A program made the translations under genes and the position numbers. A stretch of DNA of 64,000 nucleotides from Thermodesulfovibrio sp. (GTDB lineage Bacteria > Nitrospirota > Thermodesulfovibrionia > Thermodesulfovibrionales > Thermodesulfovibrionaceae). Below are positions 1-64,000 of the stretch, piece by piece (position 1 is the stretch's first letter; the number at the start of each line of letters is the position of its first letter). Under the pieces are notes generated by a model. The model saw only the letters and a list, made by a program, of their open reading frames with translations, had not been told where the DNA came from and searched no databases. The stretch lies in NCBI GenBank assembly GCA_039630505.1, contig JBCNUV010000023.1, positions 52,670 to 116,669 on the forward strand. Direction: 5' to 3'.

Positions 1-72
1 TACAGAATCATACATTTTAATAGTTGTAGGGAAAAATTAAAATGGAAGAAATGTTATTATAGATATCAAAAA

Positions 73-834
73 ATGGATTTAATTGCAATACTTGGACTCA
101 TTTTAGGAATTGGAGCGATTATAGCAGGAAATATAGCGGAAGGTGGTACAACAGCCCATCTTGTCCAGTTAGCTGCAGCTATCATTGTATTTGGTGGAAC
201 ATTAGGTGCTGTTGTATTAAGCTTTCCCTTGAAAGACATTACTACAGCATTTATTAGTTTAAAATTTATCTTCTTCAACAGAAAAGTCAACTTTAATGAA
301 ACCATAGAGACCATTCTTGATTTATTAGTTATAGCCAGAAAAAGAGGATTGTTGGCTCTTCAGGAAGAACTAGACAGAATAAATGATTCATTTTTAAGAA
401 GGGGAATTACCTATGTAATTGATGGATTATCTCCAAACCTTATTAGGGAAGCACTTACTCAGGAAATATATACCTATGAAAATATTATAAGAAGAGCTGC
501 TAAGGTTTATGAGTCTGCTGGAGGATATGCACCAACAATTGGTATTATAGGAGCAGTTTTAGGACTTATTCATGTCCTTAAAAATGTTACAGATCCCTCA
601 AAAATTGGTGTAGGTATAGCAACAGCTTTTGTTGCAACTATTTATGGAGTTGGCTCAGCAAATCTTATCTTTATTCCAATTGCAAAAAGAATAATCAATA
701 AACTTGAAGATGAGATTCTTCTTATGGAACTGATGATTGAAGGAATACTTGGTATAGAAGCAGGTATTAATCCATACTTTTTAAGAACAAAACTTGAGTC
801 ATTTATCAGAGAACGTCAAAGGGAAAGAATATGA
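73..834 (+). CDS. motA: Flagellar motor stator protein, MotA/PomA family (set 1)
   Basis: 253 aa with four predicted TM segments. MotA/ExbB-type C-terminal channel region (GYAPTIGIIGAVLGLIHV, ATAFVATIYGVGSANLIF). Stop overlaps the start of a MotB-like gene (ATGA). Confidence 0.85.
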   Translation: MDLIAILGLILGIGAIIAGNIAEGGTTAHLVQLAAAIIVFGGTLGAVVLSFPLKDITTAFISLKFIFFNRKVNFNETIETILDLLVIARKRGLLALQEELDRINDSFLRRGITYVIDGLSPNLIREALTQEIYTYENIIRRAAKVYESAGGYAPTIGIIGAVLGLIHVLKNVTDPSKIGVGIATAFVATIYGVGSANLIFIPIAKRIINKLEDEILLMELMIEGILGIEAGINPYFLRTKLESFIRERQRERI

Positions 835-1472
835 GAATTAGAAGAAGAAATAACAATGAGGAAGAAGAAAACATCCATCGTTGGCTTATATCATACTCTG
901 ATTTCTTAACCCTCTTATTTACCTTTTTTGTTGCTCTTTATGCTCTTTCATCAATTGATATTATAAAAGCAGAAAAAATGACAATTTCTCTAAGAAAAGT
1001 CTTCAAAGTTATTGATGAACCAATCTCTTTTGAAGAAGACAGAAATAAAGCAATTATTGAGGATCTAAGAAAACTTTTAAACGATATTTCAGGTGTAAAC
1101 ATAAGGTCAGATGCACGAGGTATTGTAATAACCCTTCCTGATTCTCTCTTATTTAGCTCAGGCTCTGCTGAACTAAAACCTGAGTCTATTGAGGCACTCA
1201 TAAGAATCTCAGAAAAATTGAAAGAAATTCCAGGAAAAGTAGCCATAGAAGGACATACTGATAATGTTCCTATTAAGTCTTCTATTTATAAGTCAAATTG
1301 GGAGTTGTCTGCGGCAAGAGCATCGTCAGTGCTACATTTTTTATTACAAAGAGGACTTTCTCCTGATAGATTTTTGATTGCTGGATATGGAGAATACAAA
1401 CCTATAGCTACTAATGATACTGATGAAGGAAGAGCAAAAAACAGAAGAGTTGAACTTATCATATTAAGATAA
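831..1472 (+). CDS. motB: Flagellar motor stator protein MotB (set 1), OmpA-like peptidoglycan-binding C-terminus
   Basis: 213 aa. Single N-terminal TM carrying the conserved channel Asp (WLISYSDFLTLLF). OmpA-like domain (GHTDNVPI, NWELSAARASSV, NRRVELII). Confidence 0.85.
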   Translation: MRIRRRNNNEEEENIHRWLISYSDFLTLLFTFFVALYALSSIDIIKAEKMTISLRKVFKVIDEPISFEEDRNKAIIEDLRKLLNDISGVNIRSDARGIVITLPDSLLFSSGSAELKPESIEALIRISEKLKEIPGKVAIEGHTDNVPIKSSIYKSNWELSAARASSVLHFLLQRGLSPDRFLIAGYGEYKPIATNDTDEGRAKNRRVELIILR

Positions 1473-1482
1473 TTATAATACT

Positions 1483-2016
1483 ATGAACATGGAAGAAATG
1501 TATCAAAAAATGAGAGAATATTCAAGAGTAGATGCTATTGTCCCTCTTGGAGTAAGACTTATTTCTAATGAGGAAAAACAAAAAATAAAATCAAGAATCT
1601 CAGGAGAGATTAGTTTTACTCATCCTCCTGTTGAAGAGCCAACTGATAAAGCATTGGCACAGTGGATAAAGTTTATTAATTCAAAGCTTGACTATCTTAT
1701 CAATCTGTGGACTTTTAAAGAAAACGGATTTGCATGTCTGCCACCAACAGAGGTAAATATAAGTGGAGGAGGCATGAGTTTTATCTCAGATTCATCTTAC
1801 AACAAAGGAGACATTCTTGAGCTTAAGGTGGTTCTTGATTTGCCACTGCCAGTAGCATTATTTCTATATGGAGAAGTGGTTAAATCTGAAAAAGTAAACA
1901 ATGGTTATAAAGTAGCTGTAAAATTTGTTAATATAGATGAAGACATTAGAGACTACATTATAAGATTTGTTTTCCATCGTCAAAGACAGTTAATCAGACA
2001 AAAAAGGGAAATATAA
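1483..2016 (+). CDS. PilZ-domain protein (putative c-di-GMP receptor)
   Basis: 177 aa. Both PilZ c-di-GMP motifs are visible: RxxxR (REYSR near the N-terminus) and D/NxSxxG (NISGGGMSF). Lies between the two stator gene pairs. Confidence 0.8.
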   Translation: MNMEEMYQKMREYSRVDAIVPLGVRLISNEEKQKIKSRISGEISFTHPPVEEPTDKALAQWIKFINSKLDYLINLWTFKENGFACLPPTEVNISGGGMSFISDSSYNKGDILELKVVLDLPLPVALFLYGEVVKSEKVNNGYKVAVKFVNIDEDIRDYIIRFVFHRQRQLIRQKREI

Positions 2017-2883
2017 ATGCTTGTAGTCGTCGGTGGATTAGTTGTCTTAGGTAGTGTAGTAGGGGGCTATCTAATGGGTAAAGGTAATCTTTCTGTTCTT
2101 GTTCAACCAGCAGAGCTTTTAATAATATTTGGTGCTGCTTTTGGTGCACTTGTAATTGCCTCTCCTCCTCATGTACTAAAAGGAATAATAAAAGGTGCAA
2201 TCAAAACCGTAACAGGAGCAAAGGGTTATTCAAAAAGAGAGTATATGGATTTACTTTTACTTTTGAATGAACTTTTTACAAAAATTAGAAAAGAGGGACT
2301 TATATCTATCGAACAAGATGTGGAAGAACCCGAAAATAGTGCAATCTTTTCTAAATATCCAAATTTTATGAAAAATCATCATGCAATGGCACTTCTTACA
2401 GATACCTTAAGAACAGTAATGACAACTACAGTCTCTCCATATGAACTTGAAAGTATTCTTGACAGTGAAATTGAAACATTACATGAAACTGAGTCAGCTC
2501 CAGTAAAAAATCTTCTTAGTATCGCTGACAGTCTTCCAGGACTTGGAATTGTGGCAGCAGTCTTAGGAGTTGTTCTAACAATGGGCAAAATGAACGAACC
2601 TCCTGAAGTTATTGGACACTCTGTAGGAGCTGCATTGGTTGGAACATTTATGGGAGTGCTTATGTGTTATGGATTTGTTGGACCACTTGCAAGACGTCTT
2701 GAAGCAAGTGTAAATCATGAAAAAGAGTATTTACAGATCATCAAAACAGCTCTTGTAGCTTTTGTGAGTGGATCTGCTCCTCAAATTGCTGTTGAGTTTG
2801 CCAGAAGAAATATTCCTCCTCATGTAAGACCTTCATTTCATGAAGTAGAGGAAGAGATAAGGGCTTTAAAAAGTGGCAGATAA
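2017..2883 (+). CDS. motA: Flagellar motor stator protein MotA (set 2)
   Basis: 288 aa, close to classical MotA length. Motifs LPGLGIVAAVLGVVLTMG and GAALVGTFMGVLMCYGFVGP. ATG follows immediately after the PilZ stop codon. Confidence 0.9.
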   Translation: MLVVVGGLVVLGSVVGGYLMGKGNLSVLVQPAELLIIFGAAFGALVIASPPHVLKGIIKGAIKTVTGAKGYSKREYMDLLLLLNELFTKIRKEGLISIEQDVEEPENSAIFSKYPNFMKNHHAMALLTDTLRTVMTTTVSPYELESILDSEIETLHETESAPVKNLLSIADSLPGLGIVAAVLGVVLTMGKMNEPPEVIGHSVGAALVGTFMGVLMCYGFVGPLARRLEASVNHEKEYLQIIKTALVAFVSGSAPQIAVEFARRNIPPHVRPSFHEVEEEIRALKSGR

Positions 2884-3643
2884 ATCTAAAACAACCATAG
2901 TAATAAAAAAGATTAGAAAAGGACATGAAGGTCATCATGGTGGAAGTTGGAAAGTAGCCTATGCCGACTTTACAACAGCCATGATGGCTTTCTTTTTACT
3001 TCTATGGCTTCTTTCAATGCTTGATCCTGTTAAGAAAGCTGCACTTGCTAACTATTTTAGAAACTTCAACATTTTTGAATCAGGCAGATCTTTTATGCAA
3101 GAGTCTTCAGCAATTCATCAAGAGATAAAAACATCGATTCAAGAATATACACCAGAAAATCAGGCAAAAAGATTTGAAGAAGAGTTCAAAAAAACAATAG
3201 AAGAAAGACTTAAGGAGCTTAAAGACCACATCATGATAGATATAGTTGAAGGAGGAGTAAGAATTCAAATCTTAGATCTTGAAGGTGAACCAATGTTTCC
3301 TCTTGCATCTGCTGAGCCAACTGAAAAAGCCAGAGAAATTTTAAAAGTAGTTGCAGAAAATATAAAAGATGAACCAGCGCGAATAGCAATAGAAGGACAT
3401 ACAGATGCAGTACCATTCAGAGGAGGAAAAACAACAAACTGGGAACTTTCAACAGCAAGAGCATCTTCAGCAAGAAGAGAAATGGAAAAATTTGGAGTTC
3501 CACCAGAAAAAATAGCAAGAGTTGTTGGTTATGCTGACACACTTCCATTAATAAAAGAGAATCCAAGAGATCCAAGAAACAGAAGAATAAGTATAATTCT
3601 TATGTTTGAAAAGGGACAACAAGGCTCAGTGCATCCTCTATAA
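2873..3643 (+). CDS. motB: Flagellar motor stator protein MotB (set 2)
   Basis: 256 aa with a GTG start overlapping the motA end. Motifs WKVAYADFTTAMMAFF (channel Asp), GHTDAVPF, NWELSTARASSA, NRRISIIL. Confidence 0.9.
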   Translation: MADKSKTTIVIKKIRKGHEGHHGGSWKVAYADFTTAMMAFFLLLWLLSMLDPVKKAALANYFRNFNIFESGRSFMQESSAIHQEIKTSIQEYTPENQAKRFEEEFKKTIEERLKELKDHIMIDIVEGGVRIQILDLEGEPMFPLASAEPTEKAREILKVVAENIKDEPARIAIEGHTDAVPFRGGKTTNWELSTARASSARREMEKFGVPPEKIARVVGYADTLPLIKENPRDPRNRRISIILMFEKGQQGSVHPL

Positions 3644-4493
3644 TTTTAACTTCTACTGGAGTTTTTCCAAAATAATCACCATCTATTTGTATATGAGCAT
3701 CACCTAAAATCTTTAAACTTTTAGTCTTAAAATATTCAGTATTCTTCATCTTAAGATGAGTACCAAATATTATTCCCAAAATTTGAAGAGAAAGTCCTAT
3801 CTTTGATTGAGTTTTTGAGAGAAAAACATATAAGTAAGGCTCTTTCAAATCTGCATCAGGTGTTATTTTAAAACTTCCTCCATAACATGCAGCTTTACAT
3901 ACAACAGTACTGTATGCTCTTTTTTGTTCAGAGTTATTTATTATAAGTTCTGAAGGATTGTATTCCAACAAAGTTTTAATTCCGCTTAAAATATAGGCTA
4001 TTTTCCCAAGATATTTCTTCTTTTTTGGATCTACTCCAAATACTGCCTTTCCATCAAATCCGACTCCTGCCATAAGAATAAAAAATTTTTGTTTTTCTTT
4101 ATTTTCTATACATCCAAGATGAACTTTCAGAGTTTTGCCTGTAAGTGCAATCTCTATTGCCTTTTCTATATTCTGTGGAATTTTCAACTCTTTTGCAAGC
4201 ACTGAGGTAGTTCCCATTGGAAGAATTGCCATAGGGATATCAGAAAAGGCAAGTCCATTTACAACCTCATTATATGTTCCATCTCCGCCTGCAGCAATAA
4301 CAAGAGTAGAAGAGTTATTAAAGCTATCTTTTATATTTCTTGCAAAGCTTTCAGCATCACCTTGTTTATTGGTAAGCAAAATCTCAAAGGAAATGCCTTT
4401 ATTTTTCAATATGTTCTCTGCTTTTTTAATTTTTTTTAAAGCTCCACCACCTGCAACAGGATTTCCGATGAGAAAAATTTTTTGATATTTCAT
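3600..4493 (-). CDS. Lipid/diacylglycerol kinase family protein (YegS/BmrU-like)
   Basis: 297 aa. DAGK catalytic-domain signatures: NPVAGGG near the N-terminus, AAGGDGT, GTTSVLAKEL. Confidence 0.8.
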   Translation of the reverse strand: MKYQKIFLIGNPVAGGGALKKIKKAENILKNKGISFEILLTNKQGDAESFARNIKDSFNNSSTLVIAAGGDGTYNEVVNGLAFSDIPMAILPMGTTSVLAKELKIPQNIEKAIEIALTGKTLKVHLGCIENKEKQKFFILMAGVGFDGKAVFGVDPKKKKYLGKIAYILSGIKTLLEYNPSELIINNSEQKRAYSTVVCKAACYGGSFKITPDADLKEPYLYVFLSKTQSKIGLSLQILGIIFGTHLKMKNTEYFKTKSLKILGDAHIQIDGDYFGKTPVEVKIIEDALSLVVPFQT

Positions 4494-5245
4494 ATGACGA
4501 TTACAGGAGTTTTTTCAAGAAAGTATATTAATTTTTCAATATTTAATGGAGTTTTGACAAAAAAAGCTCTTCCACCAATACTTTCGCCTTCTTTCTTTAT
4601 ATTAGTTATCCTTAAATATCCTAACTTTCTTGAAGCTATATAACCAGTTGTATAGTCAGGATTATCAGAGACACAAATCTCAGCCACTACATCATCTAAG
4701 CATGCTACTTTTGATGCAAGAGTTAATGCTTCAATAACTCTCTGGGGTTGATTTGTAAGATTTTTTATCTTTCTTAAAACTTGAATCTTTCTCTTTTTAT
4801 CCATCTGAATCCTTGATACTCTAACTCCTCTTTCCTTATCAGGCTCAAGACGATCTCCACTTAAGGAGTCAATTATCGTAGCACCTCTCATTTTATAATT
4901 TCTTATTACTTCCCATGCCTTATATAATGCCTTTTCTGATACTCCGATTTTTAAAATATTTTCCTTTATTACTTCATATGCCTCCTCTGGAGAGTTACAA
5001 AATATGGTTTTTAAAGGAAGAACTTTAACATTCTGAATTGGTTCTTTTATCTTTTCTAATGTAAACACAATTTTATCGGGCATGGCTATAGGATGCTCAA
5101 TTGCTCTCTTTAAGAATTTTTTCAAAAACTTTTCTAATTCATTTAAGTTATATATTCCCTCTGCGCCTGAAACATGCCTTTCAAATCCGTTCTCATTTAT
5201 TGAAGCTCTCATTCTAAGTGACCACATAATCAACTTCAAGTCCAT
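4490..5245 (-). CDS. bioW: 6-carboxyhexanoate (pimelate)--CoA ligase BioW
   Basis: 251 aa, collinear with Bacillus BioW signatures: SLRMRAS, ERGVRVSRI, EALTLASKV, VVAEICVSDNPDYTTGYIA, GGRAFFV. Confidence 0.93.
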   Translation of the reverse strand: MDLKLIMWSLRMRASINENGFERHVSGAEGIYNLNELEKFLKKFLKRAIEHPIAMPDKIVFTLEKIKEPIQNVKVLPLKTIFCNSPEEAYEVIKENILKIGVSEKALYKAWEVIRNYKMRGATIIDSLSGDRLEPDKERGVRVSRIQMDKKRKIQVLRKIKNLTNQPQRVIEALTLASKVACLDDVVAEICVSDNPDYTTGYIASRKLGYLRITNIKKEGESIGGRAFFVKTPLNIEKLIYFLEKTPVIVI

Positions 5246-6149
5246 GATTTTCTATTAGTCTTAAATCATCAATGTAGTCTCTTCCCTGAGTTGTAAGGTA
5301 GTCTCCTGTCATTAAAGCATTTGCTCCTGCAAGAAAGACCCATGAATGAAAATCTCCAAGTAAAGGTCTTCCCCCACAGACTCTTATATCTTTTTCCGAT
5401 AAGATCAATCTAAACACTGATATGATCTTCAAAGCTTCCATTGGAGGCAGTGGTTTTCTATTCATCAAAGGAGTTCCCTTTATAGGAGTAAGAAAATTAA
5501 TTGGTACGGAATCAACATCTAAGCTTTTTAAGAAATAAGCCATATCAACTCTGTCAATCCATGACTCACCCATGCCAAAAACTCCACCAGAACATACTGA
5601 AAGCCCTATTTTTTTTGCTGACTCTAATGTGTGGATTTTATCAGAAAAAGTATGAGTTGTACAGATTTCTGGAAAAAATCTTTCTGAAGTCTCTATATTA
5701 CAGTGAAGCCTTTCAAGACCATAGTCTTTTAAGTAAAGGATTTCATCATAACTTAAAAGTCCCAAAGAGGCACATGTATTTATTCCATTTTTTCTAAGAT
5801 TTTCAATAGCTTTTGCAATTTCTTTTATTTCCCTTTTTGATGCTCTTTTTCCACTTATTACAATTGAAAATCTCTTGACTTTGTGTTCCTTTGCCCTTAG
5901 AGCTCTTTTTAATATTTCCTCTTTATCCATCAAAGGATAAACAGATATGTTCGTTTTATATTTTGAGGATTGAGCACAAAAAGCGCAGTCTTCTGAACAA
6001 AGACCGCTCTTTGCATTAACTATGGCGCAGAGTTCTATTTTATTTCCTTTATATTTTTGTCTTGCTGAGTTTGCCATAAAGATTAAGGTATAAAAATCAG
6101 AGTTTTTTAAAAACTCAAGAAATGTCTCTTTTGAGTTAAACTCAGCCAA
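5214..6149 (-). CDS. bioB: Biotin synthase BioB (radical SAM)
   Basis: 311 aa. CxxxCxxC radical-SAM motif (CSEDCAFCAQS). Typical BioB blocks: LHCNIETS, SGGVFGMGES, INFL.PIKGTPL. Confidence 0.95.
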   Translation of the reverse strand: MAEFNSKETFLEFLKNSDFYTLIFMANSARQKYKGNKIELCAIVNAKSGLCSEDCAFCAQSSKYKTNISVYPLMDKEEILKRALRAKEHKVKRFSIVISGKRASKREIKEIAKAIENLRKNGINTCASLGLLSYDEILYLKDYGLERLHCNIETSERFFPEICTTHTFSDKIHTLESAKKIGLSVCSGGVFGMGESWIDRVDMAYFLKSLDVDSVPINFLTPIKGTPLMNRKPLPPMEALKIISVFRLILSEKDIRVCGGRPLLGDFHSWVFLAGANALMTGDYLTTQGRDYIDDLRLIENHGLEVDYVVT

Positions 6150-6158
6150 ATACTCCTC

Positions 6159-7682
6159 CTACTTTTTTATCAATTTAAGATATCTTATGTCTCTCATAAT
6201 AATTGTTCTGCTTTTAATAGCAATAAGCGACAAAAATAATATAAACAACAATATAAATCCACGAGCAAAAAGCTTCGTAGGCTCAGTAGTAAAAACTATA
6301 TTTTCAAAATCCTTTATAATCCAAAAATATATAATAAAGCCTATAAAAAGCGGTGAGACTGTTGCCATGATATATACAAAGAATTTCGGCAACTTAATAG
6401 TTGTATTCGTTGTCAACTCCTTATAAAAGTTATCAATTCCAAATACCCATATAAAGACAACTATTTCAATCAGACCAAAGAAAAGAAGTAAAAAGCATCC
6501 TGCCCAAAAATCTAGTTCATCTATAAAATTTGGCATAAAAGCTGAAAAATGAGCACCTATCGTGACTAAAATCATTGATATATTAACTGCCTTTTTATGT
6601 TCCCACTTCATCTCATCCTCAAAAAGAGCTATCAAAGGCTGTATTAATGCTAAAGAAGAAGTTAAAGCAGCAAAAAAAAGTAATGAAAACCATACAAATG
6701 CTATTATTTTTCCAAAAGGAAAACTCATTAAAACTGCTGGCATTGTCATGAATCCAAGTCTGAAAGTTCCTTCTTTTGCAAGTTCAGGTATAGCTAATGC
6801 AGAAAACATAGCAAAAGCTGCAGGAATAGCAATTGATGCACCTATCACAACCTCTACAAACTCATTAATTCCTGCAGTCCAAATTCCTGCTTTTACCACA
6901 TCTTCCCTTGGATATACATAACTTGCATAAGCTGCAATTGCTCCCATTCCAAGAGAAAGCGTAAAAAATATCTGTCCAGAGGCTTCAATCCATACAACAG
7001 GATCAGTGATTCTTGAAAAATTGAGATTGTAGATAAATCTTAAACCCTCTAATCCTTTCCAATTACCTGCAGAAAGACATATCAATCCAAGAAATAAACC
7101 AAATATAATTATGGCAGGCATTCCAATCTTTGCTGTAATCTCTATTCCTCTTCTGACTCCTTTCTGAAGAATAAACCAGTTAATAGCAATTGTTAAAATA
7201 AGAAAAATATATGCGATTACTGAAGGTTTAGTATATTCTCTGAAAAAATTAACATATGGTTTAACTGCCTCCTGAGCATCAGAACTTTTAATTGGAGTTG
7301 GTATTTCTCCAACAAGAGAAAGAAAGGCAAACCCAAGAGTCCATGACTCAATGTATATATAATACATACATATAAGAAGAGGTATAGCAACTCCTATTGA
7401 ACCAAGAACTCTTGCCCAGCTTGCATGATTAAAGAAAAGTCCTAAAATCCCCGTCATTGAACCATGTCCATGACGTCCTGCATACCTTCCTATAACCCAT
7501 TCAATAATCATCAAAGGTAATCCCATAAGAAAAAAAGCAATAAAATAAGGAACCATGAAGGCTCCACCGCCATAAAGTGCTGCTTTTGAGGGAAATCTTA
7601 AGATGTTGCCAAGTCCTACAGCATTACCTGCTGTAGCCAAGATTAGTCCTAATTTTGAATGCCATCTTTCTCTTGTTTCCAT
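6159..7682 (-). CDS. Sodium-dependent transporter, neurotransmitter:sodium symporter (SNF/NSS) family
   Basis: 507 aa with roughly 11-12 TM segments. NSS N-terminal signature: RERWHSKLGLILATAGNAVGLGNILRFP. Confidence 0.9.
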   Translation of the reverse strand: METRERWHSKLGLILATAGNAVGLGNILRFPSKAALYGGGAFMVPYFIAFFLMGLPLMIIEWVIGRYAGRHGHGSMTGILGLFFNHASWARVLGSIGVAIPLLICMYYIYIESWTLGFAFLSLVGEIPTPIKSSDAQEAVKPYVNFFREYTKPSVIAYIFLILTIAINWFILQKGVRRGIEITAKIGMPAIIIFGLFLGLICLSAGNWKGLEGLRFIYNLNFSRITDPVVWIEASGQIFFTLSLGMGAIAAYASYVYPREDVVKAGIWTAGINEFVEVVIGASIAIPAAFAMFSALAIPELAKEGTFRLGFMTMPAVLMSFPFGKIIAFVWFSLLFFAALTSSLALIQPLIALFEDEMKWEHKKAVNISMILVTIGAHFSAFMPNFIDELDFWAGCFLLLFFGLIEIVVFIWVFGIDNFYKELTTNTTIKLPKFFVYIMATVSPLFIGFIIYFWIIKDFENIVFTTEPTKLFARGFILLFILFLSLIAIKSRTIIMRDIRYLKLIKK

Positions 7683-7734
7683 TAGTTATTTATTATAACT
7701 CAATAAAAAAGCTTATTTTAAGTTATAATAATAA

Positions 7735-8793
7735 ATGCAGTTTGAACCAAAATGGATAGCATGGGAAATTACACGCAGATGCAATCTAAGATGTATTCAT
7801 TGTAGATCCTCATCAGAAGAAGCTGTAAAGGAACATCCTGATCCACCAAAAGAGGAATGTTTTAGAATAATTGATGATATAACCTCATATGTGAAACCTG
7901 TTTTAGTCCTTACAGGTGGAGAACCTCTCTTAAGAGAAGACTTCTTTGAGCTTACTGAATACGCTAACAATAAGGATTTAAGAGTCTGTGTTGCCACTAA
8001 TGGAACTCTTATAAATGAAGACATCTGTAAAAAATTGAAGGAAGTAAATATAAAGATGGTCTCTTTAAGTTTAGATGGTCCAAATGAAGATGTTCACGAT
8101 AACTTTCGTAGTCAAAAAGGAGCCTTTCAAGGAACAATTAGTGCGATTAAACTTTTAAAAGAATATAAAATACCATTTTTGATAAACTCCTCCTTTACCA
8201 AAAGAAATCAACAAACAATTCCAGAAGTCTACAGATTAGCAAAGGAACTTGGAGCAACTGCATGGTATATGTTTATGATAGTGCCTACAGGTAGAGCAGA
8301 AGAACTCTTAAAGGAATTGATAACTTATGAGGATTATTATAAAATTCTTAATTGGCATTATGAGATGGAAAAAAAAGAAAAAGAGATTTTTGTAAGACCT
8401 ACATGTGCACCTCAATACTATAGAGTAATTATTGAGAGATCAAAGATAGAAGGAGAAAGATTTGAAAGAAGATCTTTAAGTTTTTCAACTGGTGGTGCTA
8501 AGGGATGCGTGGCAGGACAGCTTATATGCTTTATAAATGTTGACGGAGATATAATGCCTTGCAGTTATTTTCCTTTATCAGCAGGTAACATAAAAAAACA
8601 ATCTTTTAGAGAAATATGGGAGAACTCAGAAATTTTTATAAACCTAAGAGATTTTTCTTCATATAAAGGTCGCTGTGGTATTTGTGAGTACGTAAATGTA
8701 TGTGGAGGATGTAGAGCAAGAGCATACTGCCTAAAAAATGACTACATGGAAGAAGACCCTTACTGTAATTATATTCCGAAAAAAGTAAGATGA
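7735..8793 (+). CDS. Radical SAM/SPASM-domain protein (NirJ/AhbD-like maturase type)
   Basis: 352 aa. CNLRCIHC radical-SAM cluster motif at the N-terminus. Cys-rich SPASM-like C-terminus ([18 protein letters not shown]). Stop overlaps the hemE start. Confidence 0.8.
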
Positions 8794-9806
8794 GAGATAT
8801 CTTTCTTAATGCTTGCAAAGGTATTAAAACAGACTATACACCTGTCTGGTTTATGAGACAGGCTGGAAGGTATATGCCAGAGTATCAGAAAATTAGGCAA
8901 AAATATGATTTTCTCACCATGTGTAAAACGCCTGAAATCGCTGCAGAAGTAACTCTACAACCTGTAAGAATCTTAGGAGTTGATGCAGCAATTTTATTTT
9001 CTGATATTTTGATACCTCTTGAAGGAATGGGTATTAAAATAGAGTTCACAGATGATAAAGGACCACAAGTATCCCCAACAATCAAAACTTCATCTCATAT
9101 TAAGTTTTTAAAGGAGATAGAACTTGACTTAGTAGATTATGTTTTCAAGACTATAAAGATTCTAATAAAAGAGCTTGAGGTTCCTTTAATAGGTTTTGCA
9201 GCTTCACCTTTTACTTTAGCAACATATATTATTGAGGGAGGTTCAACAAAAGATTTTATAAATACTAAAAGATTTATGTTTTCAGAACCAGCAGGTTTTC
9301 ATACACTTATGAAGATTTTTACAGACTCAATTATTAAATATTTAAAAGAACAAATAAAAGCAGGTGTTCATGTAATCCAAATTTTTGATACATGGGCAGG
9401 AATTCTTTCTCCTTTTGATTACGAAACTTTTGTTAAACCATATGTTAAAAAGATTATTGATAGTATAAATAAAGTTCCTGTAATATATTTTTGTTCAAAT
9501 ACGTCAGGACTTGCTAATCATTTAAAGGATTTAAACGCAAACGTTTTAAGTATTGACTGGAAGATTGACATGAAAGATGCCACAGATTTATTTAAATATC
9601 ACACTCTGCAAGGTAATCTTGACCCTCTAACTCTCCTAGGTACAGAAGAAGAGCTCTTCAAGAGAGTTAAAAAAATTTTAATACATGGAAGATTAGCTAA
9701 AGCCCATATCTTTAACCTTGGTCATGGAGTAAATATTAATACCTCAGTTGATATACTTAAAAAAGTTGTTGATTTTGTTCATGAATTTAAAACTATGGAG
9801 GTTTAG
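8790..9806 (+). CDS. hemE: Uroporphyrinogen decarboxylase HemE
   Basis: 338 aa. Motifs [25 protein letters not shown] and a FNLGHG C-terminal motif. Confidence 0.92.
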
Positions 9807-9808
9807 TT

Positions 9809-10495
9809 ATGCTTAAGATAGGAGTTTTAGCATCGGGAAGAGGATCTAATTTCCAGGCAATTATTGATGAGATTGAAGCTGGTAAACTTCCTGCCAAGAT
9901 AGAAATTCTTATAGTTGATAATCCTAATGCCTATGCTATTGAAAGAGCTAAAAAACATGGAATTCCTTATCTTTATATAAATCCAAAGGATTTTCCGACA
10001 AAAGATGCTTTTTATGAAAAAATAAGGGATGAACTTATATCAAGAGGAGTAGAACTTGTAGTATTGGCTGGATTCATGAGAATAGTAAAAAAACCCTTAC
10101 TTGATGCCTTTCCTAATAGGATTATGAATATCCATCCTGCTCTTCTTCCCTCTTTTCCAGGACTTCATGGGCAAAAACAGGCTGTTGATTATGGAGTAAA
10201 AATTAGTGGTTGCACAGTGCATTTTGTTGATGAAGGAGTTGACACTGGTCCTATAATAATTCAAGCTGCTGTACCCGTGCATCCTGATGATACAGAAGAG
10301 AGTCTTTCTGAGAGAATACTTAAACTGGAACATAAAATATTTCCTGAAGCTATAAGACTTTTTGCAGAAGGAAGACTTAAGGTTGAAGGAAGAAAAGTTA
10401 AAATTTTAGATTATAACTTTCCCGATAAATACTTCACCAATCCAGAGATAAGAGAATATGATAAAGAACAAACCCAAAATCCAAAAAACAGTTAG
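9809..10495 (+). CDS. purN: Phosphoribosylglycinamide formyltransferase PurN
   Basis: 228 aa. Motifs GVLASGRGSN, NIHPALLPSFPG, SGCTVHFVDEGVDTGPII. Has a C-terminal tail of about 25 aa that overlaps rsmD. Confidence 0.9.
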   Translation: MLKIGVLASGRGSNFQAIIDEIEAGKLPAKIEILIVDNPNAYAIERAKKHGIPYLYINPKDFPTKDAFYEKIRDELISRGVELVVLAGFMRIVKKPLLDAFPNRIMNIHPALLPSFPGLHGQKQAVDYGVKISGCTVHFVDEGVDTGPIIIQAAVPVHPDDTEESLSERILKLEHKIFPEAIRLFAEGRLKVEGRKVKILDYNFPDKYFTNPEIREYDKEQTQNPKNS

Positions 10496-10973
10496 ACCAA
10501 CTCCTGCAGTTGTAAGAAAAGCTATTTTTGACATTCTAAGAAACATAGAGGATAAAACATTTGTTGACTTATATGCAGGAAAAGGTTTTGTTGGTATAGA
10601 AGCTTTAAAAAAAGGTGCTAAAAATGTCATATTTGTAGAGAAAAACCCAGTATTATGTATTTTAATAAGGAATTCTCTCAAGAAAAAAAAACTTTTTGAT
10701 AAAGCCAAAGTTTATAACATGGATGCTTTGGATTTTCTCAGAGATACTTCACAAGAGTATGACATAGTTTTTGCAGATCCTCCATATGAGTCAGGCGAAT
10801 TGGAAAGAATATTTAGAATTCTTGAAAACAAGACTCCAATAAAAATAGATGGATTCCTGATACTACAACACCATAAAAATGAATCATTAAAGGAAAGACT
10901 CAAAGAGCTTAAGATACATAAATGTTACAGATATGGAGATACTTTTTTAACCTTTTACAGGAGGACAGAATAA
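10458..10973 (+). CDS. rsmD: 16S rRNA (guanine966-N2)-methyltransferase RsmD
   Basis: 171 aa. Motifs RPTPAVVRKAIFDIL, DLYAGKGFVGIEAL, FADPPY. Confidence 0.85.
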   Translation: MIKNKPKIQKTVRPTPAVVRKAIFDILRNIEDKTFVDLYAGKGFVGIEALKKGAKNVIFVEKNPVLCILIRNSLKKKKLFDKAKVYNMDALDFLRDTSQEYDIVFADPPYESGELERIFRILENKTPIKIDGFLILQHHKNESLKERLKELKIHKCYRYGDTFLTFYRRTE

Positions 10974-11458
10974 TGGGAAAAACAGGAGTATATCCAGGCA
11001 CTTTTGATCCTATAACCAATGGACATCTTGATGTAATAAAAAGAGCCCTGAAAATATTTGATGAGTTAATAGTTGCAGTTGCCATATCAAGTTATAAAAA
11101 AAAGCCTATATTTACTGTTGAGGAAAGAATAAATTTCATTATTGAAACCACAAAGGGACTTAAAAACTTAAAAGTTGAGGCTTTTGATGGACTTCTTGTG
11201 GATTTTGTTAGAGAAAAAAAGGCTGTCGCTATTGTAAGAGGCTTAAGAGCAGTATCAGACTATGAGTATGAACTTCAACTTGCTCATGCTAATAGAAAAC
11301 TTTTTAAAGAAATTGAAACAGTGTTTTTAATGCCATCGGAAGAGTATTCTTTTCTTTCTTCAAGTCTTGTTAAAGAAATTGCATATTTTGGTGGTTCTGT
11401 AAAAAACCTTGTTCCATCAATTGTTGAAAAAGCCTTACGAAATAAGTTTAAAAAATAG
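10973..11458 (+). CDS. coaD: Phosphopantetheine adenylyltransferase CoaD
   Basis: Internal ATG overlapping the rsmD TAA was chosen as the start. The protein begins MGKTGVYPGTFDPITNGHLD, the canonical CoaD N-terminus. Later motif RGLRAVSDYEYE. Confidence 0.95.
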   Translation: MGKTGVYPGTFDPITNGHLDVIKRALKIFDELIVAVAISSYKKKPIFTVEERINFIIETTKGLKNLKVEAFDGLLVDFVREKKAVAIVRGLRAVSDYEYELQLAHANRKLFKEIETVFLMPSEEYSFLSSSLVKEIAYFGGSVKNLVPSIVEKALRNKFKK

Positions 11459-11521
11459 TTTGACTATTTCTACTATGTTTTGGTATTGTAAGAGATTAAC
11501 AAGAATTAAAGTTTAAAATCT

Positions 11522-11893
11522 ATGAAAAAGAAAACAAGACAAGAAAGAATTTTAGAGATTAAAAAGAAACTTCTCCAACAAAAACAGCAGATTCTTATGG
11601 ATGCTGGAATTATGCGTTCAAATCTTCCATCAGAAACCAATCTTTCTGAGATAGGAGACTTGGCCTCTCAAGAAGTTGACAGAAACTTTCTTTTAAGATT
11701 AAGAGACAGAGAAAGAAAGCTTTTGAAAAAGATAGAAAAAACTCTGGAAAAGATAAACAATGGCACATATGGAATATGTGAATGTTGTGGAGCAGAAATA
11801 CCAATTGAAAGACTTGAAGCAAGACCAGTGACTGATCTTTGCATTGAATGTAAGACAGAACAAGAAGAGGAAGAAAAACTTAAAGAAAGTTAA
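11522..11893 (+). CDS. DksA/TraR-family C4-type zinc-finger protein
   Basis: 123 aa. Coiled-coil N-terminal part followed by CECCGAEIPIERLEARPVTDLCIECK. Confidence 0.85.
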   Translation: MKKKTRQERILEIKKKLLQQKQQILMDAGIMRSNLPSETNLSEIGDLASQEVDRNFLLRLRDRERKLLKKIEKTLEKINNGTYGICECCGAEIPIERLEARPVTDLCIECKTEQEEEEKLKES

Positions 11894-12707
11894 TATTTAA
11901 AAGTCTTTTAGGATTTATCTCTCCAGCAAGTTTTAGCTTATATTTATCAATATTCAATTTTTCAACTCTCTTTATAATATCACTAAGCCCCATTGAACCT
12001 CCATGAATTTTTTCAACTCCATCTTTTTGCTTTACCATATCAGATACCAAGATAATTCTCTCTTTATTTTTGATTTGAAATATCCATTTCAAAAGTTCAT
12101 CACTTATATGTCTACCATCTGCTATTAGCTCTACATAAATGTCTTGATTAATAAGTCCAAACCCTGCTATTCCTGGCTCTCTATGATGTATTCCCCGCAT
12201 AGCATTAAAAAGATGAGTTATAAGCCGAGCACCAGCTTTATATCCATCTTCTGCTTCTTTATATGTGGCATCTGAATGTCCCATGCTTACAACTATTCCA
12301 GCTTCAGAGCATTTTTCGACTATTTTTAATATATTTGGAAGTTCAGGTGCTACAGTTATTATCTTAACAATATCTTCCATGCCATCAATCAATCTATAAA
12401 AAACTTCAATATCAGGTTGCAAAAAATAATCACGGTTTAATGCTCCTGATTTTTCAGGATTTAAAAAAGGACCTTCAAGATAGGCTCCAAGTATCTTTGC
12501 TCCTTCAGTTTGAAACTCCATTGCTTTTTTGATATTTAAAAGAGTTTTTCTCATAAAACTGATTTCAGATGGATAAACTGTAACTAAAAAGGCATCAATG
12601 CCCATTGAGCCATAATCTTTTGCGAGAGAGAGAATTTCTTCATAAGATTCAATCTCTTTAATATCTATCTTATTTGTTCCGTGAAAGTGGATATCAATCA
12701 AAGACAT
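11880..12707 (-). CDS. Amidohydrolase, N-acetylglucosamine-6-phosphate deacetylase (NagA)-like but truncated
   Basis: 275 aa. NagA blocks in order: IDIHFHG, YLEGPFLNPEKSGA, TVAPE, MGHSDA, THLFNAM, HREPG, ELIADGRH, LVSD. Lacks the roughly 50-aa N-terminal beta-sandwich and part of the C-terminus of a typical NagA of about 380 aa. Confidence 0.7.
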   Translation of the reverse strand: MSLIDIHFHGTNKIDIKEIESYEEILSLAKDYGSMGIDAFLVTVYPSEISFMRKTLLNIKKAMEFQTEGAKILGAYLEGPFLNPEKSGALNRDYFLQPDIEVFYRLIDGMEDIVKIITVAPELPNILKIVEKCSEAGIVVSMGHSDATYKEAEDGYKAGARLITHLFNAMRGIHHREPGIAGFGLINQDIYVELIADGRHISDELLKWIFQIKNKERIILVSDMVKQKDGVEKIHGGSMGLSDIIKRVEKLNIDKYKLKLAGEINPKRLLNINFL

Positions 12708-12722
12708 GTTTTATCATAACAT

Positions 12723-13415
12723 ATGCTAATTAAATCAGGGAAAATTAACATAGAAAACTTACTTATAAAGATAAAAAATCTTCCAACATCAGTAAAAATC
12801 ACAGAAATATCAAAGTATTTTCTCGGTATTCCTTATAAAAAAAACTCTCTTATAGGTAGTGTCTCTGAAAAAGAACAGCTCATTATTGACTTTGAAGGAG
12901 TTGATTGTATGACTTTTATTGAGTATGTAGAGGCATTAAGATCGTCCGATACCTATCAATCTTTTATTGAAAACTTAAAGTATGTGAGATATTTCAATGG
13001 AGTTGTTGATTTTAAAAAAAGAAGACATTTTTTTACTGATTGGGTAAACTTAAAAACAGTAAAGAACATAACAGCACACCTAACAAGAAATTACTTGACA
13101 GTTAAGAAAGAACTTAACAAAAAAGATGCTGGATTATGGATTGATGGATTAGACCCTAAAATTAGAATCATCAAATATATTCCCTCAGAGTATATAGGTA
13201 AAATTATTTCTCAACTAAAATCAGGTGACTACTGTGGATTCTATACTTCCCAAGAAGGACTCGATGTTACCCATGTAGGAATATTAATAGTCCAAGAAAG
13301 AAGTATTAAACTTAGACATGCCTCAAGCCATAAATCATGCGTATTAGATGAAGATTTTATAGAATACTCAAAACAAAAAGAAGGTATAATAATCTTTAGA
13401 CCTAAGGAAATTTAA
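12723..13415 (+). CDS. DUF1460-family protein (amidase-like fold family)
   Basis: 230 aa. The FLGIPYKKNSLIG ... VDCMTFIEYVEAL pattern is recalled as typical of DUF1460. Assigned by eye only. Confidence 0.55.
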   Translation: MLIKSGKINIENLLIKIKNLPTSVKITEISKYFLGIPYKKNSLIGSVSEKEQLIIDFEGVDCMTFIEYVEALRSSDTYQSFIENLKYVRYFNGVVDFKKRRHFFTDWVNLKTVKNITAHLTRNYLTVKKELNKKDAGLWIDGLDPKIRIIKYIPSEYIGKIISQLKSGDYCGFYTSQEGLDVTHVGILIVQERSIKLRHASSHKSCVLDEDFIEYSKQKEGIIIFRPKEI

Positions 13416-13417
13416 GG

Positions 13418-14296
13418 ATGGTATATCTTCATGAAAGAAGAAAACAGATACAAAAGGTTCTTTTAATTACGCTTTTATTAAATTTTACTGTTTCCTTATT
13501 AAAAATAATCTACGGATGGATTATAAACTCTGTAGCTATATATTCAGATGGATTTCACTCACTTTTTGACGGAATCTCCAATATAGGAGGACTGATTGCT
13601 CTTTCTATAGCAAGTCATCCTCCTGATAAAGAACATCCCTATGGACATAGAAAGTTTGAAACAGTTTTCGCAATCTTTATAGGAGTTTTAATGTGTCTTA
13701 CAGCATTAGAAATACTCAGAAATGCTTATAAATCCCTTGTTGAAACAAGAAAACCTGAAATAGACGAAAAAACCTTTATTGTTTTATCTACCACTCTCAT
13801 AATTAATATTTTTGTATACCTTTATGAAAAGAAAAAGGGAAAGGAACTTAAAAGTGAATTCCTTATAGCTGATTCACTTCACACAAAGGCTGATATATAT
13901 ATTACTATGGGAGTAATATTAAGCGTAATTATATCAAAAATAACAGAATTTTCAATTATTGATCCTTTAGCAGGCTTAACAGTAGGAATATTTGTAGCTC
14001 GAGAGGCTATACTAATCATAAAGGAATCTGCCCATATTCTTGCTGATAGAACAGCCATTGATAGTGAAAAAATTGCACGTGTTATTAGAGAATGCATAGA
14101 TGTTAAAGCATGTAAAGATATAAGAACAAGAGGAACAGCCGGACAAATATTTGTTGATTTAAAGATCTTGGTAAACCCTGCTATATCTGTCTCTGAGGCT
14201 CATGATATTGCAGATAAAGTCGAAAAGATTATAAAAAAAGAATTTCCTGATGTTATTGATGTAATAGTTCATGTAGAACCCTCGGAAAAGGACTAA
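13418..14296 (+). CDS. Cation diffusion facilitator (CDF) family metal efflux transporter
   Basis: 292 aa with six TM segments. SDGFHSLFDG and ADSLHTKADI metal-site motifs. Cytoplasmic C-terminal domain ending VIVHVEP. Confidence 0.9.
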   Translation: MVYLHERRKQIQKVLLITLLLNFTVSLLKIIYGWIINSVAIYSDGFHSLFDGISNIGGLIALSIASHPPDKEHPYGHRKFETVFAIFIGVLMCLTALEILRNAYKSLVETRKPEIDEKTFIVLSTTLIINIFVYLYEKKKGKELKSEFLIADSLHTKADIYITMGVILSVIISKITEFSIIDPLAGLTVGIFVAREAILIIKESAHILADRTAIDSEKIARVIRECIDVKACKDIRTRGTAGQIFVDLKILVNPAISVSEAHDIADKVEKIIKKEFPDVIDVIVHVEPSEKD

Positions 14297-14610
14297 AGTA
14301 ATGATTCTGAATCAAAAGATTTTAAAGAGTTTAAATATTGCTCCCACTCTATTGGAAGCATATATTTTTTCTTATTATTACAATCCTTACAGGCAGCAAC
14401 TATATTACTTTTGACTGATTTTCCGCCTCTTATTATAGGTACTACATGATCCATTGTTAACTTATTTTCTGGAACCTCTTTCCCACAGTAGTAACATCTT
14501 CTCTTTGCAACTTTTCTACGCCACCATGAGCTATTTCTAAGAATTTTTGCCTTTTGTTTTTCGATCTTTATTTCTTCCTCAGTTACAGATGGAATAAAAA
14601 AATTTTCCAT
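14293..14610 (-). CDS. Small HNH endonuclease-domain protein
   Basis: Internal start (MENFF...) chosen because it sits 1 nt after the upstream gene's stop. Zn-finger/HNH motifs: CYYCG ... DHVVPIIRGG ... NIVAACKDCNNKK. Confidence 0.75.
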   Translation of the reverse strand: MENFFIPSVTEEEIKIEKQKAKILRNSSWWRRKVAKRRCYYCGKEVPENKLTMDHVVPIIRGGKSVKSNIVAACKDCNNKKKYMLPIEWEQYLNSLKSFDSESLL

Positions 14611-14611
14611 T

Positions 14612-14890
14612 TTAGCGTACAAATCTCTTTTTTTCCTCTTCTTCAAAAAATTTTTTATAGAGAATATTCCACTCCGGACTTCCCTCAATCACTTTTTTTG
14701 AAAATGATTGAAGTTTTCTTCTTACAACTTCATCAATTGCTTCACCAATTTTTAAAGCCTGTATAAAACTTCTTTTAATCTCTCTTCTTACCTCTTGCTC
14801 TTCAACTTTTAGTTTAATTAGTCCTTTATTTATTAAACCATTAAATAAAATATGTGAAGTGTGAGTTATTTTTTCATCTGAAAGCATCAT
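14612..14890 (-). CDS. DUF507-like small protein (copy 2)
   Basis: 92 aa, highly charged and helical. Paralogous in length and pattern to the upstream 93-aa ORF, with an overlapping start/stop. Family name is recalled, not verified. Confidence 0.55.
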   Translation of the reverse strand: MMLSDEKITHTSHILFNGLINKGLIKLKVEEQEVRREIKRSFIQALKIGEAIDEVVRRKLQSFSKKVIEGSPEWNILYKKFFEEEEKKRFVR

Positions 14891-15168
14891 AACACTAAAT
14901 TCCTCTGTTTAACAAGTTTTTGTTTTGTCATTTCAAAGAGCTTTCTGTAGTCTAATTTGCCTTTTTCTATTTCAGCTTCATACTTTTTAAGGAGTTCTCT
15001 TATTTCCTCATTAAGCCTGTCTTCAACCATTAGTTCATCCAAAATAAGTTGCTCAGCTTCCTTTAGAAGTTGCTCCTTGGGAACCATCATCTCTATCATA
15101 TCCTTTTTTAAAAGGTTTTCTATTATATTACTTGCTATGTATGGTATCCAAGTTTTAGGTATTCTCAT
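14887..15168 (-). CDS. DUF507-like small protein (copy 1)
   Basis: 93 aa. NIIENLLKKDMIEM in this copy parallels NGLINKGLIKL in the neighbouring paralogue. Lies 6 nt downstream of rpsR. Confidence 0.55.
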   Translation of the reverse strand: MRIPKTWIPYIASNIIENLLKKDMIEMMVPKEQLLKEAEQLILDELMVEDRLNEEIRELLKKYEAEIEKGKLDYRKLFEMTKQKLVKQRNLVL

Positions 15169-15174
15169 ATTCTC

Positions 15175-15408
15175 TTAAATCTCAATATAAGGTAATAAAG
15201 CTACAGATCTTGCTCTTTTAATTGCCTTTGTAAGCTGTCTCTGATGCGCAGCACATGTTCCTGTCATCTTTCGTGAAAGAATCTTCCCACGCTCAGTCAT
15301 AAATCCTCTTAGTAATTTAACATTCTTGTAATCAATAAAATCAATTTTTTCTGCACAAAACTTACAGTATTTTTTTCTAAAAAATCTTCTTTGAGTTGTC
15401 TGTTGCAC
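15175..15408 (-). CDS. rpsR: 30S ribosomal protein S18
   Basis: 77 aa. Motifs [36 protein letters not shown] and [12 protein letters not shown]. Confidence 0.95.
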
Positions 15409-15422
15409 CCTTACCTCCCTCT

Positions 15423-15809
15423 TTAAAATGGTTCTAAATCTGAAAATTCTTCTGGTGGAATCTGGTTAAAATCTTCAGGTTGAGTAGATTCTCTCTTGGG
15501 AAAGAATCTTATACTATTTGCAATTACTTCAAATTTGCTCTTTTTTTGTCCTTCATACTCCCATCTTCTTTCTCTTAAACGTCCTTCAACTAATACAGTC
15601 CTACCTTTGTTCAAATACTGAGTACATGTTTCAGCTTGTTTACCAAATACTATCGCATCAATAAATAAAGTCTCTTCTTTAATATCTTCACCTTGTTTGT
15701 ATCTTGAGTTAACAGCTATCGGCACGGTAGCAACTGCTACTCCAGAGGGTGTATATCTTATCTCAGGGTCTCTTGTAAGATTTCCTATGAGTATTATTCT
15801 ATTAAACAT
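15423..15809 (-). CDS. ssb: Single-stranded DNA-binding protein
   Basis: 128 aa. [25 protein letters not shown]-fold N-terminus and an acidic C-terminal tip (FSDLEPF). Confidence 0.95.
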
Positions 15810-15813
15810 CTCT

Positions 15814-16176
15814 CTATACCTTAGATGTTAATTCTGAATGCTCTATTGGAATTCCTTTTATTTCAGGTGGCAAAGAAGCAATCTGATGCTTTGTAAGCTT
15901 AAGAATCATGAATTTAAAAACATTCTCATAAACTCTGTAAAATTCTTCTATCTTTCTTATTAAAGAAGCTGGAGCTTTAAATAGAAATAAAACATAGTAT
16001 CCCATCGTTTGCTTATTAAGTTTATAGGCAAGCTTTCTTTTGCCCCAGTTATCAACCTTTAAAACTTCTCCACCATTTTCAACAATAAAGGATGATATTT
16101 TATTGATTGCCTCTTGAACTTCTTCTTCACTAAGAGTTGGAAGAAGGAGAACCATATTTTCATAAAAATTATTCAT
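15814..16176 (-). CDS. rpsF: 30S ribosomal protein S6
   Basis: Start set at the internal ATG preceded by GGAGGTTATGTA. The protein begins MNNFYENMVLLLP and contains WGKRKLAY, typical of S6. Confidence 0.9.
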   Translation of the reverse strand: MNNFYENMVLLLPTLSEEEVQEAINKISSFIVENGGEVLKVDNWGKRKLAYKLNKQTMGYYVLFLFKAPASLIRKIEEFYRVYENVFKFMILKLTKHQIASLPPEIKGIPIEHSELTSKV

Positions 16177-16201
16177 TACATAACCTCCATCTGGACTTTT
16201 A

Positions 16202-16224
16202 GCCCTTATCATCAAGATAAGGGC
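16202..16224 (-). promoter_or_regulatory. Perfect 9-bp stem / 5-nt loop hairpin in the rpsF 5' leader
   Basis: GCCCTTATC-(5 nt)-GATAAGGGC, about 25 nt upstream of the rpsF ATG. No U-tract follows it on either strand, so it is not a classical terminator. Confidence 0.35.
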
Positions 16225-16272
16225 ATGGAGTAAACAAAAGTTACAACTATTTTTATAACATATTTATCACTT

Positions 16273-17175
16273 TTAAATCAAACTATAATACTTTAGCTTT
16301 TTATTAAGCGTATTTCTGTTTATTCCCAGAATCTTTGCAGCTTTTACTTGATTCCCTCCTGTCTCATTGATTGTAAGAGTAAGCAATGCTTTTTCAACTT
16401 CTTGTATAACCGTCTCATAGAGATTGGAGTTTCCAATATTTGCAAATTCCTTCAAAAGATTACCAAGTTTTAATTCAAGAAAATTCTTTATAGAAAGTTT
16501 ATCACTATACTCACCAAACAAATCCTTAGATGTAAGCCTATGGTGTCTTGAAAGAAGACAGGCTTTAGTTAAACATTGCTTTAACTGATATGCATTCTCT
16601 GTCCATGAATAATCCAATAAAGCTTCCTGAGCATCCTTTGAAAGCTCTTTTTTAGGAAGCTTTAAAAATTCTGAAATTTCTTGAAGAAAAAAATTAGCAA
16701 GAGGAATAATATCTTGTTTTCTTTCTCTTAAAGGTGGAATATAGATTTTTTTCGAGTTTAATAAAAGTTCATATACTTCAAAGGAGATTTTACCGTTTCT
16801 GTAAAGTTGCTCATATTCATCATCAGCTATAAAAATAGCACATCTAAAGCTCTTTTCAGGATTTAAAAGAAAAGATACGTCAATGTTTTCAAAATTTTGA
16901 ATGATATAAACTGTATTTTTCTGCTTAGATGAAAAAAGTTTTTTATTTAAATCCTCTGGAATTGCAATAATCTCTGGTTGATTTAAATATCCAAGAATTA
17001 TCTTAACAAAGTAATCCTTTTCTGTTCCTTTCTCACCATATAAGAAAAATATCTCATTTTCAAAGGAAAAATTCTTTATTTCCTCTAAAATCCTTCGCAT
17101 CGAAGGACTTTTATATACTTTAGCTAAATATATGGGTAAGTTAGTGTGCTTTATTTCCAACATACTAAATTTCAT
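16273..17175 (-). CDS. Sigma54-activator-like regulator with a degenerate AAA+ core and a Fis-type HTH
   Basis: 300 aa. EBP-like blocks retained: IPPLRERKQDIIPLANFFL and the C-terminal HTH GGNQVKAAKILGINRNTLNKKLK. Walker A is degenerate (GEKGTEK versus GESGTGK). No GAFTGA motif, no clear Walker B, no receiver domain. Confidence 0.65.
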   Translation of the reverse strand: MKFSMLEIKHTNLPIYLAKVYKSPSMRRILEEIKNFSFENEIFFLYGEKGTEKDYFVKIILGYLNQPEIIAIPEDLNKKLFSSKQKNTVYIIQNFENIDVSFLLNPEKSFRCAIFIADDEYEQLYRNGKISFEVYELLLNSKKIYIPPLRERKQDIIPLANFFLQEISEFLKLPKKELSKDAQEALLDYSWTENAYQLKQCLTKACLLSRHHRLTSKDLFGEYSDKLSIKNFLELKLGNLLKEFANIGNSNLYETVIQEVEKALLTLTINETGGNQVKAAKILGINRNTLNKKLKYYSLI

Positions 17176-17184
17176 AGGGCTCTC

Positions 17185-17802
17185 CTACCTATAGAGTCGG
17201 TTTTCTTCAATGTATTCTATAACAGCATCTGGCACTAAATAACGAATGCTTCTGCCATTTTTAAGAATTTCTCTTAACAAAGTGGAGGATGTCCAAAATG
17301 GTGAAACTGATATAAAAAAAGCTTTTTTATCAGAGTTCTTTATTCTAAAACAGTTTTCAGACTCCTTCTCTTCAATAAACTCTGAATTCTCTAAGGTATT
17401 AAAACCAGGTCTTGACATTATAATAAAATCTACCATTTTTAGCAAATCTTCATATCTATACCAAAATTTTAATTCCAAAAACGCATCAATACCCATTATA
17501 AAAAAAAGAGTATCCCTTTCGTAAAGTTCTTTAAAATATTTCAATGTATTAAAAGTATAAGATGTTTTATTCTGTCTCACTTCAATATCTGAAACCTCAA
17601 AAAAAGGATTACCCTTTATTGCCAACTCTGTCATCTTAAGTCTATGCTTAGCATCTATAATTTCCTTTTTTTTTAAGGGAGGCACTCCTGAAGGAATAAA
17701 AATTATTTTATCCAAGTTAAATGCCTCCCTTACTTCCTCTGCTACTCTTAAATGTCCAAAGTGAATAGGATTGAAAGTGCCTCCAAGAAGTCCTATTCTC
17801 AT
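17185..17802 (-). CDS. nadD: Nicotinate-nucleotide adenylyltransferase NadD
   Basis: Start set at MRIGLLGGTFNPIHFGHL, the canonical (H/T)xGH motif, in an ATGA overlap with the proA stop. 205 aa. Confidence 0.9.
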   Translation of the reverse strand: MRIGLLGGTFNPIHFGHLRVAEEVREAFNLDKIIFIPSGVPPLKKKEIIDAKHRLKMTELAIKGNPFFEVSDIEVRQNKTSYTFNTLKYFKELYERDTLFFIMGIDAFLELKFWYRYEDLLKMVDFIIMSRPGFNTLENSEFIEEKESENCFRIKNSDKKAFFISVSPFWTSSTLLREILKNGRSIRYLVPDAVIEYIEENRLYR

Positions 17803-19055
17803 TGCCTTAATTGTCCGCTTCCAAAGACTATGAATTTCGTGCAAGTTAGTTCCTCAACTCCCATAGGCCCACGCGCATGAATTTTATCAGTTGAAATTCC
17901 TATTTCTGCACCAAGACCAAATTGATATCCATCATTAAGTCTAGTTGATGCATTTACAAAAACTGCAGAAGAGTCAACTTCTCTTAAGAATCTCATAGCC
18001 TTACTATAATCCTTCGTTACTATAGCATCTGAGTGCGCTGAGCCATACTTTGTTATATGTTCAATAGCCTCATCAATATCCTTTACAACTTTTACATTGA
18101 GTATTAAATCAAGATATTCATTATAAAAGTCCTCTTCTTTTACATCCTTTACATTTGGATATATACTCTTTGTTTTTAGACATCCCCTCAGTTGCACTCC
18201 TGCTTCTTCAAATCTCTTTAACATTTTTGGTAAAAACTTCTCTGCTATTTCTTCATCAACAAGCATTGTCTCCATTGCATTACATGTAGCAGGTCTTTGT
18301 ACCTTAGCATTAAAACAAATCTCCTCAGCCATTGATAAATCAGCATCCCTGTCAACAAAGACATGACATACACCTTTGTAGTGCTTCAATACAGGAATTC
18401 TTGAGTTTTCTGTTACAGTTCTTATAAGTCCTTCTCCTCCACGAGGAATTATGAGATCAATTATTCCTTCAAGCTTTATCATCTCAAGCACAGCTTCTCT
18501 TTGAGGAATATCTATATAAGTCACAACACCCTCATGCATCCCTTCATCCCTTAATGCTTCTTTTAAAACTTTTACTAAAGCAACATTTGAGTTTATGGCT
18601 TCAGAACCACCCCGCAGGACTACTGAATTTCCTGCTTTAAGACATAATCCAGTTACATCCACAGTAACATTTGGTCTTGCTTCATAAATCACACCTATTA
18701 CTCCTATTGGCACTCTCATTTTACCCACTTGCATTCCATTTGGTCTAAGCCACATCTTTGTTATTTCTCCAACAGGATCTGGTAGTGCTGCAACCTCCTT
18801 AAGACCATTTATCATCTCATCAATTCTTTTTTCATTTAGGGTAAGTCTGTCAATTAAAGCTTTAGAAATTCCCTTTTTCTCTGCGTTTTCTAAATCAACT
18901 TTGTTTGCACTGAGAAGTTCATCTCTTTTTTCTTTTAAGTACTCTGCCATTCTAATAATTATTTTGTTTTTTTGTTCTGTTGAGGCCTTTGCTATAAATC
19001 TTGATGCTTCCTTGGCTTGCAATGCCTTGTTCAAAACTACTTGTTTTATCTCCAT
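17799..19055 (-). CDS. proA: Gamma-glutamyl phosphate reductase ProA
   Basis: Start at MEIKQVV, preceded by GGAGG plus a 5-nt spacer. Motifs GVIGVIYEARPNVT, RGGSEA, HADAIVT-like (HSDAIVT), NASTRLNDGYQFGLGAEIGIST. Confidence 0.95.
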   Translation of the reverse strand: MEIKQVVLNKALQAKEASRFIAKASTEQKNKIIIRMAEYLKEKRDELLSANKVDLENAEKKGISKALIDRLTLNEKRIDEMINGLKEVAALPDPVGEITKMWLRPNGMQVGKMRVPIGVIGVIYEARPNVTVDVTGLCLKAGNSVVLRGGSEAINSNVALVKVLKEALRDEGMHEGVVTYIDIPQREAVLEMIKLEGIIDLIIPRGGEGLIRTVTENSRIPVLKHYKGVCHVFVDRDADLSMAEEICFNAKVQRPATCNAMETMLVDEEIAEKFLPKMLKRFEEAGVQLRGCLKTKSIYPNVKDVKEEDFYNEYLDLILNVKVVKDIDEAIEHITKYGSAHSDAIVTKDYSKAMRFLREVDSSAVFVNASTRLNDGYQFGLGAEIGISTDKIHARGPMGVEELTCTKFIVFGSGQLRQ

Positions 19056-19089
19056 CTTTACCTCCTTTATAAATTTTTCAATTTTCAAT

Positions 19090-19118
19090 TTGCATATTTT
19101 AACTTTTTTTGTTATATT
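19090..19118 (+). promoter_or_regulatory. Putative sigma70-type promoter for the ferredoxin gene
   Basis: TTGCAT, 17-nt spacer, TATATT. Sits about 30 nt upstream of the AGGAGGG RBS and ATG at 19152. Confidence 0.4.
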
Positions 19119-19151
19119 TTATAAAAATAATTTAATTTAAAGGAGGGTATT

Positions 19152-19334
19152 ATGCCAACACCAGTAGTTGATTTTGACCTTTGTGTAGGATGTGGAAGCT
19201 GCGCTGAAGTATGTCCTGAAGTTTTTGAAATGAGGGATGACAAGGCATGGGTAATTGGTCCTGACAAATGTTCTACATGTGATTGTCAACAAGCTGCTGA
19301 TCTTTGTCCCTCTCAGGCTATCAGATTTGAATAA
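19152..19334 (+). CDS. Small monocluster ferredoxin
   Basis: 60 aa. CVGCGSCAEVCP motif plus a distal CP (DLCP). Same length class as the Thermotoga/Pyrococcus single-cluster ferredoxins. Confidence 0.85.
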   Translation: MPTPVVDFDLCVGCGSCAEVCPEVFEMRDDKAWVIGPDKCSTCDCQQAADLCPSQAIRFE

Positions 19335-19335
19335 G

Positions 19336-19373
19336 TTTTTGAGGGTGGAGGAAAAAACCTCTGCCCTCAAAAA
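19336..19373. terminator. Bidirectional intrinsic terminator between convergent ferredoxin and NUDIX genes
   Basis: 16-bp stem (TTTTTGAGGGTGGAGG / CCTCTGCCCTCAAAAA, two G-U pairs) with an AAAAAA loop. T/A runs form part of each arm, so it can act in both orientations. Confidence 0.6.
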
Positions 19374-19934
19374 TTAATTTATAAATTTTTTAGCAAGTTC
19401 TAAAAATCCAAATATCTTTAAATCTAAATAATTTCCTTGTTTTCTCAACTCATTAAGCTTGTCAAATACCTCATCTGCTAAAATCTTTAAAACTTCTATA
19501 TTTTCACTTTCATCTGGAGGATAGTATTTTCTTAATTCTTCTGGTGCTTCCTTTACATTCTTTGCAATAAATACTGTCAAAACTTCTGTTGAAAGTCCTG
19601 AAGAAACCGGTCCCTCTGCAAGAAATATAATTTCATCAGAAAACAAACCTGTCTCCTCAATTAGTTCTCTCTTGGCTACTTCTATCAAGGACTCTCTTCT
19701 GTCATTCAATCCAGCTGGAAACTCTATAACATATCCTCCAAGAACTGGTCTAAACTGTCTAATAAAAACAAACTCTCTTTTTTCTGTGATAGGTATAACT
19801 ATAACAACTCCATTACAGTTTACCCTTTCAACAGCCTCCCACTGTCTTATATTTCCATGGGAGTCTTCATAAGAGAGTAATACAATTCTTAGATATTTTC
19901 CTTGCCAAACTACCTCTTTCTTTAGAATTCTCAT
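19374..19934 (-). CDS. NUDIX hydrolase (ADP-ribose pyrophosphatase-like)
   Basis: 186 aa. Nudix box GLNDRRESLIEVAKRELIEETG. Confidence 0.85.
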   Translation of the reverse strand: MRILKKEVVWQGKYLRIVLLSYEDSHGNIRQWEAVERVNCNGVVIVIPITEKREFVFIRQFRPVLGGYVIEFPAGLNDRRESLIEVAKRELIEETGLFSDEIIFLAEGPVSSGLSTEVLTVFIAKNVKEAPEELRKYYPPDESENIEVLKILADEVFDKLNELRKQGNYLDLKIFGFLELAKKFIN

Positions 19935-19941
19935 TTAAAAA

Positions 19942-20283
19942 CTATCCTGGAGGCCAATGCATCTGTCTTCCTGCTAAGATATGAAAATGAAGATGATAAA
20001 CTGTCTGACCTCCTTGGGAGTTACAGTTTACAACTACTCTAAAACCTCTTTCATCAACAGCCTTTTGTTTTGCTATTTCTTTTATAACTATAAAGATATG
20101 ACCTATTAATTCTTTATCATCTTCATTTATTTCAAGAAGATTAGAATAATGTTTTTTTGGAATCACAAGAATATGAACAGGAGCCTGAGGAGCAATATCT
20201 TCAAAGGCTAAAACTGTATTATCTTCATAAACAATTTTTGATGGAATCTCTTTTTTTACAATCTTACAAAATATACAACTCAT
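19942..20283 (-). CDS. HIT-family (Hint-like) nucleotide hydrolase
   Basis: 113 aa. CIFCKI N-terminus and the histidine triad HLHFHIL. Confidence 0.92.
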   Translation of the reverse strand: MSCIFCKIVKKEIPSKIVYEDNTVLAFEDIAPQAPVHILVIPKKHYSNLLEINEDDKELIGHIFIVIKEIAKQKAVDERGFRVVVNCNSQGGQTVYHLHFHILAGRQMHWPPG

Positions 20284-20285
20284 TC

Positions 20286-20621
20286 TCAGTAAATTCCTCT
20301 AAGCTCTATTTTCCTAAAAAAACAGGTTCTATTTCCTGTATGACATGCACCTTCACCATATTGTTTAACCATAATAAGCAATGTATCTGCATCACAGTCA
20401 TAATATATTTCTTTGACTTCCTGAAGATTTCCTGATGTCTCACCTTTTTTCCAATAAGTCTTTCTTGAGCGTGACCAAAAATGAGTAAATCCGCTTTCAA
20501 TTGTTCTTTTTAATGCCTCTTTATCCATATATGCAACCATTAAAACCTCTTTTGTATCAATCTCCTGAACTACAGCAGGAATAAGTCCATTTTCATCAAA
20601 CTTAAGCTCTGAAATGCTCAT
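20286..20621 (-). CDS. hisI: Phosphoribosyl-AMP cyclohydrolase HisI
   Basis: 111 aa. Motifs [23 protein letters not shown] ... [22 protein letters not shown]. Confidence 0.9.
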
Positions 20622-22204
20622 ATCTCACCCTTTTTTATCTTTTCCTTAAGAAGTTTATACTCTATACTGTCAACAATTGCCTGCCATGATGCCTCAATTA
20701 TGTTTTCAGAGACTCCCACTGTGCTCCATACATTTTCTTCATCTCCTGATTCTACTAAAACTCTAACTTTTGAAGCAGTTCCTCTACCTGAATTAACTAC
20801 TCTTACTTTATAATCTTTAAGTTTTACCTTTTTTAGTTCAGGATAAAATTTTTCAAGAGCCTTCCTTAAAGCATTATCAAGAGCATTAACAGGTCCATTA
20901 CCAGTTGATGCTGTATGTTCAATAGTTTTACCCACTTTTACCATAATCGTTGCTTCACTTGTGGTTGATTCATCTCCTTTTCTTTTTTCATCTATTACTC
21001 TAAATCCTATTAGTTCAAAAAACTTTCTCTTTAACCCAAGAGTTTTTCTAAACAGCAATTCAAGTGAAGCTTCAGCTCCTTCAAATTGATATCCTTCATT
21101 TTCAAGAGTTTTTACTGCATCTACAATTGCTTGAACTTCAGGAGAGTTAGGATCAAGTTGAATATTGAACTCTTCTGCTTTCTTTAAAATATTACTTTTT
21201 CCTGCCAAATCAGAAACAAGTATTCTCTGACGATTACCAACAAGTTCAGGTCTAATATGTTCATAGGTTTCTGGACGTTTTCTTACAGCACTTACATGAA
21301 CTCCGCCTTTATGAGCAAAGGCACTTTCTCCAACAAAAGGCTGTCTTTTAAAAGGCACTAAATTCGCTATCTCGTATACAAATCTGGACGTCTCAGTAAG
21401 CTTTCTTAGCTTATCTTCATCAATACATCTGTATCCCAGTTTAATTTGTAAATTTGGAATTACAGAACAGAGATTTGCATTTCCACATCTTTCACCAAAT
21501 CCATTTATTGTCCCCTGAACCTGCACTACTCCATTTAAAACAGCAATAATACTATTGGCAACAGCACAGTCAGAGTCATTGTGAGCATGAATACCTAAGG
21601 GAGTATTGATTGAAAGTTTAACATCTTGGACAATCTTTGCAATTTCCAGTGGAAGTGTGCCTCCATTGGTATCGCAAAGAATAATACAGTCTGCCTTTGC
21701 TTCTTCTGCTGTTTTAAGACATTTTAAAGCATACTCTGGATTATCTTTATATCCATCAAAGAAATGTTCTGCATCAAAAAATACTTTTTCTGCATACTTT
21801 TTTAAATAAGTGATTGTATTAAAAATTAAATCAAGATTTTCTTCAAGGGATACCTTTAATGCTTCTTTTACATGAAAATCCCATGTTTTACCAAAAATTG
21901 TTAAAACTTTAGCTTCAGATGTTATAAGAGACTTTATATTTATATCATCTTCAACTTTTACCTTTGGTCTATGTGTGCTTCCAAAGGCTACTACAATTGA
22001 ATTTTTAAGTGGAATTTTTTTCACTTTCTTAAAATACTCAGCATCCTTTGGATTTGAACCAGGCCAGCCACCTTCTATATAGTGAATGCCAAGTTCATCA
22101 AGTTTTTCTGTTATTCTTAACTTATCATCTACTGAAAAGGATATATCCTCTGCTTGAGAGCCATCTCTAAGAGTTGTATCATAAATTTCAATGATTTTTT
22201 GCAT
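20618..22204 (-). CDS. cimA: (R)-citramalate synthase / 2-isopropylmalate synthase family (CimA-type)
   Basis: 528 aa. [16 protein letters not shown] and a LeuA-dimer C-terminal domain. Length and N-terminus fit the CimA-type branch. A separate leuA lies at 56745-58259. Confidence 0.8.
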
Positions 22205-22224
22205 AAAAGTAATATATTACATTT

Positions 22225-22253
22225 TTGATACATTAAGCAAGATATGTTATACT
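22225..22253 (+). promoter_or_regulatory. Putative sigma70-type promoter for iorA
   Basis: TTGATA, 17-nt spacer, TATACT. About 35 nt upstream of the iorA ATG, whose RBS is AGAGGGAG. Confidence 0.45.
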
Positions 22254-22288
22254 ATTGAAATTTTAAAACTACAATCAAGAGGGAGCAT

Positions 22289-23839
22289 ATGGAAAAAAGT
22301 TTAATGTTAGGATGTGATGCAATTGCTCGTGGAGCCATTGAAGCTGGAATTTCCTATGCTTCTTCCTATCCAGGAACTCCAGCCACGCAAATTCTTGAGT
22401 ATATAGCAAAAAATTCTACTGTAAAAGCTGAATGGTCTGTAAATGAAAAAGTAGCCTATGAAGTTGCATATGGTGTATCTTTAACAGGAAGAAGAGCACT
22501 TTGTTCAATGAAACATGTAGGATTAAATGTAGCATCGGATCCTTTCATCACATCAGCATATCTTGGAGTAAGAGGTGGACTTGTTGTTGTATTAGGAGAT
22601 GATCCAGGTGCCTACTCCTCTCAGAATGAACAGGATTCTCGCTTTTATGCTTCTTTTGCAAAGATACCTTGTCTTGAACCCTCTGATGCTCAAGAGGCTA
22701 AGGATATGACAAAAATAGCCTTTGATATATCTGAAGAGTTGGGATTACCTATAATGGTTAGAAGTATTACAAGACTTCTTCATTGTTTCAGTCCTGTAAC
22801 ACTGGAAAGCATTAAACCTGAAAAAGAAACCAAACTTGAAAAAAATCCTGACTATTTACTGGCTATTCCCAAGAATGTTATAAGACTTCATAGAGAACTT
22901 AACAAAAAACAGGAAAAAATTAAAAAAATAATTGAAAGATATGGCTTTAACAAAGTTATTCCTGGAAAAGGAAAGACAGGAATAATTGCCTGTGGAGTTA
23001 CCTATCTTTATGCTAAAGAGCTTGGAGAAGATTTACCGATCCTTAAAATTTCAGCTTATCCTGTTGATGAAGATTTAATTAAAGATTTCGTAAATAAGCT
23101 TGACAATGTAATCGTACTTGAAGAGGGTTATCCCTTTGTTGAAAGTTTAGTAAGAAAATTTTTTAGTAATGTAAAAGGTAAACTCTCTGGAGATTTACCA
23201 CTTGAGGGAGAACTTTGTGTAGATCCCTTATTGAAACTCTTTGGCAAAATAGAATCTATAACTCCAAACACCGAACTTATTCCAAGACCACCAGTACTTT
23301 GTCCAGGCTGTCCTCATAGAGAGTTTTACAAAGCATTAAAAGAGGCGAATCCATCTTTTGTTACAGGAGATATTGGATGTTATACTCTTGGAGCAAATCC
23401 TCCAGTTAAAGCAATTGATACATGCCTTTGTATGGGAGCAAGTATAAGTAAAGCATCAGGCATTGCTTCACAGGGTATACAAAGAGTAGTAGCAGTAATA
23501 GGAGACTCAACTTTTATTCATACAGGAGTTCCTGCATTGATAAACGCTGTATATAACAAGGTAAATATTCTTGTTTGCATTCTTGATAACTCCTCTGTCG
23601 CCATGACAGGCCATCAACCAACACCAGCAACTGGAATAACTGCTAAAGGTGATGAAACAAAAAAATTAGATCTTGTACAATTATGTAAAGCCTGTGGAGC
23701 AGACTCAGTTGAAGTAGTTGATCCGTATGATAAAAAATCTACACTTGAAGCAATCAAAAAAGGACTTGAAAATCCTGGCGTAAATGTAGTAATTGCACGC
23801 AGAGCCTGTATACTGCTGTCAAAAAGACTAAAGAGCTAA
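22289..23839 (+). CDS. iorA: Indolepyruvate:ferredoxin oxidoreductase alpha subunit (TPP-binding), short form
   Basis: 516 aa. Motifs GCDAIARGAIEAG, YPGTP, LCPGCPHRE, GDIGCYTLG, IGDSTFIHTG. No CxxCxxCxxxCP ferredoxin motif anywhere in the protein. Confidence 0.85.
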   Translation: MEKSLMLGCDAIARGAIEAGISYASSYPGTPATQILEYIAKNSTVKAEWSVNEKVAYEVAYGVSLTGRRALCSMKHVGLNVASDPFITSAYLGVRGGLVVVLGDDPGAYSSQNEQDSRFYASFAKIPCLEPSDAQEAKDMTKIAFDISEELGLPIMVRSITRLLHCFSPVTLESIKPEKETKLEKNPDYLLAIPKNVIRLHRELNKKQEKIKKIIERYGFNKVIPGKGKTGIIACGVTYLYAKELGEDLPILKISAYPVDEDLIKDFVNKLDNVIVLEEGYPFVESLVRKFFSNVKGKLSGDLPLEGELCVDPLLKLFGKIESITPNTELIPRPPVLCPGCPHREFYKALKEANPSFVTGDIGCYTLGANPPVKAIDTCLCMGASISKASGIASQGIQRVVAVIGDSTFIHTGVPALINAVYNKVNILVCILDNSSVAMTGHQPTPATGITAKGDETKKLDLVQLCKACGADSVEVVDPYDKKSTLEAIKKGLENPGVNVVIARRACILLSKRLKS

Positions 23840-24259
23840 AACATTCTCCCAACTTAAGATTGGGACTCCTTTTTCCTGAAGAATTGATATTGTTTTATCA
23901 AGATTTTCTGTTCGAAGGACTACTACTGCCTTTTCACCAGATTTTTCAACAAAAGCATAAATATACTCAATGTTTATACCTGCCTCATAAAGATATTTCA
24001 GTGCTTCAGCCAATCCTCCTGGTTTATCTTTTACTGCTATAGCCACTACATTCGTAAGTTTAACTGTAAATTCATTTTTTTCAAGAACTTCCTTAGCCTT
24101 TTCAGGATCTGTTACTATTAATCTTAAGATTCCAAACTCAGAAGTATCAGCAATTGAAAGAGCTCTTATGTTAATTCCCTCTTTAGCTAAAGCTTTCAAT
24201 GCCTCATAAAGTCTTCCTTTTTTGTTCTCTAAAAAAACTGATATCTGTTTTATTTTCAT
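23828..24259 (-). CDS. Tandem ACT-domain protein
   Basis: 143 aa. Two ACT repeats (ISVFLENKKGRL ... / AIAVKDKPGGL ...). Immediately downstream of a paaK-like ligase gene. Confidence 0.8.
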   Translation of the reverse strand: MKIKQISVFLENKKGRLYEALKALAKEGINIRALSIADTSEFGILRLIVTDPEKAKEVLEKNEFTVKLTNVVAIAVKDKPGGLAEALKYLYEAGINIEYIYAFVEKSGEKAVVVLRTENLDKTISILQEKGVPILSWENVLAL

Positions 24260-24272
24260 TATTTTCCTCCTA

Positions 24273-25577
24273 TTAATCTACAAGACTTCTTTTATCAATT
24301 ACTCTCTTTGCTTTACCTTCGCTTCTTGGCAAACTTTTTGGTTCAACAAGACTAACTTTAACTCTTACACCTATTGTCTCTTCAATGCGTTTTTCAAGTT
24401 TCTTTCTAAGACTTTCAATATGTTTTACTTCATCTGAAAAGGTCTCCTTTGACATCTCTACCATAACTTCTATTTCATCAAGGTGTTGAGGTCTTGTAAT
24501 AATAATTTGATAGTGAGGTTCAACTCCTTGGACTTCTAAAATTGTTTTCTCAATTTGATATGGAAAGATCATAACACCTCTTACCTTTATCATGTCATCG
24601 GTTCTTCCTCTGATTCTCTCAATTTTTGCAAATGTTCTTCCACAACTGCATTTTTCTCTTATTATTGAAGTTATATCTCTTGTTCTAAATCTTAACATTG
24701 GCATTCCCTCACGTGTTAGAGTTGTAAGAACCAGCTCTCCTCTTTTTCCATCAGGTAAAGGATCGCCTGTATCAGGATCTATAACCTCTACATAGAAATG
24801 ATCTTCAAATACATGTAATCCATTTTTTTCTATACATTCATGGGCAACACCCGGTCCAATTATCTCTGTTAATCCATATATGTTAAATGCATTGAGATTA
24901 AATCTCTTTTCAATTTCTTTTCTCATCTGTTCGGTCCACATCTCTGCCCCAAAACAACCTGCCTTAAGTCTTAGAGTCTTAGGATCAATACCCATCTCCT
25001 GAGCAACCTCAGCCATATATAAAGCATAAGAGGGAGTACATGTAAGAATTGTTGTTCCAAAGTCTCTCATTATCTCAATCTGTCTTCTAGTATTTCCTGC
25101 ACTTGCAGGGACAACCATTGCTCCAATCTTTTGTGCTCCATAATGAACTCCAAATCCTCCTGTAAAAAGTCCATATCCATAACAGTTTTGGACAATATCG
25201 TCCTTTGTAGCACCAGCCATTGTAAGACATCTTGCCATGACTTCAGACCATACTTCAATATCATGGCGAGTATAACCTGCTACCACAGGTTTTCCTGTAG
25301 TTCCACTTGACATATGAATCTCTATAATCTCATCAAGCGGAGAAGCAAACATTCCAAAGGGATAAACTTCTCTAAGGTCAGCCTTAGAAGTGAATGGAAT
25401 TTTTACTATATCCTCAAGAGTTTTTATATCATCTGGAGTTATTCCTGCTTCTTCAAATTTTTTTCTATAGTAAGGCACTTTCTCATATGCTCTTTTAACT
25501 GTTTGTTTAAGTCTTTCAAGTTGTAAAGCTCTAAGATTTTCTTCTGGCATGCACTCAAACTCTTTATTCCATATCAT
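24273..25577 (-). CDS. paaK: Phenylacetate--CoA ligase family protein (PaaK-like, copy 1)
   Basis: 434 aa. Motifs [33 protein letters not shown]. Confidence 0.9.
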
Positions 25578-25588
25578 AGTTTTTCACC

Positions 25589-26011
25589 TCATCCAGTAAA
25601 TTCTAAAAATTTAAGATTTTCACCCTTTAAAGTTTCCATAGCCTTCTGAGTATCCTCTACCTCAACAATTAAATATGCCCTTTTTCTTGTCTCAGCCACA
25701 TAAACGGCAGCACTTTCAATGTTTATACCCTTTGAAGAAAGAATTTTTACAACCTCATATAGTCCACCTGGTTGATCTTTCATTTCAATACCTATTGCTT
25801 CGTTTAATGATACAGTAAATCCTTTATCTTTAAGTAACTGATAAGCTTCCTTATATTTGTCAACCATAAACTTAATTATTCCAAATCCATTAGTACTTGT
25901 AATAGAAAAAGCTAAGATATTTATATTTGCTTCGGCAAGAACCTTAGTAATTCTTTCAAGTCTTCCTGGCTTATTCTCTGCAAATACTGAAATTATGTAA
26001 ACCTTACTCAT
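25589..26011 (-). CDS. Tandem ACT-domain protein (copy 2)
   Basis: Start set at MSKVYIISVFAENKPGRL, preceded by AGGAGG. Has a second ACT repeat (GIEMKDQPGGL). Confidence 0.8.
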   Translation of the reverse strand: MSKVYIISVFAENKPGRLERITKVLAEANINILAFSITSTNGFGIIKFMVDKYKEAYQLLKDKGFTVSLNEAIGIEMKDQPGGLYEVVKILSSKGINIESAAVYVAETRKRAYLIVEVEDTQKAMETLKGENLKFLEFTG

Positions 26012-26021
26012 CTGAGACCTC

Positions 26022-27317
26022 CTAAATAGTTCTTCTGTCAATCACTCTCTTTGCTTTTCCTTCACTAATAGGAAGTGTTCCAGGTTCTAAAAGTTCTACT
26101 TTTGGCTTAACCATTGTAGCAGACCTTATTTTATCTATAATTTCCTCCTTTAGTCTAACAAGTTTTTCAATTTTTCCATCAAAGATTTCTCTGTCTATCT
26201 CAACTCTAACTATCATCTCATCATAAGACTCAAGTACGATTTGATAATTTTGAGCTACTCCCTTTATTCCCATTAGTACCTGTTCAATCTGTTGAGGGAA
26301 TATGTTTACACCCTTTACTATAAACATATCATCAGATCTGCCAAGTATTCGTGAGATTCTTCTATGAGTTCTTCCACATTTACAAGGCTCTGAAATAATT
26401 TTTGTTAAGTCTCTTGTTCTGTATCTTATAAGTGGCATTGCCTCTCTGTTAAGTGTTGTTAAGACTAACTCTCCAATCTCTCCATCATTAACAGGTTTTC
26501 CTGTCTCAGGATTAATTACTTCCATAAGAAAATTGTCTTCCCATATATGAAGTCCATCCTTATAGATACATTCAAAACCAACACCTGGTCCATTCATCTC
26601 TGTAAGTCCATAACAGTTGTAAATATCTATACCAAGCATATTTTCAATTTTTTTCCTTGTTTCCTCAGAGTATGGCTCTGCTCCAAGATAGGCTCTTTTA
26701 AGCTTTAGTTCCTTCTTAGGATCAATTCCCTTATCATATATTACAGAGGCCACATACAGAGTATAACTTGGTGTCATATGAAGCATGGTTGTTCCAAAAT
26801 CTCTCATCAAGTTTATCTGTCTTTCTGTATTTCCTGGTCCTGCAGGAATAACAAAGATTCCTACTTTTTCAGCTCCATAGTGCATGACAAAAGCACCTGT
26901 AAAAAGTCCATAGGTCATGCTATTTTGTAGAATATCATTTTTTGTTGCACCTGTCATAACAAGACAGCGGGCAATAAGTTCTGCTGAGTTTTCTATGTCT
27001 TTTTTGGAAAAAAATATAGCCTTTGGTTTTCCCGTAGTTCCACTTGAAGTGTGTAGTCTTATAACTTTTTCAATTGGAACACTTAAAAGTCCATAGGGAT
27101 AGTCAACAAAAAGGTCTTCTTTAGTGGTAAATGGAATATTTTTTATATCATCAAGGGATTTAATATTTGAGGGATTTATTCCTGCATCCTGAAGTTTTTT
27201 TCTGTAGTGAGGAACTCTTTGATAAACCCTTTTTAAAACTTTTTTAAGTCTTTCTAATTGAAGCTGTTCAAGTTTTTCCCTTGGTAATGTTTCCAACTCC
27301 TTGTGCCAGTATTGCAT
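26022..27317 (-). CDS. paaK: Phenylacetate--CoA ligase family protein (PaaK-like, copy 2)
   Basis: 431 aa. Same motif set as copy 1 ([33 protein letters not shown]) but clearly diverged from it. Confidence 0.9.
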   Translation of the reverse strand: MQYWHKELETLPREKLEQLQLERLKKVLKRVYQRVPHYRKKLQDAGINPSNIKSLDDIKNIPFTTKEDLFVDYPYGLLSVPIEKVIRLHTSSGTTGKPKAIFFSKKDIENSAELIARCLVMTGATKNDILQNSMTYGLFTGAFVMHYGAEKVGIFVIPAGPGNTERQINLMRDFGTTMLHMTPSYTLYVASVIYDKGIDPKKELKLKRAYLGAEPYSEETRKKIENMLGIDIYNCYGLTEMNGPGVGFECIYKDGLHIWEDNFLMEVINPETGKPVNDGEIGELVLTTLNREAMPLIRYRTRDLTKIISEPCKCGRTHRRISRILGRSDDMFIVKGVNIFPQQIEQVLMGIKGVAQNYQIVLESYDEMIVRVEIDREIFDGKIEKLVRLKEEIIDKIRSATMVKPKVELLEPGTLPISEGKAKRVIDRRTI

Positions 27318-27888
27318 TTTTTGTACCTAACCTCCTACCTTCGGTAAATGCTTTTATGTTAATCTCGATAGTTTTAGATGGCACGGAGTTTTTGATTACT
27401 TCATGCCAAGTTTCTTCTTTGAAAGGTAAAAATAAAGATAGAAATCCTAAAATTACCGAGTTTTCAACCTTTGTGCTACCAATTTCTTTTGCAATTTTTT
27501 CTGCCTCTATGGTTTCTACTAAAAATCCTTTTTGTTGTATTAAATACTCAACATCTTCAGGATAGTTCTCTTCTGCCATTGCTGGTGGAATTTTTTTATT
27601 GTTCAAAATAACTAAACCATCTTTTTTAAGAAAATGAAGATATCTTAATGCTTCCAGCTTTTCAAGAGCCACCATTATGTCAGCCATTCCAGAGGGAATA
27701 TTTGGAGAATAAACCTTTTGTCCAAATCTTATATGACCAATAACACTGCCACCCCTTTGAGCCATTCCGTGAATCTCACTTTCCTTAACATCAAAACCAC
27801 TCTTAAAAGCAGCCTGAGCAATGATTCTGCTTGCAAGAACTATTCCTTGTCCACCTGTTCCAGATATTATTATATTTGTTGTCGGCAC
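27268..27888 (-). CDS. iorB: Indolepyruvate:ferredoxin oxidoreductase beta subunit
   Basis: 206 aa. ISGTGGQGIVLASRI ... HGMAQRGGSV, characteristic of the gamma/IorB-type 2-oxoacid oxidoreductase domain. Confidence 0.85.
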   Translation of the reverse strand: MPTTNIIISGTGGQGIVLASRIIAQAAFKSGFDVKESEIHGMAQRGGSVIGHIRFGQKVYSPNIPSGMADIMVALEKLEALRYLHFLKKDGLVILNNKKIPPAMAEENYPEDVEYLIQQKGFLVETIEAEKIAKEIGSTKVENSVILGFLSLFLPFKEETWHEVIKNSVPSKTIEINIKAFTEGRRLGTKNAILAQGVGNITKGKT

Positions 27889-28147
27889 GGAGAAAATTCT
27901 AACACAGAAGAAAGATTGTTTTCAACCTATATGCCTAAAATCAAATCACCTTTTAGTACCTTTTCCCACAGCAATCCACTAAAGTAGGATATTTTTAATT
28001 CTCTAAGTGAAAATAATTTCCCATTTATAACACCTTCCTTTAGAGCTAAAACCTAAAGGAAAACATAAATAAAGAAAAACTGAAGTGGATTTTTTAATTA
28101 GAAATGGTTTATAATTTGATCTTTAGAGAACTCTGAAGGAGGTCCCA

Positions 28148-28885
28148 ATGAAAGGACAAACAGCTGTAATAACTGGAGCTTCAAGAGGAATAGGAAGAAC
28201 TACAGCTGAGGAATTTGCTAAAAGGGGAGTTAATGTTGTAATTGCTGATATAGATAAAGAAAATGCAGAAAAAGCTGCTAATGAGATTAAATCCCTTTAT
28301 GGTGTTGAAACATTAGGAATAAAAGCTGATGTATCTAATCCAGAAGATGTAAAAGCTTTATTTGAAGAAACAGTTAAAAAGTTTTCAAAGATTGAAATTC
28401 TTGTAAATAATGCAGGTATAACAAGAGATAATCTTCTTATAAAGATGAAAGAAGAAGAATGGGATTCTGTTTTAAATATAAATCTTAAAGGAGCTTTTCT
28501 TTGTTCAAGGGAAGCTGTAAAAATTATGTCAAAAAACAGATATGGAAGAATTATAAATATTTCTTCTGTTGTAGCTTTCATAGGAAATCCTGGTCAAGTT
28601 AACTACTCAGCATCAAAGGCTGGATTAGTAGCTTTAACTAAAACCTTAGCTAAAGAATATGCCTCAAGAGGAATAACTGTGAATGCAGTGGCACCAGGCT
28701 TTATTCAAACAGCTATGACAGAACAACTTCCAGAAAAAGTCAAGGAAGAAATGTTAAGAATGATTCCACTTGGAAGATTTGGGACGACCTATGATGTTTC
28801 AAATGCTATAATATTTCTGGCTTTGCCAGAATCAGGATATATAACAGGGCAAGTAATTCATGTAAATGGTGGAATGTACATGTAA
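28148..28885 (+). CDS. fabG: 3-oxoacyl-[ACP] reductase FabG
   Basis: 245 aa SDR. Motifs TGASRGIG, NNAG, YSASKAG, and a C-terminus ending IHVNGGMYM. Confidence 0.95.
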   Translation: MKGQTAVITGASRGIGRTTAEEFAKRGVNVVIADIDKENAEKAANEIKSLYGVETLGIKADVSNPEDVKALFEETVKKFSKIEILVNNAGITRDNLLIKMKEEEWDSVLNINLKGAFLCSREAVKIMSKNRYGRIINISSVVAFIGNPGQVNYSASKAGLVALTKTLAKEYASRGITVNAVAPGFIQTAMTEQLPEKVKEEMLRMIPLGRFGTTYDVSNAIIFLALPESGYITGQVIHVNGGMYM

Positions 28886-28906
28886 AAAAGAAAGAAGGAG
28901 GTAAGA

Positions 28907-29143
28907 ATGGTAGAAGAAAAAGTAAGAGAAATCATAGCAAAACAGCTTGGTGTTGATGTATCTCAGGTAACACCTGAGGCTTCATTTGTCGAGGATCTTG
29001 GTGCAGATTCTCTTGATACTGTTGAACTTGTTATGGCATTTGAAGAGGCTTTTGGAATCGAGATTCCTGATGAAGATGCAGAGAAGATCGTGAAAGTAAA
29101 AGACGCTATAGAGTACATAAAGAACAAAACTAATCAGGTGTAG
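28907..29143 (+). CDS. acpP: Acyl carrier protein
   Basis: 78 aa. [17 protein letters not shown] phosphopantetheine attachment motif. Confidence 0.97.
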
Positions 29144-29149
29144 TGATTT

Positions 29150-30397
29150 ATGGGTAAAAGAAGAGTTGTTGTGACCGGGTTGGGAATGATTTCCCCTCTC
29201 GGTCTTGATGTTCAATCATCTTGGCAGGCAGCCATTCAAGGCAAATCAGGTGTGGGTTATATTACTCAATTTGATCCCACAAACTATCCAGTAAAGATAG
29301 CAGCTGAGGTTAAAGGTTTTGATCCTACAAACTATATTGAACCAAAAGAAGTAAAGAAAATGGATAGATTTATTCATTTTGCAATTGCTGCTACAGAAAT
29401 GGCAATCGCAGATTCACAGTTAAAGATTACTCCTGAAAACTCAGAAAGAATTGGAGTTGTTATAGGTTCTGGAATGGGGGGTCTTCCAGCAATTGAATAC
29501 TATCACAAGGTATTAATTGAAAAAGGCTGGAAAAGAATAAGTCCTTTCTTTATTCCTATGGTCATAGTTAATCTTGCAGCAGGACAGATCTCAATAAGAT
29601 ATGGAATAAAAGGTCCCAATATTGCTGTAACAACTGCTTGTGCTACAGGAAATCACTCAATCGGTGAAGCCTTCAGAATTATTCAATATGGTGATGCTGA
29701 TGTTATGATTGCTGGAGGAACAGAAGCTGTAATTACGCCAATGGCTATTGCTGGATTCTCTATAATGAGAGCCTTGTCAACAAGAAATGACGAACCAGAA
29801 AAAGCAAGTAGACCATTTGATATTGATAGAGATGGATTTGTAATGGGAGAAGGAGCAGGAATCCTTATTCTTGAAGAGCTTGGACATGCTATAAAGAGAG
29901 GAGCTAAGATATATGCAGAACTTGTAGGATATGGAATGAACTCAGATGCTTATCACATTACAGCACCTTCTCCTCGAGGAGAAGGAGGTGCAAGATGCAT
30001 GAAGATGGCTTTAAACGATGCTGGAATATCTCCAGAAGATATAGACTACATAAATGCTCATGGCACTTCTACAAAACAAGGAGATGAACTTGAGACGCAG
30101 GCTATAAAAGCAATATTTGGAGAACATGCATACAAGCTCTGTGTTAGCTCTACAAAATCCATGACAGGACATCTCTTAGGAGCAGCAGGTGGAGTAGAAG
30201 CTATATTTACTGTGTTAAGTATTTATGAAGGTATTATTCCTCCAACTATAAATCTTGACAATCCTGACCCTGAGTGTGATCTTGACTATGTGCCTTATAA
30301 AGCTAAGAAAAAAGAGATTAGATACGCTATGACAAACTCCTTTGGTTTTGGTGGAACCAATTCTTCACTGGTATTTAAAAAATTCACAGAGACCTAA
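29150..30397 (+). CDS. fabF: 3-oxoacyl-[ACP] synthase II FabF
   Basis: 415 aa. RRVVVTGLG, active-site [35 protein letters not shown]. Confidence 0.95.
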
Positions 30398-31902
30398 ATC
30401 AGGTATTTGGCGATTATCTTATCATATCCGTAGATATCTTCAAAGAAATAAAGATTTGAGTCTTTAATGAGATTGGTAAAATAAAAAATATAAACGGATA
30501 TAGGTCTCTTTAAAGTAATATAGACAGTTTCTTCACTTTTTAAAATCTCACTCAGTTTCTTCTCATTGTAGTCTTTTATGGTATTGTTTTCAATTAAAAT
30601 TAGAGCTAATTTATGGGCTTTCTCAACTCTTATACATCCTGAGCTAAAAGTTCTTATTTTACGGAAAAAAAGATTTTTCTGTGGAGTATCATGCAAGTAA
30701 ACATCAAAATCATTAGGCATATAAAACTTTATTTTACCCAAAGCATTACTTTTTCCTGTCTTCTGAATAAGTTTGAAGTTAAAGTTTGTCTCATTTATTG
30801 TTGACCAGTCTATCTTCATTGGATCAATCTCTTCGCCATTTATATAGACTTTGATATTTTCTTTTATTAAATACTCAGGATTTTTCTTTATTTTTGGAAG
30901 TATGTCCTTTACTGCTATACTACGAGGAATATACCATTGTGGATTAAACACTATTTGCTTTATCTTACTATAAAGAAGAGGAGTAGGTCTAAAGTCTTCT
31001 TTGTAGTTTTTTCCAACTACTATACGACTATGAAGTAAAGTGTGTCCATTATCATATAAAACAAGCTCAAAAGAAGGAATATTAATCCATATGTATTTTT
31101 CTTCTAAAGTTTCGGGCAACCATCTATATTTTTCAAGATTTACTCTTATCTTTGTAATTCTATCCATAATCTTCATGTTTAAAGCCTTAGCAGTTTGTTT
31201 GCCTAAAATACCGTCTGCTTCCAAATTGTGAGTTTCCTGAAATTTCCTAATAGCTTTCTCTAACTTTTCATCGTAAAGATTAGACTCTATATAACTGTCT
31301 AAATATCCAAGAAGCCAAAGTATTCTTCTTACTTTGATAATTGATGGATGAACATCTCCAACTTTTAACTTTTCTTTTAGCTCTATCTTATCTAAGGCTT
31401 CCTTAGATTCAATCTCATAGTATTTCCTTAAATATTCCTTTAAATCTTTATATTCTTTATATTTTGGTCCGAGAGTTTCAAATAGTTCCTCCAATCTATC
31501 TTGCTTTATTAAATCTGCTAAAATTTTTATCACTTCATCCTTTTTCCTTGGAAAATCCCATTTTTCAAAAATCTTAGAAGGATTAACTTTTCCATAGTAA
31601 GTGTGGTATGCAAGTTTTATGAGAGTATGAGTAAGATTTAGTTCGTTTTCAATTAAAGAATTTGAGATTCTTATCTTATAGTCGTTAGGATTTAGTCCTT
31701 CATACTTTGATTTCTGAATTAAAATCTTTAAAGTCTCAATCCTTTTTTGATTCCAAATAGGTTGAAAATCAAAAAATTTATATAAAAGGTAAATTTTTTC
31801 ACAACTAAAGCGACTTAAAGAGCATCTATCTAAAGAAATGGCTGAAGCTTCAACATGAAAGACAAAAATGCTAAAGATAAGTAAAAACCATACTAACTTC
31901 AT
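30394..31902 (-). CDS. L,D-transpeptidase (YkuD/YcbB-like) with a peptidoglycan-binding domain
   Basis: 502 aa with a signal peptide. PG_binding_1-like [24 protein letters not shown]. YkuD catalytic motif HDTP ... SSGCIRV. Confidence 0.85.
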
Positions 31903-32376
31903 AAATAAAATTTATCATAGTTTAAGAGGCAGTTGAAAACCTATAAAAAGTGAAAATTACAGGTTTTAATAGTGTCAAATAAGATTTCACTACAACGGTT
32001 ATTTTCTAAACCTGTTATCTTACCTTTCCCAGTATCTTTTTCTTCTTAATCATTAGTGCACATCAATGAAAAGCTTTTAAACTTTCATATTTGTCCATAA
32101 ATTATCAAAGGGATGAAACTCTGCACTTAGCTACTATTGTCCACAATGCTTACATAAGTTTATCTGAACTTACATACCTATTAAGAGTCCTTCTTATGTC
32201 TTAAGCAAACTCTCTTTTTCTTTAAGCTAAATTCCTTAAAGTCTGCCTATAATTTAATTCTAAGAGCTGTTGAGCTTGTCTGAGGCTTGATTACTTCTAA
32301 TAAACAAAGAAGGCTAACTTGTTTAGAAACTATGTGTCACATTTTAATATAGTAACCACAACCACAAAAATAGAGG

Positions 32377-32404
32377 TTGACTTTTTTTTATTTTTTTAAT
32401 ATTA
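32377..32404 (+). promoter_or_regulatory. Putative sigma70-type promoter for the TAXI-TRAP operon
   Basis: TTGACT, 16-nt T-rich spacer, TATTAT. About 20 nt upstream of a strong RBS (AAGGAGGGGGG) and the ATG at 32438. Confidence 0.4.
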
Positions 32405-32437
32405 TCATTAAGATTCTAAATAAGGAGGGGGGATAAG

Positions 32438-33448
32438 ATGAAAAAAAGTGTAGTCATGTTTCTGACCTTTTTTCTATGTTTTGTAATTTCTTTCGGATTT
32501 CTAACCACTGCAGAAGCCACAAAGAAATTTCATGTGAAATGGGGTGCTACATCTGTTCGCTCTGGACTTTATGCCAATACTGTTGCGATGGCAAAAGTAG
32601 TAAATAAGGCATATCCAGGTGAGATTGAAGTTACTGTTGTTGAAACTGGTGGATTTCTTGAAAATCTCTCAAGACTTCAAAGAAAGGCTATTCATATAGG
32701 TCCTGCTGATGCAGCAGCTGGATATGCAAACTATATGGGAATAATTGATTATCAAGGCAAACCCAATCCAAACTTGAGAACTCTATGGGGTGGGTATATT
32801 ACTCCTATTCATATTATAGTGGCTGAAAAAAGTGGAATAAAAGATGTAAGACAACTAAGTGGTGTTGATTTTGCTATGAACCCTGGAACAACATCTGGTA
32901 GAGTTATAGAGCTATTTTTCAAAGCTTTAAATATAACTCCTAACTACAAAATGATGGGAATTGGAGCAAGTGTTGATGCAATGAAGTCTGGTGTTGTAAA
33001 AGGTTGGTATAAAGCAGGATTTAAAGATTCAGCCATCCTTGATCTTGAGGCAAATATGGATATAAGAATACTTCCCGTTCCAAAACAACTTGTTGACCAA
33101 TTTAATAAAGTTTATCCAGGACAGGGATTAATAATGGACATTCCAGCAGGACTTTTTAAGAGCGTTAAAACTTCTCAGCCAAGCCTAGCCTATGTAGTAA
33201 CTGATTTTGTTGATAAAGATGTTCCCGAGGATGTTGTATTTAAGATTGTAAAAGCAGTATATGAAAATAGAAAAGAAATTGTAGGCGCCCTTGCAACTCT
33301 TAAAGAGGGAAACTTTGAAGACATGTTTGGTATGGCTGTAAAGTATATAAATGTTCCTCTTCATCCTGGTGCTGTTAAATTTTATAGAGATGTCCTAAAG
33401 TTGAAAATTCCTGACAAACTTATTCCTCCTGAGATGAAAAAAAGATAG
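32438..33448 (+). CDS. TRAP transporter solute receptor, TAXI family
   Basis: 336 aa with a signal peptide. TAXI-type blocks: G.YANTVAMAKVVNK, VVETGG ... ENL, and HPGAVKFYRD near the C-terminus. Confidence 0.85.
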   Translation: MKKSVVMFLTFFLCFVISFGFLTTAEATKKFHVKWGATSVRSGLYANTVAMAKVVNKAYPGEIEVTVVETGGFLENLSRLQRKAIHIGPADAAAGYANYMGIIDYQGKPNPNLRTLWGGYITPIHIIVAEKSGIKDVRQLSGVDFAMNPGTTSGRVIELFFKALNITPNYKMMGIGASVDAMKSGVVKGWYKAGFKDSAILDLEANMDIRILPVPKQLVDQFNKVYPGQGLIMDIPAGLFKSVKTSQPSLAYVVTDFVDKDVPEDVVFKIVKAVYENRKEIVGALATLKEGNFEDMFGMAVKYINVPLHPGAVKFYRDVLKLKIPDKLIPPEMKKR

Positions 33449-33459
33449 GAGGTTTTAAA

Positions 33460-33828
33460 ATGAAAGCAATGATAATAATTCTATCAACTTTTTTAGTAAT
33501 TACTTTTTTTCCTATTTTTATATTTGCTCAACCACAGGTTACAATTACACCTTCTAAGGGTGAACCTGCCACAGTAATAACAATTGAAGGAAAGGGTTTT
33601 AAACCAGACGAAGAGATTGACATTATAATAACACTTGATGAAGGAGAAAAAATAGCACTTGGCACAGAAAAAGTAGATATTATAAAAGCAGATGCCAATG
33701 GAACATTCTCGGTAAAATCAGGCATTCCAGTTAATGCAAAGCCTGGTAAGCATAAAATTGAAATTTTTGGAAACAAGGGAACTCAACTACAGACAACAAT
33801 AGAAGTTACACAGAAAGAAAAAAAATAA
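33460..33828 (+). CDS. Small secreted protein with a single Ig-like (beta-sandwich) domain
   Basis: 122 aa. Signal peptide (FIFAQP), then VTITPSKGEPATVITIEGKGFKPDEEIDI ... ADANGTFSV ... AKPGKHKIEI, an IPT/TIG-like strand pattern. Good RBS (AGGAGG). Confidence 0.5.
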   Translation: MKAMIIILSTFLVITFFPIFIFAQPQVTITPSKGEPATVITIEGKGFKPDEEIDIIITLDEGEKIALGTEKVDIIKADANGTFSVKSGIPVNAKPGKHKIEIFGNKGTQLQTTIEVTQKEKK

Positions 33829-33853
33829 AAATTCAGGAGGAAAAGGTTAAAAA

Positions 33854-35818
33854 GTGCGTGAACTCAGAGGTTTCTGGAAACTAATACTAAACATACTTGT
33901 TGGATTATGGGGAATATTTATTCTTTATACTGCTTTACTTGCCGCTCTGCATCCCCTTTTGCAGGGCGGTATCTCTCTTTCTATAGGACTTGCCATCGTA
34001 TTCTTAGTTTATCCCTTCTCAAAAAGAATGCTTAAATGGAATGTACCAAAAGTTTTCCAATATCTTCTAACTGGAACTCAAAATTCACCCTCTTTGCTTG
34101 ATCTTATATTTATTATTATTAGCCTTATTCCATGTATTTACATAATGATTCACTGGGAAGAAGTAGTAAGAAATCCAGGCGTTTTTGAGACCTATCATCT
34201 TGTATTAGCTGTTTTATTGATTATAGCTCTTATTGAAGGAACAAGAAGAGCTCTTGGACTGACAGTTCCTATACTTGTTTTGTTTTTCATTATATATACA
34301 ATAGCAGGTCCCCATATTCCAGGAAGATTTGCTCATCCAGGATTTAGTCTTACAGATATTCTCTATCAGCTTTATTTAATGACAGAGGGAATTTGGGGAC
34401 TTCTTACTGATATGGCAAGTAGAATAATAGCACCTTTTATAATTTTTGGTCCTATCCTATTTGCTACTGGTGTTGGTTCAACTGTTATGGAGCTTTCAAC
34501 ATACTTTGGCGGAAAAATAAGAGGTGGACCTGGACATGTAGCAGTAATATCAAGCTCTCTCTTTGGAATGCTTAGTGGCTCATCTGTAGCAAATGCTGCC
34601 ACAACTGGTTCTTTTACAATTCCTCTTATGAAGAAATTTGGATTCTCCCGTGCGTTTGCCTCTGCTGTAGAGGCAGCAGCCTCTTCTGGTGGACAGATAA
34701 TGCCTCCTATTATGGGTGCTGGATGCTTCATAATGGCAGAGTTTCTCAATATTCCATATACAAACATAATGATAGCTGGATTAATTCCAGCTGTGATATA
34801 TTTTGCAGGTATTGCAGCTGGTGTGTGGATTGAAGCTGGTAGAACAGGCATGGGTAAGCTTCCTAAGGAATTAATGCCAGATTTGAAAACTATTCTAAAA
34901 CCACAAAAAATTTTAAACTTTATACTTCCTATAGGTACTCTCGGTGTTTTACTTTTTATGTTCTTCCCTGCACAAATATGTGCAGCATGGGCAATTGTTG
35001 TATCAGTTGTTTATTACACATTTTTCGGAGGACCTCTTAAGAAAAAGGAAATTTTAAACAGAATAAAGACTATATGGGGAGGACTTTTTGAGGGAGTTGT
35101 AAAGGCTTTAGCATGGCTTATGATAATGATGGCATGTGTGCAGATTGCTGTAAGCCTGATATCTTTAACAGGATTTGGAGTAAAGGTTTCAGAGATAATT
35201 ATTGAGATCTCTGGCTATAATGTTTATCTTGCTCTAATAGCAACAATGCTTACAGCAATAATTCTTGGAATGGGCATGACAACAACCGCTGCCTATGTTA
35301 TAGCTGCTGCTGTTTTAGTTCCTGCACTTCAACAGATGGGAGTAAATCCCCTTGCTGCCCATCTATTCATTTTCTATTTTGCTATTAAGTCTGGATTAAC
35401 TCCCCCTGTTTGTATAACAGTATATACAACAACTGCCATTGCTGGAGGTAGTTGGTTAAGAGCTGCTTGGTATTCTATGAAGTTAGGAATTGGTGGGTAT
35501 ATAATGCCTTTCTTCTTCGTATTTGTTCCAGCCTATCTAATGAAAGGTTCTCCATGGGAGATTTTATTCATATTCATTGGTGCCTTTGTTGCTATGTTTG
35601 CCATTGAAGCAGGTGTTTTAGGTTACTGGACAAAACCTTCCACCCCCCTTGAAAGAGCCCTTTACATATCTGGTGGATTAATAATGATGGCACCTGGATA
35701 CTGGACATTTGTAGGATTAGCACTCTTTTTAATTGGACTTTTACTTGAAAAATTTGATGTCCAGATACCTGTTATTGCAAAAAGACCTGCACATGTCATT
35801 GTAAAACAAAAGGATTAA
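33854..35818 (+). CDS. TRAP transporter fused permease (DctQ/DctM fusion, TAXI-associated type)
   Basis: 654 aa, GTG start, more than 16 TM segments. DctM-like blocks: SSSLFGMLSGSSVANAATTGSFTIPLMKK, EAAASSGGQIMPPIMGAG. Confidence 0.9.
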   Translation: MRELRGFWKLILNILVGLWGIFILYTALLAALHPLLQGGISLSIGLAIVFLVYPFSKRMLKWNVPKVFQYLLTGTQNSPSLLDLIFIIISLIPCIYIMIHWEEVVRNPGVFETYHLVLAVLLIIALIEGTRRALGLTVPILVLFFIIYTIAGPHIPGRFAHPGFSLTDILYQLYLMTEGIWGLLTDMASRIIAPFIIFGPILFATGVGSTVMELSTYFGGKIRGGPGHVAVISSSLFGMLSGSSVANAATTGSFTIPLMKKFGFSRAFASAVEAAASSGGQIMPPIMGAGCFIMAEFLNIPYTNIMIAGLIPAVIYFAGIAAGVWIEAGRTGMGKLPKELMPDLKTILKPQKILNFILPIGTLGVLLFMFFPAQICAAWAIVVSVVYYTFFGGPLKKKEILNRIKTIWGGLFEGVVKALAWLMIMMACVQIAVSLISLTGFGVKVSEIIIEISGYNVYLALIATMLTAIILGMGMTTTAAYVIAAAVLVPALQQMGVNPLAAHLFIFYFAIKSGLTPPVCITVYTTTAIAGGSWLRAAWYSMKLGIGGYIMPFFFVFVPAYLMKGSPWEILFIFIGAFVAMFAIEAGVLGYWTKPSTPLERALYISGGLIMMAPGYWTFVGLALFLIGLLLEKFDVQIPVIAKRPAHVIVKQKD

Positions 35819-35822
35819 AAAT

Positions 35823-35852
35823 AAAAGCCTCAGGCATTAACCTGAGGCTTTT
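35823..35852. terminator. Bidirectional intrinsic terminator between convergent genes
   Basis: AAAAGCCTCAGG-CATTAA-CCTGAGGCTTTT, a 12-bp stem with A/T runs on both sides. The stop codon of the convergent hydrolase gene lies in the loop. Confidence 0.7.
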
Positions 35853-36433
35853 ATTTTTAATATTTCTTCAAAACCAATCCAATGGGATTTTGCTATCAAG
35901 AAAGTCTTAGCATAGGGATATAGGATTTTTAAATCTTCTAAAGCATTTATTGGTAAAATTTTATCATTTATACCCTGAATAAGAATAAGATTTGTTATTT
36001 CAGACTTTAAATTAGATACTTCAGAAGAAAGTAGAAACTCAAGTCCATTAATTAACTTTTTATAGTCAACTTTTTCAGGAAATAAGGGATTACATCCAGC
36101 ATTAACTAAAAAATCCTTTATAACCATTTCAGGTTCTGTCTGCATTTTTTGCATCATTCTCCTTATAATTCTTGGCTTCACATAATAAGTGAATTTTCTA
36201 AATCCTGCAATAACTATAATTTCTTTGAATCTTTCAGAAAAAAAGGACAGATTTTTCAAGATAATATGTCCTCCTGTAGACCATCCCACCAATGTATTAC
36301 CTGATTTATCTTTTAGAACTTTTATTATATCTTTTTCATCTAAGTCAATGAAGGGATTTATAAAATGCCAATCTTCTGGTATATCTCCTAAGGCTTCTTT
36401 AAAACCTGCCCAACCTGAGATGAAAAGATTCAC
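35837..36433 (-). CDS. Short alpha/beta-hydrolase-like protein (possible BioG/BioH-type esterase)
   Basis: 198 aa. LFISGWAG N-terminal strand and a GxSxG nucleophile elbow (GWSTGG). His near the C-terminus (KSHW). Functional assignment is speculative. Confidence 0.5.
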   Translation of the reverse strand: MNLFISGWAGFKEALGDIPEDWHFINPFIDLDEKDIIKVLKDKSGNTLVGWSTGGHIILKNLSFFSERFKEIIVIAGFRKFTYYVKPRIIRRMMQKMQTEPEMVIKDFLVNAGCNPLFPEKVDYKKLINGLEFLLSSEVSNLKSEITNLILIQGINDKILPINALEDLKILYPYAKTFLIAKSHWIGFEEILKIKASG

Positions 36434-37368
36434 TATTGATTGATTATTGCGACGGTTTGTTCAAAACAGTTATTCAACACTGTTGTACTTACACCACCTA
36501 AAATAATATCTCTAATTGGAGAACGACCTTTACGTCCCATTACTATAAGGTCATAGTTACCTTGTTGAATTTCCCTGATAATCTCATCCTTAGGAAAACC
36601 AACAGTACTTTTCGTAATTACTAAATCGGATGGTATTCCCTCATTAATAAATTTTCTTTTAGATTCAATAAGAATTTCTTCTGCTTCCATCTCTGGATCA
36701 ATTCCTTGTCTAAGTCTTTCAAGATATAATGATACATTTATTACTCTTAAAATAGTTATATTTTCTATATTTTTAACAACCTTAGCAAGAGATAAAACAT
36801 GCTCAACAGCCTTCATTGAGTACTCAGAACCATCAACAGGAATAAGAATCTTACCTATAGGTTTTTCTTCTGAAATTCTTTGTCCTATTATGTATATATT
36901 CTGATTTAAAAGACCATAAAGTATTTTTTCTGAGACACTACCAAGGATTATCTTTTTAAACTTTGACATCACCCTCCGGGCAAGCATGACTGTTTTGATA
37001 TCTTCAGTTGTTGATATTTCTATAATCTTACTACCAGGGTCTCCTATCTCCACTTGTTTTTTTATAGCTCCTAAGAAGCCTGTTGTTCTTATATATTTTT
37101 CGTAATCATCTAAAAATGGCATAATTTGTTCATTAATGTAATTTTCTACAAGTTTATCAGCAAAAACCTTATCTTGAATAATTACCATTTTAAAATCTAC
37201 ATTTTTAAGTTTTTCACTAATAGTTTCAAGAGGAATTACATTAAGAAGGGTAACTTCTATCTCTTTTTCTTCAATATATTTTAATAATGAACTTACAAAC
37301 CTTATTGCCTTCTTTGAGTTTTCACTTTTGTCTACAGGAAGCAATATTTTCTTAAAAACATTCTCCAT
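36433..37368 (-). CDS. Tandem universal stress protein (two UspA domains)
   Basis: 311 aa. Two repeats, each starting KILLPVD.SE.S..A and ending G(S/G)V(S)...: ILGSVSEKIL and MGRKGRSPIRDIILGGVSTTVL. Confidence 0.85.
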   Translation of the reverse strand: MENVFKKILLPVDKSENSKKAIRFVSSLLKYIEEKEIEVTLLNVIPLETISEKLKNVDFKMVIIQDKVFADKLVENYINEQIMPFLDDYEKYIRTTGFLGAIKKQVEIGDPGSKIIEISTTEDIKTVMLARRVMSKFKKIILGSVSEKILYGLLNQNIYIIGQRISEEKPIGKILIPVDGSEYSMKAVEHVLSLAKVVKNIENITILRVINVSLYLERLRQGIDPEMEAEEILIESKRKFINEGIPSDLVITKSTVGFPKDEIIREIQQGNYDLIVMGRKGRSPIRDIILGGVSTTVLNNCFEQTVAIINQ

Positions 37369-37369
37369 A

Positions 37370-38050
37370 CTAAAACTCCAAATTGATTTTTTTATTATCT
37401 ATAAAAATAAATGAATCCATTGGCACAACATAGTTTTTATCTAAATAATGCACCTGTATTCCTGAAACAATAGCATAAGTAATTTCATCTGCTTTAGCGA
37501 GAACATCCATAGTTTTTTCAATCTCATTAAAGCTTATCCGAAGAGCTATCTTAGTTAGTTCCATAAGATCAGGAATCTTATCAGATATCTCCCTTTTCAA
37601 CTTTTGGTTCACAAGATTTAACTCTGGATCTTCCTCTTCTTTGTCAGATTTTGACAATGTATTGAGAAATAATATAAGAGCTCCACAAGCAGTTGATTTT
37701 TCTATGCCTTTTCTTTTACAGAATCCTAAATTTCCATCTTTATCTATTCCTATATGGGTAAGTAAATAAAGAACACTTCTTTTTTCTTTTACTTCAGGAA
37801 GATGGCTTAAGAAAACCTTTAAACCTATTTGTCCAGATATATATACTCCTGCAAAACTTGAAAAATTAAAAAAAACTCCCCAATATTTTCTTATCTCTGG
37901 AAGAACGCTCTGACATATCTCATCTCTGCAAAGACAAACACCTGCTATTGTATTATGATAGCTAAATCCAAATTCCTTTAATCTTTCCGATGAAAGCTTT
38001 ATAAAATCTTTCTCTTTAAAATATCTATTAAAAAGTTTACTTAATATCAT
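37370..38050 (-). CDS. Conserved-looking orphan protein with a Cys/Asp ... His ... Cys pattern (function unknown; candidate metal site)
   Basis: 226 aa, soluble. C39-L-C41-R-D43-E44, H99 (LLTHIGID) and C122 (STACGAL). Its stop is 1 nt from the USP gene start, and it lies 34 nt downstream of the 600-aa antiporter-like subunit gene. Confidence 0.5.
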   Translation of the reverse strand: MILSKLFNRYFKEKDFIKLSSERLKEFGFSYHNTIAGVCLCRDEICQSVLPEIRKYWGVFFNFSSFAGVYISGQIGLKVFLSHLPEVKEKRSVLYLLTHIGIDKDGNLGFCKRKGIEKSTACGALILFLNTLSKSDKEEEDPELNLVNQKLKREISDKIPDLMELTKIALRISFNEIEKTMDVLAKADEITYAIVSGIQVHYLDKNYVVPMDSFIFIDNKKINLEF

Positions 38051-38084
38051 AATTGCTCAACTATTATATCATAAATTTTACTTT

Positions 38085-39887
38085 TTACATGTATCCTCTT
38101 GTGTAGTAAATTATCAAATAAAGCAAAAGAAAGAATATAGACCATAAAACAAGAACACCAACTGATATGGGCAGTAAAGGATCACCTGGATATTTTAATT
38201 TTTCAGCTCTTAAACGAGCTTTAATCTTTTCTCTTTTTTCAGGAATTGAAAAAACAAGAATTATAGAATCAATAAGAATTTTTACTGCTAAAAGAGGATT
38301 TTTTGTAAACCATCCTAAGAAATTTGGAATTTTGATAAAAAATATTGTGTTTAATCTTTGCATAATATGAGAACCCGGGTTATTAATAAACCAAACAAAA
38401 GCTTGAGCTCCTTTTCTGTAAAACCAATCCAAATCAAGATTAGTAGCCCTCATTTCTTCAGGAAAAACTCCTGCTTTCATAAGAAGTACATAAGCAAGTA
38501 TTCCAGCCAACAAAAGTTGAGTTGTTGATACTATATGAGAGGCAGTATAAGGTTCAAAATTTACAGGATATGGAAGAAGACTGTAAAGAAAACTAGGCAT
38601 AACTCCTATAAAGATGCATAAAAATGCTGTAATTCCCATAGCAATAAGCATATGAAGAGGAGACTCCTTTGTTCTTATTCCTGAGTCATGGGCAAAAAAG
38701 GCATAATAAGGAACCTTTATTCCTGCATGTTCAAGCACACCAACAGAGGCAAAGGTAAGCATAAACCAAATTGGTACTAACCCTTCTATAGCAGAGGCTT
38801 CAACTACCATTGACTTACTTACAAATCCGCTAAATAGTGGAAAAGCAGAGATTGATGCAGCACCTATAATGCAAAATAGGGCTGTAAGAGGCATGCTCTT
38901 GTAAAGTCCTCCTAAGTCAGTGCATTTAATTTTTCCTGTTCTATAGATTACAGCTCCCATAGACATAACAAGTAAAGCTTTATATAGAATATGACAAAAA
39001 ACATGTGAAAATGTTCCGTTAAGAGAAAGTTGAGTGCCAATACCTATTCCTGTGACCATATATCCAAGTTGGTTTATTAGACTGTATGAAAGTACTTTTC
39101 TTAAGTCATTTTCAATAACCGCAAAAAATATAGGAAAAACTGTCATAATAGCACCAATCCATATAAGAATTTCTTCTCCTGGAAAGGCTCTTGCAAGAAC
39201 ATAAATAGCTGTCTTGGTAGTGAAAGTCCACATAAAAACTCCACCTGTAGGTGTTGTCTTTGGATAGGCATCAGGTAGCCAAGCATGAAGTCCTGGAAAG
39301 GCACAATTTATTCCAAATCCTAAAAATATTAACCAAGAACTTAATCCATCAAGTCCAATATAACCAAAGCTTAAAGAACCTGTTTCAAAGTAACGTATTA
39401 CAACTCCGAATAAAAGAAATAATCCTCCCACTATATGAACTAATAGATATCTTAATCCTGCAGTATAGGACTCCTTTGTTCTTGATGCCCATATGAGATA
39501 GAAAGCACTGAATGCCATCATTTCCCAAAATATAAAAAGAGTAAATAAATCACCAGCAAAAACTACTCCTAATGCTGCACCTGAATATACAATAGAAGCT
39601 ATATGTTGAGCAGGCTCTTTTACATGGAGTGAGTAAAGTAACGCAATAAATGTGATTATATGGTAGATATACCCAAAAAATATGCTAATTTTATCAACTT
39701 TGACAACAATAAGCTTATACTCCAGAAAATTTATACTGTAATGAACACCTTCAGGTAGATTTATAAAATTAATAAAACCTAAAACTGGCAAAGACAATAA
39801 ATAAATACTTAAAGCCTTACCTCTTAAAAAGGGAATAACAAAAGCACCAAATATAAATAATATTGCAGGAGGAATTGGACTAATCAC
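38085..39887 (-). CDS. NuoL/MrpA(N)/MrpD-like antiporter subunit with a long C-terminal extension
   Basis: 600 aa. Proton_antipo_M core (FWEMMAFSAFYLI, HAWLPDAYP, SHVFCHILYKALLVM, FSGFVSK). Followed by a tail of about 120 aa containing an amphipathic stretch and a final TM helix. Confidence 0.85.
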   Translation of the reverse strand: MISPIPPAILFIFGAFVIPFLRGKALSIYLLSLPVLGFINFINLPEGVHYSINFLEYKLIVVKVDKISIFFGYIYHIITFIALLYSLHVKEPAQHIASIVYSGAALGVVFAGDLFTLFIFWEMMAFSAFYLIWASRTKESYTAGLRYLLVHIVGGLFLLFGVVIRYFETGSLSFGYIGLDGLSSWLIFLGFGINCAFPGLHAWLPDAYPKTTPTGGVFMWTFTTKTAIYVLARAFPGEEILIWIGAIMTVFPIFFAVIENDLRKVLSYSLINQLGYMVTGIGIGTQLSLNGTFSHVFCHILYKALLVMSMGAVIYRTGKIKCTDLGGLYKSMPLTALFCIIGAASISAFPLFSGFVSKSMVVEASAIEGLVPIWFMLTFASVGVLEHAGIKVPYYAFFAHDSGIRTKESPLHMLIAMGITAFLCIFIGVMPSFLYSLLPYPVNFEPYTASHIVSTTQLLLAGILAYVLLMKAGVFPEEMRATNLDLDWFYRKGAQAFVWFINNPGSHIMQRLNTIFFIKIPNFLGWFTKNPLLAVKILIDSIILVFSIPEKREKIKARLRAEKLKYPGDPLLPISVGVLVLWSIFFLLLYLIIYYTRGYM

Positions 39888-40122
39888 TGTAGTAATCCTC
39901 TCTCCTTTTAACTAATGGTCTTAAAATGTGCTTTGAAACCATTATAAGAAAAACAAAGGCCACGAAACCGAATGAAGCATAAAAGAAAGGATAATTCTCC
40001 CATGGAAAATAAATATGTTTATGTATGAAAAATTCAGCAATTAAGGAAAATACTAAAAATAAATAAAAAACTGCAAAAAAGATCTTTACATTTTTCGGAC
40101 TATCAAAAAAGTATCTTTTCAT
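39880..40122 (-). CDS. Small two-TM membrane protein
   Basis: 80 aa. Strong RBS (AAGGAGG). Its stop overlaps the start of the 600-aa subunit by 8 nt. Two hydrophobic helices. Confidence 0.6.
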   Translation of the reverse strand: MKRYFFDSPKNVKIFFAVFYLFLVFSLIAEFFIHKHIYFPWENYPFFYASFGFVAFVFLIMVSKHILRPLVKRREDYYSD

Positions 40123-40135
40123 TACTTGAACCTCC

Positions 40136-40231
40136 TTAAAGGGTATTAAAAAGAATATAGACTAAATAAAGAAAACAAACTACAAAAATTACATAAAAAA
40201 TCTTCAAAAACAAAGAATCAGCTTTTTTCAT
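40136..40231 (-). CDS. 31-aa single-TM micro-ORF (absent from the supplied ORF track)
   Basis: Read by hand: GGAGG-ATGAT-ATG, then MKKADSLFLKIFYVIFVVCFLYLVYILFNTL*. It starts 1 nt after the mrpD stop and ends just upstream of the RBS of the 80-aa gene. Confidence 0.4.
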   Translation of the reverse strand: MKKADSLFLKIFYVIFVVCFLYLVYILFNTL

Positions 40232-40232
40232 A

Positions 40233-41714
40233 TCATCCTCCGAAGGTCTGATTCACTATCAATATTATTAGCTTTATAAAAGGATGCGGACATAAAAATA
40301 CTACCAATGTTAAAACTGCAGTCAAAACTGTTGGAATTAAGACAAAAATTGGAGCTTCATTTATTCCATTGTATTTACTATCCTTTGATTTTTTCATAAA
40401 AGCTACATAAACTATTGGCATAAAGTAACAAGCATTTAGTATTGTACTTATAGCTAAAATAGCCAATACAAAAATCTTATCTGACTCAATAGCACCAACA
40501 CTAAGATACCACTTACTAATAAAACCTGCAAAAGGTGGAACTCCTATCATTGAGAGAGCTCCTATTGTAAATGATGCCATAATAAGAGGCATTCTTTTTC
40601 CTATTCCATCAAGTTCGCTTATTTTTGTTTTATAAGTTGTCACATATATTGCTCCTGCAGCAAAAAATAGAGTAATCTTACCAAAGGCATGGGCTATAAT
40701 ATGAAATATACTTCCTTTTAGTGCTGAAGGACTAAGAAGAGCTGCACCAAGAACAATATAAGAAAGCTGACTTACTGTAGAGTAGGCAAGTCTTAGTTTT
40801 AAGTTATCCTGTCTTAAAGCTATAACTGAGGCTGCCACTATAGTGAAAGATGCAACTACAGCAAGTACTGTTTCTAGATTAAGACTTTTTAAAAGATCAA
40901 CGCCAAATATATAAAAAACAACTCTTAGAATCATGAATACGCCAGTCTTTACTACAGCTACAGCATGAAGAAGAGCACTTACAGGTGTTGGCGCCACCAT
41001 TGCTGCAGGAAGCCAACTGTGAAGTGGCATTATAGCAGCTTTTGTAATTCCTGCAATATAAAGAAGAAAAGTAATCGTTAACAATGAAGAGGAAATATCA
41101 TTACTTAAATTTCCTCCTTTTGAAAAATAAAGATTTCCTGAAAGACAGTAAGTAAGCACAATTGCTGTAAGTTGAAATGCCACAGAAGTACTAAGTAAAT
41201 AAGCCAGATACTTTCTGGCATTTTTCTTTGCTTCCTCAGTTTCTTTATGAGCCACAAGAGGATATGTAGCTATCGTTATAATTTCATAAAATACAAAAGC
41301 AGTAAAAATATTTGCTGAAAAAGCTACGCCCATTGTAGCAGAAAGAGTTATTGCAAAATAAACAAAATAACGAGTCTGTTTATGTTCATTAAGTCCACGC
41401 ATATATCCTATTGAGTAAAAAGAAGTAATAATCCAAAGAAAAGATGCTGTCATTGCAAAAAATAATCCTAGGGCATCAATTCTAAAGTGTAAAATAAGCT
41501 CAGATGTTATTCTAAATAAGCAGTATTCAATTACTTTCCCACACAGAATATCTGGTAACATCGAAACAACTATTAAAAATTTAAAAATAGAAGCAAGAAT
41601 ACTCCATGTCTCTCTCAAATTTCTTAATTTTTCACCAGTTATTGCTATAAGAAAAGCTGATACTGCTGATACGGCTATTGCAAGTACAGGTTTTATTGAA
41701 ATACTTGTCTCCAT
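40233..41714 (-). CDS. mrpD: Mrp/Mnh antiporter subunit D-like (NuoM/N-like), copy 2
   Basis: 493 aa with about 14 TM segments. Motifs HSWLPAAMVAPTPVSALLHA, HIIAHAFGKITLFFAAG, PPFAGFISKW. Confidence 0.9.
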   Translation of the reverse strand: METSISIKPVLAIAVSAVSAFLIAITGEKLRNLRETWSILASIFKFLIVVSMLPDILCGKVIEYCLFRITSELILHFRIDALGLFFAMTASFLWIITSFYSIGYMRGLNEHKQTRYFVYFAITLSATMGVAFSANIFTAFVFYEIITIATYPLVAHKETEEAKKNARKYLAYLLSTSVAFQLTAIVLTYCLSGNLYFSKGGNLSNDISSSLLTITFLLYIAGITKAAIMPLHSWLPAAMVAPTPVSALLHAVAVVKTGVFMILRVVFYIFGVDLLKSLNLETVLAVVASFTIVAASVIALRQDNLKLRLAYSTVSQLSYIVLGAALLSPSALKGSIFHIIAHAFGKITLFFAAGAIYVTTYKTKISELDGIGKRMPLIMASFTIGALSMIGVPPFAGFISKWYLSVGAIESDKIFVLAILAISTILNACYFMPIVYVAFMKKSKDSKYNGINEAPIFVLIPTVLTAVLTLVVFLCPHPFIKLIILIVNQTFGG

Positions 41715-41718
41715 AAAT

Positions 41719-43200
41719 CTAAAATCCCTTTGGCAAACTAAATTTAATCACAGATGAGATAATCTCTCCACTGTAAAGTCCTATTATTAGAATTGCTAAG
41801 GCTGTTATAACTATTGGAATCATCATACTTATAGGTAATTCCCGAAAGTTATACATGGGAGTATTCTCATTTTTTGTAAAGTAAATTTTTTCAAGAATTC
41901 TGAAAAATATGAGTGCATTAACTAAACTACTAAAAATCAGAATGACTGCAGAAACCAAATATCCTGCCTTGACAGCACCTACTATTAAATACCACTTACT
42001 AAAAAATCCTGCAGTAGGAGGAATTCCTATCATAGACAAAGCTGCTATGGTAAATGCTGCCATTGTGATTGGCATATTTCTGTTAAGTCCATTAAAGTCT
42101 TCGATATTTCTTGAACCAATTCTATAAAAGACTCCTCCTGCAATCATAAAGAGACAACCAATCATTAATGAATCATTCAATATGTGTAAAACAGCACCTA
42201 TAAATCCCTCTTTATTCCCTATATTTATGCCAAATACCATATATCCTATCTCTGCAATCAATATGTAAGAAAGAGTTCTCTTAAAGTCCTTCTGTCCTAT
42301 TGCAATGAGACTGCCAAAAAATATCGCTATTGTTGACCACCAGATAAGAATATTTGAAAGAGGAGTCATCTCTATTAGAAATTTTGGCTCAAAAAGTGTA
42401 AAAGATATTCTGATTAAAACATATATGCCAACCTTTGTTACAGTTGCTGAAGCAAAAGCACTAACAGCAGAAGGCGCAAAAGTATACGAGTCTGGTAGCC
42501 ATCTATGAAGTGGAAATAAAGCTATTTTAATTCCAATACCTACTATAAAAAATGCTAAGGCTGTGAGAGTCACCTTTGATTCATAAAGAGATGGTAGAAG
42601 TCTTGTAAGATCGCTAATATTTAATGAACCTGTAATGATATATATATATCCTACTCCCAACAAATAAAAACAAGCTCCTATGGTACCCATTATTATATAG
42701 TGAAAACTTGCAAGAACAGAGCGTTTCTCTCCAATAGCTACCAAAGCATATGCTGAAAGAGAGGCTATTTCAAGAAACACATAAAGATTAAAGATATCTC
42801 CAGTGACGGTTATTCCAAATAATCCTGTTGCAAGAAGTAAGTATGTAGAGTAGAAATATGGTAGTTTTGCCTTTGAAATCTCCTTTTTTACACTATCCTT
42901 AGAGTAAATAGCCACGATAAAGCTCATTGATGAAACGATGACAATTAAATAGGCATTTAAATGATCTATCACATATTCGATTCCCCATGGAGCCATCCAG
43001 CCACCAAGTCTGTATCTTAATACTCCGAAGTTAATAACTTGGCATAATATATCAATTGAAAGAGCTACACATATACCTAAAACCAATACAAAAAAAGGAT
43101 AACAAAGTTTCCTTTGAAGAAAATTTAAAAATATATTAACAAATGAAGCAATTAAAGGAATAACAACGATTAAGATTGAGGAGTGTTCTGACAGATTCAT
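41719..43200 (-). CDS. mrpD: Mrp/Mnh antiporter subunit D-like (NuoM/N-like), copy 1
   Basis: 493 aa. Motifs HRWLPDSYTFAPSAVSAF, LHILNDSLMIGCLFMIAG, PPTAGFFSKW. Confidence 0.9.
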   Translation of the reverse strand: MNLSEHSSILIVVIPLIASFVNIFLNFLQRKLCYPFFVLVLGICVALSIDILCQVINFGVLRYRLGGWMAPWGIEYVIDHLNAYLIVIVSSMSFIVAIYSKDSVKKEISKAKLPYFYSTYLLLATGLFGITVTGDIFNLYVFLEIASLSAYALVAIGEKRSVLASFHYIIMGTIGACFYLLGVGYIYIITGSLNISDLTRLLPSLYESKVTLTALAFFIVGIGIKIALFPLHRWLPDSYTFAPSAVSAFASATVTKVGIYVLIRISFTLFEPKFLIEMTPLSNILIWWSTIAIFFGSLIAIGQKDFKRTLSYILIAEIGYMVFGINIGNKEGFIGAVLHILNDSLMIGCLFMIAGGVFYRIGSRNIEDFNGLNRNMPITMAAFTIAALSMIGIPPTAGFFSKWYLIVGAVKAGYLVSAVILIFSSLVNALIFFRILEKIYFTKNENTPMYNFRELPISMMIPIVITALAILIIGLYSGEIISSVIKFSLPKGF

Positions 43201-43571
43201 TTTTTCTTTCTCAGAATTTCAATTATTTCATCTTCATCAAGAGTTTTATACTGTTTATAAAGCATCATAATCACAGCAAGGGCGACACCAAATGTACTTA
43301 CCATTACCACTATGGCAGTAAGCATAAGCACATGAGGTAAAGGATTAATATACTTTGCTGGATCTATGACTTCTTGAGATTTAATTAAAATAGGTATTGT
43401 AGCATCTTTTTTATAGGCTGTTGATATGAAAAATAGGATTATTGCAGTCTGAAATATATTCATTCCTACGATTTTTTTTACCAGATTCCTTTTTGCTATC
43501 ATGGCATAAAATCCTATCATCATAAGAGCTATGTAAATCCAATAGTTATATTTACCAATAACTGTCTCCAT
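43197..43571 (-). CDS. mrpC: Mrp/Mnh antiporter subunit C (NuoK-like)
   Basis: 124 aa. Motifs NLVKKIVGMNIFQTAIILFF and NPLPHVLMLTAIVV. Confidence 0.9.
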   Translation of the reverse strand: METVIGKYNYWIYIALMMIGFYAMIAKRNLVKKIVGMNIFQTAIILFFISTAYKKDATIPILIKSQEVIDPAKYINPLPHVLMLTAIVVMVSTFGVALAVIMMLYKQYKTLDEDEIIEILRKKK

Positions 43572-44033
43572 TTAGACCTCTCCTTTTTCATGTTTACCAA
43601 AAGTTGTAAGATTAAGGAATATGGATACCATAACAGCCATAACAGTAATTCCAACCCCAATCTCTATAATTAAAGTGCCTAAGGCGCGAACCTTAACAGA
43701 GTCAGTTGGAATAATCTTATTAAGAATTCCATAGTTTAAGTACTCTGCTCCTAAAAGTATGCACAAAACTCCCACTAACGCATATATAAGAACTCCAAAA
43801 GCCATTAAAAGAGTATTTTTTTTCTCTGAAAATCTTCTTTTCATCCAGTTTATATCATAGGCAATTACCATTAGGATAAATGATGCACCTAAGATACATC
43901 CTCCTTGAAATCCTCCACCTGGACTATAATGTCCATGTGCAATAACATAAAAAGCAAAAAGTTGAATGAGAGGAATCATAATTCTACAAACTGTTTGTAT
44001 TATGAGATCATCATAAAGTCTTATCATCCTCAA
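43572..44033 (-). CDS. mrpB: Mrp/Mnh antiporter subunit B (MnhB domain; MbhF-like)
   Basis: 153 aa. HGHYSPGGGFQGG motif of the MnhB domain. Confidence 0.85.
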   Translation of the reverse strand: MRMIRLYDDLIIQTVCRIMIPLIQLFAFYVIAHGHYSPGGGFQGGCILGASFILMVIAYDINWMKRRFSEKKNTLLMAFGVLIYALVGVLCILLGAEYLNYGILNKIIPTDSVKVRALGTLIIEIGVGITVMAVMVSIFLNLTTFGKHEKGEV

Positions 44034-44295
44034 ATCTCCTTAAAAGCAGAATACATACAACAGCAGCAGTAAATATCACTGTTGTTTCTCCTAAGGTATC
44101 ATAGCCTCTGTAGTCTGCAAGAACTGAAGTAACAGCATTTGGAGTGGCAGTTTCTTCAATGGTTTTTTCAATATAACGTGGTGACACATGTAGGCTTGCT
44201 GGAGAGTTAGGATCTCCCCAGTCTGGCATATCAAGAGTGCTGTATATAAGCACAGCACCTGTAAGTATAACTATTATTAAAGCAAAAAACTTCAA
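44011..44295 (-). CDS. MnhB-related small subunit (MbhE-like)
   Basis: 94 aa. NAVTSVLADYRGYDTLGETTVIFTA, the N-terminal MnhB-domain signature. Confidence 0.75.
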   Translation of the reverse strand: MKFFALIIVILTGAVLIYSTLDMPDWGDPNSPASLHVSPRYIEKTIEETATPNAVTSVLADYRGYDTLGETTVIFTAAVVCILLLRRFEDDKTL

Positions 44296-44537
44296 TCTTT
44301 TGTCCTTCTTGTTGTTTGATAAATTGCACCTATAAAAAAGGCAGTACTAATTCCAGCACCAACAGCAGCCTCTGTAAAAGCCACATCAACAGCTCCCATT
44401 TCTGCCCATAAAATGCACATAAGAAAGCTGTAAGCACCTAAAAGTATTGCAGAACTTAATAAGTCTTTAACATGAATGGCTGCTAAAGCACATATTAGAA
44501 GAATAGTTAATATTAATATTTCCATTATCCATGTCAT
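44292..44537 (-). CDS. DUF4040 / MrpA C-terminal-domain-like small subunit (MbhD-like)
   Basis: 81 aa with three TM segments. GAVDVAFTEAAVGAGIS signature. Confidence 0.75.
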   Translation of the reverse strand: MTWIMEILILTILLICALAAIHVKDLLSSAILLGAYSFLMCILWAEMGAVDVAFTEAAVGAGISTAFFIGAIYQTTRRTKD

Positions 44538-44875
44538 TTCTTTAAATCCTCCTTTTTTATGGGAATTACTCCACTGTCTAATCCCGCCTTTGTCAAAGCA
44601 TGGGTTGCTGTAGGATTAGCAAGAAATATGAAAAAAATTATAAAGAAAATTTTTATAGAAACAAGTATTGTGCTAAAGGAAAAATCCTCTTTAAGTATAT
44701 ACACTACTACTCCCAAAAGAACCAATACTGCACCAAGAGTATCTCCCTTCCCTGTTGCTTGAAGTTTACAATAGAAATCTGGAAATCTTAAAAGTCCAAC
44801 AGTGGCAGTGAAGAAAAAGAACAATCCTATAACTACAATTATGATTATAAAAATATTTATAATAAAATCAATCAT
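44534..44875 (-). CDS. mrpG: Mrp/Mnh antiporter subunit G
   Basis: 113 aa. GLLRFPDFYCKLQATGKGDTLG signature. Confidence 0.9.
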   Translation of the reverse strand: MIDFIINIFIIIIVVIGLFFFFTATVGLLRFPDFYCKLQATGKGDTLGAVLVLLGVVVYILKEDFSFSTILVSIKIFFIIFFIFLANPTATHALTKAGLDSGVIPIKKEDLKK

Positions 44876-45180
44876 TTTCCAGTCTCCCTGTCTTTTAAAA
44901 ATTTAGTTCCCGGCTTTATACTCTTTCTAAGCCTAAAAAACTTAGATGCTGCAAGTGTAGCTATAAAGTTAAGAAGAGCATAAGCAAGAGAAATATCAAC
45001 AAACATTTCTATTCTTTTATAATAAACTCCCAACAAAACAAGAATTAATGTAGTTTTAGTTCCAATAACTCCCACTGCGGCAATTCTATCCATAATTGTA
45101 GGACTAAATATAGCACGATAAAGGCATAAAATAACCATTATTCCAAGAACTATTATTGTCAATACAAAAAAGTTTTCCAT
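44872..45180 (-). CDS. mrpF: Mrp/Mnh antiporter subunit F
   Basis: 102 aa. YRAIFSPTIMDRIAAVGVIGTK signature. Confidence 0.85.
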   Translation of the reverse strand: MENFFVLTIIVLGIMVILCLYRAIFSPTIMDRIAAVGVIGTKTTLILVLLGVYYKRIEMFVDISLAYALLNFIATLAASKFFRLRKSIKPGTKFLKDRETGK

Positions 45181-45190
45181 TATTTATTTT

Positions 45191-45697
45191 CTAATCAATT
45201 TTAATATCCTCTTCAAATATCTTAGCAACCTTTTCTTCCATCTCTCCAGTAAGCAAATCTTCAGCAACTTTTCTACTGATGCAGTGGATGATAAAAATAT
45301 TATCCTTAGTAATGTCCATAGTTATTGTTCCAGGTGTAAGAATTATCGAGTTTGCAAATACAACCTTTGATATATCCTTTTTAAGTTTAGCTTTGTATTC
45401 AAGCACAAAAGGTTCTATTGGCATTTTAGGATGTAATACTAAGTAAGCAACATGAATATTTGCAAGAATTATCTGATAAAATAGCCAAGGAATATATTTT
45501 ATAAATCTAAATCCCTCTATTATGTGAGATTTTGTAATTTTTTCGCTACTAAATAATAAGTCTCCCGAGATTAACGTAATTATTAAACAAGATATTGCTC
45601 CAAGTGACAAATGAAAAATATCAAACATTCCAGAAAAGATACACCAAAACCCAAAAAGAATGAAAAAGGTAACTACTTTCTTATTCATATCTACCAC
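45191..45697 (-). CDS. mrpE: Mrp/Mnh antiporter subunit E
   Basis: 168 aa. N-terminal TM helices, NIHVAYLVL and SIILTPGTITMD (MnhE signature). The true start may be the ATG 9 nt downstream. Confidence 0.85.
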   Translation of the reverse strand: MVDMNKKVVTFFILFGFWCIFSGMFDIFHLSLGAISCLIITLISGDLLFSSEKITKSHIIEGFRFIKYIPWLFYQIILANIHVAYLVLHPKMPIEPFVLEYKAKLKKDISKVVFANSIILTPGTITMDITKDNIFIIHCISRKVAEDLLTGEMEEKVAKIFEEDIKID

Positions 45698-45732
45698 CTT
45701 CTCTGCATAAAACAGAAATCATGCTGTAATAT

Positions 45733-46248
45733 TTATTTTTTTATCATTTCATCTGAAATTATCTCAAATATTTCAAACATTCTTACTACACCTAAAAGTT
45801 TTTTCTTGTCTTCAATTACAGGTAAAACAGGTAAGTTAAAATTAATCATTAAGTAAGCTGCTTTGAAGATTGAATCTGAAGGATCAACAAAATGTTTTAT
45901 AGGAACCATTACTTCATTTACAGGTTTTTGAAGAAAACCCTTAAAACTCTCACTGAAAAGGTTTTCCCAATCAATTTCTATTTTTTGTGCTACTGAAGAA
46001 TCTGACACTACTGCTAAGTTATTATTTGAAGAAAAAATTCCTCTTAAAACATCTTTAGGCGTTACTGTTCCAAGAAGATTATATTTTTCATCAAATACAA
46101 GCACCACAAGCGGGTCTGTATATTTTTGAGACTGAAAAAAAGATGTTTTTATTACTTTTATTACTTGTTCAATACTAAACCAATAGGGAATGTGAGGATA
46201 CTCAAATAACTCCAACATTATGTCCTTTACGACCTTCCTCTCTGTCAT
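45733..46248 (-). CDS. CBS-domain pair protein
   Basis: 171 aa. Two CBS repeats (VKDIM ... LLGTVTPKDVLR ; VNEVMVP ... LPVLPVIEDKKKLLGVVRMFEIF). First gene of the mrp-like cluster, 35 nt upstream of mrpE. Confidence 0.85.
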   Translation of the reverse strand: MTERKVVKDIMLELFEYPHIPYWFSIEQVIKVIKTSFFQSQKYTDPLVVLVFDEKYNLLGTVTPKDVLRGIFSSNNNLAVVSDSSVAQKIEIDWENLFSESFKGFLQKPVNEVMVPIKHFVDPSDSIFKAAYLMINFNLPVLPVIEDKKKLLGVVRMFEIFEIISDEMIKK

Positions 46249-46469
46249 CCTCTACCTCCGGAGATTTATAAAAGTTTTTAAAACATTTAATACTATAACA
46301 TGTTTTTATATAAATTTTTAGAGAAAGCCTTCGCTCAAAAATAATTTCTCTGAAAAAGTATTATTTTTCACAGAATTGACAGAAATAGCAACCTATCATT
46401 TTAAGCGATATTATAAAAAAGAAGGATGTAATCCTAAGCAAGAACTTAAAAAATGACATGGAAAGGCTT

Positions 46470-47402
46470 TTAAGAAATAATCCTCAAATTACTCAAAGAA
46501 AATATTAAAAGAGATAAAACTGTCGTAAGAAATATCATTTCAACAGAGGTTTTCATATCTATTCCAAAGACTGTTGCAAAGAGCATACTAAGTAACATTG
46601 AAGGCATTCCTGCCTCTACAATACAGACATTAAGAGGAATACCCGTAAGTCCAAAAATCTTTCCATATAATAAAGCAAAAAGAGGTGATATAACCACCTT
46701 AACCAAGATTGCTGGTAAAGAGGAAATAAATCTTTTTGGTGCCACAGCTTTTATAGATATTCCTACAACAAATAGCATAAGAAAAGTAATATACTTTGAA
46801 ATTAAACTGATTAAATTTATTAATTCCCCAGGTATATTTATACCTATTTCTCTAAATATCAAACCTAAAAACAATCCCCAAATAGGAGGAATTTTAATAA
46901 TTGTGACAATAGAATCTTTTAGTTTTATACTCTTTGCTCTACCATACTTCATGCATATAGCCACTGCCAATGTCCAGGTAAGTGGAGTGCTTGCCAAAAG
47001 ATCATAAGTGAAAGCATAACTCATACCCTGAGTTCCATATAGTTTTGTTAATATAGGCAAACCCATATAGAGAACATTTCCAAAAGCAGAACAAACAATA
47101 AAAGCACCTATAGATTCAGACTTTATCCCTCTAAATAAATTCATTTTTTTGTAGATTAACCAAGAAACTAAGACACAGCTTATTATTGTAAGATTAGCAA
47201 CTAAGGATACTTTAAAATGACTTAAACTAAAAGGCATTGTATAGGTTGTCTTAAAACATACAAAGGGTATTATGTAGTAAAAAACAATATGGTTGATTCT
47301 GTCACGATAATAATCAATCTTTTCAGGAGATACTCCTTTAATTGTAAGCAAAACTCGTAAAAAGACTCCGCTTAGAATAAAAAGAAAAATATCAAAAAAC
47401 AT
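46470..47402 (-). CDS. Auxin efflux carrier (AEC) family permease
   Basis: 310 aa with about 10 TM segments, glycine-rich helices and no soluble domains. Family call is by overall pattern only. Confidence 0.7.
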   Translation of the reverse strand: MFFDIFLFILSGVFLRVLLTIKGVSPEKIDYYRDRINHIVFYYIIPFVCFKTTYTMPFSLSHFKVSLVANLTIISCVLVSWLIYKKMNLFRGIKSESIGAFIVCSAFGNVLYMGLPILTKLYGTQGMSYAFTYDLLASTPLTWTLAVAICMKYGRAKSIKLKDSIVTIIKIPPIWGLFLGLIFREIGINIPGELINLISLISKYITFLMLFVVGISIKAVAPKRFISSLPAILVKVVISPLFALLYGKIFGLTGIPLNVCIVEAGMPSMLLSMLFATVFGIDMKTSVEMIFLTTVLSLLIFSLSNLRIIS

Positions 47403-47424
47403 GGATTTCTCTAAAAATTAAACT

Positions 47425-48771
47425 TTAAATTTTTTCGGCAAGCTTTAATGAGTTTTCAATACAATCATTAACACTTACACCTCTGTATGCATTGCCAGTA
47501 AGATATAATCCTGGAAATTTATTAAGTATTGTATCTATACGATTTAGTTTGTCTTCATGCCCTAACTCATACTGGGGAATTGCCTTTTCCCATCTAAATA
47601 TCTTCACAAATTCAGGGTCTCCTTTAATGTTTAAAATACTTTTTAATTCACGCAAAACTGTCTCAGTAAGATTTTCATCAGATAACATGGCAAGTTCAGG
47701 TGCTCTTCTACCTCCAATCATGCTTCTAAGCAAAACATAGCCTTCAGGTGCCCTGTTTGGAAAAATACTTGAATCAAAAAGAGTTCCAAGAATCTTTCTT
47801 TTCTCCCTGTAGGGTATTAAAAAACCATAAAGAGATGTTCCAAAACCAATCTGCTCTTTTTTAAATCCAAAAGCCACTACACTTAAAGGTGGATAAGGAA
47901 TAGTTTTTAAGATATCTGAAATTTCTTTATTAAGTTCCTTTAATATTTCTGCTGTTTCATAGGCAGGACATGAAAGCACTACTTTTTCTGATTCAAATAT
48001 ATCTCCATTTTCAAGATAAACAGAATAGTAACTATTTTGCTTCGTGATGCCAATTACTCTGTTACCTTTTATTATCTTTGATGAAAGATTACACTCTAAA
48101 CTATAAACAAGCTCTGCCATTCCAGTTTTAAATGACATAAGAACTACGGATGGTTGAACTTTTACATCTTTTCTTTCTTTTCTTAGAGCAATTAATCCTC
48201 TTATAAGTCCACCATATTTCTTTTCAAGCCAATAAACCTTTGAAAAGCAGCTTTTCATACTCATCTTTGAAGGATCTCCTGCATAGATTCCAGTAGACAA
48301 GGCATCAATCAGCTTTTCATAAAACTCTCTTCCAACTCTGCGAGTGACAAAACTTTCAACAGTCTCGTCTGTGTGTTCTTTTACTGGTGCAACAAAGTAT
48401 TCTTTTAGCATTCTTATCTTGCCAGAAATTGAAAGAATTGGTGAAAGAAAAAATTTAATTGGATTCTCTGGAACTTTTGTCATTTTTCCATCTATAAGTA
48501 GATATCTTACTTTTGAGTTATCACTTCCTTTAATAGGCTCTATATTTAGTTCACTGGCAAGACTTAGTGTAGAAAGTTTGTTATTTAAAAAACCATTAAC
48601 ACCACCTTCACATAAAAATCCTGAGATATTTTCTGTAACTATTTTGCCACCTACTTTTTTTTCAGCCTCTATTATCCTCAAATCAAGCTGAGGATTTTTC
48701 TTAAGCAAGAAATAAGCAAGGGAAAGTCCTGAAATACCTCCTCCTACAATAACTAATTCTGCTGAGCCCAT
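47425..48771 (-). CDS. hemY: FAD-dependent protoporphyrinogen/coproporphyrinogen III oxidase (HemY/CgoX type)
   Basis: 448 aa. IVGGGISGLSLAYFL dinucleotide fold. C-terminal GLYLTGNAYRGVSVNDCI, typical of HemY. Confidence 0.85.
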   Translation of the reverse strand: MGSAELVIVGGGISGLSLAYFLLKKNPQLDLRIIEAEKKVGGKIVTENISGFLCEGGVNGFLNNKLSTLSLASELNIEPIKGSDNSKVRYLLIDGKMTKVPENPIKFFLSPILSISGKIRMLKEYFVAPVKEHTDETVESFVTRRVGREFYEKLIDALSTGIYAGDPSKMSMKSCFSKVYWLEKKYGGLIRGLIALRKERKDVKVQPSVVLMSFKTGMAELVYSLECNLSSKIIKGNRVIGITKQNSYYSVYLENGDIFESEKVVLSCPAYETAEILKELNKEISDILKTIPYPPLSVVAFGFKKEQIGFGTSLYGFLIPYREKRKILGTLFDSSIFPNRAPEGYVLLRSMIGGRRAPELAMLSDENLTETVLRELKSILNIKGDPEFVKIFRWEKAIPQYELGHEDKLNRIDTILNKFPGLYLTGNAYRGVSVNDCIENSLKLAEKI

Positions 48772-50297
48772 CTTATAATTGCCTCCACCATATCTTTTAC
48801 TGTTGATTTTTCAGGCATTATACTTACCTTATAACCTGCCTCTTGAATTGCCTTTGCTGTTGTTTTACCTATCGCAGAAATCACTACTTCTTTAAGCATC
48901 TCCTTAGCATCTTCCCTAAGAATATCAAGTAAATTGTAGAAACTTGAAGGGGAAGTAAAGGTTGCAATCGTTATTTTACCTTCCCTTAAAAATCTTATAA
49001 GCCTTTTACCATGCTCTGTGGGCTTTACAGTTCTGTATGTAACAGGTGTGTCTACCTTTATACCAAGAGTATTCATCTCTTCAACAAAGTCCTTCAGGGC
49101 AATATTTGAACATGGATAAAGTATTTTAATACTTTTACTTTGAAGATTAAATTTGTTTTGAGCAATGCTAAAAAATTCCTCCTTTAGCCTTTTAACTAAT
49201 GCCTCTGAAGTATGTTCATCAGGTATTATGTCTGCATTAATACCAAAGTCTCTTAAACTTCTCGAAGTTTCTTTACCTATAGCACATATTAAAATATCTT
49301 TTAAGTTTCTTACGTCCTTGCCAATACTCAAAAATCGCTCAAAAAAGAATTTAACTGCTCTTGGTGATGGAAAAACAATAAATTGATAGTTTTCTATATT
49401 TGCAATAGCCTTGTCTAATTCAGTGAAATCATCAGGTGGTAAAAAAGCTATTGTTGGAAATACAAAAAGCTCTGCTCCCATGTCTTCAAGAATAAGATAA
49501 TCATCTGTTAAATGCCTTGTAATAAGAATTCTATGTCCATAAAGTGGTTTTTTTTCATACCATTTTAGTTTTTCTCTAAATTTTACTACATCACCAATTA
49601 CAAGAATTGCAGGTGATGAAATCTTATTTTCTTTTGCCAAATAGGCTATTTCTGATATTGTTCCGGTTACTACCTTTTGTTCAGGTCTTGTGCCCCAACG
49701 AATAATGGCTGATGGAGTTTCTGGTTTTAAACCTTCTTGAATAAGTCTATTTGTAATTGTTTCAAGATTTCTCACACACATAAGAAAAATCATTGTTTCT
49801 GAAGCATTTGAAGCTTTTATATGAGTAAAGATCTTTTCCTGTTTTGAAAGGTCTTCATTACCAGTAATAACAGTAAAAGCAGAGGCTACCTTTCTATGAG
49901 TTATAGGAATTCCTGCATATGCAGGAACAGCAATAACAGAACTTACACCTGGAACTACTTCAAAATCTATTCCTTCTTCATAGAGAATCTCTAACTCTTC
50001 ACCACCTCTACCAAAAACAAAGGGATCACCACCCTTAAGTCTACATACTATCTTACCTTCCTTTGCCTTCTTAACAAGAATAGAGTTTATTTCATCTTGA
50101 GTCATCTCATGATGTCCTCCTCTTTTACCAGCATAAACAAACTCTGCACCATCCTTTGCATAGGTTAAAAGACGAGGATTTATATGAAAGTCATATACAA
50201 TGCAGTCAGCCATCTGAATTGCTCTTAAACCTTTCAATGTAATCAATCCTGCATCTCCAGGACCTGCACCTACAAGATAAACCTTTCCTTTACTCAC
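48753..50297 (-). CDS. cobA/hemD: Fused uroporphyrinogen-III C-methyltransferase / uroporphyrinogen-III synthase (CobA-HemD)
   Basis: 514 aa. N-terminal SUMT (VYLVGAGPGDAGLITLKG, GGDPFVFGRGGEE, VPGVSS). C-terminal HemD-like half (ILITR ... FTSPSS). Confidence 0.9.
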   Translation of the reverse strand: MSKGKVYLVGAGPGDAGLITLKGLRAIQMADCIVYDFHINPRLLTYAKDGAEFVYAGKRGGHHEMTQDEINSILVKKAKEGKIVCRLKGGDPFVFGRGGEELEILYEEGIDFEVVPGVSSVIAVPAYAGIPITHRKVASAFTVITGNEDLSKQEKIFTHIKASNASETMIFLMCVRNLETITNRLIQEGLKPETPSAIIRWGTRPEQKVVTGTISEIAYLAKENKISSPAILVIGDVVKFREKLKWYEKKPLYGHRILITRHLTDDYLILEDMGAELFVFPTIAFLPPDDFTELDKAIANIENYQFIVFPSPRAVKFFFERFLSIGKDVRNLKDILICAIGKETSRSLRDFGINADIIPDEHTSEALVKRLKEEFFSIAQNKFNLQSKSIKILYPCSNIALKDFVEEMNTLGIKVDTPVTYRTVKPTEHGKRLIRFLREGKITIATFTSPSSFYNLLDILREDAKEMLKEVVISAIGKTTAKAIQEAGYKVSIMPEKSTVKDMVEAIIRWAQQN

Positions 50298-51254
50298 TTA
50301 TTTCTCCTTATGGTAAATTTTCTTGATTATCTCTTGTCCGCCTTTATCAAGTAATTCTTTTGCAAGATCTATACCAAGGTTTTGTGATTGAGATAAACTG
50401 CCTTCACGAAAGCCTCTAATAATTGGTATTTTGTTTTCAGGATCTCCTATCATGCCTATTATCCTTATAAAACTTCCTTCATCATTTTTTATAATTTTTG
50501 CATGACAGGCAAGAGGCACCTGACATCCTCCTCCCATAACTGAGAGAAAGGCTCTTTCAGCAAGAACGCAGATGGATGTATCTTCATGATTTAGTGGCTT
50601 TATAAGTTCATTTATAAAATCATCATCCACTCTTGTTTCAATTCCTATTGCACCTTGTCCAACTGCTGGAATGATAACTTCTTCAGAAATTGTCTCTGTA
50701 ACCATATCCTCACAACCCATTCTCTTTAAACCTGCTATTGCAAGTAAAATTGCACTGAACTGTCCTTCTTTAAGTTTTTTTATTCTTGTGTCAACGTTAC
50801 CTCTTAATGGAAGTACTATTAAATCATCTCTAATTGCTCTAAGTTGAATTGTTCTTCTTAGACTGCTTGTTCCAACAACTGCTCCAGCTTGAATATTTTT
50901 TAAAGATTTTCCATCTTTACTGATGAAAGCATCTCTTGGATCTTCCCTTTCACATATTGCCGAGATTTGCAATCCCTTTGGAATCTCTATTGGAACATCT
51001 TTCATACTGTGAACAGCTATGTCAACTTTTTTTGAAAGTAAAGCTTCTTCTATTTCCTTTACAAACAAACCTTTTCCACCAATCTTTGCTAATGGTGCAT
51101 CAAGAATTTTATCACCTGTTGTCTTTATTTTTTGTATTTCAATATCTATCTCTGGATAAAGTAATTTAAGAGTATGCTTAACCCAGTTTGCCTGCCACAA
51201 AGCAAGTTTACTTCCTCTTGTCCCTATAATTAATTTATTCCTCCTCGTTGTCAA
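50298..51254 (-). CDS. hemC: Hydroxymethylbilane synthase (porphobilinogen deaminase) HemC
   Basis: IIGTRGSKLALWQANWV, HSMKDVP, GTSSLRR, RGNVDTR. The start is uncertain. The long ORF's ATG would overlap hemA by 86 nt, so I chose a TTG preceded by GGAGGT, which overlaps by 20 nt. Confidence 0.88.
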   Translation of the reverse strand: MTTRRNKLIIGTRGSKLALWQANWVKHTLKLLYPEIDIEIQKIKTTGDKILDAPLAKIGGKGLFVKEIEEALLSKKVDIAVHSMKDVPIEIPKGLQISAICEREDPRDAFISKDGKSLKNIQAGAVVGTSSLRRTIQLRAIRDDLIVLPLRGNVDTRIKKLKEGQFSAILLAIAGLKRMGCEDMVTETISEEVIIPAVGQGAIGIETRVDDDFINELIKPLNHEDTSICVLAERAFLSVMGGGCQVPLACHAKIIKNDEGSFIRIIGMIGDPENKIPIIRGFREGSLSQSQNLGIDLAKELLDKGGQEIIKKIYHKEK

Positions 51255-52527
51255 GCCCAAATAACCTCCTTGCTGAGTATATAAGAATCTCCTTACTGTC
51301 GCAGTTATTCTTGAGTGCAACAGTTGGATAGTGCATTATTTTATTTATAATGCTTTGAGTAAGATAATCAATAGAATTAAGTACTTCAGGTGAAAGGTCT
51401 CTAAACTTAGATTTAAATTTTTCAAGCTCCTGCTGTCTTATCTGTTCAGCTTTATTTCTAATTGAAACAATAACTGGAACACTTTCAAGAGAGTTAAGCC
51501 AGTGGAAAAACTTTTCTGTTTCCTCTTTTATTATAATCATAGCCTTTTGTGCTTCTTTTTTCCTTTCAAAAATGTTTGAATCTACTACTGCTTGAAGATC
51601 ATCTATATTGTAAAGATATACATTATCTAAGTTATTGCAAGATGGATCTATATTTCTTGGAACAGATATGTCAATGAGAAATATGGGTTTGTACTTTCTC
51701 AAATACATTACTTCTTTAAGCATCTTTTCGGTTATAACATAGTTTGGTGCTGCTGTTGAACAAAGAACAATATCAGCTTTTATAAGATTTTCTTTTAGAT
51801 TTTCGAAAGGAATTGCTGTACCATTAAACTCCTTTGCAAGCTCCTTTGCTCTCTCAAAAGTTCTATTTGTAATGTAAATGCTTTTTACTCCATTTCCAAT
51901 AAGATGTTTTAAAGCAAGTTCAGCCATCTCACCAGCACCCACAAGAAGAATTGACTTTTTGGAAAGATCATCAAAAACTTTTTTAATAAGTCCTACTGCT
52001 GCATAGCTTACAGATACAGGATTTTCACTAATCCGAGTTTCATTTCTTACTCTTTTTGCTGTAAAAAGTGCTCTCTTCATAAGATGATTAAGAATAAGTG
52101 AAGTTGCTCTTTCAGATAAAGCAATCTCATAGGATTCTTTAACTTGTCCTGTTATCTGAGGTTCACCTACAATCATTGAGTCAAGACTTGAGGTAACTTT
52201 AAGAAGATGCTCAACTGCCTGTCTGTCTTTATGTACATATAAATATTTTTCAAAAATGTCCTTTTCAATCTTATGAAATTTTGAGATAAACTCTTTAATA
52301 AGCTCTTCTACTTTGCTTTCTCTGTTTTCTTTATCAGAGGAGACATTGCTATAGACATATATTTCCACTCTATTACATGTTGAAAGAATCACTGCCTCAG
52401 CAATATCTTCCTTTTGAATAAGTTGTCTTAAAGCTTCCTTAATTGTCTCCTTTGAACCAAAGGCAAGCTTTTCTCTAATTTCAATTGGCGCAGTCTTATG
52501 ATTCAGTCCAACAACTGTTAAGCTCAT
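51235..52527 (-). CDS. hemA: Glutamyl-tRNA reductase HemA
   Basis: 430 aa. VVGLNHKTAPIEIREK, active-site STCNRVE, GEPQI.GQVK, GAGEMAE. Confidence 0.95.
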   Translation of the reverse strand: MSLTVVGLNHKTAPIEIREKLAFGSKETIKEALRQLIQKEDIAEAVILSTCNRVEIYVYSNVSSDKENRESKVEELIKEFISKFHKIEKDIFEKYLYVHKDRQAVEHLLKVTSSLDSMIVGEPQITGQVKESYEIALSERATSLILNHLMKRALFTAKRVRNETRISENPVSVSYAAVGLIKKVFDDLSKKSILLVGAGEMAELALKHLIGNGVKSIYITNRTFERAKELAKEFNGTAIPFENLKENLIKADIVLCSTAAPNYVITEKMLKEVMYLRKYKPIFLIDISVPRNIDPSCNNLDNVYLYNIDDLQAVVDSNIFERKKEAQKAMIIIKEETEKFFHWLNSLESVPVIVSIRNKAEQIRQQELEKFKSKFRDLSPEVLNSIDYLTQSIINKIMHYPTVALKNNCDSKEILIYSARRLFGLDNEEE

Positions 52528-53339
52528 AGTGGTTTATGAAAACTCTCTGTTAGTAGATTTATACCAAAAAATCCGAAAATTACAAGAAGAAAAGCAAGTA
52601 TAGTAAGATATGCAGCCTTTTTCTTTCTCCAGTCTTCTTTTACTCTGAGATAATAGATTGATAAATATACACTCCATGTTAGAAAACTCCATATCTCCTT
52701 TGGATCAAACATAAAACCAACTAAGCTAACATATTTAATAAATCCTACGACAAGAGCAACTGTATAAAGTGGGAATCCCCAAAATATAAGACGATAGTTT
52801 ATTTTATCAAGAATTTCAAGATTTGGCAGAATATTTTCAAATCCTCTAAATTTTTTAGATTTAATAGCTTTTTCCTGAATAAGATAAAGACTACTAAAGA
52901 CAAAGGCGACACTAAAAAGAGCTATTCCAAAAATAGCCATAACTGCATGAATATCAATCCAGAAACTTTTAATCTCTCCTTTTAAAGAAGGAATACCTCT
53001 TGGGAAAAAAGCGCCTATAAACATAATTAAAAAACTAAGAATTATTCCAAAGTTTAAAACCTTAACTTTATAAAAAAAATTAATTAAAAAAGAAACTAAG
53101 AGAATGCTCCATGCAAAGTAGGAGTTTGCTTCATGCATTGAAAATACGGGTGCTCGTCCTGATTTTATATATCTTATAATCAGATAAATTGTATGAAGTA
53201 AGAAACCTATTAAACTTAAGAAAAATACAGCTTTATCTAAATCATTTTTTTTTCTTATGATTCCAACTATGCTTAGAATAAATCCTGCAAAATATAAAGT
53301 AAGGGCAAGCTCAAAGAAGATTGTTCCCATTAGAAACAA
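52524..53339 (-). CDS. CcsA/HemX-like cytochrome c assembly family membrane protein
   Basis: 271 aa with 8 TM segments. Positioned as Bacillus hemX, next to hemA. Partial Trp-rich region only (FDPKEIWSFLTW). Confidence 0.7.
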   Translation of the reverse strand: MFLMGTIFFELALTLYFAGFILSIVGIIRKKNDLDKAVFFLSLIGFLLHTIYLIIRYIKSGRAPVFSMHEANSYFAWSILLVSFLINFFYKVKVLNFGIILSFLIMFIGAFFPRGIPSLKGEIKSFWIDIHAVMAIFGIALFSVAFVFSSLYLIQEKAIKSKKFRGFENILPNLEILDKINYRLIFWGFPLYTVALVVGFIKYVSLVGFMFDPKEIWSFLTWSVYLSIYYLRVKEDWRKKKAAYLTILAFLLVIFGFFGINLLTESFHKPL

Positions 53340-54010
53340 CCAAGCTCACAATTTCTTATTTTTATCTTAAGCTCATTTGCCATCTTTCCAACTTCAATAT
53401 AGGGAACATTCAAATCTTCTGCGATCTTTCTTGCTTCTGAACATGTAATCTTTCCATTGTTGCTTCTTTCTTTAAGATGCTTTTCAATAAATTTTCTCTT
53501 TTGAATTCCTTCTATATCTTTCATAATATCCTCCATTGAGTATTCACCTTCTATCACAATATCAGCCATTTCAAGAATAGCCTTTGCTGAAGGTTTATAA
53601 GAGTCTTCAAATTTATCTTTAAAAAATATTATAACATCAGGCTGTAAAGCTTTTACCATTGAATTACCCTCAATGATTATAAATTTTGGTCTTTCATCAT
53701 TTTGAAGACAGCTAAAAATATCCTCCTTCAATTTATCAACAACCTCAGGTAAATCTTCCTCCGTTGCCTTTACCCAATAGACAATATCAGCACCTGCTGT
53801 TTTCATCCTTTCTGTATCTTTGCCTTTTGTGTTTATTACTGAAGACTCTGTAGTAATTGAAGAATAAAGAGAAGTTTTTGTATATTTTACAGTAATAACA
53901 AATGCTTCATGATAAACTTCTTTGACAAATTTGATAAAGTTTTCTATAAAAGTAGTTTTACCTGCTTTACTTCTATTAGCACCTACTCCAACACTTAATA
54001 AAAGATGCAT
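53330..54010 (-). CDS. P-loop NTPase-like protein with a Cys-containing C-terminal domain
   Basis: 226 aa. MobB-like P-loop GANRSKAGKTT. C-terminal ~45 aa: ITCSEARKIAEDLNVPYIEVGKMANELKIKIRNCELGCF. Confidence 0.5.
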   Translation of the reverse strand: MHLLLSVGVGANRSKAGKTTFIENFIKFVKEVYHEAFVITVKYTKTSLYSSITTESSVINTKGKDTERMKTAGADIVYWVKATEEDLPEVVDKLKEDIFSCLQNDERPKFIIIEGNSMVKALQPDVIIFFKDKFEDSYKPSAKAILEMADIVIEGEYSMEDIMKDIEGIQKRKFIEKHLKERSNNGKITCSEARKIAEDLNVPYIEVGKMANELKIKIRNCELGCF

Positions 54011-54014
54011 ACTA

Positions 54015-55442
54015 CTATCTTACTACAGGGATATATATATCAAATCTTGTTCCTTTATTTAATTCACTTTCAACAAAAATAAAGCCTTTAAGAATCTGAA
54101 CAATATGATATACTGTAGTAAGTCCAAGTCCTGTGCCTTTTTCTCCCTTTGTAGTAAAAAATGGCTCAAATATCTTATTTTTTGTTTCTTCATCCATTCC
54201 AACTCCATTATCTACAACGGAAAGACATACATAATCTTTCCTGCTTTCTTCATCGGAAATTAATGTTTTAAACTTCTCAGGCAAAGACTTCAATGATAGC
54301 TCTATTTTAATTTCTCCTCCTTCTGGTAATGCATCCTGAGCATTTAAAACAAGATTTGTTATCATCTTTTCTATATCTGTCTTATCTGCGTATACTTTAA
54401 TAGAATTTTCTGGTATACTTGCAGTTAATACGATATTATCTTTTAATAAAGCTTTAAGAAAAATAATTATATTTTCAAGAACACTTTTTATGTCTATCAA
54501 CTCAGGATTTTTACCAAACTCTCTTCCAACTCCAAGTATTTCCCTCACATTTTTTAGCAATGAATCAACCATTGAAAGCATCTTTTCTAAATAGGAATCT
54601 GCAGTTTTTTTGTCTTTTGACTGTAAAGCAAGCTGTGCAAAACCCTTTATTCCTGTAAGTATATTTTTTATTTCATGAACATATGTAGAAATTAGTCGAT
54701 TTACAGACTCCATTTTATAGGAAATTATTCTTTGTTCCTCATACTTTCTTACTTCTGTAATATCAGTTAAAAAAATTGCATATCCGAAAATATCTTCATA
54801 ATCAATCTTTATACCTCTTAAACGAAAAATTTTTCCATTATATTTGATCTCTTTAAGATAGCTGTTATAAATCTCATATAAAGATAGCTGAGGAAATAAC
54901 TCAAATATGTTATGTCCTTTTAGATCCTTATGTCCTGTATACTTTAAGAATGAATTATTGCAATAAATAATCTTGCCTGAAATCTCTAAAAGAGCTACTC
55001 CTACTGGAGAATATTCAATTACTGTATTAAGTTTTTTTAGTTCAATTTCTGCAATTTTTCTTTTGGTTATATCCCTTATAATCTGAACAGCACCAATTAC
55101 ATCACAGAATTCATCAACTACAGTAAATGCAGACATTAATACCCATGCACCTTTACCACCATAAAGATTTGGTAAAAATGTTTCCAACTCATATATGTCT
55201 CCTTTTTTAATAAAGAACTCTGAAGGCTCTATATTTGGATTTAAAACATAATCAACAAGCATTGGTCTTCGGTAACCATAGAAAGGAATAGAATACTCAA
55301 AATCTCCTTTTCCAATTATCTCCTTCTCAAATATACCTGTCATTTCTTCTAATGCTTTGTTCCATAATATGACTTTCCCTGAGAGATCAACTGCAAAGAC
55401 ACCATCAGGTATAAGTCTTAAAACTCTTTTTGAATACTCCAT
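54015..55442 (-). CDS. PAS-domain sensor histidine kinase (cytoplasmic, orphan)
   Basis: 475 aa. Two PAS-like regions, H-box HEIKNILTGIKGF, N box NLVLNAQDAL, G boxes DNGVGM and GTGLGL. No TM segment and no adjacent response regulator. Confidence 0.9.
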   Translation of the reverse strand: MEYSKRVLRLIPDGVFAVDLSGKVILWNKALEEMTGIFEKEIIGKGDFEYSIPFYGYRRPMLVDYVLNPNIEPSEFFIKKGDIYELETFLPNLYGGKGAWVLMSAFTVVDEFCDVIGAVQIIRDITKRKIAEIELKKLNTVIEYSPVGVALLEISGKIIYCNNSFLKYTGHKDLKGHNIFELFPQLSLYEIYNSYLKEIKYNGKIFRLRGIKIDYEDIFGYAIFLTDITEVRKYEEQRIISYKMESVNRLISTYVHEIKNILTGIKGFAQLALQSKDKKTADSYLEKMLSMVDSLLKNVREILGVGREFGKNPELIDIKSVLENIIIFLKALLKDNIVLTASIPENSIKVYADKTDIEKMITNLVLNAQDALPEGGEIKIELSLKSLPEKFKTLISDEESRKDYVCLSVVDNGVGMDEETKNKIFEPFFTTKGEKGTGLGLTTVYHIVQILKGFIFVESELNKGTRFDIYIPVVR

Positions 55443-55537
55443 CTTAAAACTCCATTTTCCTTAATTTGAAAGACTGATTTTTAATTGCCTAATTTATAAT
55501 AACAACTTTTTTCAATATTTTGTTATAATCCAAACAG

Positions 55538-56011
55538 ATGCATTCTATATACATCCTAAGTCCTATTGGTTTGTTAGGAATTGTATTTGATGAGTTTTTT
55601 TCATTAGAAAAAATATTTGTAAATAAATCTAAAAAAGCAAATATAGATATCAAAATTCCTGATTTTGCATTAAATTTTGCCAAACAACTTAATTTATATT
55701 TTAAAGGTGAACTTTTAAAGTTTAGCTATCCTATAAAACTTCAAGATATTTCGGATTTTGACAAAAAAGTCCTTGAACTAACTAATGAAATTCCTTATGG
55801 TAAAACTGTTACCTACAGTTGGATTGCAAAAAAGCTTAATACATCACCAAGGGCTGTTGGGCAAGCTTTAAAGAGAAATCCTTTACCAATTGTTATACCC
55901 TGCCACAGAGTTATCAAATCAAATGGAAGCTTGGGTGGATACAGTCTTGGATTAGAGATAAAAAAATGGCTCATAGAACATGAAAGGATTGTAGCTTCTA
56001 AACTTAGATAA
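55538..56011 (+). CDS. ogt: Methylated-DNA--protein-cysteine methyltransferase (Ogt/MGMT)
   Basis: 157 aa. IPYGKTVTYSWIA, active-site IPCHRV, GSLGGY. Confidence 0.9.
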   Translation: MHSIYILSPIGLLGIVFDEFFSLEKIFVNKSKKANIDIKIPDFALNFAKQLNLYFKGELLKFSYPIKLQDISDFDKKVLELTNEIPYGKTVTYSWIAKKLNTSPRAVGQALKRNPLPIVIPCHRVIKSNGSLGGYSLGLEIKKWLIEHERIVASKLR

Positions 56012-56027
56012 AAATTATAATAAATAT

Positions 56028-56765
56028 ATGTTCTCTCAAAATCAAGCCTTTGTTTGGAATGGTAAAGAAAAACTCTTAAAAATTGTAAAAAGAACTCCAA
56101 AACATAATATTAATGAACTTTTTGGTATCGAAAAACAAAAAGAATTAGTTATCTTAAATACAAAAGCCTTTATTGATGGTAAAAGAGTTAACAATGTTCT
56201 TTTATGGGGAGAAAGAGGAACAGGTAAAACTACACTTATAAAGGGTTTGCTTAATTATTTTAAAGAGTCCTCTTTAAGAATGATTCAGGTGTTAAAGAAC
56301 GACATTATTACAATTCCCTATCTTTATGACATCATCTATGAACAAAAAAATTTTAGATTTATTATTTTCATAGATGATCTATCATTCAATGAAAATGAAC
56401 AGGAATTCAAAGATCTAAAACTTGTAATGGATGGAGGTATAGAGGAGATTCCTGAAAACTCTGTTATTTATGCAACTTCAAACAGAAGAAATCTTATCCC
56501 TACTACATCACAAAGTGATAATGAGCTTTTTCCTGAAGACAGCATTCAAGAACGTGCCTCACTAATTGAAAGATTTGGCTTAAGAATAGGATTTTATAAA
56601 TTTTCAGAAGAACAATACTTTGATATTGTTAAACACTATGCAAAAAATGCAGGATTGCTCTTACAACAAGAGGAATTAATCAAAAAAGCAAGACAATGGG
56701 CTTTAGTGCATGGAACAACAGGTAGAGCTGCCTATCAGTTTGTCTTAAGTCTTCAGATTCTTTAA
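56028..56765 (+). CDS. AAA-type ATPase, DUF815-like
   Basis: 245 aa. Walker [10 protein letters not shown], Walker [16 protein letters not shown]. Confidence 0.75.
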
Positions 56766-58259
56766 AGCAAGCTTATTCAGAGCATTAATATAGGCTTTTG
56801 CAGATGCAATAATTATATCAGTATCAGAACCTTGACCTCTTACTGTATGTCCTCCTTCTTCAAGAATAACTGTTACTTCTCCTAAAGCATCGGTTCCGCC
56901 TGTTATTGCTTTTATCTCAAACTTATTCAACTCTGCCTTTGAACCTGTAAGAGCTGTTATAGCCTTGTATACCGAATCAACAGGGCCGTCTCCAGATGCT
57001 GTTATCTCCTTTTCTTCTCCATTTATCTTCATTCTCACTGTAGCTATTGGTTTTTTCTTTGTTCCGCTTGAAACTTCAAGATCTATAAGTTGATAAACCT
57101 CTGTAATTCTTAAAACTTCATCTGAGACCAATGCTTCAATGTCTTCATTGAATATGTACTTTTTCTGGTCAGCAAGTTTTTTAAATCTTTCAAAGGCTCG
57201 GTTTATCTCTTCTTCTGTTAGACTAAATCCAAGCTCTTGAAGTCTTTTCTTGAAAGCATGTCTTCCAGAGTGTTTTCCAAGCACAATCTTTGAACTTGGA
57301 ATTCCTATGTCTTCAGGTCTCATTATTTCATATGTGGTTCTTTCTTTAAGAACACCATCTTGATGAATTCCTGCTTCATGGGCAAAGGCATTAGCTCCAA
57401 CAATAGCCTTATTAGGTTGAACTACTATACCTGTAATCTTACTTACAAGTCTGCTTGTTCTGTAAATTTCCTGAGTTACAATCCCTGTGTCAGCTTTGAA
57501 AAAGTCGTTTCTTACCTTCAAAGCCATAACTATCTCTTCTAAGGCAGCATTTCCTGCTCTTTCTCCAATTCCATTTATAGTGCATTCAACCTGCCCTGCA
57601 CCCTTAAGTATGGCAGTAAGTGAGTTTGCAACAGCAAGTCCTAAGTCATTATGACAGTGCACACTTACCGTAGCCTTGTCTATATTTGGAACTTTATTCA
57701 TTATATACTCAATTAGTTGTCCATACTCTTGGGGAACTGTATATCCTACTGTATCAGGTATATTTACAGTTGTAGCACCTGCCTTTATTACCTCTTCAAT
57801 AACTTTACAGAGATAGTCCCAATCTGAACGTGTAGCATCTTCAGCTGAAAATTCAACATCATTTGTATACTGTCTTGCCTTTTTAACTGCTTTGACTGCA
57901 GCCTCAATTACTTGATCTCGATCCATTCTTAACTTATATTTAAGATGTATATCTGATGTAGCAATAAATGTATGTATTCTCCTCTGTTCAGCAGGCTTTA
58001 AAGCCTCAGCAGCTCTTTCAATATCCTCATCTTTGGCTCTACAAAGTCCTGCAATTACTACATCTTTAATTTCTTTTGAAATTCTATTTACAGCCTCAAA
58101 ATCTCCAGGAGATGCTATTGGAAATCCGGCCTCTATTATGTCAACGCCAAGCTTTTTAAGTTGTCTTGCTACCTGAAGTTTTTCTTCAACATTCATTGAT
58201 GCACCCGGAGACTGTTCTCCATCTCTTAAAGTAGTATCAAATATTTTTATCCTTCTCAT
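56745..58259 (-). CDS. leuA: 2-isopropylmalate synthase LeuA
   Basis: 504 aa. [31 protein letters not shown], and a LeuA allosteric C-terminal domain. Confidence 0.95.
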
Positions 58260-59018
58260 CTTGCACCTCTAAAGTTTGTCTATTTTGTTTGATTAGAATG
58301 ATTATATTTTCAATTATACCTAATAAAACATATAAACTGACAAGTACAAATATGGAGATGTTTGGGAAAATGAAGACAAAAAACAAAAGGAACATAAATA
58401 TTAAAAGAATCCAGCCTGGCTTCTTTTCTTTAAAATCAATTTCCTTTAAACCATGAAATTTAAGGGTACTTATCATTAAAAGAGAAAGTACAACTGTTAA
58501 AAATAAAAGAAATAGATTTTTTTCTGGCTGAAGATTTAGAACTTCAATATAGAATATTACTAATGCAGCAATCATTGTTGCTGCACCAGGAATTGGCAAA
58601 CCTTTAAAGGATTTAATTACAGAGGTTTGAACATTAAATCTTGCCAGTCTCAATGCACCACAGGAAACGAAAAGAAAAGATACTGCGAATCCAATTCTGC
58701 CAAAATCATCAAGAGCAAACATATATATAAGAATTGCTGGAGCTACTCCAAAAGTAACAAGATCAGACAGAGAATCAAGTTCAATGCCAAATCTTGTTGT
58801 TGTTCTTGTAAGTCTTGCCACTAATCCATCAAGTCCATCAAATATATTAGCTAAGATTATAGCCCAAGCAGCATGAATAAATTTTTCATTTATAGCTGAA
58901 AGTATTGCATAAAAACCTAAGAATAATCCACAAAGAGTAAGTGCATTAGGAAGTATATAAACTCCTCTTGCTGGTTTTCTAACAGGATCCCTGTATTTCT
59001 TAGATTTTCTTATCTTAA

Positions 59019-59022
<4 letters not shown>
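58237..59022 (-). CDS. pssA: CDP-diacylglycerol--serine O-phosphatidyltransferase
   Basis: 261 aa. CDP-alcohol phosphatidyltransferase motif [10 protein letters not shown] ... G.ELDSLSD. Confidence 0.9.
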
Positions 59023-60673
<1,651 letters not shown>

Positions 60674-60772
60674 TTACAAAATTTTAAAATTATAACACAT
60701 ACTTTTTATAGTTTTCACTTTATGTGTTGATACATTTGAATTTTAAAAAAATATTATGGTATTCTTTTATTT

Positions 60773-63520
60773 ATGTTTAAGGATTATAAAGAGACACTTA
60801 ATCTACCCCAGACAGACTTTCCAATGAAAGCAAATCTTGTAGAAAGAGAGCCTACTATTTTAAAGTTTTGGGAAGACAATAAAATATATGAAACTCTCGA
60901 AAATAAAAATAAAGCTCTTGGTGGAAAATGTTTTATTCTTCATGATGGACCACCTTATGCCAATGGACATATACATATCGGACATGCATTGAACAAGATT
61001 CTTAAAGATATAATAGTGAAATATTATTCAATGCTTGGTCATTATTGTCCCTTTGTTCCAGGATGGGATTGTCATGGTTTACCCATTGAGCTTCAAGTAG
61101 ACAAATCCTTAGGCAAAGAAAAAGAAAAAATTGATATTCTAAAAAAGAGACAGCTTTGTAGAGAGTATGCAGAGAAATTTATAAATATTCAAAGAGAAGA
61201 GTTTATTCGGCTTGGAGTTTTTGGTTACTGGGATAGCCCTTATATTACTATGTCAAATGAATATGAGGCTACAATTGTAAAGGAATTCCTTACATTTGTT
61301 AAAAATGGTTATGTATATCGTGGTAAAAAACCTGTTTATTGGTGTCCTTCATGTGTAACAGCATTGGCTGATGCAGAAGTTGAGTATGCTGATAAGGAGT
61401 CTCCTTCAATATTTGTTGCCTTTGAAGTAATTGATAGAGAAAAATTGCCAGTTAAAGAATTTCCCATTTATATCGTTATATGGACAACAACTCCATGGAC
61501 ACTACCTGCAAACTTAGCATTGGCTGTTCATCCAGATTTTGACTACATAGGAGTGAGAAGTTCAAAGGGAATACTTTTAATAGATAAAGAGGCAATCAAA
61601 AATCTAAAAGACAAAATTGATATTGATGAAAAACCATTATTTGAAGTAAAAGGTTCAAAACTTGAAGGCATAAGAGCAAAACATCCATTTATTGATAGAT
61701 TGTCAAAAGTAATAGTAGCTGATTTTGTCCAAACAGGTGAAGGCACAGGAGTAGTTCATATAGCACCTGGGCATGGAGAAGAAGACTATGAGATTGGACT
61801 AAAATATGGTCTTGATATCTATGCACCTGTTGACGATAAAGGTAGATTTACAGATGATGTCTTTCTTTTTAAAGGAGAAAATGTCTTTAAGGCAAATAAA
61901 GCAATAATAGAATATATGAAAAAAAATGGCTCATTAATATGGGAAGGAAAAATTACTCACTCTTATCCACATTGCTGGAGATGTAAAAAACCTATAATCT
62001 TCCGAGCAACAACTCAGTGGTTTATTTCAATGAGTCATAAAGACTTGCGCCATCGTGCTCTTCAAGAAATAGATAAAGTAAAGTGGATTCCTTCCTGGGG
62101 AAGAGACAGAATTTATTCAATGGTAGAAAAAAGACCTGATTGGTGTGTTTCTCGTCAAAGGGCATGGGGAGTGCCTATTACTCTATTTATTTGCAAAAAA
62201 TGCGGATATATAGTTAAAGATGAAAAACTTTTTGACAGAATATGTGAACTTGTTGAGAATGAAGGTTCTGATGTTTGGTTTAAAATAAATCTTGATGATT
62301 TACTTCCCAATTATTCATGTCCTGAATGTGGTTCAAAAGATTTTGATAAGGAAAAAGATATTCTTGATGTTTGGTTTGACTCAGGTGTAAGTCATGCAGC
62401 AGTTCTTGATAAAGATCCAAGACTTAGCTGGCCTGCTGATATTTATCTTGAAGGAAGTGACCAACACAGAGGATGGTTTCAGAGTTCATTAATAGCCGCA
62501 CTTGGCACTAAAGGAAAAGCTCCCTATAAAATTGTCCTTACTCATGGATTTACAGTGGACGGACAAGGAAGAAAAATGTCAAAATCTCTTGGAAATGTAA
62601 TATCTCCTCAGGAAATTATAAAAAATAATGGAGCTGATATTATAAGATTATGGGTTTCAGCAGAAGACTACAGAGATGACATAAAACTTTCACAGGAAAT
62701 TTTACAAAGACTTACAGAAGCTTACAGAAAAATAAGAAACACTCTAAGATATCTTCTTGGAAATCTTTATGACTATGATGGTAAGGACTACTCAGGAGAA
62801 CTTCTTGAGATAGACAGATGGGCAATGATGCGACTTCAAAAGTTAATTGAAAGAGTAAAAATTGCATATGAAAACTTTGAGTTTCATCAAGTCTTTCACT
62901 CAGTGCATAACTTCTGCGTTAAAGACATGAGCGCTTTCTATCTTGATATCTTAAAAGACAGACTTTATACATTTAAATCTGACTCTACAGAAAGAAGAGC
63001 AGCACAATGGGTCTTATATAATATTGCTGAATGTCTAATTAAACTAATTGCTCCCATCCTTTCATTCACAGCAGAAGAGGCATGGCAACATCTACCATTT
63101 AAAAGAACCAAAAGCGTATTTTTAGAAAAGATGCCAGAAAAAGATGAAAGATTTGTAGATGAAGAGCTTCATTCAAAATGGGAAAAACTAATTCAAATAA
63201 GAGATGAAGTCAATAAAGCTCTGGAAATAAAAAGACAAGAAAAGTTTATAGGAAACTCTTTGGAAGCCAAAGTGATACTTTATGTTAATCATAAATTAAA
63301 GGATTTTTTATTACCTTATTATGATTTTCTACCAACACTTTTTATAGTCTCACAAGTAGAATTAAAAGATTTAGAGTCTCAGGATGTTGAGCTTAAAGTA
63401 ACGATAGATAAAGCCGAAGGAAATAAATGTCAAAGATGTTGGAACTACTCTCCAACTGTTGGAAAACTTGAAATTCCTGATTTGTGTCAGCGATGTTATC
63501 ATGTCATTAAATCTCATTAA
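60773..63520 (+). CDS. ileS: Isoleucine--tRNA ligase
   Basis: 915 aa. HIGH-class motif PYANGHIHIGHALNK, KMSKS, and C-terminal Zn motif CQRCW ... CQRC. Confidence 0.97.
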   Translation: MFKDYKETLNLPQTDFPMKANLVEREPTILKFWEDNKIYETLENKNKALGGKCFILHDGPPYANGHIHIGHALNKILKDIIVKYYSMLGHYCPFVPGWDCHGLPIELQVDKSLGKEKEKIDILKKRQLCREYAEKFINIQREEFIRLGVFGYWDSPYITMSNEYEATIVKEFLTFVKNGYVYRGKKPVYWCPSCVTALADAEVEYADKESPSIFVAFEVIDREKLPVKEFPIYIVIWTTTPWTLPANLALAVHPDFDYIGVRSSKGILLIDKEAIKNLKDKIDIDEKPLFEVKGSKLEGIRAKHPFIDRLSKVIVADFVQTGEGTGVVHIAPGHGEEDYEIGLKYGLDIYAPVDDKGRFTDDVFLFKGENVFKANKAIIEYMKKNGSLIWEGKITHSYPHCWRCKKPIIFRATTQWFISMSHKDLRHRALQEIDKVKWIPSWGRDRIYSMVEKRPDWCVSRQRAWGVPITLFICKKCGYIVKDEKLFDRICELVENEGSDVWFKINLDDLLPNYSCPECGSKDFDKEKDILDVWFDSGVSHAAVLDKDPRLSWPADIYLEGSDQHRGWFQSSLIAALGTKGKAPYKIVLTHGFTVDGQGRKMSKSLGNVISPQEIIKNNGADIIRLWVSAEDYRDDIKLSQEILQRLTEAYRKIRNTLRYLLGNLYDYDGKDYSGELLEIDRWAMMRLQKLIERVKIAYENFEFHQVFHSVHNFCVKDMSAFYLDILKDRLYTFKSDSTERRAAQWVLYNIAECLIKLIAPILSFTAEEAWQHLPFKRTKSVFLEKMPEKDERFVDEELHSKWEKLIQIRDEVNKALEIKRQEKFIGNSLEAKVILYVNHKLKDFLLPYYDFLPTLFIVSQVELKDLESQDVELKVTIDKAEGNKCQRCWNYSPTVGKLEIPDLCQRCYHVIKSH

Positions 63521-63944
63521 AGCTTTCTTATTAGTTTGTTCTGTTATCTTTATTGATCAAAGTACAAAGTATTTTGCTGTCAAGTTCTTAGCTCCTGATG
63601 GAACAATAAATTTATTACCTTTTTTAAATTTAGTTTATGTTGAAAACAAAGGCTCAGCCTTTGGAATGTTTAAATTTCTCGGTTCAGAGTTTTTTATCTT
63701 TATAGCCATAATAGTCACATTTTTTCTAATTTATATGTATCTTAAAGACTCTAAAAACTGGTTTATTTACTCCATAATATTTGCAGGAGCATTAGGAAAT
63801 ACTATTGATAGAATGGTATATGGACATGTTGTAGATTTCATAGATCTTTATATAGGACAGTTTCACTGGCCAGCCTTCAATGTGGCTGACTCAGCAATAA
63901 GTATAGGAGTTGTTCTTTTTCTATACAAAAGCTTAAAAAAATGA
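63501..63944 (+). CDS. lspA: Lipoprotein signal peptidase (signal peptidase II)
   Basis: Start set at the internal MSLNLIK. Motifs NKGSAFG, GNTIDR, VVDFID, FNVADS. Confidence 0.9.
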   Translation: MSLNLIKAFLLVCSVIFIDQSTKYFAVKFLAPDGTINLLPFLNLVYVENKGSAFGMFKFLGSEFFIFIAIIVTFFLIYMYLKDSKNWFIYSIIFAGALGNTIDRMVYGHVVDFIDLYIGQFHWPAFNVADSAISIGVVLFLYKSLKK

Positions 63945-64000
63945 AAATTTTTACCTACTCTGAAAAGGAAACGAAGATTTTAGGAAAAATGATAGGATTC
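63941..64000 (+). CDS. Partial ORF (N-terminal 20 codons), possibly TsaE/YjeE-like
   Basis: ATGA overlap with the lspA stop. The MKIFTYSEKETKILGKMIGF pattern resembles TsaE N-termini. Truncated by the window edge. Confidence 0.3.
   Translation, partial: MKIFTYSEKETKILGKMIGF

Follow-up and report, generated by a model that had tools for sequence, protein, structure and literature searches.

What does an Mrp-type antiporter do in company with a soluble protein resembling a carbonic anhydrase (CA)? The question is raised by a minus-strand gene string in the window, the whole 64-kb stretch of Thermodesulfovibrio sp. DNA that was analyzed (positions are those of this stretch). A sequence-only reading had proposed that three antiporter-like subunits, small membrane peptides, and an orphan Cys/His protein could form a new cation-gradient-coupled CO2/bicarbonate machine or serve pH homeostasis.

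All of the open reading frames were confirmed at their coordinates on the minus strand, and Pfam and NCBIfam searches backed their family assignments, so that the gene content and order first described were retained. The same searches placed the 226-aa protein in LCIB_C_CA and matched the 80-aa protein to no Pfam family. The elements of the string are listed from its 5' end to its 3' end.

46249..46469, minus strand: AT-rich intergenic region 5' of the CBS gene (221-nt gap after an AEC-family permease gene)
45733-46248, minus strand: CBS-pair protein (171 aa), first gene; Pfam CBS, E 1.1e-11
45191-45697, minus strand: MrpE; Pfam MNHE, E 3.5e-34
44872-45180, minus strand: MrpF; Pfam MrpF_PhaF, E 6e-14
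44534-44875, minus strand: MrpG; Pfam PhaG_MnhG_YufB, E 6e-25
44292-44537, minus strand: MbhD-like subunit, a separately encoded piece of the MrpA C-terminal region; Pfam MbhD, E 3.4e-20
44011-44295, minus strand: MbhE-like subunit, a separately encoded piece of the MrpA C-terminal region; Pfam MbhE, E 1.7e-11
43572-44033, minus strand: MrpB; Pfam MnhB, E 3.2e-32
43197-43571, minus strand: MrpC (NuoK-like); Pfam Oxidored_q2, E 4.3e-19
41719-43200, minus strand: antiporter-like subunit 1 (493 aa), MrpD/MbhH type; PF00361, E 2.4e-60
40233-41714, minus strand: antiporter-like subunit 2 (493 aa), MrpA-N/NuoL-leaning; PF00361, E 1.8e-53, and a weak Proton_antipo_N match
40136-40231, minus strand: 31-aa single-helix membrane peptide; GGAGG site before the ATG
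39880-40122, minus strand: 80-aa two-helix membrane protein; AAGGAGG site before the ATG
38085-39887, minus strand: antiporter-like subunit 3 (600 aa), NuoL/MrpA-N/MbsH'-like; PF00361, E 1.4e-40
38063..38071, minus strand: promoter-like element of the extended -10 type, TGATATAAT, within the 34 nt that separate subunit 3 from LCIB
37370-38050, minus strand: LCIB-family (theta/beta-type) carbonic anhydrase (226 aa), cytoplasmic; Pfam LCIB_C_CA (PF18599), E 1.9e-39
36433-37368, minus strand: tandem universal stress protein (USP; 311 aa); Pfam Usp in two stretches, E 1.3e-33
35837-36433, minus strand: 198-aa protein, weakly alpha/beta-hydrolase-like, last gene; Peptidase_S9, E 0.008; BioH, E 4e-7
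35814..35861, bidirectional: intrinsic terminator with a 20-bp stem and T-runs on both strands

Neighboring genes of the string overlap by 1 to 23 nt or are separated by gaps of 0 to 35 nt. The CBS gene has a GGAGG ribosome-binding site 7 nt before its ATG, and the AT-rich region upstream probably contains the main promoter of the operon. The only strong terminator in the string is the bidirectional hairpin after the last gene, located between the Mrp–LCIB operon and a convergent TRAP transporter gene. The earlier description of one coupled string is qualified by the extended -10 element preceding the LCIB gene. This element lies 8 to 12 nt before the LCIB ATG in the window and in loci L001-L004, L006, L007, and L008 (15 nt in L003 and L004, counted to the aligned start codon), in a spacer that has otherwise diverged, and no Shine-Dalgarno sequence is present between the element and the LCIB start. 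The LCIB gene thus appears to have a conserved promoter-like element of its own, and the string may therefore consist of two transcription units. The hydrogenase or NuoBCDI-like module that the first description reported missing is indeed absent from the 64-kb window.

Contrary to its first description as an orphan, the 226-aa protein matched LCIB_C_CA with 135.7 bits (cutoff, 25) and the PDB entry of Chlamydomonas LCIB (CrLCIB) with an E value of 9e-24, and the family profile matched Chlamydomonas LCIC/LCIB with an E value of ~1e-50. Residues C41, R42, D43, H83, H99, and C122 are invariant among 29 homologues. The Cys-His-Cys zinc ligands and the Asp position are thereby conserved, and the invariant residues align with the positions of PtLCIB4 probed by the S47R and H88A mutants. 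The predicted model (pLDDT, 85.7) superimposed on Chlamydomonas LCIB (5k5w) with a Foldseek TM score of 0.80 and contains no membrane-binding segment. The nearest proteins by both sequence and fold were LCIB proteins, followed by true beta-CAs. Judging from sequence and predicted fold, the protein is a member of the LCIB family of beta-type CAs, in agreement with the CA-like character first attributed to it. CAs of this type are employed by green algae in CO2 capture. Fusions of a response-regulator receiver domain to LCIB occur among the homologues, and a Pfam scan of ten long members, drawn from the best 150 of 1555 family representatives, revealed no membrane-domain fusion.

Three PF00361 matches confirmed the count of antiporter-like subunits. 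The best solved relatives of subunit 1 are MbsH, MbhH, and MrpD, and the MbhE-like subunit matches the C-terminal part of MrpA in NCBIfam. The 600-aa subunit gave a full-length match to NF009310 (737 bits), with MbsH' (6u8y_X) as the top PDB sequence match and MrpA, NuoL, and NdhF as the top fold matches. In its model (pLDDT, 84), a 14-helix core is followed by one more helix, a helical stretch of ~80 residues, and a final membrane helix; the subunit thus carries a lateral helix and a C-terminal anchor helix. The 80-aa gene runs 8 nt into the 600-aa gene. Its homologues, which share a C-terminal ...KR.EDYYD, precede the 600-aa subunit in 92 retrieved loci. The gene occupies the same position in 77 of the 80 loci of a metagenome scan, the other three ending at a contig edge. 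The 31-aa ORF represents a shortened version of a conserved single-helix peptide of 40-46 aa (motif HEPVPGY(R/K)..FY), which ~60 of 87 loci encode between the genes for subunit 2 and the 80-aa protein. The order E-F-G-MbhD-MbhE-B-C-D-D-s80-D600, in which s80 and D600 denote the 80-aa and 600-aa genes, recurs in essentially all of the 80 metagenome loci, and 78 of these are devoid of LCIB (present in 2/80). By this recurrence, the third antiporter-like subunit and the two small peptides belong to the regular make-up of a widespread Mrp type with 12 genes, and the idea that they are specializations for the CA was dropped.

Where LCIB occurs, the genes most often beside it encode a CBS protein and an Na+:anion symporter of the DASS family (TIGR00785). 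In most loci, LCIB is flanked by one permease of the DASS and one of the CitMHS/ArsB-like type and Mrp is not nearby, and adjacency to Mrp was found in 12 of the ~35 evaluable LCIB loci, about two-thirds having no Mrp in the vicinity. The downstream partner is either the CitMHS/ArsB-like permease or the Mrp cluster, and closely related LCIBs have either one. Locus L016 reads PPO-AEC-...-CBS-DASS-LCIB-CitMHS-USP...Hyd, and the window, syntenic with it in the wider locus, reads PPO-AEC-CBS-Mrp-LCIB-USP-Hyd. The association of LCIB with CBS and USP genes was borne out: in nearly all LCIB loci, a CBS homologue immediately precedes mrpE or the DASS permease gene, and in most, USP comes next after LCIB or after the permease gene downstream of it. 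The 198-aa gene is conserved downstream of USP in loci of type A and in Thermodesulfovibrio strain N1; its designation as an alpha/beta hydrolase draws on weak matches, and it has no PDB relative by sequence.

Among five Thermodesulfovibrio genomes, an Mnh/Mrp cluster is present only in the alkaliphilic strain N1 (optimum pH, 8.5), and the four neutrophilic species have no Mrp at all (PMC5165239). Strain N1 has exactly the D600-LCIB-USP-Hyd arrangement of the window, and the link to alkaliphily is provided by this one cultured strain. The Thermodesulfovibrio 'MULTISPECIES' locus, from one neutrophile assembly, contains LCIB and no Mrp within 10 kb. Strain N1, the closest cultured carrier of the Mrp–LCIB arrangement, has no autotrophic carbon fixation pathway (PMC5165239), which makes a CO2-concentrating role unlikely.

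We therefore favor, with a probability of roughly 0.55, a co-regulated module for Na+/H+/bicarbonate homeostasis in an alkaline setting over a single CO2-pumping machine; most likely, the operon serves tolerance of alkaline, salty water rather than CO2 pumping. The pH homeostasis alternative of the sequence-only reading fits best, and direct energy coupling between the antiporter and the CA is less likely. Genes 1 to 13 encode a probable regulator with a CBS pair and then an Mrp-type Na+/H+ antiporter of 12 genes, a variant in which MrpA is split across genes and which has gained a third, NuoL-like subunit. Under the homeostasis reading, these parts act together with the CA. The membrane potential would power this antiporter, moving Na+ out and H+ in. 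The soluble, cytoplasmic LCIB-type CA would convert CO2, supplied by the cell's own pyruvate/lactate oxidation or by inward leak, into bicarbonate and a proton, if it acts in that direction. Hydration of CO2 would retain acid equivalents and bicarbonate in the cell and accelerate buffering, which would matter when the exterior is alkaline and free CO2 is scarce; it is on this basis that we infer a role in alkaline adaptation. The tandem USP and CBS proteins probably adjust expression or activity in response to the nucleotide or energy state of the cell. Relatives pair the CA-CBS-USP core with Na+-coupled anion permeases, instead of or besides Mrp, suggesting that the CA serves Na+- and H+-coupled transport generally, and the receiver fusions and the separate promoter-like element suggest that LCIB is a soluble enzyme under control of its own. 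Against the homeostasis module, linkage inside the LCIB-carrying Mrp clade is stronger than a loose functional relation usually gives, and a free CA would bring a less evident advantage at 65 °C, where uncatalyzed CO2 hydration is fast.

This linkage would be expected if LCIB were a vectorial CA, docked from the cytoplasm onto the distal module (the 600-aa, 80-aa, and 31-aa proteins), where the ion gradient would drive conversion of CO2 to bicarbonate against equilibrium and the proton from hydration would leave through the 600-aa subunit. LCIB directly follows the 600-aa gene in the window, L001-L004, L006-L008, L051, L086, and strain N1. All LCIB-linked Mrp clusters belong to one clade of the 600-aa-subunit tree, and nearly every evaluable full Mrp cluster of that clade keeps LCIB through rearrangements, so that co-location appears to be selected. 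However, in L017-19, L036, L042, L047, and L102, LCIB precedes mrpE and is separated from the 600-aa gene by ~8 kb; gene order thus does not tie LCIB to that subunit. The 600-aa subunit is a NuoL-like end piece with a lateral helix, and its family has Asn in place of the TM7 Lys in 10 of 10 aligned members, whereas the TM5 Glu and TM7 Lys are present in subunits 1 and 2; the substitution is nevertheless not specific to LCIB-linked clusters, since it also occurs in the L049 member, which has no LCIB nearby. The D2-s80-D600 trio is portable, being accompanied by cytochromes in L074. Docking is also at odds with the LCIB loci and the neutrophilic genomes that lack Mrp, the scarcity of LCIB among clusters of the same Mrp type, the lack of membrane-domain fusions in the members scanned and of a membrane-binding segment in the model, and the receiver fusions and separate promoter-like element, which suggest a free enzyme. 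We regard this mechanism as doubtful.

An unlikely alternative is that the operon supports Na+-coupled uptake of sulfate or another anion by the DASS, CitMHS/ArsB-like, and TauE permeases located beside LCIB in relatives. Mrp would re-expel Na+, and the CA would supply protons and bicarbonate near the transporters, balancing the proton use of sulfate reduction or providing a counter-ion; the lineage of the window would have retained just the Mrp and CA parts in the operon. The DASS and TSUP/TauE families, which flank LCIB in most loci, are candidate sulfate transporters of sulfate reducers (PMC5840216). L047 has an ATP sulfurylase gene next to TauE-USP-LCIB-Mrp, and the named LCIB carriers include the sulfate reducers Thermodesulfovibrio and Thermodesulfobacterium, along with Dissulfurispira, most others being uncultured Nitrospirota/Thermodesulfovibrionales MAGs. 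However, the 64-kb window contains no DASS, CitMHS/ArsB-like, or TauE permease, the adjacent regulator belongs to the GntR/UTRA family, which usually senses organic ligands, and the literature searched contained no experiment connecting CA with bacterial sulfate uptake.

Chance insertion of an Mrp cassette into an existing CBS-DASS-LCIB-USP locus, giving neighbors without shared function, would accommodate the promoter-like element of LCIB and the varying position of the cassette relative to it. We consider it quite improbable: the adjacency is frequent for an Mrp that is a single ~8-kb unit in a ~2-Mb genome, it survives rearrangements across the whole clade, and the mrp genes are headed directly by the CBS gene. 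Finally, hydrolysis of a substrate such as carbonyl sulfide or carbon disulfide, for which beta-CA-fold enzymes are known and which would be useful to a sulfur-metabolizing thermophile from the sulfidic hot environments of the carriers, is very improbable for a protein whose closest relatives are LCIBs and then true beta-CAs and whose constant neighbors are ion transporters rather than sulfur enzymes.

The docking mechanism is patterned on DabAB and on the cyanobacterial NDH-1MS complex with CupA. In NDH-1MS, CupA binds at the NuoL-like end-piece position. The protein of the window and Chlamydomonas LCIB are alike in having C-R-D-E after the first zinc-binding Cys. Isolated Chlamydomonas LCIB reportedly has no CA activity in vitro, and the diatom PtLCIB4 (C-S-D-E) is said to be active; if so, the enzyme of the window might depend on a partner or require activation, which would favor docking. 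Also in its favor, algal LCIB/C has been called a putative vectorial CA, its energization being unknown (PMC8438413). The homeostasis module, for its part, has a precedent in cyanobacteria, whose mrp/mnh operon shares its regulation with the Na+/bicarbonate symporter SbtA and has been proposed to supply the Na+ gradient (PMC4390856).

The locus, from a Thermodesulfovibrio metagenome-assembled genome (MAG; phylum Nitrospirota), is a string of 16 minus-strand open reading frames (ORFs) running from position 46248 to position 35837, in which consecutive genes overlap by 1 to 23 nucleotides (nt) or are separated by 0 to 35 nt. The following assignments were based on Pfam and NCBIfam matches.

45733-46248, minus strand, CBS-pair protein
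45191-45697, minus strand, MrpE (Pfam MNHE)
44872-45180, minus strand, MrpF (Pfam MrpF_PhaF)
44534-44875, minus strand, MrpG (Pfam PhaG_MnhG_YufB)
44292-44537, minus strand, MbhD-like protein (Pfam MbhD)
44011-44295, minus strand, MbhE-like protein (Pfam MbhE)
43572-44033, minus strand, MrpB (Pfam MnhB)
43197-43571, minus strand, MrpC (Pfam Oxidored_q2)
41719-43200, minus strand, D1, 493-aa PF00361 (antiporter-like) subunit, MrpD/MbhH-like
40233-41714, minus strand, D2, 493-aa PF00361 subunit with a weak NuoL-type N-terminal signature
40136-40231, minus strand, s31, 31-aa ORF (membrane peptide)
39880-40122, minus strand, s80, 80-aa ORF (membrane peptide)
38085-39887, minus strand, D600, 600-aa PF00361 subunit
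37370-38050, minus strand, LCIB-type 226-aa protein (Pfam LCIB_C_CA)
36433-37368, minus strand, tandem universal stress protein (USP)
35837-36433, minus strand, Hyd, 198-aa protein with weakly hydrolase-like matches

The packing and the family assignments confirmed the gene string described in the sequence-only reading. The string ends at a strong bidirectional terminator (35814-35861) that is common to the operon and to a convergent TAXI-type TRAP transporter (32438-35818, plus strand) composed of an NMT1_3 binding protein, a 122-aa protein, and a fused 654-aa DctQM-type permease. These TRAP neighbors recur in the cultured strain Thermodesulfovibrio sp. N1 (locus L134, 4157-7526). On the 5' side, the operon is preceded by an AEC-family permease gene and then by heme biosynthesis genes; the heme block (47425-53339, minus strand) encodes glutamyl-tRNA reductase, porphobilinogen deaminase, a uroporphyrinogen methylase/synthase fusion, protoporphyrinogen oxidase, and a cytochrome c assembly protein. 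Neither a hydrogenase, a sulfane reductase, nor a NuoB/C/D/H/I-like module was found anywhere in the window, as the sequence-only reading had claimed for hydrogenase and NuoBCDI-like modules. Rfam detected no structured RNA in the window.

The 226-aa protein, which shares 100% identity with a protein annotated as hypothetical at NCBI in a MAG of Thermodesulfovibrio sp., matched Pfam family LCIB_C_CA (PF18599) over residues 14 to 211 (E value of 1.9e-39; 135.7 bits for a cut-off of 25) and Chlamydomonas LCIB in the PDB (E value of 9e-24). A profile of 29 bacterial homologues matched Chlamydomonas LCIC/LCIB over the full length (E value of ~1e-50) and diatom PtLCIB4 with an E value of 4e-17. The far better match of this profile to the green-algal proteins may be a sign that genes were transferred between bacteria of this kind and the green lineage. 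Residues C41, R42, D43, H83, H99, and C122 are invariant in the 29 homologues; they align with the PtLCIB4 positions probed by mutants S47R and H88A, as well as with the conserved His and Cys, C41 being aligned with the Cys beside S47. The Cys-His-Cys zinc ligand positions and the neighboring Asp are present (C41, D43, H99, and C122); from published LCIB structures, we take C41, H99, and C122 to be the zinc ligands. The protein contains the motif C-R-D-E, as does Chlamydomonas LCIB, the Arg following the first Cys being of the Chlamydomonas type. The AlphaFold model (pLDDT of 85.7) was matched by Foldseek to 5k5w_B (TM score of 0.80) and PtLCIB4 (0.79 to 0.81) and then to the β-carbonic anhydrase Rv3588c. 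No signal peptide or membrane segment was found in the 226-aa protein. Profile, residues, and fold thus place the protein in the LCIB family (theta/beta type), with CO2 hydration as its predicted activity. A carbonic anhydrase-like partner had been guessed from the sequence, and this guess was borne out by the Pfam match, the invariant zinc-site residues, and the LCIB fold (TM score of ~0.8); the protein had also been called an orphan, a status that it loses by belonging to the LCIB family.

Of 1555 LCIB family representatives, the 150 best were considered, and their long members were examined for domain fusions. The ten long members scanned with Pfam contained no fused membrane domain, and their additional domains were tandem LCIB, ankyrin, EF-hand, or amine-oxidase domains. 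Fusions of a receiver domain (response regulator) to LCIB exist in some relatives, in which the carbonic anhydrase domain would be the output of a two-component system. These fusions (360 to 389 aa) include P0251, encoded by L052 (899-1981), P0256 to P0258, P0261, and P0263 and adjoin GntR-CBS-DASS genes, DASS being one of the permeases found next to LCIB in relatives. One family representative (P0379; 729 aa) carries an amine-oxidase/protoporphyrinogen-oxidase-like domain fused to LCIB, and a protoporphyrinogen oxidase gene lies near the LCIB operon in the window (47425-48771), in L016 (3-776), and in L037 (17724-19211). The fusion and the nearby gene may reflect coincidence or a gene-calling artifact.

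The Pfam matches listed for MrpE to MrpC, as well as those of the three PF00361 proteins, were above the gathering score, and the string comprises a full set of genes for MrpA (N-terminal antiporter-like and C-terminal parts), B, C, D, E, F, and G. The TM5 glutamate and the TM7 lysine of MrpA- and MrpD-type subunits are essential for antiport in Bacillus (PMC5703873). Both 493-aa subunits contain the TM5 Glu (..LEI.. and ..YEI..) and the TM7 Lys (GIKIA and ITKAA). The 600-aa subunit retains the TM5 Glu and has an Asn in place of the TM7 Lys (GINCA, residues ~192 to 196), a replacement present in 10/10 aligned members of its family. Residues K225, H295, and K358 are also kept in the 600-aa subunit. 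Its gene content and key residues place the system in the Mrp/CPA3 family, and antiport is its predicted activity. D600 gave a full-length match of 737 bits to NCBIfam NF009310 ("Na+/H+ antiporter subunit D"), and full-length relatives sharing ~60% identity with it occur in MAGs that carry the labels Actinobacteria, Syntrophales, and Nitrospinae. Its predicted model, which best matches MrpA, NuoL, and NdhF, consists of a 14-helix core, a further helix, a helical stretch of ~80 residues, and a last anchor helix; the putative lateral helix was read off the secondary-structure pattern of the model rather than its geometry.

Scanning metagenome contigs with the D600 alignment yielded 80 loci, essentially all of which, when flanked by sufficient sequence, displayed the order E-F-G-MbhD-MbhE-B-C-D1-D2-s80-D600. 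The s80 gene precedes D600 in 77 of these loci, the remaining 3 ending at a contig edge. The s80 peptide is strongly conserved (C-terminal ...KR.EDYYD), and its stop codon overlaps the D600 start. The 31-aa ORF is a shortened version of a conserved single-helix peptide of 40 to 46 aa present in ~60/87 loci. The name group 3 is used for Mrp clusters whose gene order is irregular and whose D, C, and B genes are duplicated (PMC5703873). The antiporter type seen here, with three pumps and two conserved micro-proteins, is widespread and has barely been described. Thus, the three antiporter subunits and the small ORFs noticed from the sequence alone do exist, but none of them is an adaptation to carbonic anhydrase: only 2/80 metagenome D600 loci contain LCIB, and D600, s80, and the smaller peptide are conserved in clusters lacking it, which led us to reject a specialization of these proteins.

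Two further arrangements were observed. In L074 (metagenome contig SDBV01004447.1, 1-18015) and in L093, a D2-s80-D600-like trio occurs without MrpEFGBC. The surrounding cluster also encodes an MtrB/PioB porin, several multiheme cytochromes c, a cytochrome-bd-subunit-I-like/cytochrome c fusion, and an EB_dh heme protein. In the D600 tree, the trio groups within the same clade as all LCIB-linked clusters, suggesting that D2-s80-D600 is an antiporter-like module that is portable and has here been combined with a redox system. In L067, L080, and L097, D2-s80-D600 is followed by E-B-F-G-MbhD-MbhE-C-D1, so that the Mrp cluster seems to be assembled from two halves that can move.

Ribosome-binding sites of the GGAGG type precede the CBS, s31, s80, and D600 genes; none was found before the LCIB gene. 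An extended -10 element, TGATATAAT (38071-38063), is located 12 nt before the LCIB ATG. The element lies 8 to 12 nt before the LCIB ATG in five relatives (L001, L002, L006, L007, and L008) and 15 nt from the aligned start codon in L003 and L004, and it is kept in these seven loci while the remainder of the 5' spacer has diverged. Because of this conservation and of the missing ribosome-binding site, LCIB-USP-Hyd is probably transcribed from a promoter of its own, with a very short leader, in addition to read-through from the mrp genes. No convincing internal terminator was found inside the gene string.

A scan of species-representative genomes afforded 46 LCIB loci, nearly all from Thermodesulfovibrionales/Nitrospirota, with some from Thermodesulfobacterium and one from an Acidobacteriota MAG. 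Three main layouts were found.

Type A: CBS-Mrp-LCIB-USP-Hyd (window, L001-L004, and L006-L008)
Type B: GntR-CBS-DASS-LCIB-Mrp (L017-19, L036, and L042)
Type C, the commonest: GntR-CBS-DASS-LCIB-CitMHS/ArsB-like permease-USP, without Mrp (most other loci)

L051 and L086 show an intermediate layout (CBS-DASS-Mrp-LCIB-USP), and a MAG labelled Actinobacteria shows TauE-USP-LCIB-Mrp beside ATP sulfurylase, TauE being another permease. The loci L047/L048 (1-21794) from an assembly with this label (GCA_018333515.1) contain two LCIB genes, a full-length one before mrpE and a 145-aa copy, with TauE and USP genes near each and ATP sulfurylase at the locus edge. Mrp directly adjoins LCIB in 12 of the ~35 evaluable LCIB loci, a frequency much higher than chance would give for a single 8-kb unit in a 2-Mb genome. 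In the D600 tree, all LCIB-linked clusters belong to one clade, LCIB having been kept through the rearrangement between types A and B. In the LCIB tree, type B proteins are interspersed among type C proteins, indicating that Mrp and the CitMHS-like permease swap at short evolutionary distances. The wider synteny also extends across layouts, since L016 reads PPO-AEC-...-CBS-DASS-LCIB-CitMHS-USP...Hyd and the window PPO-AEC-CBS-Mrp-LCIB-USP-Hyd (PPO, protoporphyrinogen oxidase). The CitMHS-type permease, which had only sub-threshold NCBIfam matches (MamN and ArsB), was considered as a possible NhaD-like Na+/H+ antiporter that would be functionally equivalent to Mrp. In this compact bacterial branch, LCIB genes recur together with genes for Na+- and H+-coupled transporters and for regulators of the CBS, USP, or receiver-domain kind.

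Frank et al. 2016 (PMC5165239) described Thermodesulfovibrio sp. N1, which has its optimum at pH 8.5, as the first facultative alkaliphile in the genus. The Mnh/Mrp cluster found in N1 is missing from T. yellowstonii, T. islandicus, T. aggregans, and T. thiophilus, and N1 lacks autotrophic C1 pathways; carbonic anhydrase is not mentioned in the genome paper (PMC5165239). On the N1 contig, D600-LCIB-USP-Hyd is followed by the TRAP genes that are also present in the window. The Mrp-LCIB arrangement accompanies alkaliphily in this one cultured case. The locus of the Thermodesulfovibrio "MULTISPECIES" LCIB protein is of type C, which, together with the absence of Mrp from the neutrophiles, indicates that LCIB works without Mrp in neutrophilic relatives. 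An autotrophic CO2-concentrating role was rejected because N1 has no C1 fixation pathway.

The best-supported reading, to which we assign a probability of roughly 0.55, is a co-regulated operon for Na+/H+/bicarbonate homeostasis. Mrp would import H+ and export Na+, and the soluble LCIB-type carbonic anhydrase would convert metabolic or incoming CO2 to bicarbonate and a proton. At alkaline pH, hydration of CO2 would thereby retain both bicarbonate and acid equivalents inside the cell, with the CBS and USP proteins as putative regulators. Foremost among the alternatives, although unlikely, is a vectorial carbonic anhydrase docked on the NuoL-like end module. The strong retention of LCIB within one Mrp clade, its frequent position directly after D600, and the portable D2-s80-D600 module found with cytochromes in L074 argue for such docking, and the energization of LCIB is an open question (PMC8438413). 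However, the position of LCIB varies, LCIB carriers without Mrp and Mrp clusters without LCIB both exist, and the receiver-domain fusions and the separate promoter of LCIB argue against it. The explicit form of this model, in which LCIB bound to D600 and to the 80-aa and 31-aa peptides would make the three-pump Mrp a gradient-driven one-way CO2 hydratase, is less probable again. Support of Na+-coupled uptake of sulfate or other anions, which we regard as the more doubtful proposal, fits the relatives, with their DASS and TauE permeases and nearby ATP sulfurylase, but fits the window less well because its 64 kb contain no anion permease or regulator gene of the DASS, CitMHS, TauE, or GntR type. 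A non-carbonic anhydrase hydrolase function of the LCIB-like protein and a mere neighborhood of Mrp and LCIB are minor alternatives, to be set against the closest sequence and fold relatives, which are LCIB proteins and then β-carbonic anhydrases, and against the frequency of the Mrp-LCIB adjacency, respectively.

LCIB is a key and poorly understood component of the algal CO2-concentrating mechanism, thought to be a one-way CO2 trap whose energization is unexplained (PMC8438413). The compact bacterial branch, whose profile extends over the full length of Chlamydomonas LCIB/LCIC, offers a testable case for this energization, and the cultured strain N1, with the same arrangement, a tractable prokaryotic system for LCIB function and control. 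The interest of the locus is moderate to good, mainly because of this cultured bacterial LCIB system and of the coupled-pump reading; physical coupling of the carbonic anhydrase and the antiporter would make a new kind of inorganic-carbon pump. The Mrp-carbonic anhydrase pairing may also help to explain the alkaliphily of one Thermodesulfovibrio lineage. Literature searches combining LCIB with Mrp, antiporter, NuoL, Thermodesulfovibrio, or prokaryotic homologues retrieved no description of bacterial LCIB encoded with Mrp or DASS transporters.

Group 3 Mrp (CPA3) systems, such as cyanobacterial mrpCDCDEFGBB (PMC5703873), resemble the window in the presence of all Mrp subunit families, the split of MrpA into separate genes, and the extra MrpD-like subunits, and a cyanobacterial Mrp cluster is co-regulated with inorganic-carbon uptake genes (PMC4390856). 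The window differs from them by its three antiporter-like subunits, two conserved small peptides, and MBH-like gene order, and by the association of LCIB-type carbonic anhydrase, CBS, and USP genes in one operon. The membrane arms of archaeal MBH and MBS (PDB 6cfw and 6u8y) share the order E-F-G-MbhD-MbhE-B-C-H-like, and MbsH' of MBS is the best solved sequence relative of D600. The window, in contrast, lacks a catalytic module, so that the predicted activity is plain antiport; an MBH/MBS- or complex-I-like energy-converting complex was rejected because no NuoB/C/D/H/I-like or hydrogenase module is present. Chlamydomonas LCIB/LCIC and diatom PtLCIB3/4 (theta-carbonic anhydrases; 5k5w, 5b5x, and 5b5y) share the Pfam family, fold, and zinc-ligand positions of the 226-aa protein. 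Unlike these, the window protein is bacterial and reduced to a compact 226-aa core without a transit peptide; instead of serving a pyrenoid, it is encoded with ion transporters in a sulfate reducer that is anaerobic and heterotrophic.

Felce and Saier are said to have described, in 2004, carbonic anhydrases fused to, or encoded beside, SulP-family anion transporters. Such pairs recall the LCIB genes of the relatives in joining a carbonic anhydrase to ion-coupled anion permeases (DASS, CitMHS, and TauE in the relatives), but the carbonic anhydrase and transporter families differ and the partner in the window is a cation/proton antiporter. DabAB (DAB/MpsAB) likewise consists of a β-carbonic anhydrase-like protein encoded beside a PF00361 antiporter-like membrane protein, whereas in the window the carbonic anhydrase is of another family and a complete Mrp of 12 subunits, not a single DabB, would be its membrane partner. 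A DAB inorganic carbon pump was rejected, since no ORF of the string matched DabA (PF10070/DUF2309) in Pfam and the PF00361 proteins belong to a full Mrp cluster. In cyanobacterial NDH-1MS (NdhF3/NdhD3/CupA/CupS), a carbonic anhydrase-like protein sits on the distal NuoL-like subunit, a parallel that holds only if the docking model is right; the window differs by lacking a CupA/ChpY homologue, a redox module, and photosynthetic electron input. An NDH-1MS/CupA CO2 uptake complex was rejected because CupA/ChpY-type, NdhF3/NdhD3, and NDH-1-core families are absent from the Pfam matches of the string and its neighbors. If docking were true, the locus would provide the third independent case, after NDH-1MS/CupA and DabAB, in which a carbonic anhydrase is joined to a complex-I-type proton channel. 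It would be the first to use the LCIB family and would serve as a bacterial model for directional algal LCIB.

Follow-up and report, generated by a model that had tools for sequence, protein, structure and literature searches.

An LCIB-type carbonic anhydrase encoded in mobile ion-transport cassettes of Thermodesulfovibrio and other sulfate reducers

The 64,000 nucleotides of Thermodesulfovibrio sp. DNA analysed here (contig JBCNUV010000023.1, positions 52,670 to 116,669), hereafter referred to as the window, encode a protein of 226 residues between the last subunit gene of an Mrp cluster and a universal stress protein (USP) gene. What this protein is, and what it may do among the genes of an ion transporter, are the questions that this locus raises. 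An earlier note, made from the sequence alone, had seen in it the Cys, His and acidic residues of a non-canonical, LCIB-like beta-carbonic anhydrase (CA) zinc site, in what was taken to be an orphan protein.

Family membership, predicted active site and fold

By all criteria that could be tested, the 226-aa protein belongs to the LCIB (theta, or beta-like) CA family, of which it is a bacterial representative. The open reading frame begins with ATG, and its product matches the Pfam family LCIB_C_CA (PF18599) at 135.7 bits, where 25 would suffice (E = 1.9e-39), with residues 14-211 aligned to positions 5-217 of the 223 in the profile. The Cys/His pattern lies inside this full-length match, and is therefore far beyond what would be expected by chance. 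PF18599 was the sole Pfam match at E ≤ 10, a threshold at which neither PF00484 nor PF10070 (DabA) was found. The protein has no match in NCBIfam, and this lack of a model explains why an identical protein from a Thermodesulfovibrio MAG is labelled "hypothetical" at NCBI.

The protein is not an orphan, as had been supposed, since a word-indexed search recovered 368 homologues (with PF18599 present in 120 of 120 among the matches listed), and an exhaustive search of 1.84 billion representatives returned 819 clusters (50% identity) at E ≤ 1e-3 and 365 at E ≤ 1e-10. Many of the clustered homologues are 230–250 residues long, similar to the window protein, which consists of the bare LCIB core. Its Kyte-Doolittle 19-residue mean peaks at 1.2 and its N-terminus is polar, indicating a soluble protein with neither a transmembrane segment nor a signal peptide, as the earlier note had also concluded.

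The residues and spacings of the pattern were all reproduced by script on the translated ORF (C39, C41, R42, D43, E44, C46, H99, C111, and C122), with 58 residues separating C41 from H99 and 23 separating H99 from C122. Sequence searches of the PDB gave CrLCIB (5k5w, 9.3e-24), CrLCIC (5b5x, 1e-19), and PtLCIB4 (5b5y) as the top matches, along with two more LCIB_C_CA entries. In these alignments, the LCRDE of the window protein falls residue for residue on the LCRDE of CrLCIB, H99 on the His of PHIAI, and C122 on the Cys of ACGAL, so that the long His-Cys spacing, which is not the canonical HxxC, places both residues on ligand positions of the LCIB family. Zinc is accordingly predicted to be held by C41, H99, and C122. 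The equivalent residues in PtLCIB4 are Cys46, His102, and Cys126, which reportedly are its zinc ligands (Jin et al., 2016); the numbering offset was set by the mutant names in the PDB, S47R falling on R42 and H88A on H83. Around these ligands, H83 and R113 correspond to CrLCIB His162 and Arg194, described in a review as important active-site residues, the R113 equivalent being found 32 residues past His162 when counted along CrLCIB. In an alignment of 29 homologues with 41–87% identity, C39, C41, R42, D43, E44, H83, H99, C111, R113, and C122-G-A-L are all invariant, including the four residues (C41, D43, H99, and C122) for which the earlier note had proposed that conservation be checked. As R42 occupies the position of the PtLCIB4 S47R mutant, the window protein is CrLCIB-like there.

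The AlphaFold2 model, for which the 29 homologues served as input, has a pLDDT of 84 and a pTM of 0.84, and is closest to LCIB structures. Eight LCIB-family chains rank first in Foldseek, with E-values of 1e-15 to 4e-12 (1e-15 to 5e-13 for structures 5k5w, 5b5x, 5b5y, 5b5z, 5b60, and 6kfs) and TM scores of 0.72–0.84, and canonical beta-CAs such as Rv3588c come after them (TM about 0.47). The proposal of an LCIB-like zinc site is therefore supported by the Pfam and PDB matches, the fold, and the invariance of the ligands alike. Of the outcomes that the earlier note had named as refuting it, an unrelated fold and poorly conserved ligands were both looked for, and neither was observed.

With CrLCIB and CrLCIC, the window protein shares the Pfam domain, the LCRDE motif including Arg42, the Cys-His-Cys ligands, the equivalents of His162 and Arg194, and the fold (TM 0.75–0.79). 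The algal proteins, however, reside in the chloroplast, are 448 aa long, carry both a transit peptide and a C-terminal extension, and form LCIB-LCIC complexes around the pyrenoid, whereas the window protein is a cytoplasmic 226-aa core encoded in a transporter operon of a non-photosynthetic anaerobe. Without a transit peptide, a tail, or a pyrenoid to associate with, it does not count as an algal LCIB by function. PtLCIB3/4 and the thylakoid theta-CA (5b5y) belong to the same family and have the same fold (TM up to 0.84), but identity is only about 20%, and PtLCIB4 has a Ser where the window protein has Arg42. The canonical beta-CAs (PF00484) also have an Asp next to a Cys/His/Cys zinc site, and resemble the window protein distantly in fold, yet their CxDxR...HxxC signature is replaced in the window protein by C41-R-D-E-I and a His-Cys spacing of 23, and there is no match to their profile.

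Organization of the operon in the window

The CA gene is part of a minus-strand unit of 15 genes, comprising a CBS-domain gene, 11 Mrp genes, the LCIB gene, a tandem USP gene, and a 198-aa gene, after which a terminator follows (Table 1). The order of transcription is CBS, MnhE, MrpF, MrpG, MbhD-like, MbhE-like, MnhB, MrpC, two MrpD-like genes, the 80-aa gene, the 600-aa gene, LCIB, USP, and the 198-aa gene. The neighbouring genes encode a multi-subunit Mrp (CPA3) sodium/proton antiporter, with equivalents of MrpA to MrpG all present, as MnhE, MrpF, MrpG, MbhD, MbhE, MnhB, MrpC, and three PF00361 subunits, with the MbhD, MbhE, and MnhB pieces corresponding to the MrpA C-terminus plus MrpB. The 80-aa membrane protein matched no family in Pfam or NCBIfam, and its gene precedes that of the 600-aa subunit in all loci. 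As judged by hydropathy, the 600-aa subunit carries a C-terminal extension with two extra hydrophobic segments.

The gaps on either side of the CA gene are as previously noted, at 34 nt to the 600-aa gene (stop at 38085) and 1 nt to the USP gene (start at 37368). The terminator scan found none between the 600-aa gene and LCIB, and the strong terminator past the last gene closes both the minus-strand unit and a convergent TRAP transporter gene. The short gaps, the lack of an internal terminator, and the position of the strong one indicate that LCIB is co-transcribed with the Mrp unit. The promoter scan gave 50 sites where 57.7 were expected, and scans of the 64-kb window for Rfam families and tRNAs found nothing.

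Table 1. Features of the LCIB-containing unit, in window positions and in order of transcription.
Feature	Position	Strand	Evidence
171-aa soluble CBS-domain protein, first in unit	45733..46248	minus	PF00571
Small Mrp subunits (ascending: MrpC/NuoK-like, MnhB, MbhE-like, MbhD-like, MrpG, MrpF, MnhE)	43197..45697	minus	PF00420, PF04039, PF20501, PF13244, PF03334, PF04066, PF01899
Two MrpD-like antiporter subunits, 493 aa each	40233-41714, 41719-43200	minus	PF00361 at 1.8e-53, 2.4e-60; NCBIfam MrpD families
80-aa small membrane protein	39880..40122	minus	Two hydrophobic segments; conserved with Mrp cluster
600-aa antiporter-like subunit	38085..39887	minus	PF00361; NCBIfam NF009310 "Na+/H+ antiporter subunit D", 737 bits, full length
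LCIB/theta-type (beta-CA-fold) CA gene, 226 aa, cytoplasmic	37370..38050	minus	PF18599, PDB matches, fold match, hydropathy
C41 codon, predicted zinc ligand 1 (PtLCIB4 Cys46)	37928..37930	minus	Alignment; invariant
D43 codon, active-site Asp, 2 residues past ligand 1	37922..37924	minus	Aligns with Asp of LCRDE/LCSDE (CrLCIB/PtLCIB4); invariant
H83 codon, active-site His (PtLCIB4 His88, CrLCIB His162)	37802..37804	minus	Alignment; invariant
H99 codon, predicted zinc ligand 2 (PtLCIB4 His102)	37754..37756	minus	Alignment; invariant
R113 codon (CrLCIB Arg194), probable D43 partner	37712..37714	minus	Alignment; invariant
C122 codon, predicted zinc ligand 3 (PtLCIB4 Cys126)	37685..37687	minus	Alignment; ACGAL motif invariant
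Tandem universal stress protein, 311 aa, 1 nt past LCIB stop	36433..37368	minus	PF00582, two stretches; conserved partner downstream of LCIB
198-aa protein, alpha/beta-hydrolase-like (weak), last in unit	35837..36433	minus	Weak Peptidase_S9 and BioH matches
Bidirectional terminator hairpin, 20-bp stem, 6 G-C pairs	35815..35860		Terminator scan

Recurrence of the gene neighbourhood

Relatives of the CA gene were collected at 50 loci from GTDB species genomes, with neighbours identified by tblastn using those of the window and, where new, by Pfam. Nearly all of these loci are from Thermodesulfovibrionales or other Nitrospirota, the exceptions being two from Thermodesulfobacterium and one from an Acidobacteriota MAG. 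The arrangement of the window, CBS-Mrp-LCIB-USP-p198 (type A), recurs in loci L001-L004 and L006-L008, while GntR-CBS-DASS-LCIB-Mrp (type B) is found in L018-L020, L038, and L046. The majority are of a third type (type C), GntR-CBS-DASS-LCIB followed by a 577-aa ArsB/CitMHS-like permease and USP, with a PEP-synthase-like gene divergently transcribed beside the cassette. Across the 30 LCIB loci whose flanks extend for 2.5 kb or more in either direction, CBS is present in 27, GntR in 24, DASS in 20, USP in 16, the 577-aa permease in 15, and an Mrp cluster in 10, with neither Mrp nor the permease present in five. One neighbouring cluster, at L048, was suspected to be a DAB system and was found to be a group-4 [NiFe]-hydrogenase-like cluster.

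A reciprocal view is offered by relatives of the 600-aa subunit with at least 60% identity, which occur in Nitrospirota, Nitrospinae, Syntrophales, and Actinobacteria. In one Actinobacteria MAG (L051), a TauE-USP-LCIB-Mrp cluster adjoins the ATP-sulfurylase gene (sat), and a second, partial TauE-USP-LCIB copy is present; in another (L057), CBS-DASS-Mrp-LCIB is near dsrC and dsrMKJOP-like genes, and it is these adjoining genes that link the cluster to sulfate reducers. LCIB was found in only one of 80 further metagenomic loci of this Mrp type (L084, GntR-CBS-DASS-Mrp-LCIB-USP-p198), where, as in the type A loci, the 198-aa gene is kept after USP. About 25 loci of this Mrp type in which both flanks are available have no LCIB, although DASS, TauE, or the permease recur beside Mrp in these LCIB-free metagenomic loci, and there is no CA at the sampled Mrp locus of L053. 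L056 was considered as a CA-free Mrp cluster and rejected, as a decayed LCIB remnant is present between USP and MnhE. On the metagenome contig L055, the GntR-CBS-DASS-DASS-Mrp genes are followed by a divergent canonical beta-CA (CMDNR, HNNCGM) in place of LCIB, an arrangement that speaks for CA chemistry as the trait under selection. Identity of the 600-aa subunit stays at about 60% with or without LCIB nearby, so no specialised antiporter paralogue is visible.

Adjacency of LCIB and Mrp was therefore observed in three gene orders and two phyla (Nitrospirota and Actinobacteria): Mrp-LCIB in the window, L001-L004, L006-L008, L057, and L084; DASS-LCIB-Mrp in L018-L020 and L038; and TauE-USP-LCIB-Mrp in L051. 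That the Mrp context might matter, as the earlier note had hinted, is borne out in part by this conserved synteny; most Mrp clusters of this type are nevertheless without LCIB, and half of the LCIB loci are without Mrp. A neighbour-joining tree built from the CA proteins places type A in one clade and scatters type B within type C, which means that Mrp has repeatedly been acquired or lost next to LCIB. The DASS and permease of the Thermodesulfobacterium cassettes are 80–94% identical to those of Thermodesulfovibrio, and transposase genes adjoin the cassette in Thermodesulfobacterium strain TA1, which together indicate that the whole cassette has been transferred between phyla. What surrounds the CA gene is thus a mobile cassette, GntR-CBS-DASS (or TauE)-LCIB-[Mrp or 577-aa permease]-USP, ranging across Nitrospirota, Thermodesulfobacterium, and dsr-bearing Actinobacteria. 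It moves horizontally among sulfate reducers that are anaerobic and mostly thermophilic, and the CA within it always has ion transporters around it, be they DASS or TauE anion carriers, Mrp, or the ArsB/CitMHS-like permease.

Possible function and its meaning

The explanation that we favour, and hold to be likely, is that the protein acts as a soluble cytoplasmic zinc CA of the LCIB type, accessory to ion-transport cassettes as opposed to being a core subunit of any one transporter. Given that the site is complete and strictly conserved, an active cytoplasmic zinc CA is the simplest reading. An accessory role is favoured because the companions of the CA are ion carriers and nucleotide-sensing regulators, because Mrp and the permease share a slot, and because a canonical beta-CA can be found in such a neighbourhood. 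The CA probably serves ion transport as a source or sink of protons and bicarbonate: the predicted zinc site of C41, H99, and C122, completed by D43 (oriented by R113) and H83, would interconvert CO2 and water with bicarbonate and a proton, and rapid equilibration of CO2, bicarbonate, and protons would be maintained on the cytoplasmic side of the membrane. Neither Na+/H+ exchange nor the uptake of anions with Na+ would then be limited by local pH or bicarbonate. The host range, with sulfate reducers in three phyla, and the sat and dsr genes nearby suggest that the anion may be sulfate. A comparative survey of sulfate transporters, however, lists no DASS for T. yellowstonii, so that sulfate as the anion is no more than an inference. 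It also runs against the favoured reading that LCIB is present in just the one of 80 metagenomic loci of this Mrp type, and that R42 is the CrLCIB/LCIC state at the PtLCIB4 Ser47 position. According to a review, no CA activity was seen in vitro for the recombinant LCIB homologues whose structures had been solved, while PtLCIB3/4 have been described as constitutively active CAs.

A tighter coupling can be envisaged, in which an LCIB dimer would be docked on the Mrp complex, with the distal 600-aa NuoL/MrpA-like subunit as one candidate site, as an energy-coupled vectorial CO2 hydratase. The proton from CO2 hydration would leave through an antiporter-like channel, and the ion-motive force would drive one-way conversion of CO2 to bicarbonate, leading to accumulation of inorganic carbon as in DabAB and CupA/NDH-1MS. 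CupA and CupB of the cyanobacterial NDH-1MS/MS' complexes are CO2-hydrating proteins that sit on the distal NuoL-like subunit. The concept is therefore shared, but there is no sequence relationship, and the window operon has no NuoH, Q-module, or specialised antiporter paralogue. The DAB system sets a similar precedent, with the beta-CA-like cytoplasmic DabA encoded beside, and paired with, the PF00361 antiporter-like membrane protein DabB; DabA (PF10070) is nonetheless unrelated in sequence, and DAB consists of two genes as opposed to an 11-gene Mrp that is mostly found without a CA. In support of such docking, the window, L057, and L084 all have the CA-fold gene directly next to a PF00361 subunit gene, LCIB and Mrp are linked in three gene orders across two phyla, and algal LCIB has been proposed in a review to be a one-way CO2 trap. 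Yet in L051 and the loci of type B, LCIB abuts MnhE, at the opposite end of the cluster; half of the LCIB loci have a single-gene permease in place of Mrp; roughly 25 fully flanked Mrp clusters have no LCIB; no specialised paralogue of the 600-aa subunit is visible; and the protein shows no homology to DabA or CupA, with PF18599 as its sole Pfam match at E ≤ 10. Vectorial hydration is thus considered unlikely. It is similarly improbable, though conceivable, that the CA belongs to a three-antiporter Mrp complex as a peripheral subunit able to detach, making this a third independently evolved class of CO2 hydratase driven by the ion-motive force, after Cup/NDH-1MS and DAB, or else that it handles protons and bicarbonate within a module of DASS or TauE, Mrp, and CA for Na+-coupled sulfate uptake. 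To our knowledge, sulfate reducers lack a defined sulfate transporter.

The remaining alternatives concern the chemistry of the protein itself. It may be catalytically silent, serving as a CO2/bicarbonate binder or scaffold that regulates transporters along with the CBS and USP proteins, and would in that case resemble the CrLCIB/LCIC-type proteins, which also have an Arg where the window protein has R42 and are inactive as CAs in vitro according to a review; its gene is indeed flanked by two classes of nucleotide-binding regulatory proteins. All ligands and three second-shell catalytic residues are, however, invariant over 41–87% identity, as would be expected for an enzyme, and a canonical beta-CA occupies the neighbourhood in L055, making a silent protein distinctly improbable. 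COS and CS2 hydrolases have the beta-CA fold, and the protein might hydrolyse one of these sulfur analogues of CO2, for which the host range, together with the sat and dsr genes close by, is the sole support; since its closest relatives by sequence and fold are LCIB-type CAs, and its neighbours are ion transporters and not genes of sulfur-gas metabolism, such a function is very unlikely indeed. Finally, a chance Cys/His pattern in an orphan ORF is refuted by the Pfam E-value of 1.9e-39, the 368 homologues and 819 clusters, and the confident model.

In the literature that was searched, there was no paper linking LCIB-type CAs to Mrp and none characterising a bacterial LCIB-type member, although a 2024 review did count theta-CA genes in prokaryotic genomes. 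The family is a known one, but its conserved genomic context would seem to be previously undescribed. Given the "hypothetical" label at NCBI, the number of theta-type CAs in anaerobes is probably underestimated. LCIB proteins have a central place in the algal CO2-concentrating mechanism, and a bacterial core of 226 residues, probably thermostable and keeping the CrLCIB-type Arg42, offers a simple model for how they work. For the thermophilic sulfate reducers, the recurring cassette of CA, Mrp, DASS or TauE, and USP and CBS proteins, which moves between phyla, points to a link between CO2/bicarbonate chemistry and the transport of sodium, protons, and anions.

Transcription signals and surroundings of the Mrp-LCIB unit

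The gap of 34 nt that separates the LCIB-type carbonic anhydrase gene from the preceding 600-aa antiporter-like gene has no clear Shine-Dalgarno sequence before the LCIB ATG, and it contains the extended -10-like element TGATATAAT. It may act as an internal promoter, from which the LCIB transcript would be almost leaderless, or it may be a chance occurrence in DNA of 31% GC. At its downstream end, the Mrp-LCIB unit is converged upon by a TAXI-TRAP transporter gene, and the perfect hairpin between them is a terminator common to both.

Directly upstream of the unit is a tetrapyrrole biosynthesis cluster, with a permease between this cluster and the CBS gene, in the slot held by GntR in related loci. 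Elsewhere in the window are genes that suggest aromatic amino-acid or aryl-acid metabolism, which have no relation to the LCIB finding.

Features of the window and of related loci (L-handles) in other genomes and metagenomes
Feature	Location	Strand	Details
Oxidoreductase and ligase genes	window 22289-27317		one indolepyruvate/pyruvate:ferredoxin oxidoreductase-like, two phenylacetate-CoA-ligase-like (AMP-binding_C_2)
TAXI-TRAP transporter gene	window 33854-35818	plus
Hairpin	window 35815-35860		20-bp stem, T-runs on either side
TGATATAAT	window 38063-38071	minus	12 nt upstream of LCIB ATG
Mrp cluster	window 38085-45697	minus	E-F-G-MbhD-MbhE-B-C-D-D-80aa-600aa
Mem_trans permease	window 46470-47402		auxin-efflux-carrier family
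Tetrapyrrole cluster	window 47425-52527		HemC, fused CobA/HemD, amine-oxidase-type flavoprotein
Membrane complex	L048:12312-19510		group-4 [NiFe]-hydrogenase-like, directly after LCIB cassette
Partial second module copy	L051:15237-19819		4 kb downstream of Mrp cluster
Divergent canonical beta-CA	L055:12584-13132		182 aa; CMDNR...HNNCGM
Decayed LCIB remnant	L056:3550-3830		between USP and MnhE
LCIB-permease cassette	e.g. L058:7189-13414		GntR-CBS-DASS-LCIB-permease-USP

The Mrp cluster and carbonic anhydrases of related loci

The gene order of the window's Mrp cluster is Mbh-like, with three antiporter-like subunits, and clusters of this type (at least 50-60% identical) are common in metagenomes and in several phyla, mostly without a carbonic anhydrase. 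The metagenome contig L055 carries a GntR-CBS-DASS-DASS-Mrp set without LCIB, adjoined by a beta-CA scoring 25.2 bits against Pfam Pro_CA, slightly below the cut-off, a possible non-orthologous replacement. What is left of LCIB in L056 covers roughly residues 70-156 and then runs into stop codons; automated gene calling annotated a 158-aa ORF here, on the other strand. In L048, LCIB is broken into three frames, which may reflect long-read indel errors; the neighbouring complex comprises two PF00361 subunits with NuoH-like, fused NuoC/D-like large and NuoB-like subunits. The second copy in the Actinobacteria MAG L051 consists of TauE, an unannotated 241-aa protein with no family match, and an LCIB truncated to 145 aa that stands between two USP genes.

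The LCIB-permease cassette

The order of the cassette, whose permease is a 577-aa ArsB/CitMHS/MamN-like protein, is conserved across L009-L017 and L058. Divergent to it is an 850-aa PEP-synthase-like gene lacking the usual C-terminal domain. DASS and the permease share 80-94% identity between Thermodesulfobacterium and Thermodesulfovibrio copies, and in Thermodesulfobacterium strain TA1 the cassette is flanked by transposase genes. The cassette is apparently mobile, and window 35837-46248 is a derived form of it.
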